Shown: positions 1 through 64,000 of the stretch, in pieces
Layout of the letters: each line of letters opens with the position of its first letter
How positions within the stretch are numbered: position 1 is the first letter of the stretch
NCBI GenBank assembly: GCA_001724265.1
Contig: MEDY01000082.1
Span: forward strand, 1-64,000
Source: Rhizaria sp. SCN 62-66
Lineage: Eukaryota
Length of the DNA stretch: 64,000 nt
Direction of reading: 5' to 3'
Position numbers and translations under genes: made by a program
Notes under the pieces: model-generated
The model's input: the letters and a program-made list of their open reading frames with translations, nothing else
Databases searched by the model: none
What the model was told of the DNA's origin: nothing

Positions 1-225
1 TTACAATTGTTTTATTGAGATCGGCATTTTTAAATCTGAAAATACAAAATCAACCACTATCTCTAGAATTTTCGCTCACTATCTGTATAATCGACTGTAC
101 ATCTCAAATCACTTCACAATAATAAATAACTTTTCGTATTTTTAAAAATTCTGTTTCCATCAGATTCATTTACATGAATGTAAACAAGTCAAACGAGTAG
201 CATTTGTGTAACTCTTTTAATACAC

Positions 226-3200
226 TTACTGCTTGTTGCTGTTGTTGTTAGTGATGATCGTATCAGCAGCAAGCTCAGCCTCAGCAAGCTTATACGTCAT
301 TTCACTCACCTTATCATCCAACCTCGCAACAAACACATCAACAATTATCGCACCATTCGTCGCTTTCGCGCTTACACTAGAGTTGTTCGTGTTGGAGTTA
401 GACTGAGACTTTGCGAGAGAACGCTTGTAAGCCTTGAGAGCGAGGTTGGCACGCGTCTCAGGATCTAAGCAGCACGCTGCAGTCTTGGTCTTGGTCTCAC
501 CGCGGAGATAGGTCGCTACCGTCGCCACCCACGCCGCGTCTAAGGGGGTCCTTACACCAGACTCCGATGCCGCTGCTGATGCCGCTGCAGTTGCAGTTGT
601 GGGTGCAAACGCGGTCGCCGTCGCCAGCAATGCAGCGCTGCCCGCAGTCAAAGTGTCGGCGACACTGCTGTCACTCTGCAGACTGAGGGGACTACTCGGC
701 AGCTGCGCACTCGCACTCATCACGTTCACCTTTGCGTTGTTGTTGTTGTTGTTCGAGCCCCAGATGAGGCGACTGGCCCACTGTCCCCAGCCTTCGCTGG
801 CAGCCTCGCCATCAGTGCCCGGCACAACGCCGCAGCCCGCGGCCACGGCCTTGTACACCGCGGTGGCACTTACATCCTCTAAGGGGGTGCCGCTGGGGCT
901 TAGACCGAGGTAGAGAGCCTCGCGCGCGCGCCGTTGAGGCAGGCTGTTCACCACACTGGCAGCATTCTCAGTGCCAGCATTCTTACCACTGTTGCTAACA
1001 GTCACATTGGCACTCGAATACCGATTTTGACTCAGGTTCTGAGAACTAGTGCGCGTATTAGCGCTGTTGCTGTTGTTGTTACTCGCCGCTGCGGCAGCAG
1101 AGAGCTTCAACATGTCAAGCTTGGTGTTGACCGCACTCACAGTGGCGGGGCCGGCGCTGCCCGTCAACGCAATGCGCAGCGCAGCCGCGGCTGCAAGGTC
1201 GGCGCGCAGGGAAGCGACTGTGCGCACACTGTCCAGCACTGCTGACTCAGCGACGGAAGTTAGGCCGCCATCGGCAGACGCGGTGATAATTTTGTTACTC
1301 TTGTCACTTTCACTGCCACTCGCATCATTTTGACTGTCACTCTCATCGTTATTGTTCTTGTTGTTTTCGTGGTGAACAAATCCGCTTTGTCCGAACGCTT
1401 GCTCCAGCGCGTCGCGGCGCCTCGCTTCCTCGGCGAGCACCGCGATTGACGGCGCACGGCTCGGACCGGCGCTGCAGCGGGCGTGCAGAAAGGCGAATGC
1501 GCTGCGCAGAGCAGCGGCGTCGGTGCCGGTCGGCAAAGTACTCGCATTCGATGAAACAGCGGCAGGGGCAGAGGTAGGGGCACCGACACTGCTGTCGGAG
1601 ACTTGCTGCTGCTCCTGCTGCTGTTGCTGTTGCTGCTGCTGCTGCTGTTGCTTGAGCGCGATGCTACTCTGGACGTTGTTGATAATGCTCGCCGTCTTGG
1701 CAGTGGCGACGTCTTCAACGAGGCCCAGCTCGGCCACGAGCCGCGTCTCCTCAGCGCCCAGCGACGCGGAAAGGATATCCTTGAGCAGCTGCCCCATCGC
1801 TTCGCCCGTGCCATTGCTCACGGCCCCGCTAGACTGTGACACGGCGAGTTTCTCCGTGATGACGGCGCGGGTGTCCTGCAGAGCCCACAGGCGGCGGCGC
1901 AGAGCGTCGGCCTCGGTGGCCAAGTCAGACAAGGACAGAGAGCAGATCTCGTGGAGGCGGCAGTAGCGGTCCGTGAAGGCGGTGAAAGCTGTCGCCAAGT
2001 CGTTGCCTTCGCTCTCACTCGCATTGGAGCGAGCGCTAGAGTTCGCGTTCACAGCATTACTGTTAGCGATGTTTTTGTTTTTGTTTTTGTTGTTCTGGAG
2101 AGCTGCAGTGACGTTAGACAACACAGGGAGCGAAAACACAGTCTTGACACTCGAACTACTCGAGCGAGCGTTGTTAGCGTCATTGCTGTTGTTGTTGTTG
2201 TTGTTGCCGTCAGCGTTGTGGGGTGACGGGTAAGAGAGCGCGCGCGCAAGCTCACCTGCGTTGCCCACACCGCTCTTCACAAGCTGCTGAGGACTGACGC
2301 CTGTGACAGCGCAAAAGAGCGCCGGCAACGCTGCAGTAGCGATCCCGGCCTCCGCCGCCGCGGCCGCGAGCGCGACGTCGCCGCCCGCAGCCGCCACGCT
2401 CGAGCTGAGGAGGTTCAGGTTCCCGCCGTGGCCGTGGCCGTGGCCAAGGCGGTAGTCGCCGTCGGCACGCAAGGACGCCTGGCGACTTACCTTGTCGTCG
2501 GCAGCACTCGCGGTACTACTGTTGTTCTCAGAGTTGTTGCCGATTTTGAGGTTCTTGAGAGCGAGAGCAATGTCCTTCCTGTGGCTGATAGCGACGAATG
2601 TGACTGCAGAAGTGGCCAAAGCAAGGAGTAAAATCTCCCAGATCTTCACTGAGGCGCCATCTCCCTTGTCGTCGTCAGAGCGATCACTGCCACTGTTAGC
2701 CTTGCCATCTTTGCTATCCTTGTCACTGTTCTTATCGCTGTCACTCTTCACAACCTTGTCGTCGCTGTTAGTCTTCGCATCTGCGTCAGCACCCTGAGAT
2801 TTAGACTGAGGGGCAGAGGTCGAAAAGGTCCGGAGACTGCCGGTACTTACAAACGAGTAAGTAGTGCCCATGCCCATGCCCGAGCCATTGCTGCTGTTGT
2901 TGAAAGCAACCGACTGCGAGAGCCAACGGCTCGAGTTCGCAAGAGACATGCGACTGCTGCTATTGCAGCTGCTGTTAAAGCTGTTGTTGTTGCTGTTGTT
3001 CGCAAGGGAAGCAAGGGCAGCAGCAGCCTCGGGGAAGTCGCGCTTTGCTTGAGTGATGGCTGTCTTAAGCGCATGTAAGGGGTGCTTAGAGACCTCTAAC
3101 GGATAGTTAAGACTGTTCTCAGCACCCGTAGCAACAACGTTGGGACTGGAGCGACTCGTGTTAGCAGTGTGCATCGTGTTGCTGATGTTGGCGTTGTTGT

Positions 3201-6161
3201 TAATAGTGAAGACAGACGTGAGGGCGTTGGAAAGCGTGGTTGCAGCCTCGTTGGCAAGCACGGAAATGCTGTCGAACGCACTCATGCTAAAACTACTGCT
3301 GCTCATCATGCTCGCATTCAACTTCGCGTCATTGTTGCTGCTGTCATTAACGTTATTAACCACAGCCGCAGCCGCAGTAGCCGCAGTTGCAGTGGCCGCA
3401 GCCTCGGCAGCGGGCGTGAAGGACTGTGAAAGCGAATGTGAGCAGAGTGACTGTGATCCCCACGTCAGCAGTGACTGTGAGTCCGGCAGCGACGCGAGAA
3501 CCGGAGGGAAGCCGGACCTTTCCATCTTCTGCACCTGGACAGCTGAAGTGGAAACTGGAGGGAGAGCGGGCACCTCCGCTTTGTGCGCGCCGAGGGAAGA
3601 GTTAGGCGAGAGGGTCAGAGACAGCACAAGCACAGAGTCGGCTTCGCTGTTGTTGCCTTGAACACTGGCAACATCGGCAGCCTCAGCACCAGCCTTCGCA
3701 ACCGTTGCCACAACAGTCGCGGGAGCAACAACAGCAGCAGCAACAGGAACAGTGTTGCTGTTGTTGTTGCTGGTAACAGGAGAGAGCTTGATGCTGCTGT
3801 AACCACTGTTGGCAAGATTGTTGTTGTTATTGTAGTTACAGTCGTTCATAGACGTAGCAAAGTCGGCCATGTAAGTAGCCGCGTTCTCAACGCTGCCGAC
3901 GCGCTTAGTGTCAATGTAAGCGGAAGACAACGAGGTACTTAGACGGCGACCACTGCTAGAGCCACTGCTGAGAGCAGAGCTGCGGTTGTGGAAGCGGTGG
4001 TGCTCGCTCGCGCCGTGCTGCCATAGTAGCAAGGTGGGGGACGGGGACGCGAGCACAGAGTACACGTCGTACCACCGTGCCAGCGCCGTGGCGCGGCCTG
4101 CGTCGTCGCCCCCCGCCTCTTTACTATGCAGCAGCAGACGGGTGAGCGGGTGCGGCTGCGAGGCGGCGATCATAGACCGCAGCGGCTTGACTTTAAACAC
4201 ACTCACACTCGTGTGAGCGTTGTCGTTGTTGTCGTTGTGAGAGCTCATGATGTTCGCCAGTGTCGTCAGTGCCGTTGCTTTGGCGCTGCTCAAGGCACTG
4301 ACAAGACGGGTACTCACCATGTGGCGGCCCAGCGAGGCCACGAAGCTGAGCCGCTCGCGCAAGTTAAGCCGCGTCCGACCAATGCCACTGACAGCAGGCA
4401 CTTGACCGCTATTCCCAGCAGCAGCAGCAACAGAGGCATTAGTACTGGCAGTGCCGTTACGGTTGCTGTTCTGGTTTGCGTTTGTCCTGCTGTTGCCGAT
4501 GCGGCGGTAGCGGTTGCGCGTGTTGACATAGTGCGTCACAGCGCTCACGCGCCCGACGACACGAGGAGCCGCCTGAGCACGCGCACTCGCACTCACATGA
4601 GCGTTGGCATGAGCAGTGTTGGTGGGAGTGGTGGGCGTGCTGACAGTGGGTGCGCTGGCGATGACAGCGCTCACAGCCGCACTCAATGCGTGAGCGTTCT
4701 TGTCGCTGCCGTTGCCGTTGTTGTTGTTGTTGTTGTTGTTGTTGTTGCTGTTGTTCTTGGCCGCAGGTACCTTTGTCTTAGCCTGAACCTTAGCCTTGGC
4801 CTTGGCCTTGGTCTGAGCCTTGGCCGGAGCCTTGGCCACTGCTTTCGCATGGGACTGCAGCTGAGACTGCGCCTGCAAGTGTGACAATGAGTGCGCGTGC
4901 GATGCATTATGCAGCGACGCAGCGTCGACAAATGTGTAGTCATCCTCAGCAGCGGCGGGACCCAAGAGGGGGTTGGCGGCGAAAAACTCACTGAGACCGT
5001 CGCTGTAGCCCCTTAGATCGGCCGCGTGGCCGTAGGAGCCCCTTACCCCGCCGGTGTAGGCATAAGCGCCGCGCGGGGAGGTACTTAGTCCAGCGCCGCC
5101 GCCGGTGTAAGCAATGGGGGAGAGCTGGCGGGTAAGGGGGATCGACGATGTAAGTCCCTTGCTGCCGCCGCTGGTGCTGACGTAAGGGTAGTTGTGACCA
5201 GCTCCAACAGCAGCAGCAGCAGCAGCAGCAGCCGCGGCGGCAGCAGCAGCGCCGCGAGCGCGTGCAAGTACCTGGTTCTGCGATGCAAGTACCTGGCGCG
5301 TCAGGGGACGCGTGCGAGCACCAGTGTAGGCACTTACATTGTAGTTGTTTTGAGTAAGCGGCGTAAGTGTTGCAGAGCCTGACGGTGTAAGGGGAATGTA
5401 AGTGGGCGCGGCGGCGATGTAAGTGGTGCCGGAAGGACCCGCGTAAGTACCGCCAGCGATATAAGTGTCCTCACACAAGTACGTGTCATCAATCGCATTG
5501 GTATCAACAGCAACAGCGGCGGCAGCGGCAGTGGAGTTGGCCGCCGCAGAAATGTACGTGCGGTGATTGCTATAAGGGCTGCTGCTGCTGGAGAAGGCGC
5601 TGCTGGTGTAAATGTGGGGGTCAGAGCCTGAGCGACGACGCACAACACCAGGACCACTGGCACTCGCACTCGCACCGGCGCTAACACTCGTAGTCGCATT
5701 CGTGGTAGGAGCAGCAGTCGTCACTGATGCGTTCGCGGTGTGACCGTGACCGTGGCCGTGAGCGTGAGGCGTGGGAGCGAGAGTCGCGATGGGACGGTGA
5801 GTGTAACCAGAATCAGCCACATTCTGCTGCTGCTGAGTCGTGTTGTTGGTGGTTGGCGTCAGCAAAGTTGTTTGCTGCTGCTGTTGCTGTTGCTGCTGTT
5901 GCTGGTGTTGTTGCTGCTGGTGCTGCTGTTGATGCTGCTGCACGCAGCGGCGGATGTGCGAGGCGTGGTTCACCAAGGCACGGCGGCCGAGCTGAGCCTG
6001 CGAGGACTGTAAAGCCAAATGAGAAAGAAAACGTAAAACAAACGGATAAGACACAAGCGAGGAGAGTGAGTGGTAAGAAGCAGGGAGGCCGGCGAGACAG
6101 AGAGAGTTCAAGAGCTCGGATTCGAGAGCTCGAGAGTCAGTATGAAGACGGAACGTACCAT
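226..6161 (-). CDS. Large low-complexity protein of unknown function (~1927 aa), possibly mitochondrial with one transmembrane segment; exons 6161-6159 (ATG only) and 6006-226
   Basis: 5.8 kb open frame ending in TAA (226-228). The upstream ATG at 6161-6159 is followed directly by GTACGT, and a pyrimidine-rich ...ctttacAG acceptor at 6007 joins in frame to give MSSQAQLGRRALVNHASHIRR. Hydrophobic stretch IWEILLLALATSAVTFVAI near 2590-2645. No known domain recognised. Confidence 0.75.
4711..4754 (-). repeat. (AAC)n coding microsatellite encoding a poly-Asn tract
   Basis: Run of gtt triplets on + strand; translates to NNSNNNNNNNNNNGNG. Representative of many poly-N/Q/A/S tracts in the window. 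Confidence 0.9.
6007..6158 (-). other. Spliceosomal intron (152 nt) immediately after the start codon
   Basis: GTACGT donor, pyrimidine-rich body, CAG acceptor; phase-0 join supplies an ATG start for the 5.8 kb ORF. Confidence 0.75.
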
Positions 6162-6975
6162 CGCGGATAATAAAACGTCTGACGGTAGCCTTTTTGTCGC
6201 ACAGGAAGTGAGTGTAGTCTTTGTGTGCTTGTGTGAGTGTCTACACAGTGAGCAAAGAGCGCGAGTACGAAAGAGCGATGAGGGTTGGCGGGTGAGACTT
6301 TGGAGAAAGATAGGAGAAGGTTTCATCTTATTTTTGAAGATATAATAAAGGATGCTATAATATTTAATCACAAATTAACCAGGAAAACATGTTTGATATT
6401 AAACTGACGACCGGAAGTGCTTATTTAGTTGTTTTTCAAAGCCGACTTAGGAGGGCAGTTGGTCGGTGACTGTGGGCTACCTCTCGGGTCAAGCATGGCC
6501 ATCGTCAAACAATCCTCGAGGCGGCACTTATAGTTCAGTGATCTTCCTTATCGCTTTTAGGAGTGGTTATTTTACAACTTTTATTATATAATCCCTTCAT
6601 TGCGTGCCTTCACACGATTGCGATCCCTTAATTTGCGCTCTCCGCAGTGCTGGGTCACAGCGAGTCAATCTGCCTTGGAGCGTGCCTTGATTTCACCACA
6701 TCTATCCACCATCCACGATTCCAATTACTCTGTAATCTCTCTTTTCCGATTCTTACTTGGAATTTTTATCCAATTTTACTTCTCTTGTCCTTACGAAAAT
6801 TGTTCTTTACGCTTTAGGAGGTTGCTTTCAACCTCACTCGTCACGTTGCCCCTTCTCCTGAGCAGGCACTGGTGACAAAGTCACTCTTGCACTCGCCTTC
6901 TTATTTTCTTTGCGTTCTGCAAGACCCTGTAGTGAGAGTATCCGAGTATTGAGTTTTTGAGTCTGTTTGAGCGCT

Positions 6976-9900
6976 ATGCCGGGCTCTCCTGTCTCTGCTA
7001 ACAACAGCGCTATGAGCAACGTGGGCAGCAGCTTTAGCAACAGCTCGAGCTCTGTTGCCGCTGCTCCTGCCCCTGCAACTGCCTCTGGCAGTGCGAGCGC
7101 TTCTTCTAGTGTTAGTGCGAGTCCGGTTCTAGGCCCCTTGCCTCGATCTCAGTTTCAGTCGCAGTCCCAGCCTCAGCCTTCCGAGTCTGCCACTGCTCCC
7201 GCTGAGGCCGACGCTAAGGATGCGGACGCTGACGCTGACGCTGACGATGGCGCTGACGATGGTTCTGGCCCGAGGACTCCCAGCAACAACAACAACAACA
7301 GCACTAGCAACAACGTCAGCACTATGAGTCCCCTCGACAACAGCAGCGCTGCTCCTGTTGCAAGCGCGAGTGCGAATGCGAATCACAGCAACAATGCAAG
7401 TACCACCAATAGTGCCAATGTGAGCGTCAGTAGCGGTTCTGTGCGCCGCGCATTCACGTTCTCGCCGCCGAAACCCGTTAACAACAATGACAACAACAGA
7501 AGCGCGCGCAGTAGCGCGAATCTTAACGTAGTTCGTGGTTTGTTTAGTTCGCCAACCACAATGTCAACGACACCGACGCCGACACTGCAACAACAACAAC
7601 ATCACAGCACAAACACAAACTCAACTGCAAATGTGACTGCCACTGCGAACTATGGCAGCAGTAGCACCATTGACAGCTACAACCTTCCTCGGCCAACCTA
7701 CAACAACAACGACACTGAGCAGTCTCCTTCAAACAGCAGCAGTTCCAGCGGTGGGATGGGGAATAACAGGATGATGACTGTGGGCGACTACCACGGCTTA
7801 ACTTCCCGCAGCAGCGGCTTGACTTCCCCGTTCGCCGGCGCCATCAATAACACGCTCAATAATAGCAACAACGCGACCAACAGCTTTTTGTCCCCCTTTG
7901 GCTCAAGCAACAGCAGCACAACGAGCTCCAACTTCAACTTCGGCTTCCATAGTCCCGACAGCGGCGGCGGCAGCGAGACCCTTACGTCCTCGACCCCCTT
8001 AGTCGATCCCTCTGGCGCCGTGTTCTACCCGTCTCCATACGATTACAGTGCAGCGCCGCTCCCGCGGCCGCGGCTCCAACGGCTGTACAAGGCTTGGCCC
8101 GGCCGCGCGCGCTTCCCCTGCCGCGGCCGGTTCGTGGTCGGCGCCAACCGCCGCTGCTTTCTGTTTACGCTCACCTCCGTCGCACTGTCAGCGCTGCTCT
8201 CGCTGGCCGTGCTGCCCGCGCTGGCGCCGGTGTTTCCCCCCGCTCCGCTGCCCCCGCTGCGCGCGGTCTCGGCCAGCAGCGGAGAGATGCAGCAAGTGAC
8301 CGTGAGCAGCGCGGGTCCCGAGAGGTTCTATAATGCACTGCCCTTGTTTCTCACGCAGCACTACGACAACAAGGTTGCCGCTGCCGCGGCGTCTGCCGCC
8401 GCCGCGGTCGTCTCGTCGGTCGCGGCAGCGACTGTGAGCGCTTACACGACACTTACACACGCGCTGTGGGTGGTGACGGAGCCGGTCGCGAGGTACTTAC
8501 ACGCCAACGCGGCTCTACTTACATTCCTCGCGCTCGCGGGTCTTGTGTTCTACTTACTGGTCCGCACGGGAACCAGTGACCCCGGTATCTTGCCGAGGCT
8601 CCCCGCCGATCGGCCGGTGCCGCCGCCCCTTACTTTGCACCTGTTGGCGCCACCGGCACCCTTACACCAGCTCGCAGCGGCTGCGACCGGCAGCGACAAG
8701 CAAGTGGCGGTGAGTAAAGCTAAAGCGGGTTTTTCTTCTACCTCTTCTTCATCTAAAATGAAGAGTAAGAGGCGGTTGAGGACGAATCAGATCAAGTGCG
8801 ATGATGATCACGGCGACTGCGACCACCAAAACGACGACAATAAGAATAACAATGCTCCTGATGATGATGAGACGGAGGTTTACAACACCAATGACCAAGG
8901 AGAAAGCAAGAACTCAAACACTCCTTCATCTGCCGCTGCTGCTGCCGCTGCCGCTGCTTCTGCATCAGCAAGTGTTGCTCAGAATGTAAGTATCTCCCGG
9001 ACCCTTACCTGGGCGCGCGAGCCCGACGGCGACCCTGTGCGTCTCTGCTCAGTCTGCAACATTTTTCGGCCTCCGCGCGCCAAGCACTGTCGCTTTTGTG
9101 ACCATTGCGTGCTTGAATTCGACCACCATTGCCCCTGGACGGGCGCCTGCGTCGGCCGCCGCAATTACCGGTCGTTCCTGTCGCTGCTGCTGGCCGCGAC
9201 GACGTACACAGTGTTTCTCTTCACGCTCGCTGTAAGGGACTTCCGGGACGATTTGACCGAGCTGGCGGGTACCTACATCGCGTCTAAGTACCCCGACGCC
9301 AGTGTCACCGTCAGTTCGTGGGCCGTCGTCAAGGCGTACCTCGTCAATGTGCCCGAGATGTGCGTGGTTAACATGTCGAACTTCTTGCTGCTGCTCTTCG
9401 CCGCCGGTGCCTTAGCGACTGTGATTCCCCTGCTCAAGTACCACGTGTCGTTGCTGCAACGCGGCCTGACCACGAACGAAGACGTGCGCGGCCGCTATGT
9501 CAACCCGTCGCTCCTGCGTGTCAGCAACAACGCAAATGTTGCCGCGAACGGCAACGCCGCCGCCGACGCTGCTGCCGCTGACGACAGCGCGGCTGGTTTG
9601 GTCGATAGCGGCGCTATTTCAGCAGGCAGCCTGACTCCCTTCGCCAGCTACAACTCCGCAACTCTCCTGCTAGACGACACTTTCCCCTCGAATAACAATA
9701 ACTCCGCTGCCACTGCGCCTGACACTGCGACCGCGACTGCGCCTGAAGTGCACGAAATCCCTTTTAACGCCGGCTTTTTCGCGAACCTGCGCCGCGCGCT
9801 CTGGGACGCGCTGCCGGCGCCCGCTTTGGACCCGCGCGTGTGGGTCACGAGTTCCACCGGCGCACCCGTGCTGCCCGCCGCCGCCACGGCCGCGGACGCG

Positions 9901-12900
9901 TACGCGTGGCAGCGCGGGCAGGCGCCTCGCTGCGTCAACGAGTTCAAGCGGCGCACGCATGCGGAGGCCGCGGCGGCGGGGATCAGGGCTGCGCTGAGCG
10001 CCGCGGGTGCGTACACGTCGGCGGCGACTTACGCGGGCGCGGCGCAGGGTACTTACGCCGGCACTGTGGGGTGGGTAAGGGGCCACTTGCTGTCGCCGAT
10101 GGCTGTTGCGGCCGCGACCGTCATGGACTGCGTCTGCTGTCGTTGCAATCGCAACAACAACAGCGACAATGACAACAACTCGAATGCGGCGACTGATGAT
10201 GATTTAGCTGCGAACGCTGTTGTTGTTGTGACTGCTGGAGGCAATCAACCCGGGACTTTGTCACCTGCAAACAGCAAGCGTTTTCCGTACCACTCACCTC
10301 GCAACAACTCCAGCGCTAATGCCAGTGCCAGTGCCAGCGTCAGTGCGAGCGCTTCGAACAGCGGTGTTTTGAGGCCTCGTGAGCGGCCACCACGTTCTCC
10401 CGCGTCCTTGGCGATGGCTAATTTAACTTCAGCGACTGTGAACTCTAGCTCTAGTTCTAGCTCTGGCTCTGCTTCTGGACTGGTTGGGTTCAACCTTAAT
10501 AGCGCTCCAAACAAGAATGCTTCGATGCTGTTGGAGCCTCCTTCGAACTGTACCCCACCCTTAGATGGCGCTAACGGACCACTTAGTGAGCCTGGACCCA
10601 AGAAGTCAACCAGTTTAAGTACTCTCGCCGTCCACGATAACAATGCTGACGATGATGAAGAAAGTTACAACGCATTGACGGCGCAGCTTTCGACTAAAAA
10701 CGCACAGAATAAGCATAATTTCGCCAACTTTATGTCTTCTAGCTCTAGTTCTACTGCCGGTGCGGGTAATAATATCAGTGTCCAGCTACATAGTGAGGCT
10801 GCCGGCACGCATGCGAGCGAGGCGACTGATAGGTACCCGCCTCCCCTTAGCCCCGCCCCTCAGCGTTACTCGTCGACTGTCCACCAACAAGGCTCTGGTT
10901 ACAACGCGACAAACAGCATTAACGCCTCCCCTATGTCCGTGAGTATTGGTGGCCACAACAGCTATCACTACAACAGCTTTAACTACCTGAGCCCCTCTGC
11001 CGGCTCTGCTGCCGCCGCTGCTGCTGCTGCTGACAACACGATGCCAAACGGTCCCAGCGGCCCCGGTGGCGGCGTTTGGCGTCCCGCCGGCGCCAGTGCC
11101 AGCGGCGGCGGGAAAGTTAAGCCGCTGCTGACGCCGTCGTCTGCGCGCTTCGCTCTACTCGACCAGCAGTTTGCTGAGCTCGGCATGGTGACCAAGCCGT
11201 CTCTGGGTCCCGGTTCGGACGACGACAGCGACTACGACAACAATGACGCCTTTACGAGCGGCGACAACAACACTGACATCATCCTCAGCAGCAGCCCTCT
11301 TGGCGGCGGCGGTCGCGGTGGTAAAAGCTCGTTGTTTTCCTGCTCGCAGTGCTTGCCTAGCAGTCTAAGTACCTCTTGCTGCAGCGGGAGTGTAACTAGC
11401 TGCGACTGCTGCTGCAAGGGCGGCGGTGGCGGGCGCGGCGGTGGCTTGACTATCAACAGTTTCGCGCCGCGCCGGCGCCGCAGCGGGAGTGCTGGTACTC
11501 GTGACGCCCACGGTCACTCGCAGCCGGGCGACGGTGAGCAGCTCGACGACGCGAGTGACCGTGAGCAGCTGCAGGAGCCGGAGCCGGAGGGCTACTGCAC
11601 AGCCCGGGCGCGCGCGGCGGCGGAGGCCGCTAGTGTGCGTCACTGGGAGACAGTGCACTCGGGGCCTGCAATGCTGCTGCGGCAGAGGGCGGAGGGCGAG
11701 GCCGCCGCGGTGGCGCTTGCAACCAAAACTGCGGCTGCGGCGGCCGCGGCCGCGGCGGCCGCTGTCACTGCGGCGGTCGCCGAGGCCGCTGCGGCGCGAA
11801 ACAAGAGCAAGACGAGCGGCTCTAGTAGCAAGAGTACTCACGGTACGCATGCTACTTATGGGAGTACTCATGGGCTGCGTAACCGCCGTCGTCGCCGTCA
11901 CGGCAATACCACTGACACGACGAACACTGATGAACCAAGCACGAGTAACAAGATTGTGAGTAAAACGAATGCTAGCGCCCATCTTGTCAGTGGTAGCAGT
12001 AAGAGCAGCTACGGATTGCTGTGTGATGTGACCCCCGGGTCTTTGACCGAGTGCAAGGCTGAGGATCCGTCAGTGCCGCACTTACACTCCCCGCCGCCGC
12101 CCTTTGACGATCTAAGCACCCCCTTGGTCGACTCTCGCCTCAGCACTCCTCAACAGCCCCCCCACCCTCGCAACAGCCTTAGTCACCGCCACAGCCTTGG
12201 TCTCCCACACAGCGGCAGCAAACGGCTCACGCTCACGCCTCGCACGTCCTCCGCACTCACCGCTGCCGCCACGCGCGCGCCGGCCACTCCCGGCGAGGCC
12301 TCCGCCGCGGCCGCCGCGGGCGCGCTGGGGTGGATGCACGTCTCCTCGGCCGAGTTGACTGCGGAGCGCACGACAAACGAGGAGCAGGACCGAAAAAACC
12401 GCCTCGCGGCGCGGCGCAGGCTGCGGCGGCGGCGGTCCACGGCTGCGGCGCTGGGCGCGGCGGCCGTTGCGGCGGCGGCCGCGGCCGCGGCGGGGGCACG
12501 TGTGATGGTTACGATGGACGGGAGTTTTGAGATCGATTACGCCAGCGTGGCCACGATTGCGGCGGCGGAGGCTGAGGCGCAAGCGCAAGCTGAAGCTGAA
12601 GCTGAAGCTGAAGCTGAGACTGAGGCTGGCTCAGGATCAGACTCTGATGCAGAGTCAGGCTCCGAGTTCGAGTCACAGTCTGGGTCGGGACGCGAGAGTG
12701 ACTGTGAGCGTGTAAGTGCCACTGTAAGAGAGGGTGTAAGTACCTCAGCGAACACTGAGAAGACGTCGCTCATCTCTAAACGTCGCCGTGGTAACTCCTC
12801 AACTTACACCAACAATAACGAAGACGAGGACGAAGACGACGCTGCGCCGACTGCCATTGACGATGATCATGATGACGACGACGATGATGACGATGGGTTT

Positions 12901-13593
12901 GTGCATGATACTGAAGCCGTGAGTATTGGCGCAAAAATTGTTCGTTTCATCAATAATCTCACTTCATTCAGTTGGGGAAGCAGCAGCGACGCTCCTAGTC
13001 CTCACAATGGCACAGGTCCTAGCACTAGTTCTCTCTCGAGCTCCAGTCGCAGTGCAGTTGCTGACGCGGCCGACGTCCCTGAGCTGCCATTGTCGCTGCT
13101 AACTCAGTCCCCGACTCAGTCGCCGATCCCTGAATTCACTGATTCTGGGTCCATCTCCGTCCCCGGCCCGAGCTCAAGCTTCGGCTTTGGATCAGGCTTT
13201 GGTTTAGGCTCCGTTTTTGGCTCTGGGTTTGGCTTAGTTTCAAGTAACAACAACAATAACAACAAATCGCGCATTCCTGCTGTTGCCACCGCAAGCACGA
13301 GTTCCACTGCGAGTTATCCCAGTAGAGTCGGCGTTAACGGCGTGCAGTTCGGCTTGGCGCCCGACTTGCCTATCGGCAACTGGGTGCCTGCGGCGTTTTG
13401 GTACGGCGTTCCCATGCCACGTCACTGGACGGACCTCCCCACTTCCTCAGCCTCCGCTGCCGCTGCCGCCGCCGCAGCCACAGCAGCTGCAGCGGCTGCT
13501 GCCAACGCAGCCACTGCACAGTCGACTGCCAACGCTTACTTGACGACCTCACCCGTCAAGAGTTACGGAAGCAACCGTGATGTGGTGTTTTGA
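6976..13593 (+). CDS. DHHC-type protein S-acyltransferase (Erf2/ZDHHC9-14-18-like), ~2205 aa, no intron needed
   Basis: Complete DHHC cysteine-rich domain [42 protein letters not shown] (DHHC at 9121-9132), DPG motif upstream, TTNED motif downstream, [12 protein letters not shown] N-terminal motif, flanking hydrophobic segments. First ATG 6976, stop TGA. Confidence 0.93.
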   Translation: [2205 protein letters not shown]

Positions 13594-13968
13594 TTTTAAG
13601 CGCTGACTCTTGGCATTGTTGCTCCCAAACGGTGTTTTCTTTGGGTAGAGTTTCATTTTTTTTGGTTTCATTCCTGATTCAACGATATTTTAGTTTTCAT
13701 TGACTAAAGTCGAGTCTTGTTTCATATTCATTTCGTCTAGAGCGTGCATAGCAAATGAATGCTTTCTGTTTTCCCCATCGCAAGTCCTTGTAGTACTTTG
13801 TATTTTCACCCGTTGGTGTTTCTATTATGATCGATGGAAACTAAATATTACGTGATATGTATGCGAGGTAAGCTAAATACATTTGTACAACTATTTCCCC
13901 CACTACTTGTCGAATTGGTGCTAATATAACTGAATCACGTCCATGTCGTCTTTCAAAAGTGATGAAGC

Positions 13969-16900
13969 TTAGTTTTTCGTGGCACTCAGACAGACGTCAC
14001 AGCCAGTGCACTGCACAGTCTCTGCGTCAGGGTCATCAAAGTACCGCATCAACGTCCGCCGTCGACACTCACGCTGAGGCTCGGCAGCTGCCAGACCGGA
14101 CGGCTCCATTATAACCTGCTTGTCGCTGTCAAAGCAGTAATTGATCATGTGCCCCAACAACGTCTTTGCACGCACGGCACCTTCTTTTAGCGTTCCGCGC
14201 TTGGCCTCATGCGCGATGATAAGTTCTGCAGTCTCAATATCACTCTCATCACACAACAAAAGACACTCGGCATGGCCTTTGTCGCGTCCCGCGCGTCCAG
14301 TTTGTTGATAATACCCTTCCAGCGTCATTGGCATACCAAAATGCACAATGCGTCGAATATCAGACTTGTCGATCCCCATTCCAAAGGCTGTGGTTGCCAC
14401 AAGCACGTCAAGCCGGTCATGGGTGAAATCATCCTGCGTCTGGCTTCGCGACTTTTGATCCCGGCCCGCGTGATAGACGCCCACGCGCAGCTGGCGCAGT
14501 TGCGGCAGGGCGGGCGGCGGAGAAAGCGGACTATCGATAGTTGGCACGCAACGGGGCGGAAATGTGTTGCCTGAGGCAGTGCGTTTGAGAGAGTACAAGT
14601 TAGGCCGCGGCGGCGAACGAACTGCGGCTGGGACACTTTCAGATGCAAGACTGATATCAGTCTTTGGCGCAGTGCTGTCATCACGCTTCACTCCAGTCGG
14701 CAACAAACTACTTGCGCTTAAATTGGCACTAACGCTGGCGCTGTTTGCAAAATTGTTTGCGTCTGCGCCTTTGTTATTGTTCATAAGCTCTGCTACGTAC
14801 GTTTCAACACGTTCGAGACTTGGCTCAATCCAAGACAGCTTACTTAAACTGCTCGCCAATTCGTCGGCATCCCTGCGTGTTTGGGCGTATACCACCGTCA
14901 CACCGCCCTTAAGTGCCCCGCATATCCATGGGTTGCGGCGTGGAAAAGTATCATCGCCGTCAACCGCATTTGCAGCGGATATTGCGGTCTCAGCAGCGCG
15001 CAGGATCGCATCGTTATTCGGATCAACATTTACAGCAACAGCTCCATGTTGATGTTGCTGCTGCTGCTGTTGCTCCAGCTGCTTGATACGCCACTGGCGC
15101 ACAATGCGGAGCTTGCGCCGAGTTATCTCAGCCTCACTGGGCACAAACAAAGACCGCAGGTCTTGATCGCAAATGTGCGCATCATTATTGCTGAAACTGG
15201 GAAAGGTCTTGCGACGAATAAAATATACCAGGTTGGGCCTGTTAACGGTGCCGATGTAGCGTGAAACTGGCAGTAGCTTTTCAAACCTTTGACTTGCACT
15301 GACACGCTCATTTAAACTACCATTGTTTCTCATTAAATTATCAGCGTACGTGAAGGTGCTTTGCCAAGGCTGTTGTTCTTGTAGACCAACTTGCTGAATC
15401 ACGTCATCAATAACCTCAGAGGTCGCCGTTGCTGTGAGACAAATCACTGGCAATTCCCAGCCCAGCGCTTCCCGCACTTTCGACAGCAGGCGGAACTCGG
15501 GCCGGAACTCGTGGCCCCACTCTGACACACAATGTGCTTCGTCAACGGCAAGAAGGCCGACAACACCGCGATGGCGCAGCAAACTTAAGCCGCGAAGCCA
15601 GCGCACCGCCTTTTCAGGTGACATGTAGACAAGCGCATACTAGCCGCCGCGCAAAAGGGCGTCGTACTCCTCACTGCTTGTCGTGCGGCTGAGATACAGT
15701 GCGCGCACGCCGCGCGCGTTAAGTCCAGCAACTTGATCTTGCATAAGAGAGATAAGGGGCGAAATGACAACCGTAGTAAGACCCGTTAGCAGCGGCGGCA
15801 GCTGATAGCAGAGCGACTTGCCTTGCCCGGTGGCTTGCATCACGAAGCTGTGGCGCGGCAGTGACACAGGGCCGGTCGCACGAGGAATAGCAGAAACAGC
15901 GGTAAAGATGTTGCTACCGGGCGCATTATCGTCATCATCATTATTATTGTCATCGCCAAGGCTGGAGCTTGCGTTTGCGTTTGATCTCTTGGGAGTAAAA
16001 AGAAAAGATGAGGTTGGGACTTTGCTACTGCCATCATCAGCATATGCGCTCAAAACAACGCCCGGGAACCCAAGTTCTTCAACTGGTCCACTGTTTTTCA
16101 TGATCATTTTGTTTAAGTCGGGCACATTAAACGCAAGAACAGCGTTGGTAACTGCGTTGAGCTGAAATGGTAGCAGACTCTCGCGGTCAATACCAAACGT
16201 GTTCTTTAGCACTGCTACTAGACGTGCAGTCACATGAACCGGCAAGTGAAGAGGAGGCTCGACACGATTTGCCGAAGATTGCGGCCGCGAGTGAGCTTTT
16301 GTTGGGCAATTTAAGTTGGGAGAGTTGTAACATGGCTCATCTTCACTTGCAGCACGATGTAAATGCTGCATCCCAACTACTGATGACGGCGGAGCCAAGT
16401 GCGACCGCGTTGTTGTGGCCAAGCCCTTAGCATGAAAAGCAGTGTTTAAAGAGCTACTTGCATTTGCAGCAGTTGTACGCCCAGACAGCAGATTACGCAC
16501 AGCGCTTGCTAATGCGACTTTCTTGCCAACAATCTTGAACTCGGCCTCAGTGCGCGCCAGCGTTAACAGTGCTAATAGCTGCGGCGTTGCCGGGACCTTA
16601 TTATCGACTTGAGCAATAACACGCTTAAAGATGCATTCATAGTAGCTCATAGCGGCAGTTTGTGCGCTATTGTGCGTGGTTAAAAGCGCCTGGCGTGCGG
16701 ACTGTGTGATGGCCACCACAACAGGCTTCAGCAGCACAAATGTATCGGGAAAATGACGTATCGACGTTATACCCAAGTACACAAATTTGGATAGGATTCG
16801 ATATCGCTTGTCCGCGTCTATGTCATCAGAGTCCCACTGCTGTAGTAGCGGCGGCACATGCTCCGCAAAAAACTCAAGCATTGTGATTGCATATTGGGAC

Positions 16901-19545
16901 CCATTTAAAGGAATAACAGCGTTGTCGTCGTTGTCATCATCATCCTCGCTGTCATTATCACCACCGCCGTTGTTGTTTTGGTCACTTGATGCAAAGAGTT
17001 GAATAAAACGAGATGCTAAGTCAAGATATGCGGAAAGAAAACGTGCGTCGAAGTCGCTGCAGAATGCGGTGCAGAGCCTAGGTGCAATAATCCATGCATG
17101 TCGTCCGCATGCGCGACTAGCATCGCTCCAAATCCACTAAACGTTGAAAACAACATTCTAGTTATCCGCATAATGCTTGACCACTGTCATCAGGGTAGGG
17201 GTTAGCGTCTGAACAATGCTGGCCACAATGGTCTTCAACTTTGACTGGTTCGCTTTGTCACGTGCCTTCGCGTTTACAACGGCAAACCTTATCAGCTTTA
17301 ACACTGTCACCGCATTCTCAGCGTCGGGCGTGCCCGCGGCAAGGTTTTTTACCAGCACGTCGACGAGCCTGTCAAACACGTGCCTCAGCCCTGTCACGAC
17401 AGATTTGGTATCAGGTAGCAGTGCGACGATGACTGTGATCACGGCGGCGAGTGCGTTCTCTTGCGCTTCGGAGCTCAGCGATGGTAGTAAGTCGTACATC
17501 TTGTGAAAAGTGGCCAGACTTGTCGACGCTAGCTCTGACGGCTTCACAACAGCCAGCATGTATAGTGCCGCTGCAGACGCGTCAACAATATTCTGGCCAG
17601 GCGCGGTAATGCCGTCGACAACAAACGCAAGCGCGGAGGCGAGCGCTGCACCAGGGTCAATCCAAGACGCGAGTGAGCCCAACACCAGCGTCGCCGCTGC
17701 ACGTAAAACGCTGTAGCTAAAGGCAACAGATGAGCGTAAGCCCTGCGTTTCAGCCGCGGGACGCACCGCATCAAGCATCCTGCACAGCTCTACGACTAGC
17801 GCAAGTAGTTGAGGTGGAATATCGATATTTGTGAAGTTATTGAATCTGAAGTCAAATATAAAGTTCATCAGGACATTGGCAATACCGCTAAGCGATGCCT
17901 CAAGCATTTGCCACTCTACATCAGTTTGCGCACTGCGTGTGTACGCCTGCAGCTCTTTGATGGCGAGTGGACTTACGACTTGAAGCGACGCACGCAACTC
18001 AAGGCAATCAACGAGGTAAAAAATTGCATTTCCGACTTTTGAAATATGCAATCGCAACTTTTCTAACACATCCTCTGAGAGGTCATGGCTGTCGCAGGGG
18101 TATTGAGCTGTCATTATGAGCGCAGTTAGAGCCCGGTTAAGCAGCTGGACAATCTGCGGCAAGCGCTTCTCCGCAACCTCGACGTGCATCCGCACGTTGG
18201 CCAACTCATCATGACGCATGCTTGCAGTTTTTGATGCGCAGGTAGCCTTATACTTGTCGCAACGCACCAAATTGGAAATATTATCCCAGAACCCAAAAGT
18301 CACTGCAGCCACTGTTTTGGAGCCCAGATCCCCACTTTTGACCCGGGCTTCAGCGTTTGTGCTAGGAGCCAGCGGCTGCACTTCAACAACCTAAACAACA
18401 GCTTCAAGCAAGGCAAGTCCGAAATCATCCCCACTAAGTGAAGCGCTTTGCCATGGCATAGCGGCACGACTGGGAGTGATAAATTCCCGGGACGATAGAG
18501 CCAGGTCAACAAAAACGTGACCCAGCGCAGCGGCTTCTGAAAAAGACCCATCAGTAACAAGTGACTTAAAATGTGACAGAAGAGGCAGAGTAAAAAATGC
18601 AAGGCGTCGCAGCTGCGCTTCAAGCTCAACATCGGCGAGCGCTGTGTACTCCGAAAGCAGCCCCGTGAGCACCCTGCAAGCATTGACAGTGAGCGCGGGC
18701 ACACGCACAGCGTCGAAGAGAGGACGGAAAAGCGCGTGCGACTGAAAAGCCATCGTATCAATAAAGCCCGCGTACACCCAATCTGACAAACAACGGAGAA
18801 CGGCGTTCTGCAAAGGAAAGTCATTCTTCTGCATTGCTTGCTGTCGGATTTGCGTGAGTTTGTCAAGTACGCGCGCTGACTCAGCTTTCAGAGCGGTCAG
18901 TGCAGTTTCCACCACGTAGTTGCGCAGCTCGTTGCATGTGGCGCCGGGCTTTGATGCCGCAACCTTGGCCGTCACAGTCACTTTGATTTTCTCAAGCTGC
19001 GGCGCCGACAACGCATCTATATCAAATGTTATCTCCGCTGAGTACGACATCTGGGCTGCCGTAGCTAAAACTTCCATCAGCGCCGTGCTTGCGGCAGAGG
19101 AGCTTAACTCTGGGTCCTTGCAGTAGCGCGCGCAGACGTCCGGCACGGCGGTGGGCCACTAGCCCGCGCCCGAGAGGTGGTACACGAGCACGCCCACGCA
19201 GCGCGCCAGCCGCGTCGTCACCTGCGCGTACGGCGAGAGAAGGAAACGGTCCAGGTGCCACAACAGCGTGTCGCGGAAGGCGGCGCGCACGGAGGCTGAG
19301 GGCAGCTCGCTGAAGCGGGGCTGCAGCAGGTGTGTGAGCAGCGTGTCGGCAATCCATGAATAGTGCTCCATCTGCAGGTCAGGGTGAGAGAGCAGCTGGT
19401 CCAGGACTTCCCACGCGATGGGCTGGGCCGAGACCCACGTCAGGTAGCGGCTCGCCTTGTCGCGCGCCTCGCTTTCGACTGTGGGCAGGTAGAGCACCGT
19501 TAACGCCTCGCGGCACTGCGCGACGAGTTCATCCCGCGTTGCCAT
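13969..19545 (-). CDS. Importin-13/transportin-SR-like helical region fused to a RecQ helicase (1858 aa), read through five in-frame TAG codons
   Basis: Five listed ORFs (19159-19545, 18391-19146, 17158-18381, 15640-16881, 13969-15624) share one frame and are separated only by TAG (19159, 18391, 17158, 17137, 15640). RecQ motifs: ATGQGKSLCYQLP, VVISPLISLMQDQV, DEAHCVSEWGHEFRP, LTATA, YHAG, VATTAFGMGIDK, YYQQTGRAGRD, Zn-binding CRR..LMRYF..C..CD.C. The N-terminus resembles an importin-beta N-terminal domain (RDKASRYLTWVSAQPIAWEVLDQLL). Ends in TAA. Confidence 0.8.
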
Positions 19546-20532
19546 GTGCAGAGAGTGGGAAGATGAAAGAGTCCGTCAAACTAAAATTCCCTCCACTCCT
19601 CCAACTGGAACTCTTTCCGCGTTATGTGCACCACTAAAGGGTGACCAAAGAATGAAAAGGCAACGGAGGCGTGGTAAAAGATTATTACTACTCCACCAAC
19701 AGCAATATGTATGCTGAAAGTAATGAATATGAACAGGGACGGGAGGAAGGGAGTGAGCGAGAAGGAGGATACCAAAGTGAGACCGTAAGTTAAGATGGAG
19801 ATGATTGTGCCGTCGTATGAATGATTTAGACACCCTTACTTAAAATTTTAGAGTAAAATTACGTAGTAAACTGCAGCAGCGTTAATTAGTGTCTGATAAC
19901 AAAGATATCACAGGTAAAATTCCCAAATCATTTGGATCGCGTCCAGCCTCCGCGACTCCACATACAGTCGCCCCGTCTGGGGACGTGGGAATTATAGAGT
20001 AATATGTTTCATATCAGCAAAGAGCACAATAGATTTTATCATTTTCTGAATGGTAAGGTTGACAGGTCTCTATAGATAGTACTTAATCTGCGTCAACATG
20101 TTTTTTCAATGTGTTGCTGTCAAGCTGTAGTGATACTTTCATGTTTGCAACGCGCAACGGCTATTTGAGTCGCAACAGAAACCTACACATGTTTGAATCT
20201 TTGAAGACGCAATGTTATTCTTCGGCTAAATCGGTGTGAATCACCTCCACATTCAGAAGCAAAGTGCGCAGCTGCGTCAGCTCATACAGCACAGGACCGC
20301 CACTTTCTTGAGCGCACTCATTGGTGCAAGCATCCACACAAACATAAAAATAATGCATTTTCATAAGAGGTCAAAGACTGAGCGTTGAAAATCAGCATGT
20401 ATGACATATTACCAGATATAAAACGTTTAGACAATGATATATATAAAATCAAGCACACAAATATTCCTATAAAACTACGATAAGCTTATCAGTTACTCAA
20501 GGGTACACACAGACGGCTGCACACAATAAGTC

Positions 20533-23500
20533 TTATTGCGACGACCGCCATGACCTGGAGCCCTTCCGTGACAGCGCCCCAGTTTGCGCGCGCGACAACG
20601 GCTGCGACCGCGTTTGTCGTGATTGCGACCGCGTCTGCGCCCGCGTCTGCGTCTGTGACTGTGAGCCTAACTGTGAGCGTGACTGTAAGCGTGACTGCGA
20701 CGACTGGGACGACTGGGACGGCTGGGACGGCCTCCGCTGCGCCCCCTCAGCCGGAGCCTGGGTCGCCGCCCGCTTGCTCCTCGTGCCCACACTGCTGCTT
20801 TCGCTCGCGGCGCTCGCACTTGTACTGCTGAGCGCACTCGCGTTACGGTGAGCACTCCTAGCATTTCTGCTGCTGCTGTTGCTGTTTCTGTCGCGCGCAG
20901 AGGTATGCACCACGCCTACAACAACGAGGTCCTCGTCGTCGTCGGGCTTGGCGCCGAGCCTCGTCACCCGCGGCGCCACGGCCGCAGACGCAGACGCAGA
21001 CGCAGTCGCGCCGGTGTCGCCGCCGCCCTTGGCCTTGGCCACCTTGGCCGCAGTAGCCTTCGGCACCTTGGCCGTCGCCTCGTCAGCCGTGGCCTTGTTT
21101 CTAGCGGCCGCCTTGGCTTCGGCTTCAACCTTGACTTGGGGAGCAGCAGCAGCTTCTGCAGCAGCAGCAGCAGCAGCCTTCTTCGCCTTGGCCTCAGCAG
21201 CATCAGCAGCAGCCGCGGCAGCAGCTTTAGCCTTGGCCTCCTTCCGGTTCTTCACAATGCGCTCACGCTCGCTTTCGCTGTCACTCTCACTCTGAGTCGC
21301 GTTTCTCAAGCGATTCGCTCTGGTGACTGATGCTGCCTGTGACTGAGACAACTGCGACGGCGACTGCACCTGTGACAGTGTTTGGGACTGTGAGTCAGTC
21401 AGTGACACCACGTCAGAGAGCAACTGGACTGCGTCCGGCTTTGGCTGCGGCGGCCGACGCTGCTGCGAGCCTTCCTCATCACCAGCCGCAACTCTTAGAT
21501 TCTTCGCAGCGTCAGCAGGGCGCTTCTTTCCAGCACCCTTCGACTTCTCAGCATCAACAGCATCGACAGAGCCCTGAGAGCCACCCTTGTGCCCCACAGA
21601 CTTCGTCACAGCAGCCTTGCTAGCATCTGCGGCAAGGCCAGCGTAAGTGCTCGTGCTGACAGAGGCGATGGCGTCCGTAATTGACTGTGGGTAGCTGAAA
21701 TCTGCGCTGCTCACGGTCGCGACGCGCTGCTGTAAGCGGCGGACAGCCGCGATGGCGCCGCGCATGCGCGCGGTGAAGAGAGACAGCACGCGCGGGGTGA
21801 CCGTGAGCATCGGCGTTGTCGCACTGCCACTGCCACTGCCACTGCCATTCGTACTCGAGCCGGAGCTAGAGCTAGCGCTGGAGTCAGCACTGTTGGAGGA
21901 AGGGAACGAGACGTCGAACATGCGGCCGAGCGTGACCTCGACACCGGTGTGATTCTGGCCGGCAATCGCACTCGAGATCTCACCGCTCTCTTCGTCGTGA
22001 CCGACGACAAAATCAAGAGAAACGCGGCTAGAGCGACTGAACAGATGACTGCTCAGCGCGGCCGCGGGACCCTTGCGGTACAGAGTCACCTGCGTCGGCA
22101 GCGCAGTGCCCTTAGACCCCGCCGGGACGCTGCTCCCTCCTTGCGTTGTAAGCGCGAGCGAGATGTAAGTAGCCAGCGCGGCACCGGCACGCGCGCGCGC
22201 AAAAGCAGTGGGGTTGTCCCAGGGATCTAAGTGGAGCGACTGCGCGAAGGACACAATGTCACTGAGAACACTGGTACTTATACCAGGGGTACTTACGTTC
22301 TCCACGCCGTCATTGTTCACGTTGACAACGTGCCAGACGGAGGCAAATGTGGGGGAGATTTGCGAAAAAGCAAGCAAGTCATTGAGACTCCACTTTGACT
22401 CACCATTCATCTCGTCACCGCTCGCACTAGCGCTGGAAATATTGGCGTCGGCATGATTCATCGTCGCAACAAAGTTCGTGATGGCGTCAGCGCAAATGCC
22501 CTTCATTGCCTGCGCCAACGGCACCTTGCGGGTCTTCTTCTTCTTCCCCGCCATGACTGCCGCAGCGAAGACCTCGGCCTCGGCATCCGCCTCGGCGGCC
22601 AGCAGCGGCAGCGTCGCGGCGTCGAGCGCCAAGCAGGTGTCGGCCGCAGCGGCGAGGGACTGAAGCAGCGCAAGCGTGGCTTCGTACTCCTGGCAGTAGA
22701 GGTGCATCAGGCACTCGGTCGGGGAAAGCTGCAGAGGGGAAATGAGAGGAATCGAGCCGTCGTTGTCGTTCTGATCGTTAACATTGTCATAATCATAGTC
22801 GTTGTCATCGTTGGCGGTGCGAAGGTCGGCGTGCCAGATCGAAGGGGCGGTGTAAGTTCCCGCGGCACTTAGATCCGCCACACTGGCGGGAAGTGAAGCC
22901 GCCAGCGCAGACAAGTAAGGGGGGAGCACCCTTAGACCGGCGGCCAGAGAGAGCGCCGGGGTGACCAAGTCCGCGCCCTGCCCCTGGGTGATACCGGTGA
23001 GATTGACGCCGGCGTAAGACACAACGGGCTCTTGGTCATGCTGCTGCTCTTGCTCATCGTGGTCCAAACGCTTCTTGTGCAGCTGCTGACCTCCTTGCTT
23101 TTGCTCTTGCTCTTGCTCCTGCAGTTGCTGCTGCTGTTGCTGTTGGGTGCGCGCATTCTCCAAGGATAACACAAGAAAAGGAGGCAGGCTGCGGTCACCC
23201 GCGTTGATGTTGTTGTGATTACGACTGGACGCGTTTGTACTCGTGTCTGTGTTCTCCTGGAACTTCGATGCGAACGTGATATACTTCGAGATGTAAGTGC
23301 CTAGCGAGAATGTAAGTACCTGCAGCAGTGTTTTGGGAGACGGCTTCACCGACGGAACAGCAATACCGTTGGCGCTGATGGTACCGCTCGCGCTGTTGAA
23401 GTAGTACGTGTCATCGTAGGTGCTCACACTGAGATCGAAAGGTAACGCCAACGGGTTAGCAATACGCGCAAACAGCAGCGGCGGTGACACGCGCGGAGTC

Positions 23501-26500
23501 GCAACATCGGCGGGGAGACTACTGACGCCAGACAGCTGCACATGTCCCAGCACGTCCGAAGCCCCCGCCTCGTCACTATGGAGGCCGAGGCCGGCGCGGG
23601 TGGGCACGACGGCGGTCAGCAGCGCTTGCGTGGCGAGGGTGGCGGTCTCAGCCCACTCGAGCGCCAACGCAGTCTCGCACACGGACTGCAGCGGCACCAA
23701 CGCGGCGCCGGACGCGGCGAGGATTTGCTTCAACCCCACTGCGGCATTAATCGGACTTGCAGAGGTGTTGCCGTAGCGGCTCACGTTCGACGTGTTGCTG
23801 CCGCTGCTGCCGCTGTTGTTGTTGGTGAGAGTTGAAGAGAGATACGCCCACCAGTTGACCGGCGTGTTCATCGTCGGAGTCCAGTCCAGCTCGCTACTTA
23901 GACGCTCTGAGGAGGCACTTACAGCGCCGTCGCTGGAGGAGGACAGCGATGGGGTACTCAGCGCGATGTAGCTCGGGGTAAGGGGGTTGACGTGGCTGCC
24001 GGTGGCGACGCCCGCGGGGGCACGTAGCGCGCGTTGCACCAAGACAGAGGCAGCGGGACCGAAAAAGGCCGACAGGGCACTCTTGTTGCTGCTGCCGTTG
24101 CGCAAGGCCACAGCAGTGGTTGTGATGTGGGGGCCGAAGACCGCGTTGCCACCAGTGCTCGCGATGAACTTGCTCACAACACTCTCGTGGTAATTCTTGC
24201 TGTCGTTGGCGCTTGTGCCATTCGGGTTGGTGGTGAGATTAGAGAGGAGAGCAGAGAGAATGCCTTGGTAGCGCGCGCGCGCGGCCGGTGACAGCGGCTG
24301 CGGCGGCAGCAACAGGACAGCCTCCGCGAACAACAGTGTGGCGTAAATGGGGCTCACCTTGCCCAATGTCGCAAGGACACGTGCCATGCTAACATCACTC
24401 CGGATAGCAAAGCCACGACTCGCGTTTACACTCGCGCTTGGGTTGGAGGCGTTGGCGTTCGCGGTGTTGGCGCCAGTGATATGAGCGTAGTTAGTGTTCT
24501 TGTTGCTAAGCAAGAGACTGTGAGCCGCGAACGTGTCACGGTCGATAACGCCCGGGTACTTACACAAGTCACTTACAGGCACAACCTCAGTGAACTGGTC
24601 GCCAGTCAAATACACCGACCGGGGCGCCTCCGCAGCGCCACCGGCCGCGGCTGAGGCGACTGTGAGCGGAGGGGACGGGGAAGGCGCGATTTTGACGTTG
24701 TACAGAACAACGACGTCGCCGGCAGCAATCGAGGCCAGCGTTGCAATCCTAATGGAAAATACACAAAAACGACAATTTAATCAGAATTATAATAAGATAT
24801 CGCGAGAAGAATGAAATCAACGATAAAGTGATCTTAGATTCAAGTAGGAGTTGAAATTAAGCGCAGTAAAACATGTTTTCAGCTTTAAAGTTGGTTTTCG
24901 GAAGATTATAAGAAACGTACCTCGTGTTGGACGCCAGCTGCACAGGCACACACACGGGCGCAGGGAAGCTATTGCTGCTCGGACCAAAAGCAGCGTCTTT
25001 AGCGGCAATGATAGCGCGGGAAGTCGAGATGTCAGCAAGACAGAGCCAGCGCTTCGCCATGAGTCCCTTGCCGCCCTTGCTGCCGACACTGGCACGGGCC
25101 GCCGCCGGGGCACTTACACCAACGGCGGAGGTACTTAGACCCCCCTGAGGGTTGTAGATGGCGTCAGTTAGCGACGCCGCGTTGGCTTTGGCGTGCGCCT
25201 TCATCGACAGCACAGACGCCAAGTTACTGTGGTGACCGTGGGCAGCGCCGGAGCCAAACATACTAGTCGCAGGAGCAGTGGCAGCGCCCGTGGCGGGGGC
25301 GCCAAAGGCTGAGCGCTCGAGCTTCGACGCACGGACGACAATACCGACAACGTTCACAGTCTTTCCTTCGGGCTGCGTGTAGAGCTCGTCTAACGGGGTG
25401 AACGGCGGGTGTAAGTACCCCATCCGGCCGCACTGCGGCGCCAACCGGGGCGCAGGCAGCTGCTGCTGCGACAACACAAACACATCCGCCTTGGGCTTGA
25501 TGGGGTTCAGCGAGATCTCAACCGCGTGACCGTGGGTCGCGGGCGGCTTAACTTTAAAGTTGCGGATCATGATGACGTCACCGATGTTAATGCGCGTATA
25601 ATGGTCGCGGACGAGCGAGTTCCACAGCGTCGCCTTGATGCTGGCACCGGTGTTGTCGGTCAACAGCAGCTCAAACAGGAAAGGAGCCGGCTGGTAGTCA
25701 CGGCCCTTGAGGGACGCGAAGGTGTTGGCGTTGTTGAGATTCGTGACAAGGTCAGCGTCAATGTTGTTACCGCCACTGCTGCTGCTACTAGAACGGGGCG
25801 TGGCGACAGTGTTGATCGGCTTCATGACAACAGAACCGACATTGCTCGTGTCATCACGGAGAGTCGAAGTGCTGATCGCGGCGCTACCCGCAGCGCTGAT
25901 CGCACTCACAAGCGCATTGCTACTGCTCGTGCTCGCGCTCTCGCTAGCGTGAGTTGCGCTGTTATCGCTGTCAGTCATACCGAGTGCGATGCTGCCCGTG
26001 GAAGTAGCGCCGCGGTCAGGCAGCGTGCCCCACTGGCCAAGCCCAGCCTCCGTCAGCGTGTCCTGATACACCGCCGCGTGCAAGCTACTTACATGCCCGC
26101 CCATGCGCCCCTTGCCCCTCGCAGCCTGGGCCGTGCTTGTACCAGCGGCTGAGGGAGCGTTGAGACCCGCGTTGGCGCTGGTGATCGCGCTGGTCTTGCT
26201 GGTCACATACGCGACCGGGTTAGCGTGGCTGCCGAAGCGCACGACGCGGCTCTTGGCCGAGACGCGCGCGATAAGCGTCGTCTCGGGGCGCACGGCCGCG
26301 GGCTCGGCGGCGAGCAGGGCGGCGACGGAGGTTAAGCTGTTGAGCATGCCGTCCGCGGCGGAGTTGAGGAGGACACAGGCGGCGGCCACGGTGTTGTCGG
26401 CCTTCTCTTCAAACCCGCCGAGCAAGCTAGAGCTAGTCAAGTTAGCGGCATCGCTGTCACGAGCAGCGTTGTTGGCGGTGCTGGCGGTGGCGGCGCGATC

Positions 26501-29500
26501 AGAGGCTAGGAACGGGGACCACGGTAAAGCAACGATGCCGTTGCCACCGTTAGCATTAGCGCTCGCAGTCGAGCTAGAGTGGGAGTGCGCGTGAGTGTCC
26601 TTGGTGATTTGTGGCAGCAGTGATAGCGCAGTGGAGCTACCGATGTTAGCGTGGGCGTTCATGGTGCTAAGAGATGAGAGCGGGAGCGCAGTCGTCGTCG
26701 TGTGCTGATAGTCAGTCAGCATGTCACTGACATTCAACAGAGGCCTCTCCTCGTCGTCCTCAGCTGCAGCTGCTGCTGCTGATGCGGTGGTAGCGGCGCC
26801 GTCGGTGGTTACCTCAAGAAGCCCCTCGTCATCCTCGTACTTATCGTAGTCAATTACAGCGATGCTATTGTCGACAGCGTCGCTATCAGACATCTTGACC
26901 GAAGAAGCGCTGTTGTTACTGACACGAGAGCTGTTGGGGTTTGCGCCCACAGCGGGGAAGAGCCAGTTAGCGATGGTGACGGCCTCGGCAACAGCAGCTG
27001 CCCCAGTCTCCGCCTCGGCCTCCGAGTCAGAGTGCGAGTCGTCGGACCCACTCGTGCTAGGACCCTTCTTGCTCTTGCTCTTGCTGGCGTTGTTGAGCTG
27101 CTCCAGCTGCTTCAGCAGCAGCGGCAGTTGCACGAGCCAGTTGTTGCGAACGCTGACGCCGACCTCGACCGCCGCCGCGACCGCTGCCGCGGCCTCAGCC
27201 TCGGCCGCCTCCGCAGCCGCGGTCGCCTGGTGCCGCAGCCGCCGCAGCTGCTGCTTCTGCGCCTTCTCAGCGTCCTTGTTCGCGCTAGAGCCGGTCGCGG
27301 CCGCGGCGGCCGCGGCGGAGGCCGCCTCAGCCTCAGTGACGAGAGCGGCCGCCGCGGTGACGGTTGTAACGGCAGCAACAGCCTTGGCCCTGGCCGCGCG
27401 CCTGGCCTGACGCTTCGCCGCCGTGGCCGCCGCGGCCGCGGCCGCCGTGGCCGCCGCAGTCGCAGCTTTGGCCGCGGCAGCGGCGGCGGAGGCGGCTTCG
27501 AGCCGCTGCGCACGGTCATACGGCGCGGTCCGCCAGTCTAAGGGGTAGTCGCTGTCATTTAAGGGGGCGGCAATGAGGCTCGCAGCGGGGGTGGCGTTGA
27601 GGTTTGCGATATAGCTGGAGACGGACGCAAGGAAGGCGGACGTCGCGGACTCGGCGGCCGCGGTGCTTGCGGTGGCGGAGCACAGCGGCTGCGGCAAAAG
27701 CACGGACAGCATATTGTCGGCATCCGGCGCGCTGGCTTGACTCGCGACCTTGTTAGCATTCGTGACCGTGAGCACGCCGACGTTAGACGAGTGAGTAGAG
27801 CTTGTGATTGCGCTGACGACGCTTGCTTTGCTGGCGTTGCGGGTGAATGCAAGGGCGGGGTGTAAGGGTGCGGGCATCACAGGCACTTCCGCGCCCTCAT
27901 TCGCATACAACGGCACGTAGAACGTCGACAGCGACAACAGCGGCCGCGACTGAGTCTCCAGCGCGCCTTGTTGACTCAGCCAAACCAGGGCCTCTCCAGC
28001 ATCCGCAGCGGCGGAAAGTGGAGGGGGGCGAAACACGTGACCCGCGAGGGCGAACTCGCCGCCGCTCACGGTCATCTGGCTGCTCACAGTCGCGGCAAAG
28101 CCACTGCTGCTGCTGCTGCTGCTGCGAACGTTCGCTCCCTCAGCACTCGTCGTAGTCACGAAATCAGCGCTGTTGCTGCGGTATGTAAGGGGACAAATGA
28201 GTGCGCCATTGCCAGTAGGCGCCCCCTTAGACTGGTTTAAGGGGTTGAAGGGCGTGCCGGTGAGCAAGCACGTCCAACCGAAGGGGGACATAGCCTCCGT
28301 GGTCACAAACACAAGGCTCTTTTCACTCGCACTCGCCTCGCTGCTGCTGCTGCTGCTCGCGGCCGCGGTAGTGCTAGCTGTGCTGGCAGTGGGGGCTTCG
28401 AATGCAAGGACGACGTTGTCCCTGATGTCGGCGACTGCGCTCATCCTAGCACTGGTAAATGCGCAATCGCCGTACTGTCCGTCTGAGACGTAAGTACCCT
28501 TCGACTCGAGCAGTGTAAGTGCCGCGGGAACGGCGCAGTCGCGCATGTAAGTAGCCGTGAGCGCAAACAAGCTCGCCACAGACTCGGACTCAGCGTTGTC
28601 TAAGCGGATGGTCAAGAGCTTGCTATCGTCTCCACTGTTGTTCTTGCCGTCATCAGACCCGGGCGACGCGAGGAACAGAGCAGACTGAACAAGGGATAGC
28701 AGCTCAGCACTGCTGGTGCCAGCAGCAGCGGCCGCAGTTTCAAACGCCAAAGTGAGTCCAGAGGTAAAGCTAGAGCTAGAATTAGCGGCGGAGTTGGAGT
28801 TTGTGTTGTTAAGAGCGATACCGGTGTTACCAAGCCTCAGACCGCCACCACTCGTGTGAGATGTGCTTAGAGATGTTTTGGCGAGGGCGTTAGTGTGCGT
28901 GATCGCAGCGAGTGCGAGTGCCAGCGCGAGCTTATAGGGCACGCCGACGACGCTGAGCGCTACAGCAGTGCTGTGGGCCGCGAGCATCAGCGCCCGCAGC
29001 TTGTACGCGACACACGCCTGGACAAACACGCTACTCTCATCGCTAAAGCCACGATCACTGCCACTTCCATTGACAGCATTCGCACTGGCGCTAGCGCTAG
29101 CGCTGGCACTGGAGGCGGCACTCGTTGCAGCGAGAGCAACCGCGTTGTTGTTGTTGTTAGCGTCGGCGTTCGCGTTGAAGTTACTGTTGTTGGCGATCGT
29201 GAGAGCGAGGTGACTCCAATCAGCGCTACTTAGACCCGTGTACGGGGCGGCGGTACTTAAATCATGCGCGTACGCGTCCCTGAGCACATTGACAGTAGAC
29301 AGCGGCACTTCGCCGCTCACAGTCACTCGGCTCCACTGGGTGACCGTGAGCACGGTGCCGTATCTAAGTACCCCACTAAGTACCAGCGGCGCGAGACGCG
29401 GGTGCAGCAGCAGCTTCGTCTGGTAACGGCCGTCAGTAAGCACGATGTCGTATCCCAAAGTTAAGTCGTGCAGCGGCTTGTTCACGGCCGAAGTTAAGCT

Positions 29501-30793
29501 GCTGCCGAGACCGAGAGGAGAGAGTGAGCTGAAATTGATGACGTCAGCGTTTGCCTTAGCGATGATACGGCTGACAACCTCATCTTGCTGCTCGTGCGCC
29601 TGGCTGCGACTGTTGTTGCGGCTATCAGCCCTGGCCGCGGCAGCCATGGCCGCCACGGAGGCCAGCAGTGGCTGAGAAAAGGGCGTTGTGTGTGCGGTGT
29701 TGCAGTTGTCGACGGTGGCGTACATCTGGGGACTCGCGAGGAACGCGTGGATCGACACCACTTGAAGCGTGATTCCACTTCCGCTATCATTACTACTGAC
29801 ACTAGCTGCGCTTGAAGAAGAAGACTCATTCGCATTCGCACTCGTACTCGCATTCGCACTCGCGCTCAAGCTCGCGTTGGTGTTGTTCGAGATTAAGCCG
29901 CTGTTGTTGATGCCATTGTTCAAAATCAAGCCGCCCATGCGGAGCAGATCACTGGCGAAAGCTCCCTCCTCGTTCGCGTTCTGCTGATCGCCGTCAGAGG
30001 CACGCGTACCGGCGGCACCCGCGGTGCCCGAGCTCGAACTACTGGAGCTACTCGTGGCCTGGCCCTGGCTCTGGGGCAGGCAGTAGGTCTGCAGCAGCAC
30101 GGGGACGCCGTTCGCGGTGAGCAGAGGCAGCGGCAGACACGGGGGGCCCTGGAGCAAGCCCGCCGGCACCGCAGGGGCCGCCGCCGTCGCCGCCGCCGCA
30201 GCAGCTGCAGCAGGAGCTGCAGTCGCTGCAGTCACAACCACACCAGCATCTGCACTAACATTCGCGGTGTTGCCGCTGCTATTGCCGTCAGCGGGGGGCG
30301 TGAGGAGAGTGTGGACGCTTTTGCGCAGCTGCAGCAGCTGCTCCGTCCGCAGCGGCGACTTCGTGCTGAGGTTCGCGCCCGCAGCAGCAGCAGCGTCGTC
30401 AGCTCTGCTGGCCGCCGTGGCTGTGGCGGTGGCGGGCGGTGTGATGTGGCTCAGCAGCCCCGTTGCCAGCCGCAGCAGGCAGCGGCGCGCGACGACCGGG
30501 CCGGCGCCCAGCTCCAGCAGCGTCTGCCAGTCACCGCTTCCCTGCACCGCAAAAGTGGCGTTGCTACTATGAGACGAGGCGGGGGCGGGGGCGAGGGTGG
30601 GCTGGGGGAGGTTGAGAGCGAGGGCGGTGGCCAGGAGCTTGGGGTTCTTCGTGAGGGTCGAGAACAACACGGAATGGTGCGGAGCGCGCGCTAAGAGCGA
30701 TGTCAGCGAGGACTCAGCAGGGGCTGCCGCCGCCGCAGCAGCAGCAGCGGAGGCGGAGGCAGCAGCGGACGCGTTGCTGGATCGTGAGGTCAT
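20533..30793 (-). CDS. RADX-like (RPA1-related) multi-OB-fold ssDNA-binding protein, ~3362 aa; exons 30793-24921 and 24748-20533
   Basis: OB-fold blocks in RADX order: YDIVLTDGRYQTKLLLHPRLAPLV; LIARVSAKSRVVRFG...FELLLTDNTGASIKATLWNSLVRDHYTRINIGDVIMIRNFKVK...EISLNP; VNVVGIVVRASKLERS...RWLCLAD. A phase-2 intron joins the two long ORFs in frame. Stop TAA. Confidence 0.78.
24749..24920 (-). other. Spliceosomal intron (172 nt)
   Basis: AT-rich island; GTACGT donor, ...ttttccattAG acceptor; join gives SNTR-IATLASIAAGDVVVLYNVKI. Confidence 0.9.
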
Positions 30794-32147
30794 GTTATTG
30801 CACAGTCGCACGATGCAGGCGCAGTGAGGTGCGCGTTAGGCGTTAAGCACGCGGTATGCGAGAGAGAAAGAGTGGTGTTTGCTTGGGCTGCTGCAGGATA
30901 GAACAAGCCAGATGCAGGGGCCGCCACTGGGGGTTGAGGTGGAAGTGCGGTCGTCTCGCTGCTCGGGAGAGAAGGATCGAACCTGAAGGTGCTCTGCACG
31001 AGAGGCATAAGCAAGATAAGAGAATTCAAGCAGGACAAGGACGTGTAAAAGCGTTATTCAGTACAATTTGCACGGGTTGCAAAGACAAATAGTGTAGGGG
31101 CATGGTGGGCAGCGCATGGAAAGCGAGCGAACGAATGGCGGGAAGGGCGCTTGGCGCCACAAGCAAGTCGTATCATTTCTCGTTCTAGTACAAAATTATG
31201 ACCATCAGTGAAAAAAATCAAAAACAATCCCAGCTAATATCAATCATTTCACACAATATATTTTAATTAAATATCTTAAGTCCAGAAATACACACCACAA
31301 GCGACATTTCTCCACACTTGACCCTAGCTTGACGACGACGAAGAACTAAAAACTGTATCGACAAGCTTTGGTCTGCGAGCTGGCTCGTTGGCGGCCGAAG
31401 AGGCTGACAAAGCAGGCTTCGAGGGAGGCAATGAGCTCGTCAGTTCACTATGTGCGCTTTTGTATACGAGAATATACCTTAGTTCTCTTCATGTTTGATT
31501 TTCAATTTGTGCGCAATGCTTATATTTGTGCTGCTGCGGCTGGACAAGGCAGTGCGTGCGAGTCGCGTCCTCCTAGGCGGCCATCGCGTCTTCAACACCA
31601 CATTTCGTCCTCAAACACGATACTTTTCGTTGTGAAACTTTTATTTATTGCTATTAATTTTAGTATATTTTACTATAATCTTGCAGTACCCGCTAAATCG
31701 CCCACATTCCTCTTGAATTCCCTCATTTTGCGTGTATCTCGTGCGTTTTGAAGACCGCTTTTATTGGCCGCGTCATCCAAGCTTTTCTTCGACGTTTGTA
31801 GCCGCGCTTCGTGACGTTCCCTTTTTCTTAGCACACCTCGCTGCCGCCTTTAGAGAGAGCTCCTCCGCGGTTTTGCTTCTCTCTGCGCACGCGTTGGCTG
31901 GCGACACGGTTTGCGTTACTCTTCACCCCTTTTAACTCACCTCAGCGTGGTTTTTGAGTGAACTTCGGCCACCATTTCGTCGCCGCTCCTCTCAAGCTCT
32001 TCCCCTCGCACCACCGCTAATCTTAACATCACCGCTAGCAGCGCCGCCAAGAACAACACCGGCAACGCGACTGACAACAGCGTCGGCACTTACCAAGCCC
32101 CTCCTCCCGTTCCACACAACAACAGCAACTCGACACTCAAGGAGGAG

Positions 32148-32170
32148 CAACAACAGCAGCAACAGCAGCA

Positions 32171-32210
<40 letters not shown>
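32148..32210 (+). repeat. (CAG/CAA)n microsatellite, poly-Gln in the frame continuous with the ABHD17-like gene
   Basis: About 20 consecutive CAR triplets. Confidence 0.85.
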
Positions 32211-32212
<2 letters not shown>

Positions 32213-32966
32213 CCGGTCCTTCGGCGACCCCCGCACCGCTTTCGACTTTGTTTTTGAACGGGGCGCCCCTAACGCTCCCACAACCACCAACAGCAACAAA
32301 GCTAATTCGAGCACTCCCCACAAAGCGCACACAGGCGTAAAGACAAAGCACCACAGCAAGTCTACTGTAAGCGAGAATCGGTCGATTCCAGCGAAGCACA
32401 CCGCCGCTACCGCCGCCGCCGCCGCCCTCGCTGCCGCCGCTGCTGACTCTGCCTCTGCCGTTGACTCGGAGTCTTCAGTGAGTGTAGGTGCTGCTGCCGC
32501 TGCCAAGGCTAGTTACGGTTCGTTGCGAGACTCGCCCAGCCAGCCCACTGCGTCCGGCGCCGCTTCCCCCGCTGAGGTTTACAGCTACAGCTACAGCCGC
32601 TGGGACAACACTGTTGTAAGCAACAACACTCAAGCCAAACACAAGGGCAAGAGCCACAACAATAGAGTCCCGAAAGCTGCTGCTCGTGGATCGAACGCGA
32701 AGAGCCACTCGAACTACACTCGTTTCGACGACGAAAGCGAGAACGTTACCCACAGTCCCGAAGACGACGACAACGGTAATCGCAACTCTTACGCCGACTT
32801 TGACGACAACAACGAGCACGACGATACTTTTAGCGACGAGTCTGACAACTTCCCTTTCCCTTCGGACCGTTTCCCCGCAACCCCTTACCCCGCCGTCACC
32901 CCCGCTCTAAGTGCCCCCTTACACACCGGCAGCTCTAGCACTGACGACGAAGAGAGTATCTTCCAA

Positions 32967-34625
32967 ATGTCGTCGTTCTGCAACTGTCTCGGCGTTGACT
33001 GGCTGCTCTGCTGCTTCGGCTGTCTCACGCTCGCGGGCTGCCGCCACCGCATCGCAGAGCGGCTTGTCTATTTCCCGCCCAAGCCCCCCATGTACATCGT
33101 TCTTAACAACAACAACAGCAACAGCAACAGCGCTGGCGCGAACGCTGAGTTGAACTCGAACGCCGCCAACGACAATGCAACCGTTAGCTGCTCCAACTCC
33201 AACGCGGTCGCCGGCCCTCAGACGTTTTGGTGCATCGATATCGATAACGACAACGAGCGCGTAGAGCCTATCAGCGAGCCCGAGGGCCGTTATGAGATGA
33301 TTCCGACGAGTATGGGCCACAAGATCGCGACTCTGTGGATCCCTTGCCACGCCGCCGTTGCCGAGGGCTGCAACCTCAACCCTAGCGGCAATAATAACAA
33401 CAACAACAGCAACGCGAATGGTGCGAGTGCGAGCGAGATTGTGAGTGCGCTTGTGACTGGCACTAAGGCCAGCGCTCAGGCTGAGGCTGAGGCGTCACTC
33501 GCCGCTGCCGCTGCCGCCGAGGACGAGAACGCCTTCGCCAACCTCACCGGTGGCAGCAACGCGGCTCCGAACGCGACCGGCAGCAAGGCGAGTAATAGCT
33601 TCTACAGCGAGGATTTCGTCAACAGCGCCAGCCCCACCACGTCCGCCAACGCCGCCGCTGCCGAGGCTGCCGCGGCCGCCGCTGCCGCCGCGACGCCGCC
33701 CCATCTGCGCCAACGCGCGCGCGTGACACTGCTGTTCAGCCACGGCAACGCCGCCGACCTCGGTGCGATGAAGCCGCAGCTGCTGCGTCTGGCGCGCCGA
33801 CTTAATGTCAACGTCTTCGCGTATGACTACAGCGGCTACGGGCTGAGCGAGGGCCGCGCGACCCCGCGCAACACGCTGGCCGACGCCGAGGCCGCGCTGC
33901 TATACTTGAAGGCCAAGTACCCGCGGTGGAGCGAAAAGGTCATCTGCTACGGCCAGTCGCTGGGCTCAGCGCCGAGCATCTACCTGGGCGCGACGCACAA
34001 GGACAAGGTCGCGGGCGTGGTAATCCACTCGGGCCTCATGTCCGCGCTGCGCTGCGTGCGGCCGAACCTCAACTCGACCTATTTCTTCGACATTTTTCCC
34101 AACGTCGATCTCGTCAAGTCTGTCGAGGCACCCTTGCTGGTGATTCATGGCGGCAAAGACCGGGACATCCCGCGCACACACGGTGAGATGCTCGTGGCCA
34201 ACGCACCGCGGCCATACAAGCCCTGGTTTGCGCCCAACGCCGGCCACAACAACGTCGAGCTCAAGTACAGCGCGCTCTATGAGGCCAAGCTGGACGAGTT
34301 CGTCGCCGACGTCGTTGCTGGCGCGGCCGCGACCCGCTTCACCAAGGCCGAGTGCGTGGCGGGCTTTGCGGACCCCGGCGCGATCGCGGTCGCCGCGGCG
34401 GCCGTGGCGGCGGCGGGCGGCCACAGCGTGCCAGGGGCCGTGGCAATGGCCACTGTGCCCACTGCTAATGCGCCTGCGAGCAACAGGACGAGTAACAGCG
34501 GCAGCAACAAGACCGGCGCTGCTGGCGCTGCTGGTGCTGGCGCTGGTGCTGCAGCTGCGACTGGCGCCGGCGCGAGCAGTAGTATTAACAGTAGTGATCA
34601 GAAGTATATTGTGACGGGCAAGTGA
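32967..34625 (+). CDS. ABHD17-like alpha/beta hydrolase (putative protein depalmitoylase), 552 aa from the first ATG; true 5' end may lie ~1 kb upstream
   Basis: Cys-rich N-terminus (FCNCLGVDWLLCCFGC...IAERLVYFPP), SHGNAADLG, YDYSGYG, nucleophile motif GQSLG, HGGKD (Asp) and GHN (His). Stop TGA. Confidence 0.9.
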   Translation: MSSFCNCLGVDWLLCCFGCLTLAGCRHRIAERLVYFPPKPPMYIVLNNNNSNSNSAGANAELNSNAANDNATVSCSNSNAVAGPQTFWCIDIDNDNERVEPISEPEGRYEMIPTSMGHKIATLWIPCHAAVAEGCNLNPSGNNNNNNSNANGASASEIVSALVTGTKASAQAEAEASLAAAAAAEDENAFANLTGGSNAAPNATGSKASNSFYSEDFVNSASPTTSANAAAAEAAAAAAAAATPPHLRQRARVTLLFSHGNAADLGAMKPQLLRLARRLNVNVFAYDYSGYGLSEGRATPRNTLADAEAALLYLKAKYPRWSEKVICYGQSLGSAPSIYLGATHKDKVAGVVIHSGLMSALRCVRPNLNSTYFFDIFPNVDLVKSVEAPLLVIHGGKDRDIPRTHGEMLVANAPRPYKPWFAPNAGHNNVELKYSALYEAKLDEFVADVVAGAAATRFTKAECVAGFADPGAIAVAAAAVAAAGGHSVPGAVAMATVPTANAPASNRTSNSGSNKTGAAGAAGAGAGAAAATGAGASSSINSSDQKYIVTGK

Positions 34626-35737
34626 AGTTTTCGACTGCTGCTTGCAAAGCGAGCGCAAAGTAAAGCTTTTAAAATCACATGCCGAAGATAAGGAGGTCTG
34701 AGTTATTAATTAGTTGAATTTCAAGTTAGCTGTGTTTAGAGTCTATTAGTGGCGTTCAAATGGTGCTATTTCATTCGAGCCCTGATATGCCATATGCTAA
34801 GTTAAGAAGAGAGAAAGAAGAGAGAAAGAGAGTATGCTGCTTGTACTGTCTGTTGCTGCTATCCAAAGTAGTTTTGTAATTTTGTTTGAGTATGTGAGTA
34901 CTGTTTTTTTTTTGTACGTACGTTTTAAAAGTTTAGATTCACCAATTTTGTCTTTGTTTGGTTTCATTATAACCAGAGAACAATAAATTAGCCAGTTTAA
35001 ATTAGCCAAATCCAAGTATGCTTTGCATTGATGTTCTATCAGTGTATTTCGCCTATTTGAGGTCAAAAGGCAATAAACGCAATATAGCTAATCTTTTTCT
35101 TTTTTTCTTTTTATTTTGTTGTTCAATAAAGTAAAAAGTTGAGCTGTACAGAGAAAAAAAAACAGCTGGAATACGTACGTGTGTTGGACGTAAAGTTACG
35201 GCAGCAGCAGCAACAGGAATAAGCTGCAGTAGCAATACAAAACAACAACACACAGAAACTGAGATAGTAACACTATACTCGGAGTAGAAACCCCCTACAG
35301 CAGCGTAAACGAGTCCTTTGACACGTAGACCTATCTGTTTGCTAGCACTAGTACTAATGTTACCAGCAACAGTCGTAGTCTTAAAAAGACGACTCTTAAT
35401 CGCATAGTACTTCGTGCGAGTGTACGTGCTAGAGTAAGTTCCGGTGCAACTACAAAGAAACAACGATCACGACAAAACCTATCAACATTATCATCCGTAC
35501 AAAAAGTACACTCACAGATCAATAACTAACAACCAGCAACAAGAAGCAGCATTAAACGCAAGCAGCAAGCAAACAGCAAACAGCTGCAAGTTGCTATGAC
35601 TTACACACTAAAAAAATGCACGTAGCTGCGGCTAAACTTCAAGTTGCAGTGAAGCAGTCAGACTTGAAACAAGACAACATGAAGTCACACTCAAGCAAGA
35701 CGCACGCACGCAACTCGAGCAGGTACGGCTTAATTTT

Positions 35738-38700
35738 TTAACACTTGTTGGCGCGCGGCTTGGGGTCGAACTCGGTTGTGAGGGGCGCGCGCGTCCATTC
35801 AGAGACGCGGCCGCCTTCTTCTTCCTTGAGGGGGCAGTCCTCGTACGTCATCTGCTCCAGCTGCTTGACGAAAGCCGCCGACTGAAGCGAGGGGCGGAAG
35901 CGGTCCTTGTAGACGGCGTAGCGCTGACGCAGGATGTCCGTGTTGAGACTGGGGCCGGGGAAGTAGAACGGCATGATGCGGAGATACGCCGCAGTGTCGA
36001 CCACGTCCTGAGTCACGAAAATAACCTTGTCAATCGTCCGGCGGTTGCTGATCACATCGAGCCAGCGCCGCGCCGTCAGCGTCGCCACGTGAACGGCGTT
36101 GTAGGCAGGATAGTTCTTGCTGGCAATCGTGAGCGGCGGGATTGCGATCGTGTGCATCTGTATAGTTGATCAAAAAGCATAGCAAAGGTCCGACGAATAG
36201 AATCAAGTGAGGATTTGAAGATATAGATTAACTCAAATTACATTAATATAATTTAAAAGGGAAACTGTTTCAGAAAAGTTTGCTTAGTTTTGACGCGATT
36301 TGTTCAAGTGTGAGATATTTTGCGTACCTTATGCTTCTTGGCAAGGTCGAGCGCGCCCGTGATGCACTTCTCCATCGCGTCCTGGTCGAACGCATCTGGC
36401 ACCATTACGTGGATGACGTACTTGGCCGGCAAGTCGTAGCCGAGCGTAATCTTGCACTCTCCGACCCGCCACTTGCGGGCCGTGGCGTCCAGCTCCTGCG
36501 ACAGGCGCCCGCCCGCCGCCGCCGTGAGGGCTTTGTTGACGGAGTTCGAGAGTACCTTGTACTCGGAGACGGGGTTGACCACCGCGTCAACCTCGAGCGT
36601 GGTGAGATCGCCCTCGAACCACGAGACCAGCTTGTTGATCTCGGTGTTGGCTTCGCACGGCATGTCCTCGGGGACGAGCGGGATGTCGCGGTCACGGGCG
36701 TCCTGCCAGAGCAGCTTTAGCGCGGCGTCGCGCTTCTCTTCGTCCTTCATCAGACGCTCAGCGCTGCTCTGGCTGTTGTCCGCGGCCGCGAACTCGGTCG
36801 CTTCGTTCTCAGCCTCTTGCAGTAACACCTCGGCAAGGTCGTCGTCGTTTAGCTCCCACTTGCTGTGACCGTCACTGTCATCGCTCTTATGAGCGCTGTT
36901 GCTGTCAGCGCTGCTGCTGCTGGGGCTGTTGTTGTTGACGTGGGCGTGAGCGTTGTCGATGAGCGACTTGGCAAGGGCCGTCGTGTTGGTCGAGTTAGCG
37001 TTGTTAGAGAGAGTGGACGAGTGAGGCGACAGCATTGTGGTGTTCGTGCCGTGGGCGTTAGCGTTGGTGTTGCCGTTGTAGCCGAGAAGGCTGCTGGAGT
37101 CGACCGTGGTCACCGTGTTGTTGTTGCTGTGGCTGTTAATGTGAGTGTGTGCGCTCGTGTTGAGGATAGCGCCGTCGTAGATTTGCCCGTGGCCCCACAC
37201 AGCGCGCGCGGCAGCCACAGCGGTGTCGCCGCACTCGCTGCCACCGCTGCCCAGGTTGACACCGCCGCTGATGCCGTCGCCGCGCTCGCGCTCGCAGTCG
37301 CTGTCGCAGTCGTCGTCGTCCTGCTCGCGGCCGCAGTCGCTCTCGTCGTCGTCGTCGTCGTTGTCGTCGTCGCACTTGGCCTTGTTGCTGTGGCCGTGCG
37401 AGCCGCCCTTACTCGTCTTGACGGTCGCACCCTTAGACTTGCTGTGCGACTTAGACGCCTTGGAAGCGGCGGCAGCACTCTTATCAGTCTTCTTGCTGCT
37501 GCCGTGGCCCTTGGACTTGTGGCTGCGGCCGTTGTTGCTATGAGCAATGTTGCTGACAGTGACGTGGCCCTCAACACTCACAACGCAGTCACCGCTTGCA
37601 ATGACAGCAGCAGCAGCGCTGGCGCTAACGTCACTGCAAGCCTTGTGAGCGTTGCTGCTGTGCGGGTGCGCGTCAGAGGTGTCGACTGTGCTCGCGTTTG
37701 TGTTAGCACTGTTGTTGTTAGCAGCAATAGCGGCAGCAGCAGCGGCAGCGGCGGAAGAAGGCGACATGGCAAACGCAGTACGGCGCGCTGCCTGGCGCTT
37801 CTTGCGCGCACTTACCCGATCTAAGTACCTAGCGTCCCACGCCGCGAGCTGCTGATAGTCGTAGTAATCCTTCGCGAATCCGGGATCCCAGAAGCATTTG
37901 GTGAGGTGGTGCAGCAGTGCACGGTCAGACGGCAGCTTGTGCTTGTTATTGGTTAGGATTTCGCCCATCTCGGCCTTAAAGTCCTTGACAGCGCGCGCGC
38001 GGCGGTCGAGCTCGGACGCGTACATCGCCTCGGCCTCGGCCAAGTTGAAGTTCGATCGGCGGAGGTACGTGCGCACTGCGGTGGGATCGTAGTCCTCAAC
38101 TTGGTCCGGGTGAAAGCGGCGCAGAATGCGCGGACGCAGCTCTAGGTAGGCCTTGTCGGCGGCGAGAGAGAAAGACACGGCTGTCTCGACCTTCCACGAC
38201 GCGTCGCGCAGAAGGCGGTACGCGTCGTTGTAGCTGAGGGTCTTGGCGCCGTTGGTGCGGCGCCAGACGGTAGCGAGAACGGCGTTGAGCTTGTCGTAGA
38301 CCTCGAGGGCTTGCTCGATTGTGCGGTCGTCGTAGTGGATCATCGCGTTCTAAGCGGAAGCAAAGATGCAGGGAAAGCAAGAGTGAAGCGAGAGAGCGAG
38401 AAAGCAAACATAAATGTGCGAGATGTGAGTGTAGACTATATTTCAATTTGTAACTACCCAATTATGTTTAGGAAATATAAAGCACTTATAATTGGTTTTT
38501 TTCGCGGGCCTGCGACTTGAAGTCGCGACTTCAAGTGACTGTAGGACCTGTGTGTGAACGTACGAGTTGGTTCTCTTTGGGGTAGCCGATTGTGGGTGCA
38601 TCGGTGCGCGGGAGCTTGGCGATATGCGCCTTGAGCGCGCTGCGCCATGCCTTGAGCTTGTCCTCCTCCTTCATCTCCATCAGGAGGTACTTGGCAGCGG

Positions 38701-39525
38701 CGTGGACATCATACCGGGCGAGACCCAGCACCGCCCCAATGCGCGCGTCGTTGATCTCCCCGGCCTCCGTAGTCACGCGCGTTGCGTAGGACTCAAACTC
38801 GCCGCCAGGCACGGTTAGCACAGAAAGGCGGGAGCGTACGGAGTGAATCAGGGTCAGCTTGTGGGCACGCTGGAGCTCGTACTGGCGCTCGGCGATCTTC
38901 TCCTGCGCGTTTTGAGTGAAGTCGCCATGTCGCAGAAACGTGAAAGTGACAAAGTGTAAGTGAATTAAAAAATTAGATGATTTCAAAAGAAAAACTTGAA
39001 TAATTTATATACAGCAATGACAGAGCCTTACACGGAAATAGGTTGCCACGGCTTGGTGTTCTTAAACGAAAGTACGTACCTCGCGCAGCTGCTGCTCGAT
39101 GGTTGGCAGAGTGAGGTAGATGGCAGCATTGACCTGGATGTCCCAGGGCTTGAAGGCCGTGGCAAGAATGTACTTCTTGCCACACTTGTAACTGTGATAG
39201 AGGCGGACGAGAACAACGAGAAAGAATAAAGCAAAGGAGAGAGACAGGGAGGGAATGAAAGGGAGTTAAAGGGTGGTCAGGGGCTGGGTCAACACTTCAA
39301 GTTGATACATAAAGAAGTAAACATCACTTCCAGAGCAAAAAAAAAAATTACAATTTTTAGAAATATTAGTCGAATAAGTTTGTGTTGATAGACGTACCGG
39401 TGACGCTTGCTGTCACGGGAGGCGTATTTCTCCTTCTCCCAGATCGCCGCCACGTCGTCCTCTGTGAGGGTGTTGAAGCAGTCGTACCGCGTGTCGCGGA
39501 ACAGAGAAACCGCAACGTTCCCCAT
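35738..39525 (-). CDS. UBA-like-repeat protein with C-terminal GDAP2-type macro domain (~1006 aa); exons 39525-39398, 39191-39080, 38902-38564, 38349-36328, 36157-35738
   Basis: Four GTACG..AG introns join GC-rich exons with consistent phase. Macro motifs WFEGDLTTLEVDAVVN, ALTAAAG, GECKITLGYDLPAKYVIH, NYP...HVA..TARRWL, IDKVIFV, MPFYFP. Stop TAA. The start ATG is less certain. Confidence 0.82.
36158..36327 (-). other. Spliceosomal intron (170 nt)
   Basis: GTACGC donor, CAG acceptor, AT-rich; splits the macro domain at phase 0. Confidence 0.9.
38350..38563 (-). other. Spliceosomal intron (214 nt)
   Basis: GTACGT donor, ...ttccgcttAG acceptor, phase 0. Confidence 0.82.
38903..39079 (-). other. 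Spliceosomal intron (177 nt)
   Basis: GTACGT donor, CAG acceptor, phase 0. Confidence 0.78.
39192..39397 (-). other. Spliceosomal intron (206 nt)
   Basis: GTACGT donor, long pyrimidine tract, CAG acceptor, phase 2. Confidence 0.78.
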
Positions 39526-40972
39526 GCTAAATGCAGCAAAGCCAAACAACATGGTGTAATAAAGACGTTGAGTAAGTAAAAAGTTTCAAGGCGGAGCGCA
39601 AGAATGGAGGTAGCACGAACAGAAGGAGAACGAACGGCAACAAAGTCTGACTTGAACATGTTCAAACGCGCTTGCAAAATAGACCACATTTCAGTTTGAG
39701 AAGAGTAGTATAATTTACGCAATAAATGTTAAAGGCACAGAAGCTTATGATAACAAGTCGGATATCGAGTTTAAGTTTATGATCACGGAGATAGTTCTTG
39801 TGCAATGTCGGGCGTTGTTGCTGACCCGCATCACCCTCCTGAGGGTCTGACACCGAGCTCACAGTCACGACTGTGAGCAGAAAGAAGAACATACATATAT
39901 TTGCGTACCGTGTTTTTGCGTTGAATTTGCCCGCTTTTAATTACAGTTTTTGTCGACAGTGTTTTTGTTGAGCTCTTGCTTTTTCAGAGACGTTTGCAAG
40001 CATGTTGGTGCGCTGAATGCTACAAGGTTTATTCAAGTTAAAAAAAATAGCACGAGGCGGCGTTGAGCACATTAAAAGGAAAAATTCCATTAATAACATA
40101 TCAATTCCTGTTGTCAAAAAATATCAACAAATCTCAGCTTTTAGCGAATATGCTCCACATGTACCAAGTACAGTCCTTTTCAACGTCATCGTGACCGACG
40201 TCCGACTTCGAACGATATTATTATTGGCTTAAGTCAATAGAAAAAGAAGATATACGTTAGAAATATTCACAATACCTTATAATACGCACAGTGAAACACA
40301 ATACTAGTATGAATTTGGATATTATTGCATATCTCTATGTGTAAATATGTGCTGAGTAGAGCACGTCCGTACTTACTATTTGCTAGGTAGTTTACTTAAT
40401 CGAAGACATGCGGGACGCATCTGGGGTTAGAGAGAACAAGGACTACACATCTTGACAGCTTCTTCTCACTTTCAATCCCAGCCGCTCCACAGAATCCCCA
40501 GTACGATCGCGGCCTTCGTGGCTAATCTCGCCTTGGTCTTGTTCTTCTCACCACAAACGCGTTCACGAGTTATAACGCATTCATATATGGTCAGGATCAG
40601 TGCCAATCTTGACAAAAATAATATATCCAAAATAAACGCTGTCTTTATAATCAAATTTTACAAAGTTTTCTGATTTGGCTTTTAGACACATGATATTCGT
40701 TGCAAAATAATTTTAGCCACGAACGGGATTGATGACTCAGGGGCGCAACTATTATTGGGTCAGCGACTGAGCACTTTTGAAGCAAGCATTTCCATACGAG
40801 AAACCTAGTGAAGCTGCATTTACATAATATTTTCAAATGTATACAAGCACATTATACATTTTATATATTTTTTGTGTGAAAACGCTAACACGAGTCGTGA
40901 ATCATATCGTTTTGTAACATCCGCTCACAAACAGGTTTTTCGACTGAGAACGACTCACTCAAATCGTCAACA

Positions 40973-43900
40973 ATGGACGTTTCCGCAGCCGCCAAGGCTC
41001 TCCAAGCCGATGTCTTGCGCCTCGTAACTCCACACATTAATCCCGAGACGCGCGAGTTTATCGCCAACCTGCGTCGCGCTGCGCGCGCGGTTGAGCTCGT
41101 GCCAGCCGATGTCATCGCCACCGCGCCCAGCGTGCTTGCGCTGCCGCTTGCGCCATCTCTCAGGGACCTCTCTTCGTCCAACGCCACTCTGCGCAGGGCT
41201 AACCTGGCGCGTTTGGCGGCGTATGCGAGCATCTCTGTGCACTTGCACGAGTACATTGACGACAGCTGCTGCCGTCACTACGGGCCAGATAACGACGAGG
41301 GCTGGACCGAGAAAGACGTTGACGGCCAAGGGGAGTTCGCGTCCCTATTCAAGTTGCCCTCTGATAAAAAGAAGGACGACACAGCCACCAGTGATGATAA
41401 GCCCAAAGCTGACGCTGCAGCGGAGGTTGCTTTGGACGACAGCGACGACGATTCCAAGAAGAAGGCGGACGACATTGACAACAACACCGAGGACGCCAAT
41501 GCGAAGGACGGCGAGTCAGGCGACGCCAACATCCCGGATCTCACCACAGACCTTGCATCAACACTCAAGCTTCGTGCCAACGCTGCCTTAGAGGATGGTA
41601 ACGTCACGGCTTACTCGCAGCTGATGTTCCGCCACTGCTTCACCACATGCTTCGAGCTCTATTTTCCCAATAACAGCAACGAACACACTGCCGCTGCTGG
41701 TCGCGGTGATTTATGCACCTGCGGTCTTAACTTCTGCGGCTCATCGTCGTCCTCTTCTTCGTCCGCAGCTCCGCGCCAGACCCTGTCTTCAGTGCTGCTG
41801 CCGCTGCTGTACAGCCCGTCGCGCACCGACGCCGCGCTGGCCGCGATTGCGCTGCACGGGGTCCTGCGCGCCGCGCCCACGCTCGACGCGCGCGCGGGGC
41901 TGGCCAACGGCGTTGCGCAGGAGCTGCTCAACGTGCTGGTCGCGGTTTCCGTGGCGGCGAACCCAATCCTGGTCGACCACGCCGCGCGCGCGCTGCGGTA
42001 CAGCCTCGAGAGCAGCACGTTTGCACATCTCACCATCTTCGCGTGGCAGAGTCCTGTGCAGCTCATGTTCGACATGATGTTGGAAGAGAACTGCACCCAG
42101 GGCGGGTTTGAGACTACGTACGTAGCGCCAGAGGGCGGGTACTACAAGGGCGCAGAGGACACTGGCGACGGCGCACGGTGGCGGTCACCGCGTGATGAGA
42201 AAATCCCGCTGTATCCGAGCTCGTTCGACAACTGCTTTGAGATCAAGCTTCTCGGGTGCATTAAGACTGCACTCACGACGATTCCGAGCTTTAGCGGCAC
42301 TGGCGGCGGCCGCGACAACGCGTCCGGCTCGTTCGCATCTTCTTCCGACACGTTTGCGTTCGACCTGTTCAGCAAGGCTGTCGGATCCTTGCTCAGCGTG
42401 GTGACGGAGTCGATTGAGTGCATTAGCTCGACCATTGAAATCATGCCCCTTTTGCTTGAGCAGGCCGCTATCAGTTCGCACTACGCCATGACGCGCTGTG
42501 CTGCGTTGTTTCTCGAGATCGCACCGCTGATTCCGCGTCTTTTCTACGCCCTCGTTGGCCCGGATGTGTACGCCTATGGGTCTGCGAAGGACGATGCGAA
42601 CTCCGCCGCAAGCGAGAGTAACAGTACCGCTGGTAAGAGCGCCGGCGCTGTGGCTCTGAGCAAAGAGAAGGCAACCGAGCGTCTGCGCCGCGTGACGAAG
42701 CTTATTCGCCAGCCGATGCGCGTTCTGAACAGCTATGCGCTCCACCTTGGCATGAGCATGCCCTACGAGACGCCCTACCATAATGACAGTCTCGCGCACG
42801 GTACACGGGACAACCGCGCGCCATGGACTGTGTTCCCGGACATGGAGCCCGCGTGGAGCGCGCGCGTCCAAGCCGCCGTGGCCGCGGTCAAGCGCGGGCT
42901 GCCGCGCGCGATCGCCGCGCAGCTGGTCGCGGTGCAGCGCGAGGCAACGCAGACGCTTGCGGACCACGAGGCCGCCGTCGCAGCGTATAACGAGCTCACG
43001 GTAAAACAGGTGCAGGCGCCGGCTGCGCAAAGCGACGATAATAACAACGGCGACAATGATCGCGAGACCGTGGGTGAGAAGGCTGCGATTTCTGGCGGCG
43101 ACAATGTCAAGGATGATGACGGTTTCTATCCGGTTGACGGTGATGGTGGTGACAATGCCAAGGATGATGACGATCTCTATCCAGCTGACGGTGATGAGGA
43201 TTATAATGATGGCGAACACTTTGGCAACAACAAAGATAACGACTTCTCCAGCGTCACCATCGCGCCTGATAAGGTCTCTGATGCCTACATCTTATCCATG
43301 ACAACTGACGCGACGAAAGAGGCCGCCGCGCCCCCAGCGAGCCCGCTGGTGCAACTCCTCTTTGAGACGGTGGGCGCCCTACTTGTCTCGTTCCTACCCA
43401 TCGCAGAACTTCTGCCGCGCACTGAGTATGGCTTCTTTGTCTACTATTACGTTCTCGGCGCTGCGATGGGACAAGCCTTCAAGGTCTCCACCTTGGATGG
43501 CGCAGACTGCTTTTTCACGCGCCGCGCCGCCGTGACGCGCGGCGCGCTGGCGCTGGTAACGCGCCTCGCGTCGCCTCAAATGCTGCACATGGGCACGACA
43601 GTTACGGCCAAGGCGTTGACTTTCGTGGACGCTATTGCGGCCAGCGGCGCTCTGTACCCGGCATTGCACGGCCTGCTTAAGGACGGCGACGCGCGCGCGC
43701 TGCGGGCGTGGACGCAGGGGGGCGGGCTGATGCACAAGGGACAGATGCGCACTACTGGAGCCTACTATCCTCCCACCAACGATGAAGAGGCGAGCGAAGG
43801 AACGGACGGGACAGAGGCGATGCTTGTCTCACTGCTCTCGTGTGAAAAGCTTCCAGCTAGCGCTAAGCAGAAGGAGAGTGGCAACATCAACAACAACGAC

Positions 43901-44356
43901 GGTGGCGGCGTGACCGGCGACGATCCGCCGCCGCATCCGACTGAGCTGCTGCGAACTCACGTGATTTGTCTCGTAAGGCGCGCAATCATGCACGACTTCT
44001 CGCCCAGCGCCGTGCCCGGGCTCGAGGCCTTGCCGCGGTTTGTGCGTTGCGGGCTCCTTAACGCGCTCGCTAACACGATGCCGACCATGCCCCCGCGCTT
44101 GCGGCGGGCGACAGCGGCGCTCGTGCCCAAAATCGCCGCGGGGATGCTTCTCTGGGACATGTACATCGATGAATTGACGCCCTACCAGTGGAAGTGGATG
44201 AAGCGGTACGTGGGTGACCCGCTGCTGGCGATGTGCAACGATGGGGACTTCAAGGCCCTTCTTAAGAAGCGGTGGACAAGTACATGGTCGAAAGCACGCC
44301 TCGAACTGGATATGTTCCTTTGTTCCTTTGTCAAAGTCGCTGAGATGATGAACTGA
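40973..44356 (+). CDS. Hypothetical protein, 1127 aa, probably helical-repeat (ARM/HEAT-like) with acidic loops
   Basis: ATG-to-TGA ORF with GC-rich third positions, bounded by AT-rich spacers; amphipathic helical pattern; no family motif recognised. Confidence 0.8.
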   Translation: MDVSAAAKALQADVLRLVTPHINPETREFIANLRRAARAVELVPADVIATAPSVLALPLAPSLRDLSSSNATLRRANLARLAAYASISVHLHEYIDDSCCRHYGPDNDEGWTEKDVDGQGEFASLFKLPSDKKKDDTATSDDKPKADAAAEVALDDSDDDSKKKADDIDNNTEDANAKDGESGDANIPDLTTDLASTLKLRANAALEDGNVTAYSQLMFRHCFTTCFELYFPNNSNEHTAAAGRGDLCTCGLNFCGSSSSSSSSAAPRQTLSSVLLPLLYSPSRTDAALAAIALHGVLRAAPTLDARAGLANGVAQELLNVLVAVSVAANPILVDHAARALRYSLESSTFAHLTIFAWQSPVQLMFDMMLEENCTQGGFETTYVAPEGGYYKGAEDTGDGARWRSPRDEKIPLYPSSFDNCFEIKLLGCIKTALTTIPSFSGTGGGRDNASGSFASSSDTFAFDLFSKAVGSLLSVVTESIECISSTIEIMPLLLEQAAISSHYAMTRCAALFLEIAPLIPRLFYALVGPDVYAYGSAKDDANSAASESNSTAGKSAGAVALSKEKATERLRRVTKLIRQPMRVLNSYALHLGMSMPYETPYHNDSLAHGTRDNRAPWTVFPDMEPAWSARVQAAVAAVKRGLPRAIAAQLVAVQREATQTLADHEAAVAAYNELTVKQVQAPAAQSDDNNNGDNDRETVGEKAAISGGDNVKDDDGFYPVDGDGGDNAKDDDDLYPADGDEDYNDGEHFGNNKDNDFSSVTIAPDKVSDAYILSMTTDATKEAAAPPASPLVQLLFETVGALLVSFLPIAELLPRTEYGFFVYYYVLGAAMGQAFKVSTLDGADCFFTRRAAVTRGALALVTRLASPQMLHMGTTVTAKALTFVDAIAASGALYPALHGLLKDGDARALRAWTQGGGLMHKGQMRTTGAYYPPTNDEEASEGTDGTEAMLVSLLSCEKLPASAKQKESGNINNNDGGGVTGDDPPPHPTELLRTHVICLVRRAIMHDFSPSAVPGLEALPRFVRCGLLNALANTMPTMPPRLRRATAALVPKIAAGMLLWDMYIDELTPYQWKWMKRYVGDPLLAMCNDGDFKALLKKRWTSTWSKARLELDMFLCSFVKVAEMMN
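43094..43195 (+). repeat. Imperfect 51-bp tandem duplication (2 copies) in coding sequence
   Basis: GGDNVKDDDGFYPVDGD / GGDNAKDDDDLYPADGD; copies start at 43094 and 43145. Confidence 0.85.
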
Positions 44357-45358
44357 ACTGGCTTGTGCGCCATTTATCGTTTAGGTATTGTTATTATTCT
44401 TTTTCACGCTCAACATCGCATGCTATGTATAGACTGAATGTTTAACGGTGATGTGTGTGTCACTTGAAGCGGGGACTTATTACGTTGCCACACGTACATA
44501 CATAGTCTTGCACTCCATCAAACAAGTATTATGCATAATTTCGTGTTTTTCTGACTAAATATGAGTATTTATTGTTTGTCTGTACTTAATTAAACTGTTG
44601 TATTCAAATCTGTGATCCCGTTATGCACACGTTGTGGAAAGCACATGCTATTTTCAAGCCATATCTCGACTAAATGAGAAGCTTCAAGAATAAAGATACT
44701 TTTTTTCGTGATATTCAATAGCTATATAAGTTATACTAAGTGATTGTTGCAAGCAGCAATCGTTTTAACACTACGTGCTGAATTTTATGCTGTGTTGCGA
44801 TGTGTTTCTTGCGGCTGCTCGTCGCGGCTTTGTGGTGGCCAAGCCACTCTCGGTGCCTCGGAAGGACGCAGAGACCTGACTGAACCAGAGAAGCACTGGA
44901 CGTGTATTTGTTTTCGCAATGTATAATATAAATATTATATGTTGTTGTGATGTCAAAGAATATAGATTTTAGTATTTTTGTGATTAACGGTCATGGCTTG
45001 GAGATAACCATACTTTTGTGGGTGCACGACAACAAATCGCTCAGGTCCTCTTACCTTCTCGGACATCGTCCTGCAAGCTAGCTATTCCCCTTCATACTCA
45101 CACCGCCTCACACTATGTTCTATTTAATGATATATTATACCCTGTTCCAGCGGATAAACCGCGTTATCCGTGGTTTATCTCCTCCAGCACCACACTTTAT
45201 CAACAGCAGCCCAGCAGGGTCCCCCCTCTGCTTCGCCCGTTATCCCTTCGCTGTAACCAAGCGGGTCTCTTACTTCTGCCGCTGCCCAGCAGCCACCGCG
45301 CTCCCCCGCTTGCGCGCTATCCTCACAGGAAGCGGCCCTGGGACTGCGTGCGGCTACA

Positions 45359-48300
45359 ATGAGCAGCACTCCGTCAGAGCAAGCCGGCTCTAGCTCGAGC
45401 TCTTGCTCTGGCTCTGACTACGACTCAATCTGCGCCTCAAGCTCCAGCTCTAGCTTTGATGCTGCGACTACCGCTGTTGCGGCGCCCGTGCTAGCAGGCC
45501 CCGTTCTTTTGTGTAGCGCAACAGCAGCAGCAACATCAGCAGCGTTAGCGTCAAGTGTCGACAACTATGACTCGAGCTTGAGCTCTCGCTCTTGTTTCAG
45601 TTCCAACTCTTATTCGATTATTCATACAGTGTCTCAAGGTCACAGCACCACATACTGCCCTGTCACTCCCTCCTGCTCCTCGGCCAACTGCGACAGTTCT
45701 ACTGCTGCTGCTGTTGCTGCTGCGGCTACCACGCTGGGGGCGCTGAGGCGCGACTGCGACCTCATCGTGAGGCGACTTGTGCCGTCAGCCGCTGACGCTG
45801 CCAAGAAGGCGTCGGCGTACGCTTTCATCACGAAGGTACGGTAATGTTCCGAAGCCTTAGCGAAATCAACTATATTCTGAACAGAATTCCGCACATGGAC
45901 GTTTTCGTCATCTCGACATCACCCCTGTAATCTGTAACGTTGTCTCGCAGTCTCAACAACTCCAACCTTTGGTTCCTTACTCGCCTCTTTATTCGCCTCT
46001 TTGTTGACAGCTGATAACGCGCGCCTACCCCAGCGCACTGCCTTTTCTCTTCGGCTCCACCCCGCTGCGGCTCTGTTTCGCCTCCTCAGACGTCGACGTG
46101 GGAGTCTGTCTCACCGCGGCCGACAGTAGGCACTTTTTCACACGGCTGAGCAGCATGTTGCGGATCTACGCAGACGGCTACGCTCGCGGCCGCCACAATA
46201 ACAACAATAACAACAACAGTAGTAGTGGTAACAGCAGTCATACGGGGACGAGAATGACGAGTCGCCGCAACAGCCACGGCAACATCAGCGCGAGCGCGAC
46301 TGCCAAGAGTGATAAGAGCAATCGGCGCAAGCACCTCGCGCAGGCGCAGTCGTAGAGTCAGAATCAGGGAGTTGCATTGATTCCGCCGCTGGTACCGATG
46401 TGCCGCTCGTGTGCTTACCCTGCTCTCCCGCACACGGGAGCTGCCAGTGCTAGGAGCGCAGCAACAGACGTGGCAACTGCTTCAGTGCAAGTGCAAGACG
46501 AGGGCCGGGGCCGGCTGAGCCTGGGCGTGAGGGCAGCGCTGCTCCTGCAGAATCAGGCTCTACGCATCGGTTACAGTCAAAGCATCAACAGCAACATGAG
46601 CAGCGGCGATCCCAACGGCAATAGCAGTCGTGACAAGAGCGCGTGCAGTGATATCTCGAGAGATGGCAGCGCTCCTGTGTGTGCTGAGGAGGAGCATAAG
46701 AACACTCTCCCTGCCTCAAGCAATTACAACACACAGGCCGATAACAAGAGTAATGTTTTGATTTCTACGAACGGCAGTGCTGTGGCTGGTTGCACTAGCT
46801 CTCGCGTTGTGTGCTGCCGTGTCTGTGGGAAGCCCTTAGACGGCCTCGCAGCCCTTACAACCACACGTAGAGCACCGACCAATAGCACGACCAGTGCAAG
46901 CGCCTTTGATAGCGCCGGCTCTGCTGACGAGGCAACGAACGACTCCACCACTAACATGAGCAGTAGCGTTTTCGCAAGCACACAGGCGAGTGACGCTGAC
47001 AAGAACAACAACAGCAATAACAGCAGCGCGAACGCGACGAGCACCACCGCGAATAGCGCGAATGGGACTGCTGCGAATACTGCGGCTGCGGTCGCTGCGC
47101 CTGGCACCAGCTCTGCCGCTGCCGCGAATGCCGACGCGTGGCTGCCGATCACCGCGCTCACCTTCACCCAGGTACGCATTTATTCATCAACTCAACGCTA
47201 TTGACATTTTCCCTGAACTTCGATGTCTGGTTTTATGTTCTCTTTATATATTCTGCATTCTCTCTAAACACTCTTCTCCATTTCTCTTTTCTTCCCCCTA
47301 AACGCATCTCAACACGCAGGCCGAAGTGCCCGTGCTCAAGTGCAACATCGCGGGCGTCTCGGTCGACATCACCACCAACACCGCTGCCGCCGTGGCCACC
47401 GCGCGCGCCACCGAAGCCCTCGCCACCGCCATCGGCCGCGGGTCTCTGCTCAAGCGCTCCGTGCTGCTCTGCAAGGCGTGGTGTGGTGACGAAGCCAAGG
47501 CGCTGGGCTCGTCGGTGTTCATGCTGTCTTCGTGTGCGCTCACGGTCATGGTGTTCTACGTCGTCAACTTCCACATGCGGCTAAACTTAGCGACGAATAC
47601 CAAGGGCCGCCTGAGCTTAAAGCAGCACGCGGGTGAGGGCCGCGGCGCAGACTCGGACTCCGGGCCACACGCGGGATCTGGCGGCAGTGGCGAGAGCGAG
47701 GGTGCGGATGTAAGTACCCCCTTAGACGTGCTGCTGGTGTTCCTGCGCGTGTTTGCCACGTTCGACTTCTCTCGCTTTGCGGTGACTGTCGCGGGGCCTG
47801 TGGGCGTGCGCAACCCAGCGCACCCGCCATTGACTGCCCCTTGCCCCCCACCCCCCCAGCCACTGCAGTCTCAGCCTTATCCTCCGTCTGAGTCCGGCGT
47901 ACCGTCGCGGTCGCAGCCTCCGTGTCTGTCTCAGTCTCAGTCGCAGTCTCCGCGGGTGAGCTTTGCGGGTCGGCTGGCTGCGGGGGCGCTCGCAGGAGTG
48001 GATAGTGTAGGTGCTGGTGGTACTTACAATAGTGTAAGTGCCGCTGCGCACCTATGCACTCGTTTCACGCTACCCTTGCCTGTGCAATCCACCGCCACTC
48101 CCACTGCCATTGCCACTGCCACTTCAACTGTTGCTGCTGCCACAGCTGCCGTGACTGAGAGCTGCACGCACAGCTCAAGCGGCGTTGGCGCGAGTCCCAG
48201 TGCGCGCGTCAGCGTTGCGGGTGCCGCTGTTGGAGTCGACGTCAACGTCACCGTCAACACTGACACCGAGACCGGCAGTGACGGCGAGAGCGAGAGCGCG

Positions 48301-51300
48301 AGCAATGCCGAGAGCGACAGCGAGGCCGTTGCGGCGATCGCGATCACGGCTGCCGGCGCGAGTGAGAGCGACGACGACGACGACGGTGCCACCAACACTG
48401 CGAACGCTGGCCATACGAGCCCTACACACAACAAGACGAAGGCTGCCGCGGCTGCGAGCGCTGCTACTGCCGCTCCTGCTGCCATCGCGACTGATGCAGC
48501 TGCTGCCGCTTTGGCCCCTGTCGCGACTGCACATGTGGCGACTGTGTACACTGCTAGTGCGCCCGTCTCGGTCGTCGCCGCGGCCCCTGTGGTGGTTGCG
48601 CCGACCGCCGTTGCGCTGGGCCTGCCCTACCCCACTCTGCCGCTCGCTCAGTACTACAAGAACAACAGTATTCACAGCAACAACAACAACTTCAACAGCA
48701 GCAGTCTAGGGAATGTTAGCGCGCGCGGCAGTTACGACGGGGACGGCGACTGTGATGACGAATGCCAGTGTAGCTGCGGCTGCTGCTCTGGCGCTGAGCC
48801 GGCGGCTTGTTTTCATTACAAGCCGCTGGTGCCGCTGAAGGCGTTGCAGGACATTCTGCTCTCGTCTAGTAATGCCACGGACAAGGACGTTGCTGACTTC
48901 AAGTCGATCGCCGCAGTCACTTCGCGCGGCAGCAACGCCAACGCACCTGATACGAGCTCAAGCTCTCGTGCTGTTGCTGATGTATTGGCGAATAGCACAA
49001 GTAACGCACCTATTGCAGTGAATACCTGCGAGCAAGAGAGTGAAGAAAAGTTGACGACCGCTAGTTCAAGCTCCAGCTCTAGTCAAGGTGATTGCACTTG
49101 TACGTGCTCTTCTTCTCGTCGCCAAGGCGGCTTGACATCCTCAACTGGCGGCTTATCTTTCGGCAACACGCTGTTCTGGCTGTCGGCCTCAAAGCCCCCG
49201 CTATTTCTCTCAACCACAAGCACGGCCAACGGCCACTCTGCTCACAGTCACTCTGCTCACGGTCACCCTACTCACGGTCACGGGCACGCTCACGGCCACT
49301 CTCACAGCCACACGCCGCCTGTGTTGTCGCGCGCTCCGACGCCCGTTCCCGGCGCAGTCTCCGCAACAACTGCAACAGCAACAGCAACAGTGGCTGCAAC
49401 TAACCCTGTTGCTGTGGGCGTGGCCCCGGGCGTGGCCACGGTTGAGATGACCGCTGTGCCCGCCGCAGTCGCTGCCGCGACAACGGCAGCGCCCACGGTC
49501 ACTAGCTCTGCAGCCACAGCCACTGCGCCTGCTGCAGCAGTGCCCGCAGTCGCAGTGACAATGCCCACGGTCACTTCTGCGCAGCCCACGGTCACGACCG
49601 CGCACTCGCCGCCGCTGCCCGTGCTGCCCACTGCGCTCACAGTCACCGACATCCTCGACTGCACGCGGAATGTAGGCCGCTCGGTCTGCGCTGCGGCGGC
49701 GGCGCGGCTGCAGGGCGCCTGTCGCCGCGCGCTTGCCACGATCGCTGTCGCGGTCACTGCGCAGAGCCGCATCAACAACCGCAGCGCTGACGCTATGCCC
49801 TCTAACGGTACTTACACCGGGTCTAAGGGTACTTCCACCGGGTCTACTTGCGGTTGGGGCGCTGCGAGCGCTGTGGCCGCTGCGCTGGCTCTGGAGCCGT
49901 TGCCGACCGACTGCCCCGTTGCGCTGGCGTCGCTGCAAAACGAGGTGGCGACCGTCACGCTCCAACAGCAACAGCAACGCATGAACAACTACAACAACAA
50001 CAACGCGGCAAGCGTTCGTGACGGTAATGGGAGTGAGTGGCTGTTGCCGCTGTTGTTTCCTGTGCTGTCACGGGCGCTTTTCCCGTCCTCGTTCAGCTAC
50101 AGCAGCAGTCTCGCCAACGCAAAAGGCGCGATTGCTGCAACCAGTGCGACCGAGACGGGTTGTGTGAGTAGTTTGCGCCCGCCGTCGTGCAAGTACCCCC
50201 TTAGCCGCGAGTGCAAGTGCTCCTGGTGTAAGGGCTCTGCCGATGTTGACTTGACTGGTGACTCGCGCAAAATCGACAAGATTTATTCTTTGGTCAAGGC
50301 CTACACTGCTGCAACGACGGCAGCAGCGGCCGCGGCGGCAGCGGCCGACAGCGGTGGCAACGGTGTTCGCGGTGGCGGTGGCGGGAACATTAGCCGCGGC
50401 GGCTCTCCGTTCCTCAATAGCACAACCAACAATCCGAAGCAGTATCACACGGACGGCGGCCATTACCGCGGCAGCAATGCCCACAGTCACTACCGCGGCG
50501 GCGGCGGTGGCGCCCACGGTCACTCTGCTCACGGCCACGGTCACGTCCACGGCCACCGTCACGGCTACAATAATCACCAGTCCCAGCAGTACCCGCAGCA
50601 GCATTACTACCAGCAGCAGCAACAGCAGCAGCACGGTGCCTCTGTCCCGGCGGGCATGGCGACCCACACGCCGTCTCAGTCCCCGTCGCCGTCGCCGTCG
50701 CACTCGTACGCGCACTTGCACTCACTGTCGCATCTGCAGTCGCTGGGGCAGCAGGCCCAGGGCCAGGAGCACAGGCAGCAGCAACAGCAGCAACAACAGC
50801 AGGGGTATTATAGGGCGCATACGCCGCCGCTGCACTCGCAGTCGAGCTATAACCACGGCAATAATAGCGGCGAAGGCAATCAGTGCCAGTACCAGCAGCA
50901 GCAATATGGTGGTAATCAGCAGCAATCTGGTAACAACAGCAACGGCGGTTATTATGGCAACCATAGCGCTGGCGGCAAGCAGCAGCAGGGCTGGGGCAGG
51001 TCCTATTCGAACTCCTCGCTGTCACGGCCGCAGTCGCCTTCTTTGCACACGGCCAACGCCCACAACCAGCACGGCGGCAAACAGCAGGGGCAGCAGCAGC
51101 AGCAGTCGCGGTCGCGTCCGCCGTCTCGGTCGCAGACGCCCTCGTTGCCGCAGCAACAGCAGCAGCAACACTCTGGTAACGTGAACAACAGCTCAGAGCA
51201 GATGCAAAGCAACAGCAACAACGCCAAGAGTGCTCCTGCGAACAACAACAAGCCTGCTGTTGACGCTGCATCCAGCGCCGCTGCTAGCGGCAACAGCAGC

Positions 51301-52425
51301 AGCGAGCAGTCTCATCAGCAGCAGCCGCCGCAGCCGCTGACGTACGCCGAGCGCATCAGGCGCGCGGGCGCCACCCTCAGCGCGTTCACGGCAGGGGTTC
51401 AAGCTGCCTCCGCCGCGGCCGCTGCTGCTTCTGCAGCCGCTGCCGCCGCAGCCGCCGCCGCTGCTGCGAGCAACACCGGCACGTCTGCCGTCAGTGCTGG
51501 CACTGTAGCGAGTGCGAGTGGCGGCGGCGGCGGCGGCGGCGTCGGTTTGCCGCCGCCGTCGCCGTCGCCGTCGGTGCTGCACAAGAGCGGCGGCGGCAGC
51601 AGCGCGATGACGCAAGCGCAGCGGCTGCTGCTGGCGCACAAAGAGCGCTCGGACAAGCTCGCGCTAACTTTTGCGTCGAACAACAGCAGCAGCAAGGCCA
51701 ACGCGAGCCTGAGTGCCAAGACGGGTGCTCCGGGCGCTGCCGTGACCGCTGCTGCGGGGAATAATAAGGCCGCTTCTGCTGGTGTCAATACCATGGCAGC
51801 TAATCTAACTGCTGGTGCTCCTCCCAGGTCTCCGGTCAAGCCGAGCAATACAAGCGCCTATAGCGGTGTCGCTGGTAGCAATGCTGCTGGCTCTGGCTCT
51901 AGCTCCGGCTTTGTCGCCGTTAATGCGGGCGCAATCGGCAGCTGGCGCAGTAACGCCGCCAGCCCTAGCACGAGCGCTAGAGCGAATGCGAGTGCTAGTG
52001 CTAACGCTACGAAGCATTCTGAGATCTCTACCGCGAGCACTCCTGTCGCAACGGCCGCGACTGCTGAGGCTGCCGCTAAGGGTGATTCCGCCACGACTAA
52101 CTCTAGTGGCGACATCGACGATGACGACGACGATGACGACGACGGCAGGCCCGTTGACATCACCGACATCAGCGGCAGCAGCCGCGATGTGGGCCGCGCC
52201 GCCCGCGTCTTCTCGGCGGCGGCGCTTACGAGGGCACTCGCGGCGGCGACCGGCATGAGTTCGCCGCACTTGCTCGCCGCGGGCAATCACTCTCACAACA
52301 ACAGCAACAATAACAGCAACAACAACAGTAACGCGAATGCCAATGCCCACGCGGGCTCTGGCGCGGCTGCGACAGACGCTGGCGCGAATAGTGACGCGAA
52401 CGCGAGTCTTAACAAAACAGGCTAA
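45359..52425 (+). CDS. Non-canonical poly(A) polymerase/terminal nucleotidyltransferase-family protein (Pol-beta NTase plus PAP/OAS1 substrate-binding-type domain), ~2247 aa; exons 45359-45835, 46011-47171, 47320-52425; one in-frame TAG at 46353-46355
   Basis: FGSTPLRLCFASSDVDV (GS + DxD), AEVPVLKC...VDIT (third Asp), LLKRSVLLCKAWC, PLDVLLVFLRVFATFDF...GPV, DILDCTRNVGRSV. Two phase-0 introns. Stop TAA. Confidence 0.85.
45836..46010 (+). other. Spliceosomal intron (175 nt)
   Basis: GTACGG donor, ...ttgttgacAG acceptor, phase 0. Confidence 0.82.
47172..47319 (+). other. Spliceosomal intron (148 nt)
   Basis: GTACGC donor, T/C-rich body, CAG acceptor; join gives TFTQ-AEVPVLKC. Confidence 0.9.
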
Positions 52426-52899
52426 CAATTGGCACAGCTGTTTAAGTTAGTTTGAGGAGGTCGAAGTCAGTCACTGCGGTGACGATGACTGCAAGTGAAA
52501 TCTCAGGACATATGTGATACCAGTCATAATTACATGTAGAAATACTCATCGAAGTTGATTTCAATGCTACAATAAGAGAGATTCGTCGTATCTTTTGTTA
52601 ATAACACCAGTGTACAAAGCAGTGTTCCTTTTTGTTTTCATTTCTTGTTTTGTTTTCGTTCTAAACTGAGTTATTTACACGTGTACTTTCGATATCTAGC
52701 CAAAATTCTTGTGAAATACAACAATTCAATTCAATTCTCCCAATTACGTCCTCGTAAATTCATCAACTGCTCGAGAAAAAGTACATTTGTATTCATAAAT
52801 CGGCCCTGCAACGGTCGGCCTGCCCTTACAGCGCACAGCGCACGGTCACACTCACTGCTGCAGCATGGTTAAACCATCACTCAGGAGTAAGCCACTTGC

Positions 52900-53982
52900 T
52901 CAATCGCTTTCACTGCCACTGTCACTGTCGTCCTCAGCCTTTGCCTCAGCCTTGTTGGTATCATCATCGACACCAGGCTCAGTTGCAATCCCAGCAGCAG
53001 CGGCGGCAGCAGCGGCAGCGGCGGCAGCGCGTTTCTTGGCCTTATTAGCTTTTTTTTTCGCGCTCTTTTTGGCCCTCTTGGCGGCCTCCGCTTCGGCCTC
53101 CGCCTCCGACCGGCTCACGGTCACCGTGGTCACCGTCCCGTCGCTGGCCGTCACCGTCTTGGTGGTTGTCGTCGAGGCGGGGAGTGCGATCGACACGATG
53201 GCGGGCGCCTTGAGCGGTTTAGCGGGCATGGGCAGGCAGGCGAGCTCGCTGGCGAGGTCGGCAAACGAGGCGCGGGCGCGCTTGGGGGCGCCGGAGCCAA
53301 ACAAGCCAGAGCCAGAGCCGGAGCCAGAGCTGGAGCGAGATGACGAGGCGAAGTAACTGCCACTCGCATTCGCGATGCTGTTGACGCTCATAGATGCGCT
53401 GTTGCTGCTGTGAGTGGCGCGGGACGGCGTGGGGGCAGACGGGCGCGCGGCGACGGTGGCGGTGCGGCTGTCTTCGTCGTCGCTGTCGCTGTCGCCGCTA
53501 GCACCGTACTTGGACGAGCCGGAGCTTGACTTGAAGCTGCTGCCGCCACTGCTCTTCTTACCGCCGGTCTTGCCGCCCACGCTCGCGCTGCCGGCGGCGG
53601 AGATCGTTGGAATAGAGTCGAGGTGCGCCTCGTTGACCGCGTCCTCCTTGGCCTCGCGTTGTTTCGCGCGTTGCCCGCCCGTGATATGAGCGAGAACGTT
53701 CTTGTCCCCGGCGCGCGAGAGCGAGAAGCCGCGCTCGGCGTCGCGCGCAGCTTCCGCGGCCGCCGCGGCCTCCGCCTGGCTGCTCTGTCGCGTCGCGCCA
53801 ACGCCGAGGCGCGAGGAGCGGTGGACGGTCGCGCTGACGCTCTTGCTCGCGTCGACGACGTTAGCGGCGTTGGCAGCGGTGGAGAGGGAGGAGGTGCGGG
53901 AGTCATCGTCGGAGTCGTCGTCGCCGAAGAACGAGTTGACCATCGACGAGATGGCGTTGCGTTTGGAGTTGACGAACGACAT
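52900..53982 (-). CDS. Hypothetical low-complexity protein, 360 aa (Ser/Ala-rich, basic C-terminal cluster)
   Basis: ATG-to-TGA ORF with coding-like GC3; RLGVGA segment; KRAKKSAKKKANKAKKR possible nuclear/nucleolar signal. Confidence 0.75.
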   Translation of the reverse strand: MSFVNSKRNAISSMVNSFFGDDDSDDDSRTSSLSTAANAANVVDASKSVSATVHRSSRLGVGATRQSSQAEAAAAAEAARDAERGFSLSRAGDKNVLAHITGGQRAKQREAKEDAVNEAHLDSIPTISAAGSASVGGKTGGKKSSGGSSFKSSSGSSKYGASGDSDSDDEDSRTATVAARPSAPTPSRATHSSNSASMSVNSIANASGSYFASSSRSSSGSGSGSGLFGSGAPKRARASFADLASELACLPMPAKPLKAPAIVSIALPASTTTTKTVTASDGTVTTVTVSRSEAEAEAEAAKRAKKSAKKKANKAKKRAAAAAAAAAAAAGIATEPGVDDDTNKAEAKAEDDSDSGSESD

Positions 53983-54518
53983 GATTGCCGGGGAGAGTGT
54001 AGTAAAGCTGGAGAGTTGTGGAGAGTTGCTGTGGGGGCGTGTGGGTTGCGGTTAAAATGGCGAGGGAAGTGGGTACGGACATGGCAGAGTGTGAGAGATA
54101 TATAAGGCTCGTGACATTATTATTATATTCATGAACATAAGTCGTATTGTGAAATTTGAATCATTTCGCCGCATTGCGTTTTACGGAAACTGCATTGAGT
54201 TCTCGAAGAATGAAGTTCATCGCTTTTGCAAAGCTTCGCGAGCAGTTAAGCTTCGTTCCTAACTTGAAACCGTCACCGATAGATATTTATGTGTATATCT
54301 CGGTTCAAGTGTGACTAATTCACTTATATTTAGAGTATATTATTGTTAATGCAGAGTTTCATACTGGGCATTTGTATTTTAACAAAGGGGTTTTAGCTAC
54401 GCCAGATATCAAGTGTGTGTGTTAGGAAGTGCTAAAGGAATAAACAAGGAGGAGATATATACAGAAAACTAGTTATGGTGACTTCAACAAACGGCAGCCG
54501 GGGTAATATAAAGGATAT

Positions 54519-57500
54519 TTAGTAATAGTTCTCGAGGTAGGACGCGTCAGACGGCGCATACAGGACACCTTCAGGAGACATAGGCGGTGGCTGCAGCTGT
54601 GGCTGTGACGGCGACTTAATGTTCATGTTGCCAGTCGTGATCGTGCCGTTTTTGGAGCTTGCGTTGTTGTTGGACTGGCTAGATGTGCGCAGTGGCGAGA
54701 AAACACGCGCGAACGCATTGCTACTTGTTCGACGAGGACCAGTGCCAACGGCAGCAACTGGCGTTGCCTCCGTGGCTGCCGCCGCTGCCACTGCGCTCAT
54801 GTCCTTCATTGGAGTGCTAAGGCTGCCAACTGACGCGCTGTCCTCGTCTGAGGGCGCGCTTAGACCGGCTAAGGGGTCCATAGCCTTAGGCACAATCGAC
54901 CGACGCAGGCGCCGCAGCGCACTCCCAGGGATGCAGGCACTTACATTGGTCGCCGAGAAGGCACTTACACTTACACTGACACTCTGCGGGCTCCAAGGAG
55001 CAGCTGCGTTGCCGCACTTGGCCGGGCTGAGCAGATACTTAGAGGGGCTACGCACGCCGTTTGTGGGACTAAGTACCCCCTTAGCCAGCGTCAGCAGAGA
55101 CTTGCGACGCCTAGCCGATTGTAAGGGGGAGCGGGGCGACTGGAGGTACTTACTCTGCGAAGGAGAGTGCATGTGTAAGGGGGAACGGGGACTCAGGAGC
55201 AGCAGCATGTCTTTGTGCTGGTTATCATCGACTTCGCTCAAACCAGCAACAGCGTGCTTGGCGTCACCGGCGTTGTTCGCAGTGTTATCGTCCCCAAACA
55301 GGTCGTGCCCGCTGCTGAGACTCACGGTCACGGTGACGCTATTGCGAGCAGCACTGGCGCTCAACGCGTAGTCGCAGTTGTAGCTGCTTGTGTTTGTGCT
55401 GAAGTGGTTGCTGCGGGGAGCCAGGAACAGACGCTGTGGCGTGAAAAACGGGTGGCGATGAGACTTAACCCTCGCGCTCGCGCTCGTGCTTGCACAAGCA
55501 TTAGCGTTACCATCAGCAGTCTTCGAAACCGGAGTGTTGCTGCTGCTGTTGCCGGAAGCCATCGACGCCCTGCGCTTGCTACTCTTGCCCTTGCTGTAGC
55601 TCTTACGGCGGCGTTGCTTGTCCGCCGCGACATCTTCATGACCACTCCTCTTGTTTACACCGCTGGTACTGTTGTTGTGGTTGGTTAGAACACCGCCAAC
55701 AAACCAGCTGAAGTCGTGCCCTGCAGCGTCGCTATTGCTGTTGCTGATAGCGCTAACACTCTCGCAGTCAGGCCTGGGAGCGCCGTAGCCAACGCTACTG
55801 CGGTTACTTCCGCGGCCACTGCAGTATGAGTCGTTATCATCGTTGTCGTCAACGGCGTCGTTGTGAGTGTAACCGCGGATAGTTGCAGCACTGGTGTTAT
55901 CAAGAGCAGCAGTGCCATTCGCATTGTTGCGGTGACTAAGAGCAGCGGAGTGACTGTGAGCAGGCGAAACCATCGATGAGCCCGAGTCTGATCCGAACGG
56001 GGTACTTACATCCTTCCTCACACCACTCGCCCCCGTGTAAGGGGTGTTGCCCACAGCGCTGCCGCTCAGCCGCAGCTCAACGGCAGCGCCTCCAGCAGCA
56101 GCGGCGGCGGCAGCGGCGGCAATGCTGGCCTTGTTAGCGCCAGCAGCGGCGGCGGCGGCAACGGCAGCGGCAGCAGCGGCTGTGGCGGCGGCTGCGGCGC
56201 GCGCAGTGTTGCGGCAGGGGGTACCTTGTCCAGCCGTGTACGCGTAAGTAGAACTCGCAGCAACACTGACGTTGTTGCCGCGAAGCCCATAACCCAGATA
56301 ATCGTCGTTGTCGTTGTCTGAGCAGCTGCTGGCGTCGACGGGGCAGTAAAACAACGCGACCTCAGCCTCGGCCTCAGCCTCCGCAGCGGCCTCCGCAGCG
56401 GCCTCGGCAGCAGTCTTGCTGCCGCGCTTGCTAGATGCCGTCGGTGTGTTGGCTGCGTTGCCGTATACAGCGCTACTATTAATAGGGTTCGCCATGGGAG
56501 TGTTGGTGTTGGTGGTTGTACCGTAGCAACGCACGTAGCGTGTGAGCGGCGTTGCGCTGCTACCTTTAGCACCGCCGCTTACACCAGCAGAGGCGAGGCC
56601 CTTAGACTTCGCTCTGGGGGTACTTAGACCTCCCCCGAGGAGAGCGCTTAAACTCGCAGACACAGTCGACTGCTGTTGCTGCTGCTGTTGTTGATGCTGT
56701 AGCTGCTTTTGCTGCTTTTTTGCCAACGCCGCTGCAGCAGCCTCGGCCTTAGCAGCAGCCTTAGCAGCAACCTTAGCCTCAGCCTCCTCCTTCTCGGCCT
56801 TGGCTTTCTCTTGCTTCAGCACCATCGCTCGGTACTTAGCGTCACTGGCCATCTTACTTGCATGCGCGCGCTGCTCCTGCCGCTGCGCAAGGATCTGCGC
56901 ACGCTCTTGCTCGGCCTTGGCCTCCTCAAAGGTAAGCCGCGTCCGCAAGGCGGGCAGACTGGAGGCGATCTCAGACACCAAAGCGGGGCCAGCGTCAACC
57001 GCCGCTCCTGTGAAGTGACTGCAGTTAGCCCTAGCAGGAGAGTCGTTATGCGCACTCTCGCTGCTAGAGTGAGTGCTGCAGCCGTCGCTGAACAGCTCGG
57101 GGAACGCTGCGCTCGTAAGCGCCTTGGTAGACACAACCCACGTGCCTGCGTGTTGAATCGCGTCAGAAGCGGCGATGAAGCTGTCCGCAGTCGCCAGCCT
57201 CGGCGCGCACAGTGACAATAGAGCGAAGCCAAAGCAGCAGAGCACGGCGCAGGCGCGGTCATATTGACGAGGCGACGACAAAGGCATGCAATCAGACTGT
57301 GACTGCAACAGCAGCGAAAGCTGATGTTGTTGCTGCTCTTGCTTTGCAGTCTCAGCGTCACTGCTAAGGCTCGTGTTTGAGCTGTCAGTGGTCTTTTGAG
57401 ATAGCAAGGTTTCAGTGTTCCCAAGGTAGCATTGCGCGAAAACACAGTCCCATACAACGGCAGCGCACTCGGCGGGGATATACGTGAAAAACAGGCACAG

Positions 57501-60500
57501 AAACCACGACACCGACCTAAAACTTGCGTCCGCGCCCGTCTTAGCCAGTGTTGCCGAAGCAGCGGAAGCGTGAGACAGCAGCAGCTCAGAGAAGCAGCGC
57601 ATGAGAAGCTTGAGATTGCGCAGCCGCGGGGTGTAGTGATCGGGCAGCAAGTCCTCGCAGAGAGCGCAGAGAACCCAGAACGCGCGCTCCTCGCCGTCTA
57701 AGGGTGTACTTAGACCCTCGTCCGTTGCGCCAACGTCAGTACTATCACGGTTGTCAACGTGGCCATCAGTGTAGCTCCCATTCCCTGGCCCAAACACAGT
57801 CAGCAGCATCGCGGCGAGGAAGTTCATCGACTGCAAATAGCCGATCTGCGGGTTCCGCAGCACGAACGCCGATAACACCCTGCGCAGCGCCGCGCGCGCG
57901 GGGGCCGTGCGGAACCACACGTGGCCGCACGTCGTGCGTCCAATGTCGCGGTCGATTTGCTCCAGAATTGCGGTGACGCGGGACAGCTCGGCCGCGGTAC
58001 TGAAAAAAAACGACGGGCGTGCGGAGCTGAACGCGCTGCTGTCGCGGCGAAGGCCGCCGTTGGTCCTACTGATGTCACTAGTGTTCAGCGAAAGCAGAGA
58101 ACTAGCGCTAGGTGCTGCTGTTTTGCCCGTGATATGAGTGGGAGAAGATAACTTCGCTAATGAAATGCGACGCTTATTAGTCGTGCTGTGACTCTCAGTT
58201 GCAGCAGCCATCTTATCTGTGCTCACAATCACCTTTGCGCCGTCAGATACATGCACTAAGCCGCCTGCAGGCCGATGATAGTAGGGGGCTTGTGCGAGCT
58301 GCGCGTAACTTAGGCCGCGCCAAGCGCGCGCCGTCGCCACGTCGTCCCACTCAGAGCCATCGGGACTTAGATTGCCATCCTTCTGCATGTTGCCGCTGTT
58401 GTTCCTGCTGCTGTTGTTAGAGACTGGGGGCAAGATCGCCGTTGACGCAGGTAACGTGACCGTATCAAACGTAATCTGCTGCTCTTGCACACTGCAGTCG
58501 GCACTGCCAGTGGCGGCGCATGCTTGCTGCCTGGCCGCAGCAGCAGCGGCCTTGGCAGCGGCTCCAGACCAGAGCCACCACGCGTCCGCCCTGGCGGTGG
58601 GCGGCAAGCCCGTGCTGTGCAGCACACTCATGAGCGGCGGAGACAGCGGCAGCAGAGCGAGGGCGCGCGCTGAGAGAGCGAGCGGTGGCGGCAGCGGTTG
58701 ATGTTCTTGATCGCAGCCGCCTTCTGTGTCGCCGTCGCTGTCACTCTGCTTACGGTCGTTGTTAGCAATCATGCTTAAGGTGGGGCTAAAAGGGGACAGA
58801 AGGCTATGGGGCATTGCGTTTTTTTCGTCAAACGTGCCACTGTTATTGTCGTCAGTAATACTGTCGCTTGTGCGAGTACCCGTGAGGCGGCGGCGCGCGT
58901 TGCACGGGGCTGACAAAGGCGATAGTGAGTCGCTAGCCTCCCGCAATGCACTAGCTGCCTCCGACTCCGACTCTGGCTCCGACTCTGAGTCAACCTCAGC
59001 ACAGGGCTTTGCAGAGTGAGTTGTCGCAGTCATTGCTGCGGTGGGAGCTGCAAGCGCAGTCGGAGTCACATCTTCAACCCCAGACACGTTGTCATTGCAA
59101 CCGTCATCGTCGCTGCCGTTGTCCGCGTCGCTGTGGTCAAAGTCTCTCGCGACCGTGACAACAGGCACAGGCAAGAGCTCCAAGTCAAAATCTTCTTGCT
59201 CCTGCTCTCGCTCCGAGCCAGAGTCAGATTCAGAGTCAGAGTTGGCGGTACAGACTGTGAGCCCGGTGGTTGTCTTCGTTTTGCCACCGGTCACGGTCAG
59301 AGCTGGAGTAAAGACGAGGGAGTCGAGCAAACTACCGATACCACCACCAGTCTCCTCATCACCATTGCTGCTGACACTCTCGTCAACACCTCCGCTTTTC
59401 TTGCGATCATCAACATCGCCAACACAGTCCACGTTAGCATTGGTAGTGATGTTGTGGCGGCGACGGCGGCGGCATGTTATAGTGGGCGGTGGCAGCAATA
59501 CTGGCGAGTTATTGTTGGAAAAGTGGCCGTGATTGCTTGATAAGTGACTATGAGCAGTGCTTTCTTCCCCTGTGCGACTTGCGTCGGCGCTCGTGTTGTT
59601 GTTCATGTTGCTCTTGGCGGAGCTAGCAAAGCATGACGCTTGCGACGAGGACAAAGGGGACAGCAGCTGCGCCTGTGGCTGAGCGCGTGATTGTGACTGC
59701 AACTTAGACTGTGGCTGCGACAGTGAGCAGGGTGAAAATGGAGCGGTAACATTGCTTACAGCAGCAGCATTCGCCGCATTTGTAGTCGCACGTAAGCGAC
59801 GAGCAGAGCCAGCGCTTACAGGCGACAGAAACACCACATTGTTCTTACTCGTGCCGCTAGAAATGCCTGTAGACTGCGGGTACTGAGAGCTCGCTGTCGG
59901 GGTGGCAGCAGCGAAGTGACTGTGCGCGCAGTTGGTGCGAGCGCTCACATCGGCGGGCACGGGAGACTGGGGACCGAACGCGCTCACGGCGCTCGGCGTG
60001 CGCTGCTCTTGGCCCAGAGACCGTGAGCCTGCGTGTGAGTACCCCGGGGAGAACGTGAGGGGCGGCGAGTGAAGCGGAGAGCTGAGGGGGGACATGCCGA
60101 GCCGAGCGAGAGAGCACCTTGCCTTCGGCGCTGGAGTCAGACTGTTATTCTCGTCGTTGTCGGCGTTGTTGCCGTCGTCGTCGTCACTCCCGTTGTTGTA
60201 GTGGGTATGACTATCGTTCGTGCTCACATCGCCGGTCTGACTGTAACTGCAACTGCGCTTCTTAGCGTTGTTGTTATTGTTGTTGAGGTTGTTATCAGTC
60301 GAGTCTGCGTCAGGTGTAATCATATAGTTCTCCCATGGATTCGCACGCGCATTCACGATATACCACCGAGAGCTCTCAGTCGCCTCATAGGCTGCAGTGT
60401 TAGCGCAAACACTCTCACCAACACTCTTAAAGAAGCTCTCGCTTTGCTCATTCTCGTTGTAACCCTGACTCTGGCTCTGGCTCTGGCCTCTCTGGGGGAG

Positions 60501-61226
60501 CCTCACCGTCACCGCCGTCTTACGGCAGCCGCCGCGCCCCCACGTCCTCTCCAGCGCCATGGCCCACGCCCGCTCGGCGTGCTCCAGCGCCGCAACGCGC
60601 GCCGGCGCCCCGCTAGCGGTGCGTTTGTTGACGTAGCGCGGGAAAGGCAGCGGCTCCAGCGCGCCGGGAAGCAGCGCGAAACCGAGGGAATCGACCGCGG
60701 AGTCAGCGCTCACGGTCACCTGGATAGTGTTGGCGGCCAAGGCGCTGGCGGGGCTTGCTGAAACAGTGGTTGTGTTGCTGTTGCTGCTGCGGGTGTAGCC
60801 GCTGGAGCGAGGGGAGAGAGGGGAGAGAGGGGAGCGGGGAGAGAATGTCCCGGAGGCGGCACCGCCGCGGCCAGTGCGAGGGCTCGTAACTGACGTGTGA
60901 GGTCCGAAAAACCCACGCGGGTGCGAGGCAGTAGCGGGTGATTGCGGAAATCCACGCTTGGTGTGCGTGGGTGCAATGGCAAAGACAGATGTCGATGCGG
61001 AAGTGGAGCCGGACGCGGATGTTGTTGAGGGAACAACAGCACGCCGGGGGCTGAAGAGCAGGGAGATTGGAGACTTAAGCGGATCAGCAAACATGACATG
61101 AGACATACGCTTGCGTGCCACGCTTGGGGTGCGTGGAGGGTGTGGTGTCTGCATTGGTGGGCGAGGGGGCGCTCGTGGAGTGTCGAGAGAGGCAGATAGC
61201 GGTGCACCGGCAACCGTCGGCATCAT
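54519..61226 (-). CDS. TBC-domain Rab GTPase-activating protein, ~2235 aa
   Basis: Arg finger QIDRDIGRT, LRRVLSAFVLRNPQIGYLQSMNFLAAMLL (Gln finger), EERAFWVL, SWFLCLF, VWD; coiled coil after the domain. First ATG 61226, stop TAA. Confidence 0.92.
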   Translation of the reverse strand: MMPTVAGAPLSASLDTPRAPPRPPMQTPHPPRTPSVARKRMSHVMFADPLKSPISLLFSPRRAVVPSTTSASGSTSASTSVFAIAPTHTKRGFPQSPATASHPRGFFGPHTSVTSPRTGRGGAASGTFSPRSPLSPLSPRSSGYTRSSNSNTTTVSASPASALAANTIQVTVSADSAVDSLGFALLPGALEPLPFPRYVNKRTASGAPARVAALEHAERAWAMALERTWGRGGCRKTAVTVRLPQRGQSQSQSQGYNENEQSESFFKSVGESVCANTAAYEATESSRWYIVNARANPWENYMITPDADSTDNNLNNNNNNAKKRSCSYSQTGDVSTNDSHTHYNNGSDDDDGNNADNDENNSLTPAPKARCSLARLGMSPLSSPLHSPPLTFSPGYSHAGSRSLGQEQRTPSAVSAFGPQSPVPADVSARTNCAHSHFAAATPTASSQYPQSTGISSGTSKNNVVFLSPVSAGSARRLRATTNAANAAAVSNVTAPFSPCSLSQPQSKLQSQSRAQPQAQLLSPLSSSQASCFASSAKSNMNNNTSADASRTGEESTAHSHLSSNHGHFSNNNSPVLLPPPTITCRRRRRHNITTNANVDCVGDVDDRKKSGGVDESVSSNGDEETGGGIGSLLDSLVFTPALTVTGGKTKTTTGLTVCTANSDSESDSGSEREQEQEDFDLELLPVPVVTVARDFDHSDADNGSDDDGCNDNVSGVEDVTPTALAAPTAAMTATTHSAKPCAEVDSESEPESESEAASALREASDSLSPLSAPCNARRRLTGTRTSDSITDDNNSGTFDEKNAMPHSLLSPFSPTLSMIANNDRKQSDSDGDTEGGCDQEHQPLPPPLALSARALALLPLSPPLMSVLHSTGLPPTARADAWWLWSGAAAKAAAAAARQQACAATGSADCSVQEQQITFDTVTLPASTAILPPVSNNSSRNNSGNMQKDGNLSPDGSEWDDVATARAWRGLSYAQLAQAPYYHRPAGGLVHVSDGAKVIVSTDKMAAATESHSTTNKRRISLAKLSSPTHITGKTAAPSASSLLSLNTSDISRTNGGLRRDSSAFSSARPSFFFSTAAELSRVTAILEQIDRDIGRTTCGHVWFRTAPARAALRRVLSAFVLRNPQIGYLQSMNFLAAMLLTVFGPGNGSYTDGHVDNRDSTDVGATDEGLSTPLDGEERAFWVLCALCEDLLPDHYTPRLRNLKLLMRCFSELLLSHASAASATLAKTGADASFRSVSWFLCLFFTYIPAECAAVVWDCVFAQCYLGNTETLLSQKTTDSSNTSLSSDAETAKQEQQQHQLSLLLQSQSDCMPLSSPRQYDRACAVLCCFGFALLSLCAPRLATADSFIAASDAIQHAGTWVVSTKALTSAAFPELFSDGCSTHSSSESAHNDSPARANCSHFTGAAVDAGPALVSEIASSLPALRTRLTFEEAKAEQERAQILAQRQEQRAHASKMASDAKYRAMVLKQEKAKAEKEEAEAKVAAKAAAKAEAAAAALAKKQQKQLQHQQQQQQQQSTVSASLSALLGGGLSTPRAKSKGLASAGVSGGAKGSSATPLTRYVRCYGTTTNTNTPMANPINSSAVYGNAANTPTASSKRGSKTAAEAAAEAAAEAEAEAEVALFYCPVDASSCSDNDNDDYLGYGLRGNNVSVAASSTYAYTAGQGTPCRNTARAAAAATAAAAAAVAAAAAAGANKASIAAAAAAAAAGGAAVELRLSGSAVGNTPYTGASGVRKDVSTPFGSDSGSSMVSPAHSHSAALSHRNNANGTAALDNTSAATIRGYTHNDAVDDNDDNDSYCSGRGSNRSSVGYGAPRPDCESVSAISNSNSDAAGHDFSWFVGGVLTNHNNSTSGVNKRSGHEDVAADKQRRRKSYSKGKSSKRRASMASGNSSSNTPVSKTADGNANACASTSASARVKSHRHPFFTPQRLFLAPRSNHFSTNTSSYNCDYALSASAARNSVTVTVSLSSGHDLFGDDNTANNAGDAKHAVAGLSEVDDNQHKDMLLLLSPRSPLHMHSPSQSKYLQSPRSPLQSARRRKSLLTLAKGVLSPTNGVRSPSKYLLSPAKCGNAAAPWSPQSVSVSVSAFSATNVSACIPGSALRRLRRSIVPKAMDPLAGLSAPSDEDSASVGSLSTPMKDMSAVAAAAATEATPVAAVGTGPRRTSSNAFARVFSPLRTSSQSNNNASSKNGTITTGNMNIKSPSQPQLQPPPMSPEGVLYAPSDASYLENYY

Positions 61227-61675
61227 CCTCAAGTTAAGTAAGAGTTCCTGTGGCTTTAAGAAAAATATAATAAAATAAATAAAAGTAAAAAGTCAGATTT
61301 AATCAAGATTCACACGTAACACTCCTTAGCAACGACTAACTATGACAGTATATGCTCGTCAAAAGTTTGCATTCCTCCTCTGGACTCCAACGGCTATATC
61401 GATCACCATTGGTCAGCACTAACGAGCCCTTTCGATCATTCGTCAGCGCAGCCTATAGATCGTCTAATTGAAACAGTATATGCGTATCCAACTGATATTA
61501 AATGCTTTAATATATGTGTCGACAGTATGCCTTTGTCTCATGAATAAACTTTATACATGTACATTTTGTACATGTACTGTAGACTAGTATTCTCACATGC
61601 GCACTAGAACAGCAGTTATAGGGAGTGGTTTTATTGATGTGTGTGGCAACTTGTTTTTTGGTTCCTGATGGCTGA

Positions 61676-62359
61676 TTAGTGTATGACGCCGACTAAGCGA
61701 TGGCGCTTGAGGTAGCTGAGGATTCCTGAGCCACATGGCACTGAGCGCCGTCTTGCTGGATGACGTAGCTGCTCAGACCGGGCCCAGTGAGTCGCTCTAA
61801 CACCTCGATGAAAACAGGGCTGTCGAAGCTCCCCTCGTAGACCATGGGAGTGATTCGCCGCGTCTTGCAGATGCCCCACCATACCGCGACCGCGCCACCG
61901 TAGTCGCTGACCTCCATGACCGGCCGCTCGCCAATACGTTAGTGAACGGCAGCGCCACGGCGGCTGATCCTGAAGACCTTCTCGTCGGTTAATATGGTCT
62001 TGCTCCAGTTGTGAGTGCTGTACTTCTTGGCCAAGGGCCTTCTTGGACTGACCGAAACGGATCTTCGCGCGCTTGAGCGCAGTGCGGAAGGTGGCGACGG
62101 AGAAGTTAAGGCTCATCTCTCTCATCACAATCTCGTACTTGTCGGCGTTCTCCAAGTTGTTCTTACGGAACCCAATAGCAGCGAACTCCGCCAGACGCTT
62201 GTCACGGATGAGGTGCTTTCGACCTTGACCCCGCATGGGACGACGATCTATCACAGGCTGGCACGGGCGGCTGTAGCGCTTGACAGTACTCTTGGAGACT
62301 TTAAGTTGGCGCGCGATGCGACAATTAATTATACCCACCATGAAACCGATTTGTTTCAA
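61676..62359 (-). mobile_element. Degenerate Tc1/mariner-superfamily transposase fragment
   Basis: HTH-like IARQLKVSKSTVKRY; after a frameshift near 62035, WSKTILTDEKVF (first Asp), VAVWWGI and QQDGAQCH (second Asp). In-frame TAA at 61939-61941; SPDLNPIE region absent; no terminal inverted repeats found. Confidence 0.85.
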
Positions 62360-62728
62360 ACTAAGACTTGAAGCATCTCTGGATCGTGATATGTAGGGGT
62401 GAAACTTCTCTTAGCAAGCCTATATATTTGAGCATTTTAAGTCATCGCGAAAGTGCACGCGTGCAGCAGCTTCACTTAGCGGTGATGTGCGAAGCGCTCG
62501 CGTCGCAGCACTCATCTCATGTATTAATAGTACGTATTGCAGTCGTGGATTCATACTTATATTGTACTCGTTGGAGTCATCATTACACTTTAAACATCAT
62601 GTGACCTCCTTATCTGTAGCTAGTTCGAACACCAGTGGCCTTGAACTCCTACACTACACCGACGGGTACCTGACAGCCAAGTCCCCTGAGCCTTCTTATC
62701 CTCAGAATGTTCGTTATTACTCTTGCTT

Positions 62729-64000
62729 TCATCGAATCTTTATCGTCATAATTTTCTTTATTGCGCCTTTGCGCATATCATTGTTCCACTGCTCTCGTCT
62801 AAACGCAACAATATGGTACGTAGTACTTTTTTTAGTACAATCAGAGCCATCCTCAGTTTGACTTATTTCATTGCTATCCTCTTCTTCAGACATATCTTCC
62901 TCCCCAGTTTCTTTGTCAGTGCAGTCATTTTGTTGATGTGTCAACGTGTTGTCATTGCCGTCGGCGCACTCGCTCTGATTCAGGTCAGCATCGCTATCGG
63001 TCTTCTTCGAACGCGCCTGCGCGTACGCCGCTTCTTTTTTGTCACGCGACTTCAAAGCTTGCTTTTGCTCAGAATCAGCTTGTGACTTTGACTCTGACCC
63101 AAGGCTATCAGTCGGTTAACCAAGCCATTTAGCCGGCAGCCAGCGTACAGGGTGCTCGCCGCGTGCTGCCAGGAGGTGGTTTACCTTGCGGTAGACATCG
63201 AATCCGATGAACTGGTGCTGCGCGCCGGGTGTGCGGAGGTCATCGTTGCTGGAAGACGGGTCTGGCTAAAATACCTAATCCACTGGCAGCAACACGGACT
63301 TACTGCCACTTCGAACTGCGTTGACACCGACATCATCGTTCAACACCCAGTACTCGTCGCACTTACCGGTAGTCAGAGTCATATTGCTGTTGGAACGCTC
63401 GTCACCGTTGCAGTCGCTGTCGTTACTATTGTTGTTGTTGTTGCCAAGATCGTCGTTGTTATTATTGCCAATATTAAGATATAGAGTGCTATCTTGGCAC
63501 AGTATGTGGCTGATGTAATCTTGGCGTGAAGGGGCGTATTTGGAAAAGACACGTTAGAATTAGAAGAACAAATCTCAGCCTTGTACGCGCTGCGCGCCTC
63601 TTGAGCGAGATTAGAGGCAGACGCTACCTCCTTACCAAGATCACGAACAACGTTCAAAAGACGCTTGACCTCACTCCACTGTTGCTGTGCCTTGTGTGGG
63701 TTACGCGACAGTGGACGAACCCTCGCTTCATCAAGAGCCTCAAGAGCTGTAACTGCCTTCTTGCGAATTGCGAGATACGTTTCTTTTGTCCTGGTCATAT
63801 CGTCATGCAGCTGCTCAAGAAACTCACTTGTTGCAGTTGCAACAATAACAGGAAAGGCGACAGAGGCAAAAGTAGCAACAGCTACGTCGTTTGTACTGAG
63901 CAAATATTTTGCTTGATCCATGACAGAAAATATATTTGTGCAGAGATTGCGAGCCGCAATGATCTCGCGCTCAATCTTCTGCGTCTTCGGAGAGCCTGCC
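62729..64000 (-). pseudogene. Disrupted coding-like sequence of unknown family, entering from beyond the window end
   Basis: The ORF containing 63921-63379 appears to shift frame near 63490-63550 into a coding-like frame with TAG at 63275 and 63266 and TAA at 63116, then continues into ORF 62729-63055. Confidence 0.45.

Follow-up and report, generated by a model that had tools for sequence, protein, structure and literature searches.

The window, i.e., the whole 64-kb stretch of DNA analyzed here, belongs to an uncultured eukaryote that occurs in the communities of bioreactors and wastewater. It is eukaryotic nuclear DNA, because a GT-AG intron was found in a Macro-domain gene (Table 1). The window is GC-rich and its introns are ordinary GT-AG introns. 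The coding set was comprised of 12 gene segments with 16,985 codons in total. In the 64-kb window, no tRNA genes were detected by tRNA search, no Rfam families were recognized, and the eRF1 gene is absent, and no Pfam families were assigned to the short frames at 61.7-63.5 kb, 38.5 kb, and 45.3 kb. The sole taxonomic hint on the lineage was that the best RecQ matches were from Paulinella. Further contigs of the organism were searched. An exact 40-mer had no match in viral_contigs, and a metagenome scan, in which low-complexity peptide patterns matched at least 590 stretches, gave among the matches listed only two unrelated RecQ loci with 31-33% identity.

The 5577-nt frame was described as a RecQ gene in the first-pass annotation. 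It was found to be two parts instead, i.e., a TNPO3/IPO13-like karyopherin and a RecQ helicase. The domains DEAD, Helicase_C, and RecQ_Zn_bind were predicted by Pfam, and Xpo1 was weak. Homology to the stand-alone TNPO3/IPO13-like homologues stops near aa 1020, the RecQ core extends from about aa 1100 to 1858, and the boundary between the two parts was placed at Met1059 as a probable position. The RecQ part has long low-complexity insertions and is without RQC and HRDC domains. E. coli RecQ was aligned to the core with E = 3e-59.

A C-terminal tail of approximately 95 aa, conserved in P0121 and P0124, is absent from the fused gene. The C-terminal 128 aa of P0121 showed no credible match in the window by tblastn (best match on the opposite strand at 47.5 kb, with E = 0.085), and in the search for the missing tail the other frames of 16.0-16.5 kb were packed with stops. 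The karyopherin part reads without a stop into RecQ. No TNPO3-RecQ fusion was found in relatives among proteins of 1021-3252 aa, where the best match was P0187, a protein with RecQ at its own N-terminus. By these comparisons, the fusion is apparently lineage-specific, and the main gene of this study appears structurally aberrant. In the database, the fused gene is entered as at least five separate pieces.

Table 1. Features of the fused gene and of the intron-containing genes in the window
Feature	Position	Strand	Remarks
TNPO3/IPO13-like karyopherin and RecQ helicase fusion	13969..19545	-	Single open frame, 1858 codons, terminal TAA, five in-frame TAG
TNPO3/IPO13-like part, aa 1-1058	16372..19545	-	Homologues P0121, P0124
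RecQ part, aa 1059-1858	13972..16371	-	Helicase motifs and four zinc-binding Cys present
TAG 1, aa 129	19159..19161	-	Homologues E and E, block GAG[E]WPTAVPD
TAG 2, aa 385	18391..18393	-	Homologues Q and T
TAG 3, aa 796	17158..17160	-	Homologues Q and P
TAG 4, aa 803	17137..17139	-	Homologues V and V
TAG 5, aa 1302	15640..15642	-	Between RecQ motifs Ia and II; homologues E, D, K, Q
GT-AG intron	36158..36327	-	Macro-domain gene; donor motif same as intron 47172..47319(+)
Exon 2, low-complexity	46008..47171	+	Carries sixth TAG; without homologue
TAG 6	46353..46355	+	Exon 2; context AQAQS*SQNQ, CAG-rich
GT-AG intron	47172..47319	+	Donor AG|GTACGCA; exons 2 and 3 joined in phase
Exon 3	47320..52425	+	Same gene as exon 2; 1701 codons, without in-frame stop, terminal TAA

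Translation of the frame agreed with the first-pass annotation in that the five internal stops are all TAG, without TAA, TGA, or frameshift. These TAGs are the sole stops between TGA 19578 and TAA 13971, and the other two frames of 13600-19900 contain 142 and 95 stops. Around each of the five, the alignment to P0121/P0124 or to RecQs continues without gaps. The alignment also placed the TAG at 15640 in LRGG*YALVYMSPE, as had been reported, with the helicase motifs intact. Introns around the TAGs were considered and rejected, i.e., homology runs ungapped through each TAG of the fused gene and local GC is not intron-like.

At the TAG sites, the homologues carry mainly polar residues (E, Q, K, D). 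No single residue occurs at all sites, and the V/V site is a conserved mismatch. In the RecQ TAG column across 118 homologues, K was found in 38, Q in 28, E in 16, R in 15, and L in 10. Judged from the alignments, Gln or Glu would suit the sites best, neither of them cleanly. Leu was rejected as the encoded residue, being present in no nearest homologue at the five sites and in 10 of 118 at the RecQ column. Trp was rejected as well, since it is aligned in no homologue at any of the five sites. Q-like sites do not separate sense from nonsense, because CAG to TAG is the commonest nonsense path.

The sixth TAG had been assigned to a nucleotidyltransferase gene. The codon is in frame on the forward strand, but Pfam was blank in both exons of that gene. 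The nucleotidyltransferase label came from a motif spotted by eye. No GTACG donor was found between 46008 and 47172; therefore, an intron like those of the window does not account for this TAG. The 3' contexts of the six TAGs were TGG, GTT, AAT, TGG, TAT, and AGT, identical to those first given. Some 3' contexts of a stop codon stimulate read-through, and in the test for programmed read-through no shared context was found among the six.

Across the coding set, in-frame stops were six TAG, zero TAA, and zero TGA. UAG usage was 0.35 per 1000 codons, which makes it by far the rarest codon. It occurs in two of the 12 genes, and the fused gene holds five of the six codons. The ten gene ends that had been listed were all recovered, i.e., TAA at 226, 13969, 20533, 35738, 52425, and 54519, and TGA at 13593, 34625, 44356, and 52900, and an overlooked eleventh end was found as TAA at 24857. 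The terminators were thus TAA in seven, TGA in four, and TAG in none of 11 well-bounded ends, a small sample from which the short frame 63116-63553(-) is excluded. Each end adjoins an AT-rich intergenic pocket. The probability of zero TAG in 11 ends is 0.3 to 0.02, assuming that TAG normally ends 10-30% of genes. Among frames of at least 150 codons with a coding score of at least 0.3, none ended with TAG, six with TAA, and eight with TGA.

The fused gene has the weakest codon bias and the lowest coding score in the window. Its GC3 is 0.56, with both halves alike, and that of the other genes is 0.65-0.83. ATA, the rarest sense codon, occurs 12 times in the fused gene and four times elsewhere, and TAG is skewed likewise (five and one). 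This parallel suggests that TAG is tolerated mainly where codon bias is weakest.

Contigs from other samples were compared with the window. In DNA contigs from runs of three studies (2015, 2017, and 2025), all five TAG sites of the fused gene were covered and no difference was found, although one of these runs may be the source of the window itself. Between samples, 13 of 14 differences were transitions. Run X2 differs from the window within the fused gene by three synonymous and two non-synonymous changes, which are too few for a selection test. A poly(A)-RNA contig at 18949-19259 carries TAG 19159 unchanged, neither spliced nor edited. Removal of the TAGs by splicing or editing is thereby contradicted at one of the five sites, and the other sites lie outside the listed RNA pieces. 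RNA run X5 showed zero depth in the bins 13571-14237, 17573-18239, and 19574-20240. Two of these bins contain intergenic DNA, which would fit RNA over DNA carry-over, and gaps in contigs are no evidence.

The reading of UAG as a sense codon, with termination left to UAA and UGA, stood in part. Stops that are TAG only, the lack of TAG ends, the placement in conserved blocks, and the lack of other lesions agree with it, but UAG is confined to two of 12 genes, five of the six codons are in an aberrant gene, and the aligned residues disagree. In the comparison with a code of the NCBI table 15 type, in which UAG is sense and only UAA and UGA terminate, wide use of UAG across genes was not found. 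It is nevertheless the best supported reading for the window, although 64 kb is no proof, and it is considered moderately probable that this organism uses UAG, very rarely, as a sense codon.

The main rival is that the code is standard and the fused gene is a young pseudogene. A deletion would have fused RecQ to a truncated TNPO3-like gene, the two would have died, and transition-biased decay would have produced the five TAGs, with the sixth as an independent recent nonsense mutation. In its favor, the lineage-specific fusion removes a conserved C-terminal tail, the excess of transitions between samples favors CAG to TAG changes, the fused gene is the lowest in the window for GC3 and coding score, and P0121 has Q at two of the four TNPO3 sites while the sixth TAG stands in a CAG repeat. 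However, in a neutral-decay model built on the codons of the fused gene itself, TAG makes up 46-51% of new nonsense codons, and the probability that five of five are TAG is 0.02-0.034, or about half that with the sixth TAG counted. The same model implies 119-195 accompanying substitutions for five nonsense codons, yet the 5.6 kb are free of frameshifts, and neither TAA nor TGA interrupts the 1858 codons. A mixture of lesions was not found either, as the helicase motifs of RecQ and its zinc-binding Cys are intact and the single lesion-like feature is the lost karyopherin tail. Approximately 3% of recent decay cannot yield a GC3 of 0.56, so the weak bias of the gene is long-standing. Nor was the branch of the fused gene, with 221 unique sites, judged longer than that of P0124, with 196. 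Two broken genes of 12 would be required, plus, separately, the absence of TAG from the 11 ends. The pseudogene is therefore regarded as unlikely.

Changes at the RNA level are very improbable. The TAGs would be removed by splicing or changed by A-to-I editing of UAG to UGG (Trp), which occurs in sexual-stage transcripts of some filamentous fungi. All interruptions are UAG, the codon that such editing corrects, but the RNA contig over TAG 19159 is unspliced and unedited, Trp has no counterpart among the homologues, and homology passes each TAG without insertion. The remaining explanation, an ambiguous UAG, is judged quite improbable. Here, eRF1 would still recognize UAG, and suppression by a near-cognate or low-abundance suppressor tRNA would be frequent enough for UAG to persist in a few weakly expressed genes. 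The extremely rare use of UAG, restricted to the gene with the least codon bias, agrees with this, the absence of TAG ends is expected of a poor terminator, and codes with dual stop and sense meanings are described for other eukaryotes (PMC11687900). However, five serial suppressions would leave little full-length protein unless suppression is so efficient that it amounts to reassignment, and the six 3' contexts have nothing in common.

Several known systems resemble the one proposed. In Iotanema spirale (Fornicata), as described in PMC5304391, UAG encodes Gln and UAA and UGA are stops. The window is similar in that UAG alone stands in frame and only UAA and UGA end genes in a non-ciliate, and in-frame UAG is called occasional in Iotanema too. 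Iotanema, however, has 204 UAG in 126 genes with Gln at 22 of 28 hyperconserved sites, whereas the window has six UAG in two of 12 genes and no clean Gln signal; the UAA to UGA terminator counts there are 104 to 15, compared with 7 to 4 here (PMC5304391). In the rhizarian exLh, the same paper reports UAG as Leu, with 384 UAG in 71 genes. The window shares with it a UAG-only reassignment and UAG use that is strongly unequal between gene classes, and the two organisms possibly belong to the same supergroup, considering the Paulinella matches; unlike in exLh, Leu does not fit the TAG sites of the window. According to PMC11687900, UAG encodes Gln in the phyllopharyngean ciliates Hartmannula sinica and Trochilia petrani, and Leu in three TARA MAGs. 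These are also cases of sense UAG with UAA kept as a terminator that were found by metagenome or genome data. They are all ciliates, however, in which UAG occurs in 78-91% of genes and makes up 18-32% of Gln codons (PMC11687900), and the window differs from them also in being GC-rich with ordinary GT-AG introns. The usage in the window is far under that of all the published UAG-only cases. A unitary pseudogene is also comparable, as in-frame stops and a lost conserved terminal segment are seen here too, but the fused gene differs from it by having one stop kind, intact catalytic motifs, and neither frameshift nor TAA or TGA. The literature search yielded no paper on sense UAG in connection with wastewater or Cercozoa.

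Under the preferred reading of UAG as sense, UAG would have ceased to terminate, and a putative tRNA with the anticodon CUA would insert an amino acid at it, with Gln or Glu the most probable. UAA and UGA would be the sole terminators left, and UAG, like ATA, would be tolerated almost only in the gene of weakest codon bias. It is tentatively proposed, as a possibility more doubtful than the sense reading itself, that the capture of a stop codon is just beginning here, in a protist that is not a ciliate and may be a rhizarian, and in which UAG has been cleared from gene ends and freed from eRF1 and is reappearing as Gln or Glu at about 0.35 per 1000 codons, in the genes under weakest selection only. 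Such an intermediate stage of code change is predicted by models and, to our knowledge, has been seen in no described lineage.

Codes in which UAG and UAA differ in meaning are rare, with one fornicate, one rhizarian, and a few ciliate lineages in the sources cited (PMC5304391, PMC11687900). They matter because the usual coupling of UAG and UAA is broken in them. In practice, standard gene callers would split the genes of this organism at TAG. If the reading is true, the organism would be an independent non-ciliate addition to the short list of UAG-only codes. If the usage is truly so sparse, it would represent an early stage of reassignment, in which the order of events, i.e., loss of UAG ends, eRF1 change, gain of a CUA tRNA, and codon spread, may be examined.

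The frame at 13969-19545(-), predicted to encode a TNPO3/IPO13-like karyopherin fused to a RecQ helicase, comprises 1858 codons with a terminal TAA and five internal stops, all TAG. Between TGA 19578 and TAA 13971, this frame held no further stops, and the remaining two frames held 142 and 95. The first-pass annotation had reported the five TAGs, and translation bore them out; its single open frame also stood, but the product is a karyopherin-RecQ fusion and not a RecQ protein only. The sixth TAG it had noticed was located in another gene, where an intron links the TAG-bearing exon in phase to 1701 more open codons. The 3' contexts were as it had listed, i.e., TGG, GTT, AAT, TGG, TAT, and AGT. 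Over 12 gene segments (16,985 codons), in-frame stops were TAG six times, and TAA and TGA never. Eleven gene ends, each bordering an AT-rich spacer, were TAA (seven) or TGA (four) and none was TAG; the annotation had counted ten, correctly all TAA or TGA, and had overlooked TAA 24857. Among frames of at least 150 codons, a coding score of 0.3 was reached by six TAA-ended, eight TGA-ended, and no TAG-ended frames. The code change proposed in the annotation, i.e., UAG as sense with UAA and UGA kept as stops, is the best available explanation and somewhat probable, but 64 kb is insufficient as proof.

Positions of the TAG codons, gene ends, introns, and other features in the window
Feature	Position	Strand	Remark
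In-frame TAGs, fused gene	19159, 18391, 17158, 17137, 15640	-	translation of frame
Sixth in-frame TAG	46353	+	context AQAQS*SQNQ
TAA gene ends	226, 13969, 20533, 24857, 35738, 52425, 54519		
TGA gene ends	13593, 34625, 44356, 52900		
Karyopherin-RecQ junction	near 16250-16500	-	single open frame
Intron, GT-AG	36158-36327	-	within Macro-domain gene
Intron, GT-AG	47172-47319	+	sixth-TAG gene
Probable intron	45836 to about 46007	+	AT-rich GT-AG type
Low-complexity runs	15000-15100, 16880-16990, 32150-32230, 4700-4780, elsewhere		

Three studies (2015, 2017, and 2025) each supplied one DNA run whose contigs match the window at all five TAGs of the fused gene; the window itself may derive from the 2015 run. 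At five positions within the gene, none of them a TAG site, the 2025 run differed from the window. A poly(A) metatranscriptome contig (18949-19259) carried TAG 19159 unspliced and unedited, with no other letters; the RNA pieces listed cover one of the five sites. The contigs of all three DNA runs break at 19180-19199, where the 5' part of the gene is rich in GC (0.71), and an RNA contig spans this break. In the protein database, the gene appears only as fragments split at the TAGs (P0001, P0002, P0122, P0123, and P0125), with P0001 carried on six contigs and P0002 on five. The four N-terminal TAGs were crossed without gaps by two stand-alone homologs, P0121 (1058 aa, 51% identity) and P0124 (1096 aa, 35%). 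For P0121, Pfam gave transportin-3/importin-13 TPR domains that score under its cut-off, and Xpo1 as a weak match. RecQ motifs Ia and II flank the fifth TAG, which interrupts the sequence LRGG*YALVYMSPE. Because of the ungapped homology at four sites and the position between RecQ motifs at the fifth, these five TAGs are placed outside introns. The RecQ core matched E. coli RecQ (1oyw) at E = 3e-59 and keeps the Walker A, DEAH, TATAT, FGMGID, and GRAGRD motifs and four zinc-binding cysteines.

P0121 and P0124 have in common a conserved tail of about 95 aa at the C-terminus, with the ending ...MHALKGE.FEDD.DW; the fused gene lacks it, and it was not found elsewhere in the window. In place of the tail, the frame continues through a stop-free linker of roughly 80 aa to the RecQ part. 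P0187 (1948 aa), the closest of the long RecQ relatives, has the same reduced domain set and carries the helicase at its own N-terminus. Since the tail is gone, the run into RecQ is stop-free, and the P0187 helicase is N-terminal, the arrangement resembles a lineage-specific fusion created by a deletion.

At the TAG sites, the homologs carry E and E (aa 129), Q and T (aa 385), Q and P (aa 796), and V and V (aa 803). At the RecQ site, the two Paulinella proteins have E and D, P0187 has K, and E. coli RecQ has Q; among 118 homologs, this column holds K 38, Q 28, E 16, R 15, and L 10. The sixth TAG is within a run of CAG codons. From these alignments, Gln or Glu would fit best, and Leu or Trp do not match the aligned residues. 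No one amino acid fits all sites, and the conserved V/V clashes with any polar residue.

If the six TAGs were spread evenly over codons, at least five would fall in the fused gene with P = 8.5e-5. This gene has the weakest codon bias in the window, i.e., GC3 0.56 versus 0.65-0.83 elsewhere. ATA, the rarest of the ordinary codons, occurs 12 times in it versus four times in the other 15,127 codons, and if TAG followed the ATA share, the clustering has P = 0.53; measured against further rare codons (GAA, ATT, TTA, AAA, and CAA), P = 0.001-0.005. Weak bias and ATA codons are present in both halves of the gene. Because five of the six TAGs sit in the least-biased gene, in an ATA-like distribution, TAG is read as a sense codon that is under strong avoidance and persists where selection on codon usage is at its weakest.

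Decay under the standard code is unlikely, although the tail-deleting fusion could have killed the karyopherin and RecQ genes alike. With nonsense modeled on the fused gene's own codons over a wide range of transition and GC-to-AT bias, TAG should form 46-51% of new nonsense codons, and five of five TAG has P = 0.02-0.034. Five nonsense hits imply 119-195 total substitutions, and such neutral change should bring about five TAA or TGA and, at usual indel rates, probably several frameshifts; neither was present in 5.6 kb. Recent decay of about 3% cannot yield the low GC3, and in a three-way comparison, the fused-gene branch (221 unique sites) was no longer than that of P0124 (196). For a pseudogene, one must also suppose that another gene, long and intact, independently acquired a lesion consisting of TAG only, and that TAG is absent from 11 gene ends by chance; the latter has P = 0.3 to 0.02 if the TAG share is 10-30%, the range given for standard-code phyllopharyngeans in PMC11687900. 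Removal of the TAGs by splicing or UAG-to-UGG editing is very improbable, against the unedited TAG 19159 in RNA, the ungapped homology, and Trp at none of the five homologous sites. An ambiguous or leaky UAG, which is rather doubtful, shades into the code change itself. Against the code change, TAG is found in only two of 12 genes, and the main TAG-bearing gene is structurally odd.

Two further regions hold in-frame TAGs. In the AT-rich flank 3' of the fused gene's TAA, five occur within 50 codons (13824-13923(-)). At 62729-63556(-), a short frame that scores well for coding has two TAGs nine bases apart (PVD*VF*PDP), then in-frame TAA 63118 and 128 open codons to TGA; Pfam gave no family for it. 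Should this be a real gene that terminates at the first of the two TAGs, it would count as a counter-example to the code change; should it be read through, its TAA needs explanation.

Gene layout, composition, and GT-AG introns mark the window as nuclear and as coming from an uncultured eukaryote. The genes are long and GC-rich (GC 0.53-0.66) on both strands, and the spacers between them are AT-rich (GC below 0.40). The donor AG|GTACGCA is common to at least two GT-AG introns. The introns are short and AT-rich with a strict donor AG|GTACG(C/G), and two of the window's five GTACGCA copies, counted on both strands, are the donors of the Macro-domain and sixth-TAG gene introns. Near-identical DNA, whole or in part, was found in bioreactor, wastewater, and activated-sludge runs (nine rows from six studies), and four of these rows contain half or more of the window's words. 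For the RecQ part, the top outside matches came from Paulinella micropora and P. chromatophora (43-45% identity over about 30% of the query), which hints only weakly at Rhizaria. Upstream of its first ATG, the gene ending at 226 has about 640 further open codons (4321-6240(-)) that contain no ATG, with TAG 6243 and TAA 6330 just beyond; translation may begin in an upstream exon or at a codon other than ATG. Frame-shifted stretches at about 61300-62300(-) resemble by eye a putative decayed Tc1/mariner-type transposase, and Pfam gave no match for one piece. Long low-complexity or homopolymer runs (poly-Q, poly-N, poly-A, D/N-rich) are inserted in almost every protein, also between RecQ motifs, and attract numerous false joints and loose ends in alignments of metagenome contigs.

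Known UAG-only codes use the codon far more. In ciliates of this type, 78-91% of genes contain UAG (PMC11687900), and UAG counts are 204 in 126 genes for Iotanema and 384 in 71 for the rhizarian exLh (PMC5304391), in contrast to six TAGs in two of 12 genes here. In the literature library searched, no paper connected a code of this kind with protists of wastewater or with Cercozoa. If true, the code change would be a new addition to the small group of codes with UAG as sense and UAA and UGA as stops, and this case would stand out by its sparse use of UAG.

Follow-up and report, generated by a model that had tools for sequence, protein, structure and literature searches.

A probable karyopherin–RecQ helicase fusion gene with five in-frame TAG codons in an uncultured microbial eukaryote

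Introduction

RecQ helicases may carry large additional modules, an exonuclease in WRN and an Sld2-like region in RECQL4. Among the karyopherins, TNPO3 and IPO13 bind Ran through the N-terminal region of their solenoid. With regard to the genetic code, the available text of PMC5304391 describes two organisms in which UAG is a sense codon while UAA and UGA remain as stops, namely Iotanema spirale (UAG read as glutamine) and the rhizarian exLh (UAG read as leucine). For I. spirale, the same text gives 204 TAGs across 126 genes and a TAG terminator in none of 119 complete transcripts (of 730 contigs).

Here we analyse a 64-kb stretch of DNA, hereafter the window, from a GC-rich uncultured microbial eukaryote that has turned up in metagenomes from wastewater, bioreactors and fuel cells, and whose genes in the window appear as long ORFs without visible introns. 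We favour, with a probability of roughly 55%, the reading that a minus-strand locus of this window is a real, lineage-specific karyopherin–RecQ fusion gene whose five in-frame TAGs are translated, TAG being a rare sense codon.

Results

An earlier note on this DNA had described an interrupted frame over 13969..19545 with in-frame TAGs and neither TAA nor TGA between a karyopherin-like and a RecQ half. When TAG is read through, this is exactly what the DNA holds, since the frame extends over 1858 codons with five TAGs and no TAA or TGA, and 5.6 kb of sequence contain no frameshift. Over the same stretch, frame +1 has 82 stops (29 TAA, 15 TAG, 38 TGA) and frame +2 has 130 (25 TAA, 14 TAG, 91 TGA). 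The standard code would cut the frame into ORFs of 128, 251, 407, 413 and 551 aa (the 251-aa ORF lying in 255 codons between its flanking stops) and a 6-codon piece; the five pieces previously announced are thus correct for those of real size, although strictly there are six. The frame begins with MATRDE, which matches the start of a stand-alone karyopherin relative (P0002, 1058 aa) used below together with a second one (P0231, 1096 aa).

13969..19545, minus strand: whole frame, ATG at 19545-19543, 1858 codons, TAA stop at 13969-13971
19159..19161, minus strand: TAG codon 129, E in both karyopherin relatives
18391..18393, minus strand: TAG codon 385, Q and T in the karyopherin relatives
17158..17160, minus strand: TAG codon 796, Q and P in the karyopherin relatives
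17137..17139, minus strand: TAG codon 803, V and V in the karyopherin relatives
15640..15642, minus strand: TAG codon 1302, within RecA lobe 1, the conserved Y-x2-PE following 5 residues later

The upstream half is a karyopherin of the transportin-3/importin-13 type.

16489..19545, minus strand: karyopherin-beta module, transportin-3/importin-13 type, residues 1-1019, all-helical solenoid
19114..19497, minus strand: N-terminal region aligning with the transportin-3 N-terminus, residues 17-144
18667..18894, minus strand: Pfam Xpo1 (exportin-1-like), residues 218-293

The suspicion that some 1000 residues of this half resemble importin-13/transportin-SR was borne out by sequence profile, fold search and superposition alike. 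Residues 1-1019 share 49% identity with P0002. A phmmer search of the PDB matched TNPO3 at 17-136 (E 8e-5), and a three-sequence profile reached TNPO3 at 8.1e-27, IPO13 at 2.5e-10 and Cadmus at 2.6e-9. The AF2 model contains 44 helices (mean pLDDT 64.7); Foldseek placed it on IPO13 (2xwu_B, E 1.2e-16, TM 0.60/0.67), and structural superposition (VIA) laid model residues 1-1023 on TNPO3 (6gx9_A, Z 23.5, chain 2-871) and 2-1022 on IPO13 (3zjy_G, Z 23.4, chain 19-902), with residue identities of 18% and 17% respectively, versus 10-12% for CRM1/exportin-5 at similar Z. Among Pfam models, Xpo1 scored 24.9 bits (E 2.4e-5, cut-off 22.7) with the N-terminal half alone and 20.4 bits with the whole protein; the TNPO3/IPO13 and IBN_N models gave scores below their cut-offs for the fusion gene, and the stand-alone relatives yielded weak matches to the TNPO3_IPO13 TPR domains.

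Conservation along this half is uneven, with 72-79% identity to P0002 over codons 1-128 versus 37-60% in later codons, and the N-terminal region (residues 17-144) appeared as the best-conserved part of the fusion gene (GC3 0.83-0.92). Both stand-alone relatives share a conserved tail of about 95 residues, whose absence from the karyopherin half had escaped the earlier note. BLASTP and tblastn found the P0002 tail in no frame of the window. The P0002 gene itself lies on contig L001 and terminates with TGA. If P0231 is taken as the outgroup, 200 unique changes fall on the karyopherin half versus 39 on P0002.

The downstream half is a RecQ helicase.

13972..16224, minus strand: RecQ core (two RecA-like lobes, three disordered inserts) and zinc-binding subdomain, residues 1108-1858
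15406..15855, minus strand: Pfam DEAD, residues 1231-1380, 62.1 bits, with GQGKS and DEAH motifs
14281..14496, minus strand: Pfam Helicase_C, residues 1684-1755, 55.6 bits
13987..14085, minus strand: Pfam RecQ_Zn_bind, residues 1821-1853, 29.4 bits (cut-off 25), C-x19-C-x2-C-x2-C

As had been anticipated, Pfam, PDB phmmer and TIGR00614 all identified a RecQ core followed by the zinc subdomain, with neither winged helix nor HRDC: Pfam found neither RQC nor HRDC in the fusion protein, and the sequence stops 6 residues past the fourth zinc cysteine. PDB matches included E. coli RecQ (4.6e-60), WRN (1.4e-55), RECQ5 (1.2e-51) and RECQ4 (7.9e-40). The protein is a member of the NCBIfam RecQ family (TIGR00614 recQ_fam, 294.7 bits, cut-off 219.8) but scores too low for the bacterial RecQ equivalog (294.5, cut-off 640.2). 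Catalytic residues are conserved. Considering columns at least 90% conserved among 25 RecQ proteins, 71 of 74 are retained, including 53 of the 55 downstream of TAG1302, while bona fide homologues treated by leave-one-out retain 69-74 of 74-78. The core blocks were modelled by AF2 with pLDDT 84-96, and the low-confidence inserts lie at model positions 133-204, 430-525 and 572-654. A 39-row tree placed the RecQ part among eukaryotic sequences, in a 13-row clade (SH-aLRT 99) in which its end branch (0.92) is the longest.

Between the two halves lies a linker.

16225..16488, minus strand: linker, residues 1020-1107, 88 residues, internal Met codon 1059

The earlier description of a low-complexity linker lacking an AT-rich spacer, TAA or TGA agrees with our data: its GC content is 0.51, it has no in-frame stop while the other two frames have four each (chance of a stop-free linker by shuffling, 0.02), and it is predicted to be disordered (pLDDT <50 for model residues 1-74). 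It resembles neither the karyopherin nor the RecQ family. As the window probably derives from a metagenome assembly and a low-complexity repeat occurs at 15923-15987, the artefactual merging of two genes had to be considered. The linker itself is free of repeats, however, and in runs from studies other than the possible source run of the window a single 5727-base contig (X2) spans 13503-19199, crossing the junction, while X4 provides contigs over 13182-16887 (3706 bases) and 16948-19199. The misassembly that the earlier note had named as its possible undoing therefore seems scarcely credible. A further metagenome contig (L002), 99.9% identical over 1317 bp, retains TAG129 and TAG385. Contigs of the window's own type show no difference at any TAG codon, and the only change at these codons, TAG129 to GAG, is confined to short contigs matching the relative on L001. 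Poly(A) metatranscriptome contigs (run X5) at 14354-14865, 15803-16228, 16285-16501 and 18696-19259 cover parts of both halves and the linker, none bridging 16229-16284; such contigs cannot prove one transcript, and the RNA library may contain DNA.

Even with an intact junction, the RecQ half might be made, alone or additionally, from the internal Met1059, the karyopherin being a leader or a remnant. This methionine lies 49 codons ahead of the first conserved helix of the helicase, and in the nearest RecQ relatives the helicase begins at about residue 30-110. Strain differences point in the same direction, since all four in the RecQ half are synonymous (three of which lie beyond TAG1302) as opposed to three of seven in the karyopherin half, where three synonymous versus four non-synonymous changes are near neutral. 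Nevertheless, TAG1302 still interrupts the helicase, and consequently TAG must be read even with an internal start. Moreover, no separate stop closes the karyopherin frame, the linker has been kept open, and the first 128 codons are not only the best conserved but also the most codon-biased part of the gene. We consider separate synthesis of the RecQ half improbable.

The fusion gene differs from its surroundings in codon usage, a feature that the earlier note had overlooked. Its third positions are nearly uniform (GC3 0.56, neighbours 0.62-0.80), and its codon-bias log-odds per codon (0.014) is the lowest in the window, the others ranging from 0.26 to 0.52. ATA occurs 12 times in it versus four times in the other 11 long ORFs, which total 13,686 codons, a 22-fold excess. 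No in-frame TAG was found in those 13,686 codons, and hence TAG must be at best very rare. Given the weak bias and the ATA excess, five TAGs here and none in the neighbours are what would be expected of a sense codon that is used very rarely. An ordinary sense codon, to judge by TTG/CTG, should occur much more often than TAG does here. None of the 12 long ORFs of the window ends in TAG (six end in TAA and six in TGA), which has a probability of about 0.01-0.07 if 20-30% of terminators are TAG. A second candidate in-frame TAG is located at 46353-46355, within a part of ORF 46155..47204 that resembles coding sequence. The window contains no tRNA genes.

These same features could indicate a young pseudogene, in which TAG would be an ordinary stop, translation would end at codon 128 and the remainder would be a fusion inactivated too recently to have gathered other lesions. 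Such a copy might have arisen by duplication or have come from a foreign source whose codon usage differs. Five premature TAGs facing none in the neighbours, the lowest codon bias in the window, the near-neutral differences in the karyopherin half and the long branches, found on comparing the karyopherins and again in the RecQ tree, all speak for such a dead chimera. The C-terminal shortening of each half compared with its relatives, together with the lost codon bias, would fit decay too. Furthermore, five nonsense changes (share 3.3%) imply about 150 neutral substitutions, which predict only about 4-5 changes in the 74 RecQ columns, where three are seen. On the other hand, random nonsense would yield TAG with a share of 0.45-0.49 each time, giving a probability of about 0.02 for all five. 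Several indels would be expected along with about 150 substitutions at usual indel rates, but the 1858 codons contain no frameshift, TAA or TGA. Loss of codon bias takes far longer, yet the frame stayed open, and TAG is absent from the 12 terminators. Strain differences over the whole gene comprise seven synonymous and four non-synonymous changes, with 35% synonymous expected (P 0.048), which in this small test (n = 11) gives signs of purifying selection. Taken together, these data make a pseudogene unlikely, though a serious contender.

Editing of the TAGs in mRNA from UAG to UGG (tryptophan) at some life stage would also leave a functional gene. TAG is the sole stop type here and the one that A-to-I editing converts to UGG, editing would account for TAGs confined to particular genes, and the accessible text of PMC7306014 offers a precedent in filamentous ascomycetes, whose 'premature stop codon correction' genes are edited in mRNA. 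Nonetheless, nothing connects the organism with the fungi where such editing is known, the relatives carry E, Q/T, Q/P and V at the TAG sites and never W, and the lack of TAG terminators in 12 ORFs would be left unexplained. A poly(A) RNA contig (X5, 18949-19259) reads TAG unchanged at codon 129, bearing in mind that contigs drop minority variants. Overall, we regard editing as very improbable.

Discussion

Returning to a translated fusion gene, this organism probably uses TAG as a sense codon, if a rare one, as judged from one or two genes of the 64-kb window. The translation table 15 proposed in the earlier note does open the frame by reading TAG through, but it assigns TAG to glutamine, to which there is at least one alternative. 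Residues opposite the TAGs disagree in the two relatives (E/E, Q/T, Q/P, V/V) and are mixed polar in RecQs, where the residues opposite TAG1302 in 107 homologues include D (21), E (16), Q (15) and K (10). Glutamine or glutamate would be the most likely amino acid.

The assertion that no karyopherin–RecQ fusion is known was upheld by database-wide and literature searches. None of 108 matches of 1021-3252 aa combined both halves in one protein, neither did any other protein among the best 150 matches to a junction-spanning query of 1.84 billion representatives, and among the 14 papers listed none dealt with such a fusion, as judged by title. The fusion appears to be derived and lineage-specific, because P0002 and P0231 stand alone with a tail that is absent here and the nearest RecQs start near the helicase. 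In its formation, a transportin-3/importin-13-type karyopherin gene would have dropped its last ~95 codons together with the stop, and the shortened frame would then continue across the disordered linker of 88 residues to a RecQ helicase of which both RecA lobes and the zinc subdomain are left. With the five TAGs translated and gene ends set by TAA and TGA, the product would be a single polypeptide tethering the helicase to a HEAT-repeat solenoid.

Our best guess for its function is a Ran-responsive or scaffold-tethered helicase. The helicase could ferry itself through nuclear pores, or RanGTP or the karyopherin cargo-binding arch could position or regulate it; the Ran-binding-type N-terminal region is the best-conserved one, which makes self-transport or Ran control conceivable. 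The weak codon bias fits a low-abundance protein.

As in I. spirale and exLh, a conserved gene contains in-frame TAG and termination relies on TAA and TGA, never on TAG, but TAG is far rarer here, with 5-6 in one or two of 12 genes versus 204 in 126 according to the available text of PMC5304391.

The karyopherin half resembles TNPO3 (transportin-SR2, yeast Mtr10) and IPO13 (Cadmus) in the alignment of its N-terminal sequence and in the superposition of the whole 1-1020 model. It differs from them in an identity of only about 20%, in its missing C-terminal end (alignments reach 871 of 923 residues in TNPO3 and 902 of 963 in IPO13) and in being covalently joined to a downstream helicase. The RecQ half shares helicase lobes and a four-cysteine zinc subdomain with the RECQ5-type minimal core and E. 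coli RecQ, the latter being its best solved match (1oyw, 206.9 bits), followed by WRN and RECQ5 (179 bits). RECQ5-type proteins lack a canonical winged helix, and the fusion RecQ has nothing in place of winged helix or wedge; unlike them and E. coli RecQ, it carries three long disordered inserts, and its tree neighbours are eukaryotic RecQs that carry RQC and HRDC. Finally, as in WRN and RECQL4, a RecQ core stands behind a large unrelated N-terminal module, which in this case is a karyopherin of about 1000 residues.

A single reading frame across two modules

The gene under study runs along the minus strand as one frame from ATG to TAA:

19545..13969, minus strand: whole gene, 1858 codons
Residues 1-1019: karyopherin half
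Residues 1020-1107: linker
Residues 1108-1858: RecQ half

Five in-frame TAG codons are present (codons 129, 385, 796, 803 and 1302) and no TAA or TGA interrupts the whole 1858-codon frame, whereas the two alternative frames of the same stretch contain 29/15/38 and 25/14/91 TAA/TAG/TGA, so that the frame is far more open than expected by chance. An earlier note on this DNA had proposed a single gene once TAG is read through, and had predicted that standard-code annotation would break it into five pieces. The uninterrupted frame and its division were both confirmed: the standard code yields ORFs of 128, 251, 407, 413 and 551 aa, and the public protein collection holds the gene as separate entries P0230 (407 aa), P0111 (413 aa) and P0110 (551 aa). 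A karyopherin-RecQ gene is in this way split by standard gene callers.

Misassembly at the junction, named in the same note as a possible refutation, was looked for and not found, and is ruled out by independent contigs that cross the junction. Sequencing run X2 yielded a single 5727-base contig reaching from 13503 to 19199, run X4 yielded contigs over 13182-16887 and 16948-19199, and the metagenome contig L002 shows 99.9% identity to the window over 19479-18163. Introns or bypass at the TAGs were also ruled out, since the alignment to the stand-alone karyopherin P0002 passes straight through four of them.

The karyopherin half

Analysed alone, this half matched a single Pfam model above its cut-off, namely Xpo1, and weakly (24.9 bits, cut-off 22.7). 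Of the curated subfamily models (IBN_N, PF03810, and the 2nd to 4th TPR_TNPO3_IPO13 domains), IBN_N was unreported in this Pfam search. TNPO3_IPO13_4th scored 12.8 bits against a cut-off of 27, a threshold likewise missed, at 21-24.5 bits, by two stand-alone relatives, P0002 (1058 aa, 49% identity over residues 1-1019) and P0231 (1096 aa, 36% identity). A phmmer search of PDB sequences found transportin-3 (E 8e-5, gene residues 17-144 on 17-136), and a profile built from the gene, P0002 and P0231 retrieved TNPO3 (E 8.1e-27), IPO13 (E 2.5e-10) and Drosophila Cadmus (E 2.6e-9) from PDB, with no further karyopherins at E up to 1. The same profile matched a fungal protein of 970 aa carrying IBN_N, Xpo1 and TNPO3_IPO13 domains (E 7e-6).

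The AlphaFold2 model of this half, computed from the three sequences, consists of 44 helices (mean pLDDT 64.7, pTM 0.45), and Foldseek ranked importin-13 (2xwu_B, E 1.2e-16, TM 0.60/0.67) and transportin-3 at the top. VIA-align superposed some 820-830 residues on both TNPO3 (Z 23.5, model 1-1023 on chain 2-871) and IPO13 (Z 23.4, model 2-1022 on chain 19-902), with alignments ending about 50-60 residues short of the chain ends. CRM1 and exportin-5 gave nearly equal Z values, but at 10-12% identity against 17-18%; the fold alone therefore identifies a karyopherin-beta, while its subfamily is decided by sequence. On that basis the N-terminal half, already recognised as a karyopherin from the DNA and upheld here by profile and fold searches alike, appears to belong to the TNPO3/IPO13 subfamily, beyond a generic HEAT fold. 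Members of this karyopherin-beta subfamily form a right-handed solenoid of some 20 HEAT repeats and bind RanGTP, nucleoporin FG repeats and cargo.

The RecQ half

RecQ helicases are recognised by an SF2 core with Walker A GxGKS, DEAH and motifs III-VI. Pfam identified DEAD, Helicase_C and RecQ_Zn_bind in the C-terminal half, all three anticipated, and the NCBIfam model TIGR00614 (recQ_fam), whose cut-off is 219.8 bits, was matched at 294.7 bits. The zinc-binding subdomain (PF16124, 29.4 bits, cut-off 25) retains four cysteines, C-x19-C-x2-C-x2-C, aligned to E. coli RecQ. Among columns at least 90% conserved in 25 RecQ proteins, 71 of 74 are kept (18/19 before TAG1302 and 53/55 after it; mismatches D1232H, L1386V and G1756K), and homologues left out one at a time keep 69-74 of 74-78, one fragment (47/78) being left out. 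Hence the C-terminal half is a RecQ family member, comprising a helicase core with RecQ motifs and the zinc subdomain. The bacterial RecQ equivalog TIGR01389 was not reached (294.5 bits, cut-off 640.2), and the PDB ranking ran from E. coli RecQ (E 4.6e-60) through WRN, RECQ5, BLM and RECQ1 to RECQ4.

As the note had described, no winged helix or HRDC follows the zinc subdomain: the frame stops six residues past the fourth zinc cysteine, neither RQC (PF09382) nor HRDC (PF00570) was matched in the protein, and the 376 bases between the gene end and the next gene contain no open frame. The RQC winged helix and HRDC are found in many RecQ members and missing from some, and because they are not universal the family membership stands. 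A quick maximum-likelihood analysis (39 rows, 388 columns, LG+G4) placed the gene in a clade of 13 eukaryotic rows (SH-aLRT 99) including green algae, plants, a diatom, Pelomyxa, a chytrid and unnamed transcriptome entries, separate from BLM/RECQ5, RECQ4 and the sampled bacterial groups, and its end branch (0.92) was the longest in that clade. Several members of the clade carry RQC and HRDC, so the gene has lost them. Modelled from 26 sequences (pTM 0.63), residues 1020-1858 showed a core with pLDDT 84-96, and values below 50 in the linker (model 1-74) and three inserts. Searching with the RecQ half among shorter proteins returned no close stand-alone RecQ orthologue, the gene's own pieces matching at 100% and all others at 53% identity or less. 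Taken together, Pfam, PDB searches and models sustain the proposed architecture of a karyopherin joined to a RecQ core with zinc subdomain.

Junction and origin of the fusion

Similarity to stand-alone karyopherins stops at residue 1019. The last ~95 residues conserved between P0002 and P0231, including a common acidic C-terminus, are missing from the gene, and tblastn with the P0002 tail (~92-95 residues) found it in no frame of the window. The linker that follows comprises 88 codons without similarity to anything, directly ahead of the first conserved RecQ helix. With a GC of 0.51 and no stop in frame, against four stops in each alternative frame (P 0.02 for the open frame by shuffling), it agrees with the earlier observation that neither an AT-rich spacer nor a TAA/TGA separates the halves. 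The P0002 gene ends in TGA on contig L001, which comes from a GC-richer relative, and is followed by non-coding-looking sequence; the stand-alone form would thus be ancestral and the fusion derived. We infer that the fusion arose through loss of the karyopherin's 3' end and its stop. P0002 is unlikely to be a paralogue from the same genome, given its third-position composition (G 0.47, T 0.07) and an RSCU correlation of 0.80, against 0.92-0.95 among the larger window genes.

No protein with both halves occurred among the 108 matches of a whole-protein word-indexed search (proteins of 1021-3252 residues), which comprised one stand-alone karyopherin and otherwise RecQs. A HMMER search with the junction piece (residues 600-1420) over 1.84 billion representatives found no two-part protein among the best 150, made up of the window's own three pieces, P0231 and RecQ-only matches. 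Within the size range of 566-1918 residues, the karyopherin profile retrieved just two proteins, P0002 and a fungal one resembling TNPO3. A full-text literature search (RecQ, karyopherin, fusion, HEAT repeat), judged by titles, returned no such protein, so that within these databases and titles the absence of a known karyopherin-RecQ fusion holds. Genome-contig and viral-contig scans contained no further sequence of the organism or its kin, and a metagenome scan gave two short contigs.

Meaning of the in-frame TAGs

The 12 long ORFs of the window, a small sample, terminate in TAA (6) or TGA (6) and never in TAG. In-frame TAGs number five in the karyopherin-RecQ gene, one candidate in a second ORF and none in the 10 others; the 13,686 codons of the 11 neighbours as annotated contain none. 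The candidate, at 46353-46355 (+) in ORF 46155-47204, requires readthrough to reach an upstream ATG, and the 81 codons between the two ATGs score a log-odds of 0.43 per codon, where the alternative frames score -0.78 and -0.24. The uneven distribution of TAG becomes less puzzling in view of ATA, which occurs 12 times in the gene and four times in the neighbours' 13,686 codons, a 22-fold excess: a gene exempt from the organism's strong codon selection would accumulate a very rare sense codon. CGA is also enriched there, 4.7-fold.

The residues facing the first four TAGs in P0002/P0231 are E/E, Q/T, Q/P and V/V, and RecQ homologues opposite TAG1302 show D 21, E 16, Q 15 and K 10 of 107, a mixture that points to no single amino acid for TAG. 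The window contains no tRNA genes and no Rfam match, and no known readthrough motif is common to the nucleotides that follow the five TAGs (TGG, GTT, AAT, TGG, TAT). Contigs of the poly(A) metatranscriptome X5, short and possibly derived from library DNA, lie on parts of both halves and the linker and leave TAG129 unchanged; their cover excludes 16229-16284, TAG1302 and most of the karyopherin half, where they are uninformative. As the strains are less than 1% divergent, conservation of the TAGs is expected under any model and lends no support. A true stop at codon 129 followed by untranslated sequence was ruled out, since GC3 declines as a gradient (0.83, 0.92, 0.74, 0.57...) and not as a step at 129, and neither TAA nor TGA occurs in the 1730 codons that follow.

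UAG could be edited to UGG in the RNA, as in the fungal 'premature stop codon correction' genes (PMC7306014). No relative has tryptophan at a TAG site, and we consider editing a minor alternative. The main rival is that the gene is a young, dying chimera whose TAGs are nonsense mutations. Several signs of relaxation would fit such a pseudogene: both modules are shortened at their C-termini, strain differences in the karyopherin half are near-neutral (3 synonymous, 4 non-synonymous), and with P0231 as outgroup the gene's unique changes outnumber those of P0002 fivefold (200 against 39), although the root is unproven and distances alone give similar branch lengths for the gene and P0231. However, random nonsense would produce TAG with a probability of 0.45-0.49 each from the gene's own codons, so that five of five has P about 0.02. 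Nonsense makes up 3.3% of possible single-base changes, five hits thus implying ~150 substitutions, and yet no frameshift or other stop is present. While the neighbours are C-rich, third positions in the gene are near-uniform (A 0.17, C 0.27, G 0.29, T 0.27), a state slow to reach with the frame open throughout. Strain differences among X2, X5 and X6 contigs and L002 amount to 7 synonymous and 4 non-synonymous (35% synonymous expected for transitions, P 0.048), with all four in the RecQ half synonymous, including three that lie beyond the final TAG. We therefore regard the dying chimera as unlikely, and lean towards TAG being translated and the chimera functional.

The first ~190 codons are the best conserved (72-79% identity to P0002, GC3 0.83-0.92, higher synonymous similarity), which would place the strongest constraint on the N-terminal region, the part that contacts Ran in the solved TNPO3 and IPO13 complexes. 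Along codons 1-192 (19545-18970), GC3 stands at 0.83-0.92 up to codon 128 and at 0.74 over the following 64 codons, beyond which it drops to 0.33-0.63, and third positions up to codon 128 (G 0.45, T 0.05) are nearer to L001 than to the window's other genes. Possible causes of this GC3-rich 5' end are a stronger constraint, biased gene conversion and replacement of the 5' end by exchange.

Neighbouring genes and a co-occurring relative

At E 0.001, Pfam matches nothing in seven of the 11 neighbour ORFs, the longest of them 1978 aa:

226-4320
20533-24387
24857-30793
40973-44356
46398-47204
47521-52425
52900-53982

The recognisable ones encode a DHHC palmitoyltransferase (2205 aa), a RabGAP-TBC protein (2235 aa), an S33-type hydrolase and a Macro-domain protein. 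Long single-residue tracts (Q, A, N) are frequent, and the Atlas entry of a neighbouring hydrolase gives a eukaryotic origin. In-frame, stop-free and ATG-free coding-like stretches precede some neighbour first ATGs, as at 4321-6237 (-) and 31962-32966 (+), of 639 and 335 codons (log-odds 0.35 and 0.44 per codon, negative in alternative frames), with similar stretches at 24388-24780 (-) and 47302-47520 (+). They place the true starts of these genes further upstream, either in an additional 5' exon or at a codon other than ATG, so that the window may not be strictly intron-free. Short X2 and X4 contigs on 19123-19199 carry five differences, including GAG for TAG129, and fit the GC-richer L001 (GC3 0.89); this relative therefore shares one metagenome and at least two runs with the organism of the window.

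Proposed function and comparison with known systems

The gene most likely gives rise to a low-abundance 1858-residue protein, in which a flexible stretch of ~90 residues would tether a minimal, catalytically competent RecQ motor to a karyopherin solenoid lacking its last repeat. The solenoid could act as a built-in nuclear import and Ran-sensing device, or as a scaffold bringing the helicase to the receptor's former cargo. A bolder reading, to which we would assign a probability of about 0.35, is that an unsampled microbial-eukaryote lineage reads UAG as a rare sense codon, and that one member has joined a TNPO3/IPO13-type transport receptor to a RecQ helicase. The helicase would then serve as its own karyopherin, and the RanGTP gradient would directly govern its entry into the nucleus, its access to chromatin or its activity. 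If so, both the fusion and the UAG code of this lineage would be previously undescribed. Karyopherins are free, recycling carriers, and the fused helicase would constitute a natural experiment in control of a genome-maintenance enzyme by a Ran/HEAT-repeat receptor.

Other N-terminal partners of RecQ helicases include an exonuclease (WRN) and an Sld2-like region (RECQ4), to which the fusion would add a new kind. The five TAGs provide a lead to a eukaryote in which UAG is sense while UAA and UGA stay stops, and TAG caught at such a low frequency bears on how reassignments start. This code has been documented in very few non-ciliate lineages, among them Iotanema spirale (Gln) and a rhizarian (Leu), where UAG is much commoner (204 in 126 genes) than in the window (PMC5304391). 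The gene would thus combine known kinds, a RecQ helicase with a new partner and, possibly, a new case of UAG-only reassignment.

Follow-up and report, generated by a model that had tools for sequence, protein, structure and literature searches.

UAG as a probable sense codon in the window

In the DNA stretch analysed here (the window, 64 kb in its whole length), UAG is likely translated while UAA and UGA terminate, and the TAG at position 46353 is best explained as a rare sense codon in an intact nucleotidyltransferase gene. This is probably one more UAG-only reassignment, joining those already known. The TAGs are real, stand in frame inside coding blocks and are missing from gene ends. The evidence comes from this one window, which holds six in-frame TAGs, five of them alignable to homologues. 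The window's genes comprise 16,268 codons, among which TAG occurs six times in frame (about 0.4 UAG per 1000 codons) and TAA and TGA do not occur at all. For 11 of these reading frames, 392 and 823 stops were counted in the off-frames, per 13,852 codons. The genes end in TAA (seven) or TGA (five), a small sample of 12 terminators without a single TAG, and no TAG was seen near the 3′ end of any gene in the window. Since TAG makes up about 24% of the stop-type trinucleotides in the window, the probability of finding it at none of 12 gene ends is about 0.04. TAG is used unevenly: five of the six share a single reading frame (if usage were even, P would be about 1e-4). In that frame, GC3 is 0.585 in the importin part and 0.536 in the RecQ part, both of which bear TAGs; these values are the lowest among the long genes (0.65–0.80 in the others), which fits TAG as a rare, non-preferred codon.

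The translation of TAG itself, the changes in tRNA and eRF1 and the amino acid are inferences. UAG would encode an amino acid and have no role in ending genes, termination being carried out by UAA and UGA; a tRNA whose anticodon is CUA, together with an eRF1 that has ceased to recognise UAG, would be the mechanism. In the 64-kb window itself, ARAGORN detected no tRNA gene, the Rfam scan gave no match and no eRF1 gene is present.

The TAG at 46353 and the predicted nucleotidyltransferase gene

As read from the sequence, the in-frame TAG occupies 46353–46355 on the forward strand and is codon 115 of exon 2 of the nucleotidyltransferase gene. It belongs to a ten-codon xQ tract (46338–46367, forward strand), GCG CAG GCG CAG TCG TAG AGT CAG AAT CAG, which reads AQAQS*SQNQ, or AQ AQ S* SQ NQ, with TAG in the third of the five x-Q slots. 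The first three hexamers, GCGCAG GCGCAG TCGTAG, resemble decayed copies of a single unit, and the TAG probably originated by a CAG>TAG change in this decaying GCGCAG repeat. The original prediction of an in-frame TAG in a Q slot of this tract holds, also in DNA contigs from two other studies, which are identical at the TAG with no differing letters (X3 record 2, 45922–48343; X4 record 8, 44400–47437). The similar QSQSQ tracts that it mentioned are represented by SQSQSQS in the third exon of this gene. The frame around the TAG, in which codons begin at positions divisible by 3, extends from 46008 to 47204; its 398 codons include the TAG at 46353 and no other stop. The three frames across exon 2 hold 1, 11 and 28 stops. 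A codon model, in which codon usage was trained on the window's other genes, scores the TAG's frame at +0.48 bits per codon upstream and +0.56 downstream of it, and the other frames at −0.7 to −0.8.

Judging by its motifs, a below-threshold Pfam match and language-model look-alikes, the gene appears to encode a Cid1/TUTase-like nucleotidyltransferase in three exons. Exon 1 (45359–45835, forward strand; 159 codons) starts with ATG, ends in AYAFITK and scores +0.33 bits per codon in frame. It is followed by predicted intron 1 (45836–46010, forward strand; 175 nt, GTACGG, a pyrimidine tract and GACAG, phase 0, GC 0.45), which scores −0.70 bits per codon. Exon 2 (46011–47171, forward strand; 387 codons) runs from LITRAYPSALPFLFGS to SDVDVGVCL and continues into a low-complexity insert of about 330 codons that holds the TAG. 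Predicted intron 2 (47172–47319, forward strand; 148 nt, GTACGC, a pyrimidine tract and CGCAG, phase 0, GC 0.38) scores −0.44 bits per codon, and exon 3 (47320–52425, forward strand; 1701 codons plus TAA) starts with AEVPVLKCNIAGVSVDIT, passes into a PAP-associated-like region beyond the third catalytic Asp and ends in a long low-complexity tail. It had been claimed that no splice signals lie near the TAG; the gene does carry such signals, in these two predicted introns of the form GTACG...AG, but the TAG is inside neither of them. One contig of a polyA RNA run (X8, 47101–47471) crosses intron 2 unspliced, and no RNA-labelled contig compared (runs X8 and X5) lies over 46353. No splice junction for intron 1 or 2 was found among the joints listed from contigs of other runs, where the joints had sides of 18–22 letters at repeats and were disregarded.

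The motifs of a Pol-beta-type palm, hG[GS] (FGS, 46050–46058) and DxD (DVD, 46089–46097), can be read from the forward strand at 46050–46097, and the third catalytic Asp is GAC at 47365–47367, within AEVPVLKCNIAGVSVDIT at the start of exon 3. They thus follow the expected order of hG[GS], DxD and third Asp, which we take to be the definition of the catalytic triad in Cid1/TUTase/ncPAP enzymes of the Pol-beta superfamily, and the TAG stands, as had been predicted, between the first two motifs and the third Asp. It would be a rare sense codon with nothing unusual about it, placed in a loop of low complexity that interrupts the palm domain. When the exons were searched singly, no Pfam match reached the curated cut-off in exon 1, the exon 2 ORF or the exon 3 start; the best hint in exon 2 was PF22600 MTPAP-like_central (aa 4–47, E 0.0029, 18.1 bits against a curated cut-off of 27). 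A phmmer search of the PDB with the exon 3 start returned low-complexity matches only. Among language-model look-alikes (Atlas features), the exon 3 start falls with PAP_assoc/MTPAP-like/TUT7 clusters at 0.95, and 10 of the 10 best share the family. The order of the triad, the weak PF22600 match and the TUT7-type look-alikes liken the predicted protein to ncPAPs of the Cid1/TUT7/MTPAP type. It differs from them in that its palm is split by an insert of about 330 low-complexity residues and an intron, and in its Pfam score below the curated cut-off.

Five TAGs in an importin/RecQ reading frame

The remaining five TAGs (19159–19161, 18391–18393, 17158–17160, 17137–17139 and 15640–15642, all on the reverse strand) are in a frame of 1858 codons at 13969–19545 on the reverse strand, which ends with TAA and comprises an importin-13/transportin-3-like part (residues 1 to about 1020) and a RecQ helicase (about 1120–1858). 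Each of the five aligns to exactly one residue within ungapped homology blocks, and there is no frameshift over the 1858 codons. BLASTP of the importin part against its closest orthologue (P0126) gave 348/1054 identities (E 2e-148), and tblastn gave one HSP, which extends from 19545 to 16627 within one frame. In the RecQ part, Pfam found DEAD, Helicase_C and RecQ_Zn_bind, and the translation retains the motifs of the helicase as well as the C-terminal Cys residues of its zinc-binding region. Its TAG lies in RGG*YALVYMSPEK, and the GG*YALVY context given in the original prediction is genuine.

TAG-bounded ORF pieces of this frame are present on 4–7 contigs in public assemblies. The search with the importin retrieved one orthologue, with 33–37% identity, and that with RecQ retrieved the window's own piece and otherwise homologues of at most 51% identity. 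Standard-code gene callers cut the organism's genes at every TAG, and the importin is stored in public protein collections as pieces of 128, 228, 407 and 413 residues. In a scan of metagenome contigs with the importin/RecQ frame, the matches listed were crowded with low-complexity peptide patterns and included only two distant RecQ loci (31–33% identity). A scan of genome contigs with protein P0124 and a scan of viral contigs with protein P0004 found nothing.

The amino acid encoded by UAG

The homologue columns at the five alignable TAG sites suggest a polar residue, with Glu somewhat better supported than Gln, mainly owing to one conserved column. The summed log-odds over the five sites are 3.77 bits for E, 1.17 for K, 1.11 for S, 0.61 for Q, −8.37 for L and −9.57 for W; Leu, Trp and Tyr are disfavoured on these alignments. 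The conserved importin column, X129, has E in 21 of 32 homologues (gap 5, S 3, A, D and R 1 each, Q 0), and the closest orthologue also carries E. Another importin TAG column has Cys in 22/32 homologues and fits neither Glu nor Gln. L is found in 1/32 homologues at one of the four importin TAG columns and in none at the other three. In the RecQ column, the 119 homologues have K 41, Q 28, R 15, E 14 and L 10, and the two nearest eukaryotic ones have E and D.

Glutamine had been the residue originally predicted, by a code like translation table 15. That TAG is a sense codon is well supported in this window, and Gln specifically is left without support from the homologue columns. With this reading, as in Iotanema spirale, the TAG at 46353 would be a synonymous CAG>TAG change, and we regard it as rather unlikely. 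It is favoured by the position of this TAG in a Q slot of an xQ tract that has five units, the neighbouring ones being of the form NNN-CAG, by Q ranking second among the residues of the RecQ column, and by Gln being described as the commonest outcome of nuclear UAG/UAA reassignment (PMC5304391). However, the tract probably argues for a CAG ancestor of the TAG and not for its present meaning. The columns were checked for Gln enrichment, and it did not appear: Q is absent from all four importin TAG columns (0/32 homologues each) and occurs in 28/119 at the RecQ column, E predominates at X129, the nearest eukaryotic RecQ homologues carry acidic E and D, and the summed score of Q stays below that of E, although five alignable sites are too few for excluding Gln.

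We put forward tentatively, as one joint reading, that UAG means Glu with UAA and UGA as stops, at an early stage of reassignment. The host would be an uncultured eukaryote from wastewater, rich in GC and possibly cercozoan, whose UAG is very rare, at the frequency given above, and limited to genes in which codon bias is weak. No nuclear code that reads UAG as Glu while UAA and UGA both terminate was found in the literature searched.

Nonsense mutations, introns and read-through

With the standard code, the TAGs would be nonsense mutations, the importin/RecQ and nucleotidyltransferase genes would be young pseudogenes or null alleles, and the TAG-free gene ends would be due to chance. Such a decaying locus would give the clustering of five of the six TAGs in one frame, TAG is the likeliest single new stop (46–49% of new stops if nonsense mutations struck these genes at random), and only 12 terminators were sampled. 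Nevertheless, we consider this very improbable. Because of that 46–49% share, six TAGs out of six in-frame stops have a probability of about 0.01, and neither a frameshift nor a TAA or TGA is found in the 1858 + 2247 codons of the two genes. Furthermore, the RecQ domains and motifs described above are preserved, TAG is at 0/12 terminators, and the same TAGs are fixed across several assemblies and studies.

Least credible of all is that the TAG at 46353 is not a TAG in the mRNA, owing to RNA editing or an unrecognised intron, or that it is a true stop bypassed by programmed read-through: the gene does carry introns, the TAG is in a non-conserved insert and TCGTAG is conceivable as a 3′ splice site, but the stretch between 45836 and 47172 holds no GTACG donor, no pyrimidine tract precedes the TAG, GC and codon scores are exon-like on both sides of it, splicing from a donor at 46219 would disrupt the frame, the other five TAGs leave no room for an intron inside their ungapped homology blocks, and none of the six TAGs (next bases T, G, A, T, T and A) is followed by a known read-through context such as UAG-CARYYA. 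A translated UAG remains the reading that we prefer.

Source organism and comparison with known UAG codes

The source is an uncultured eukaryote of wastewater and bioreactor metagenomes. The nearest named homologues of the window's proteins are cercozoan, weakly; an ABHD17-like protein has unnamed relatives with 53–71% identity, and its named ones are from animals and plants (about 45%). An origin from trypanosomatids was rejected in view of the strand switches every few genes and the cis-introns. Reassignments of UAG alone are relevant to why UAA and UAG nearly always change together. If the present case is true, one more lineage, GC-rich and outside the ciliates, would join them with UAG still rare, and it would show how a stop-to-sense change looks early on; should the residue be Glu, a new code table would be needed. 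In practice, gene calling with the standard code truncates the genes of this organism wherever a TAG occurs.

UAG-only reassignment with UAA retained as a stop is known for very few nuclear lineages, namely Iotanema and exLh (PMC5304391) and some phyllopharyngean ciliates (PMC11687900). In the nuclear code of Iotanema spirale (Fornicata), UAG is Gln and UAA and UGA are stops, and the case was built on 96 sites of the scarce UAG codon (PMC5304391). The window resembles it in that UAG alone would be reassigned in a non-ciliate protist, with UAG scarce and UAA and UGA still terminating. It differs in lineage, the nearest named homologues here being weakly cercozoan, in having homologue columns that give Gln no support, and in offering five alignable sites against those 96. 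In the rhizarian exLh (Sainouroidea), UAG is Leu, with 384 in-frame UAGs in 71 genes, uneven use across gene classes and terminators of UAA 56, UGA 15 and UAG 0 (PMC5304391). The likeness extends to the UAG-only change, the UAA and UGA terminators, the unevenness among gene classes and possibly the supergroup. However, the window's UAG is much scarcer (6 in 16,268 codons versus about 5 per gene in exLh), and UAG = Leu as in exLh was rejected on the summed log-odds, with L strongly disfavoured at about −8.4 bits. Phyllopharyngean ciliates, whose codes were found by mining metagenome-derived genomes, use UAG for Leu or Gln and prefer UAA as the stop, and suppressor tRNA genes were present in two genomes (PMC11687900). 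They are likewise independent UAG-only reassignments known from metagenome-derived DNA, but they are ciliates and come with suppressor tRNA genes.

If TAG is Glu here, the outcome for UAG would be the same as in several known codes. Peritrich ciliates read UAG as Glu, and Oligohymenophorea sp. PL0344 reportedly does so as well. In Blastocrithidia nonstop, UAR is Glu and UGA is Trp (PMC12153298). In these UAG = Glu codes, UAA is also reassigned, whereas in the window UAA ends 7 of the 12 genes.

Distribution of TAG, TAA and TGA among the genes of the window

Over 16,268 codons of the window, TAG occurs in frame six times, and TAA and TGA not once. The 12 gene ends that can be defined comprise seven TAA, five TGA and no TAG, and no TAG was found near the 3′ end of any gene of the window as a possible true terminator. 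Since TAG makes up about one quarter of the stop-type trinucleotides of the window, its absence from all 12 ends has P ~0.04, and the seven TAA ends against none with TAG are more striking because codons ending in G are preferred 2–4 fold over those ending in A in frame (GAG/GAA 404/107, CAG/CAA 299/135). Termination is by UAA and UGA, and TAG stands in frame, within coding blocks, and is absent from the terminators. Translation of TAG in these genes, whichever the residue, is well supported and in our view probable, and the code change is most likely of an already known sort, the reassignment of UAG only. That the genes are pseudogenes and the TAGs new nonsense stops is quite improbable, for six of six new stops would have to be TAG (P ~0.01 at a TAG share of 46–49%), with no frameshift across more than 4,000 codons and no TAG among the terminators. 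Oddly, five of the six TAGs are clustered in one frame (P ~1e-4 under even usage), and its importin and RecQ parts have the lowest GC3 among the long genes (0.585 and 0.536, respectively; others 0.65–0.80), which fits TAG being a seldom-used, non-preferred codon that genes with weak codon bias tolerate. UAG use is described as uneven in the sainouroid rhizarian exLh, too (PMC5304391).

The importin/RecQ reading frame

The frame with five TAGs comprises 1858 codons at 13969–19545 (−); its first ~1020 residues represent an importin-13/transportin-3-like karyopherin and its last ~740 a RecQ helicase with the domains DEAD, Helicase_C and RecQ_Zn_bind. The closest karyopherin orthologue, the metagenome protein P0126 (1096 residues), aligned to the karyopherin over its full length (348/1054 identities, E 2e-148), and the tblastn match of the karyopherin, spanning 19545 to 16627, is a single HSP in a single frame. 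All four TAGs of the karyopherin are opposite one residue each in an ungapped block, as is the TAG of the RecQ part (...LLRGG*YALVYMSPEK..., the asterisk marking TAG). The TAG-bounded pieces of the frame are separate predicted proteins on 4–7 contigs of public assemblies. At the junction (~16180–16490, −) there is no TAA, TGA or TAG between the two parts, so that they form one ORF under the TAG-sense reading; P0126, in contrast, is complete as a karyopherin on its own. The ORF could be a true fusion, a small intron or a terminal exon could have been overlooked, or two genes could meet at an unseen boundary.

The TAG in a putative nucleotidyltransferase gene

The remaining TAG, at 46353–46355 (+), is the sole stop of a 398-codon frame (46008–47204) bounded by TAA/TGA stops. 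The tract around it had been read as AQAQS*SQNQ, and re-reading the letters at 46338–46367 (GCG CAG GCG CAG TCG TAG AGT CAG AAT CAG) bears this out. The TAG also lies within DNA contigs from two further studies (X3 record 2, 45922–48343; X4 record 8, 44400–47437), with 0 differing letters; therefore, it is no assembly slip. The first three hexamers of the tract, GCGCAG GCGCAG TCGTAG, argue for a putative origin of this TAG from CAG, and the tract says little about its present meaning, since the loop is unconstrained.

Three-frame translation and reading of the sequence gave a three-exon gene on the forward strand, with exon 1 (45359–45835) starting with ATG and ending in ...AYAFITK, exon 2 (46011–47171, 387 codons) starting with LITRAYPSALPFLFGSTPLRLCFASSDVDVGVCL... 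and having 1, 11 and 28 stop codons in its three frames, and exon 3 (47320–52425) starting with AEVPVLKCNIAGVSVDITTN... and ending in TAA. The putative introns 1 (45836–46010, +, 175 nt, GTACGG...ctcgcctctttattcgcctctttgttGACAG) and 2 (47172–47319, +, 148 nt, GTACGC...pyrimidine tract...CGCAG) are both in phase 0 and have GTACG as their common donor. Their GC is 0.45 and 0.38, respectively, vs 0.58–0.64 in the exons, and a codon model built from the remaining genes scores them negatively. Both end with a long pyrimidine tract and CAG; GTACG alone is not specific because one strand of the window has 45 copies of it and the other 47. No splice junctions for them were seen among the contigs of the sequencing runs, and a contig of the polyA RNA library X8 (47101–47471) spans the predicted intron 2 unspliced, which could reflect DNA carry-over, RNA that is unspliced or retains the intron, or an error in the intron model.

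FGS (46050–46058, +), DVD (46089–46097, +) and the Asp of VSVDIT (47365–47367, +), which we take to be the hG[GS], DxD and third-Asp pattern typical of Pol-beta-type nucleotidyltransferases, put the GS/DxD motif upstream of the TAG and the third catalytic Asp downstream of it, in agreement with the original prediction. Residues 4–47 of exon 2 match PF22600 MTPAP-like_central below the threshold (E 0.0029, 18.1 bits; cut-off 27), and the language-model look-alikes of exon 3 residues 1–187 fall in PAP_assoc/MTPAP-like/TUT7 clusters (score 0.95), a family common to the 10 best named matches. It had also been stated that no splice signals lie near the TAG; this calls for correction, since the gene has two putative introns, but the TAG is inside neither. 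Because no GTACG donor was found between 45836 and 47172, the upstream sequence is purine-rich with no pyrimidine tract, and the codon model favours the TAG frame on both sides (+0.48 bits per codon upstream, +0.75 in the 66 codons directly before, +0.56 downstream; −0.7 to −0.8 in the other two frames), we place the TAG in a coding insert of low complexity, ~330 codons long, within the palm domain.

Identity of the residue and a possible mechanism

The columns at the five TAGs were taken from alignments of 119 RecQ homologues and of 32 karyopherin homologues of more than 850 residues among 61 found, 29 shorter ones being omitted. In the karyopherin, position 129 has E 21, gap 5, S 3 and A, D and R 1 each (P0126: E); position 385 has K 8, E 6, R 5, T, A and D 3 each and others 4 (P0126: T); position 796 has E 9, A 4, P, D and S 3 each and others 10 (P0126: P); and position 803 has C 22 and others 10 (P0126: V). 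In RecQ, position 1302 has K 41, Q 28, R 15, E 14, L 10, D 4, S 3, N 2, A 1 and G 1, with E and D in the closest relatives, two Paulinella proteins. When the profile log-odds are added up across the five sites, E has 3.77 bits, K 1.17, S 1.11, Q 0.61, L −8.37 and W −9.57; Glu is ~3 bits above Gln, with one column supplying most of the lead. Because of these sums, Leu (the exLh assignment), Trp and Tyr are disfavoured, and a polar residue is indicated by the alignments. The original prediction of UAG = Gln is slightly disfavoured as well: in the proposed comparison of Gln against Leu, Trp and Glu over these five sites, Glu leads and Gln stands above Leu and Trp. According to PMC5304391, such reassignments most often lead to Gln. 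Setting this prior against the homologue columns, and given that TAG is sense, we would give Glu about an even chance, Gln a distinctly smaller one, and all other residues a smaller one still.

Following mechanisms outlined in that report (PMC5304391), a tRNA with anticodon CUA would read UAG and not UAA, and might have arisen by one anticodon change in tRNA-Glu(CUC) or tRNA-Gln(CUG), while UAG recognition by eRF1 would be weakened. No tRNA genes were found within the 64-kb window, and no further contigs of the organism were among the matches listed in scans of contig collections.

Origin and other genes of the window

The window is eukaryotic, with cis-introns, long open frames on either strand and families confined to eukaryotes (DHHC, RabGAP-TBC, a karyopherin and an ABHD17-like hydrolase), and comes from wastewater and bioreactor metagenomes. 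The nearest named RecQ and karyopherin homologues, at 25–45% identity, are from the cercozoans Paulinella (twice) and Lotharella and from a mucoralean fungus, which is only a hint of the lineage. The ABHD17-like hydrolase (32967–34625, +) has metagenome relatives (P0191–P0194) at 71%, 60%, 55% and 53% identity; thus related organisms are present in public metagenomes, a possible route to sister lineages and to dating the code change. The proteins of the window are usually 1,100–2,200 residues in size, and in most of them there are very long tracts of poly-Q, N, A, S, T and His-Gly. Pfam assigned no family at E ≤ 0.001 to seven of the 13 long reading frames (226–4320, 20533–24387, 24857–30793, 40973–44356, 47521–52425, 52900–53982 and 61676–62341). 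In addition, two long open ATG-free stretches, of low complexity and rich in Q/A/T/S/N, at 4321–6240 (−, ~640 codons) and 31962–32966 (+, ~335 codons), each lie 5′ of the first ATG of a gene, and these two genes probably have their true starts in exons further upstream. The TAG at 6241–6243, after ...TTGACAGTGTAG, may be a 3′ splice site and not a codon.

Comparison with known codes

In peritrichs and PL0344, UAG is read as Glu together with a changed UAA, and to our knowledge UAG = Glu is known only alongside a changed UAA. The same combination is given for Blastocrithidia in PMC12153298. In phyllopharyngean ciliates UAG alone is described as reassigned, to Leu or Gln, with UAA/UGA stops (PMC11687900). 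According to PMC5304391, UAG in exLh is Leu, with 384 UAGs in 71 genes and terminators of UAA (56) and UGA (15), whereas the TAG columns of the window disfavour Leu; in Iotanema spirale, UAG is scarce and read as Gln, with UAA/UGA stops, whereas Gln is slightly disfavoured here. If confirmed, Glu would make the window's code a distinct version of UAG-only reassignment.
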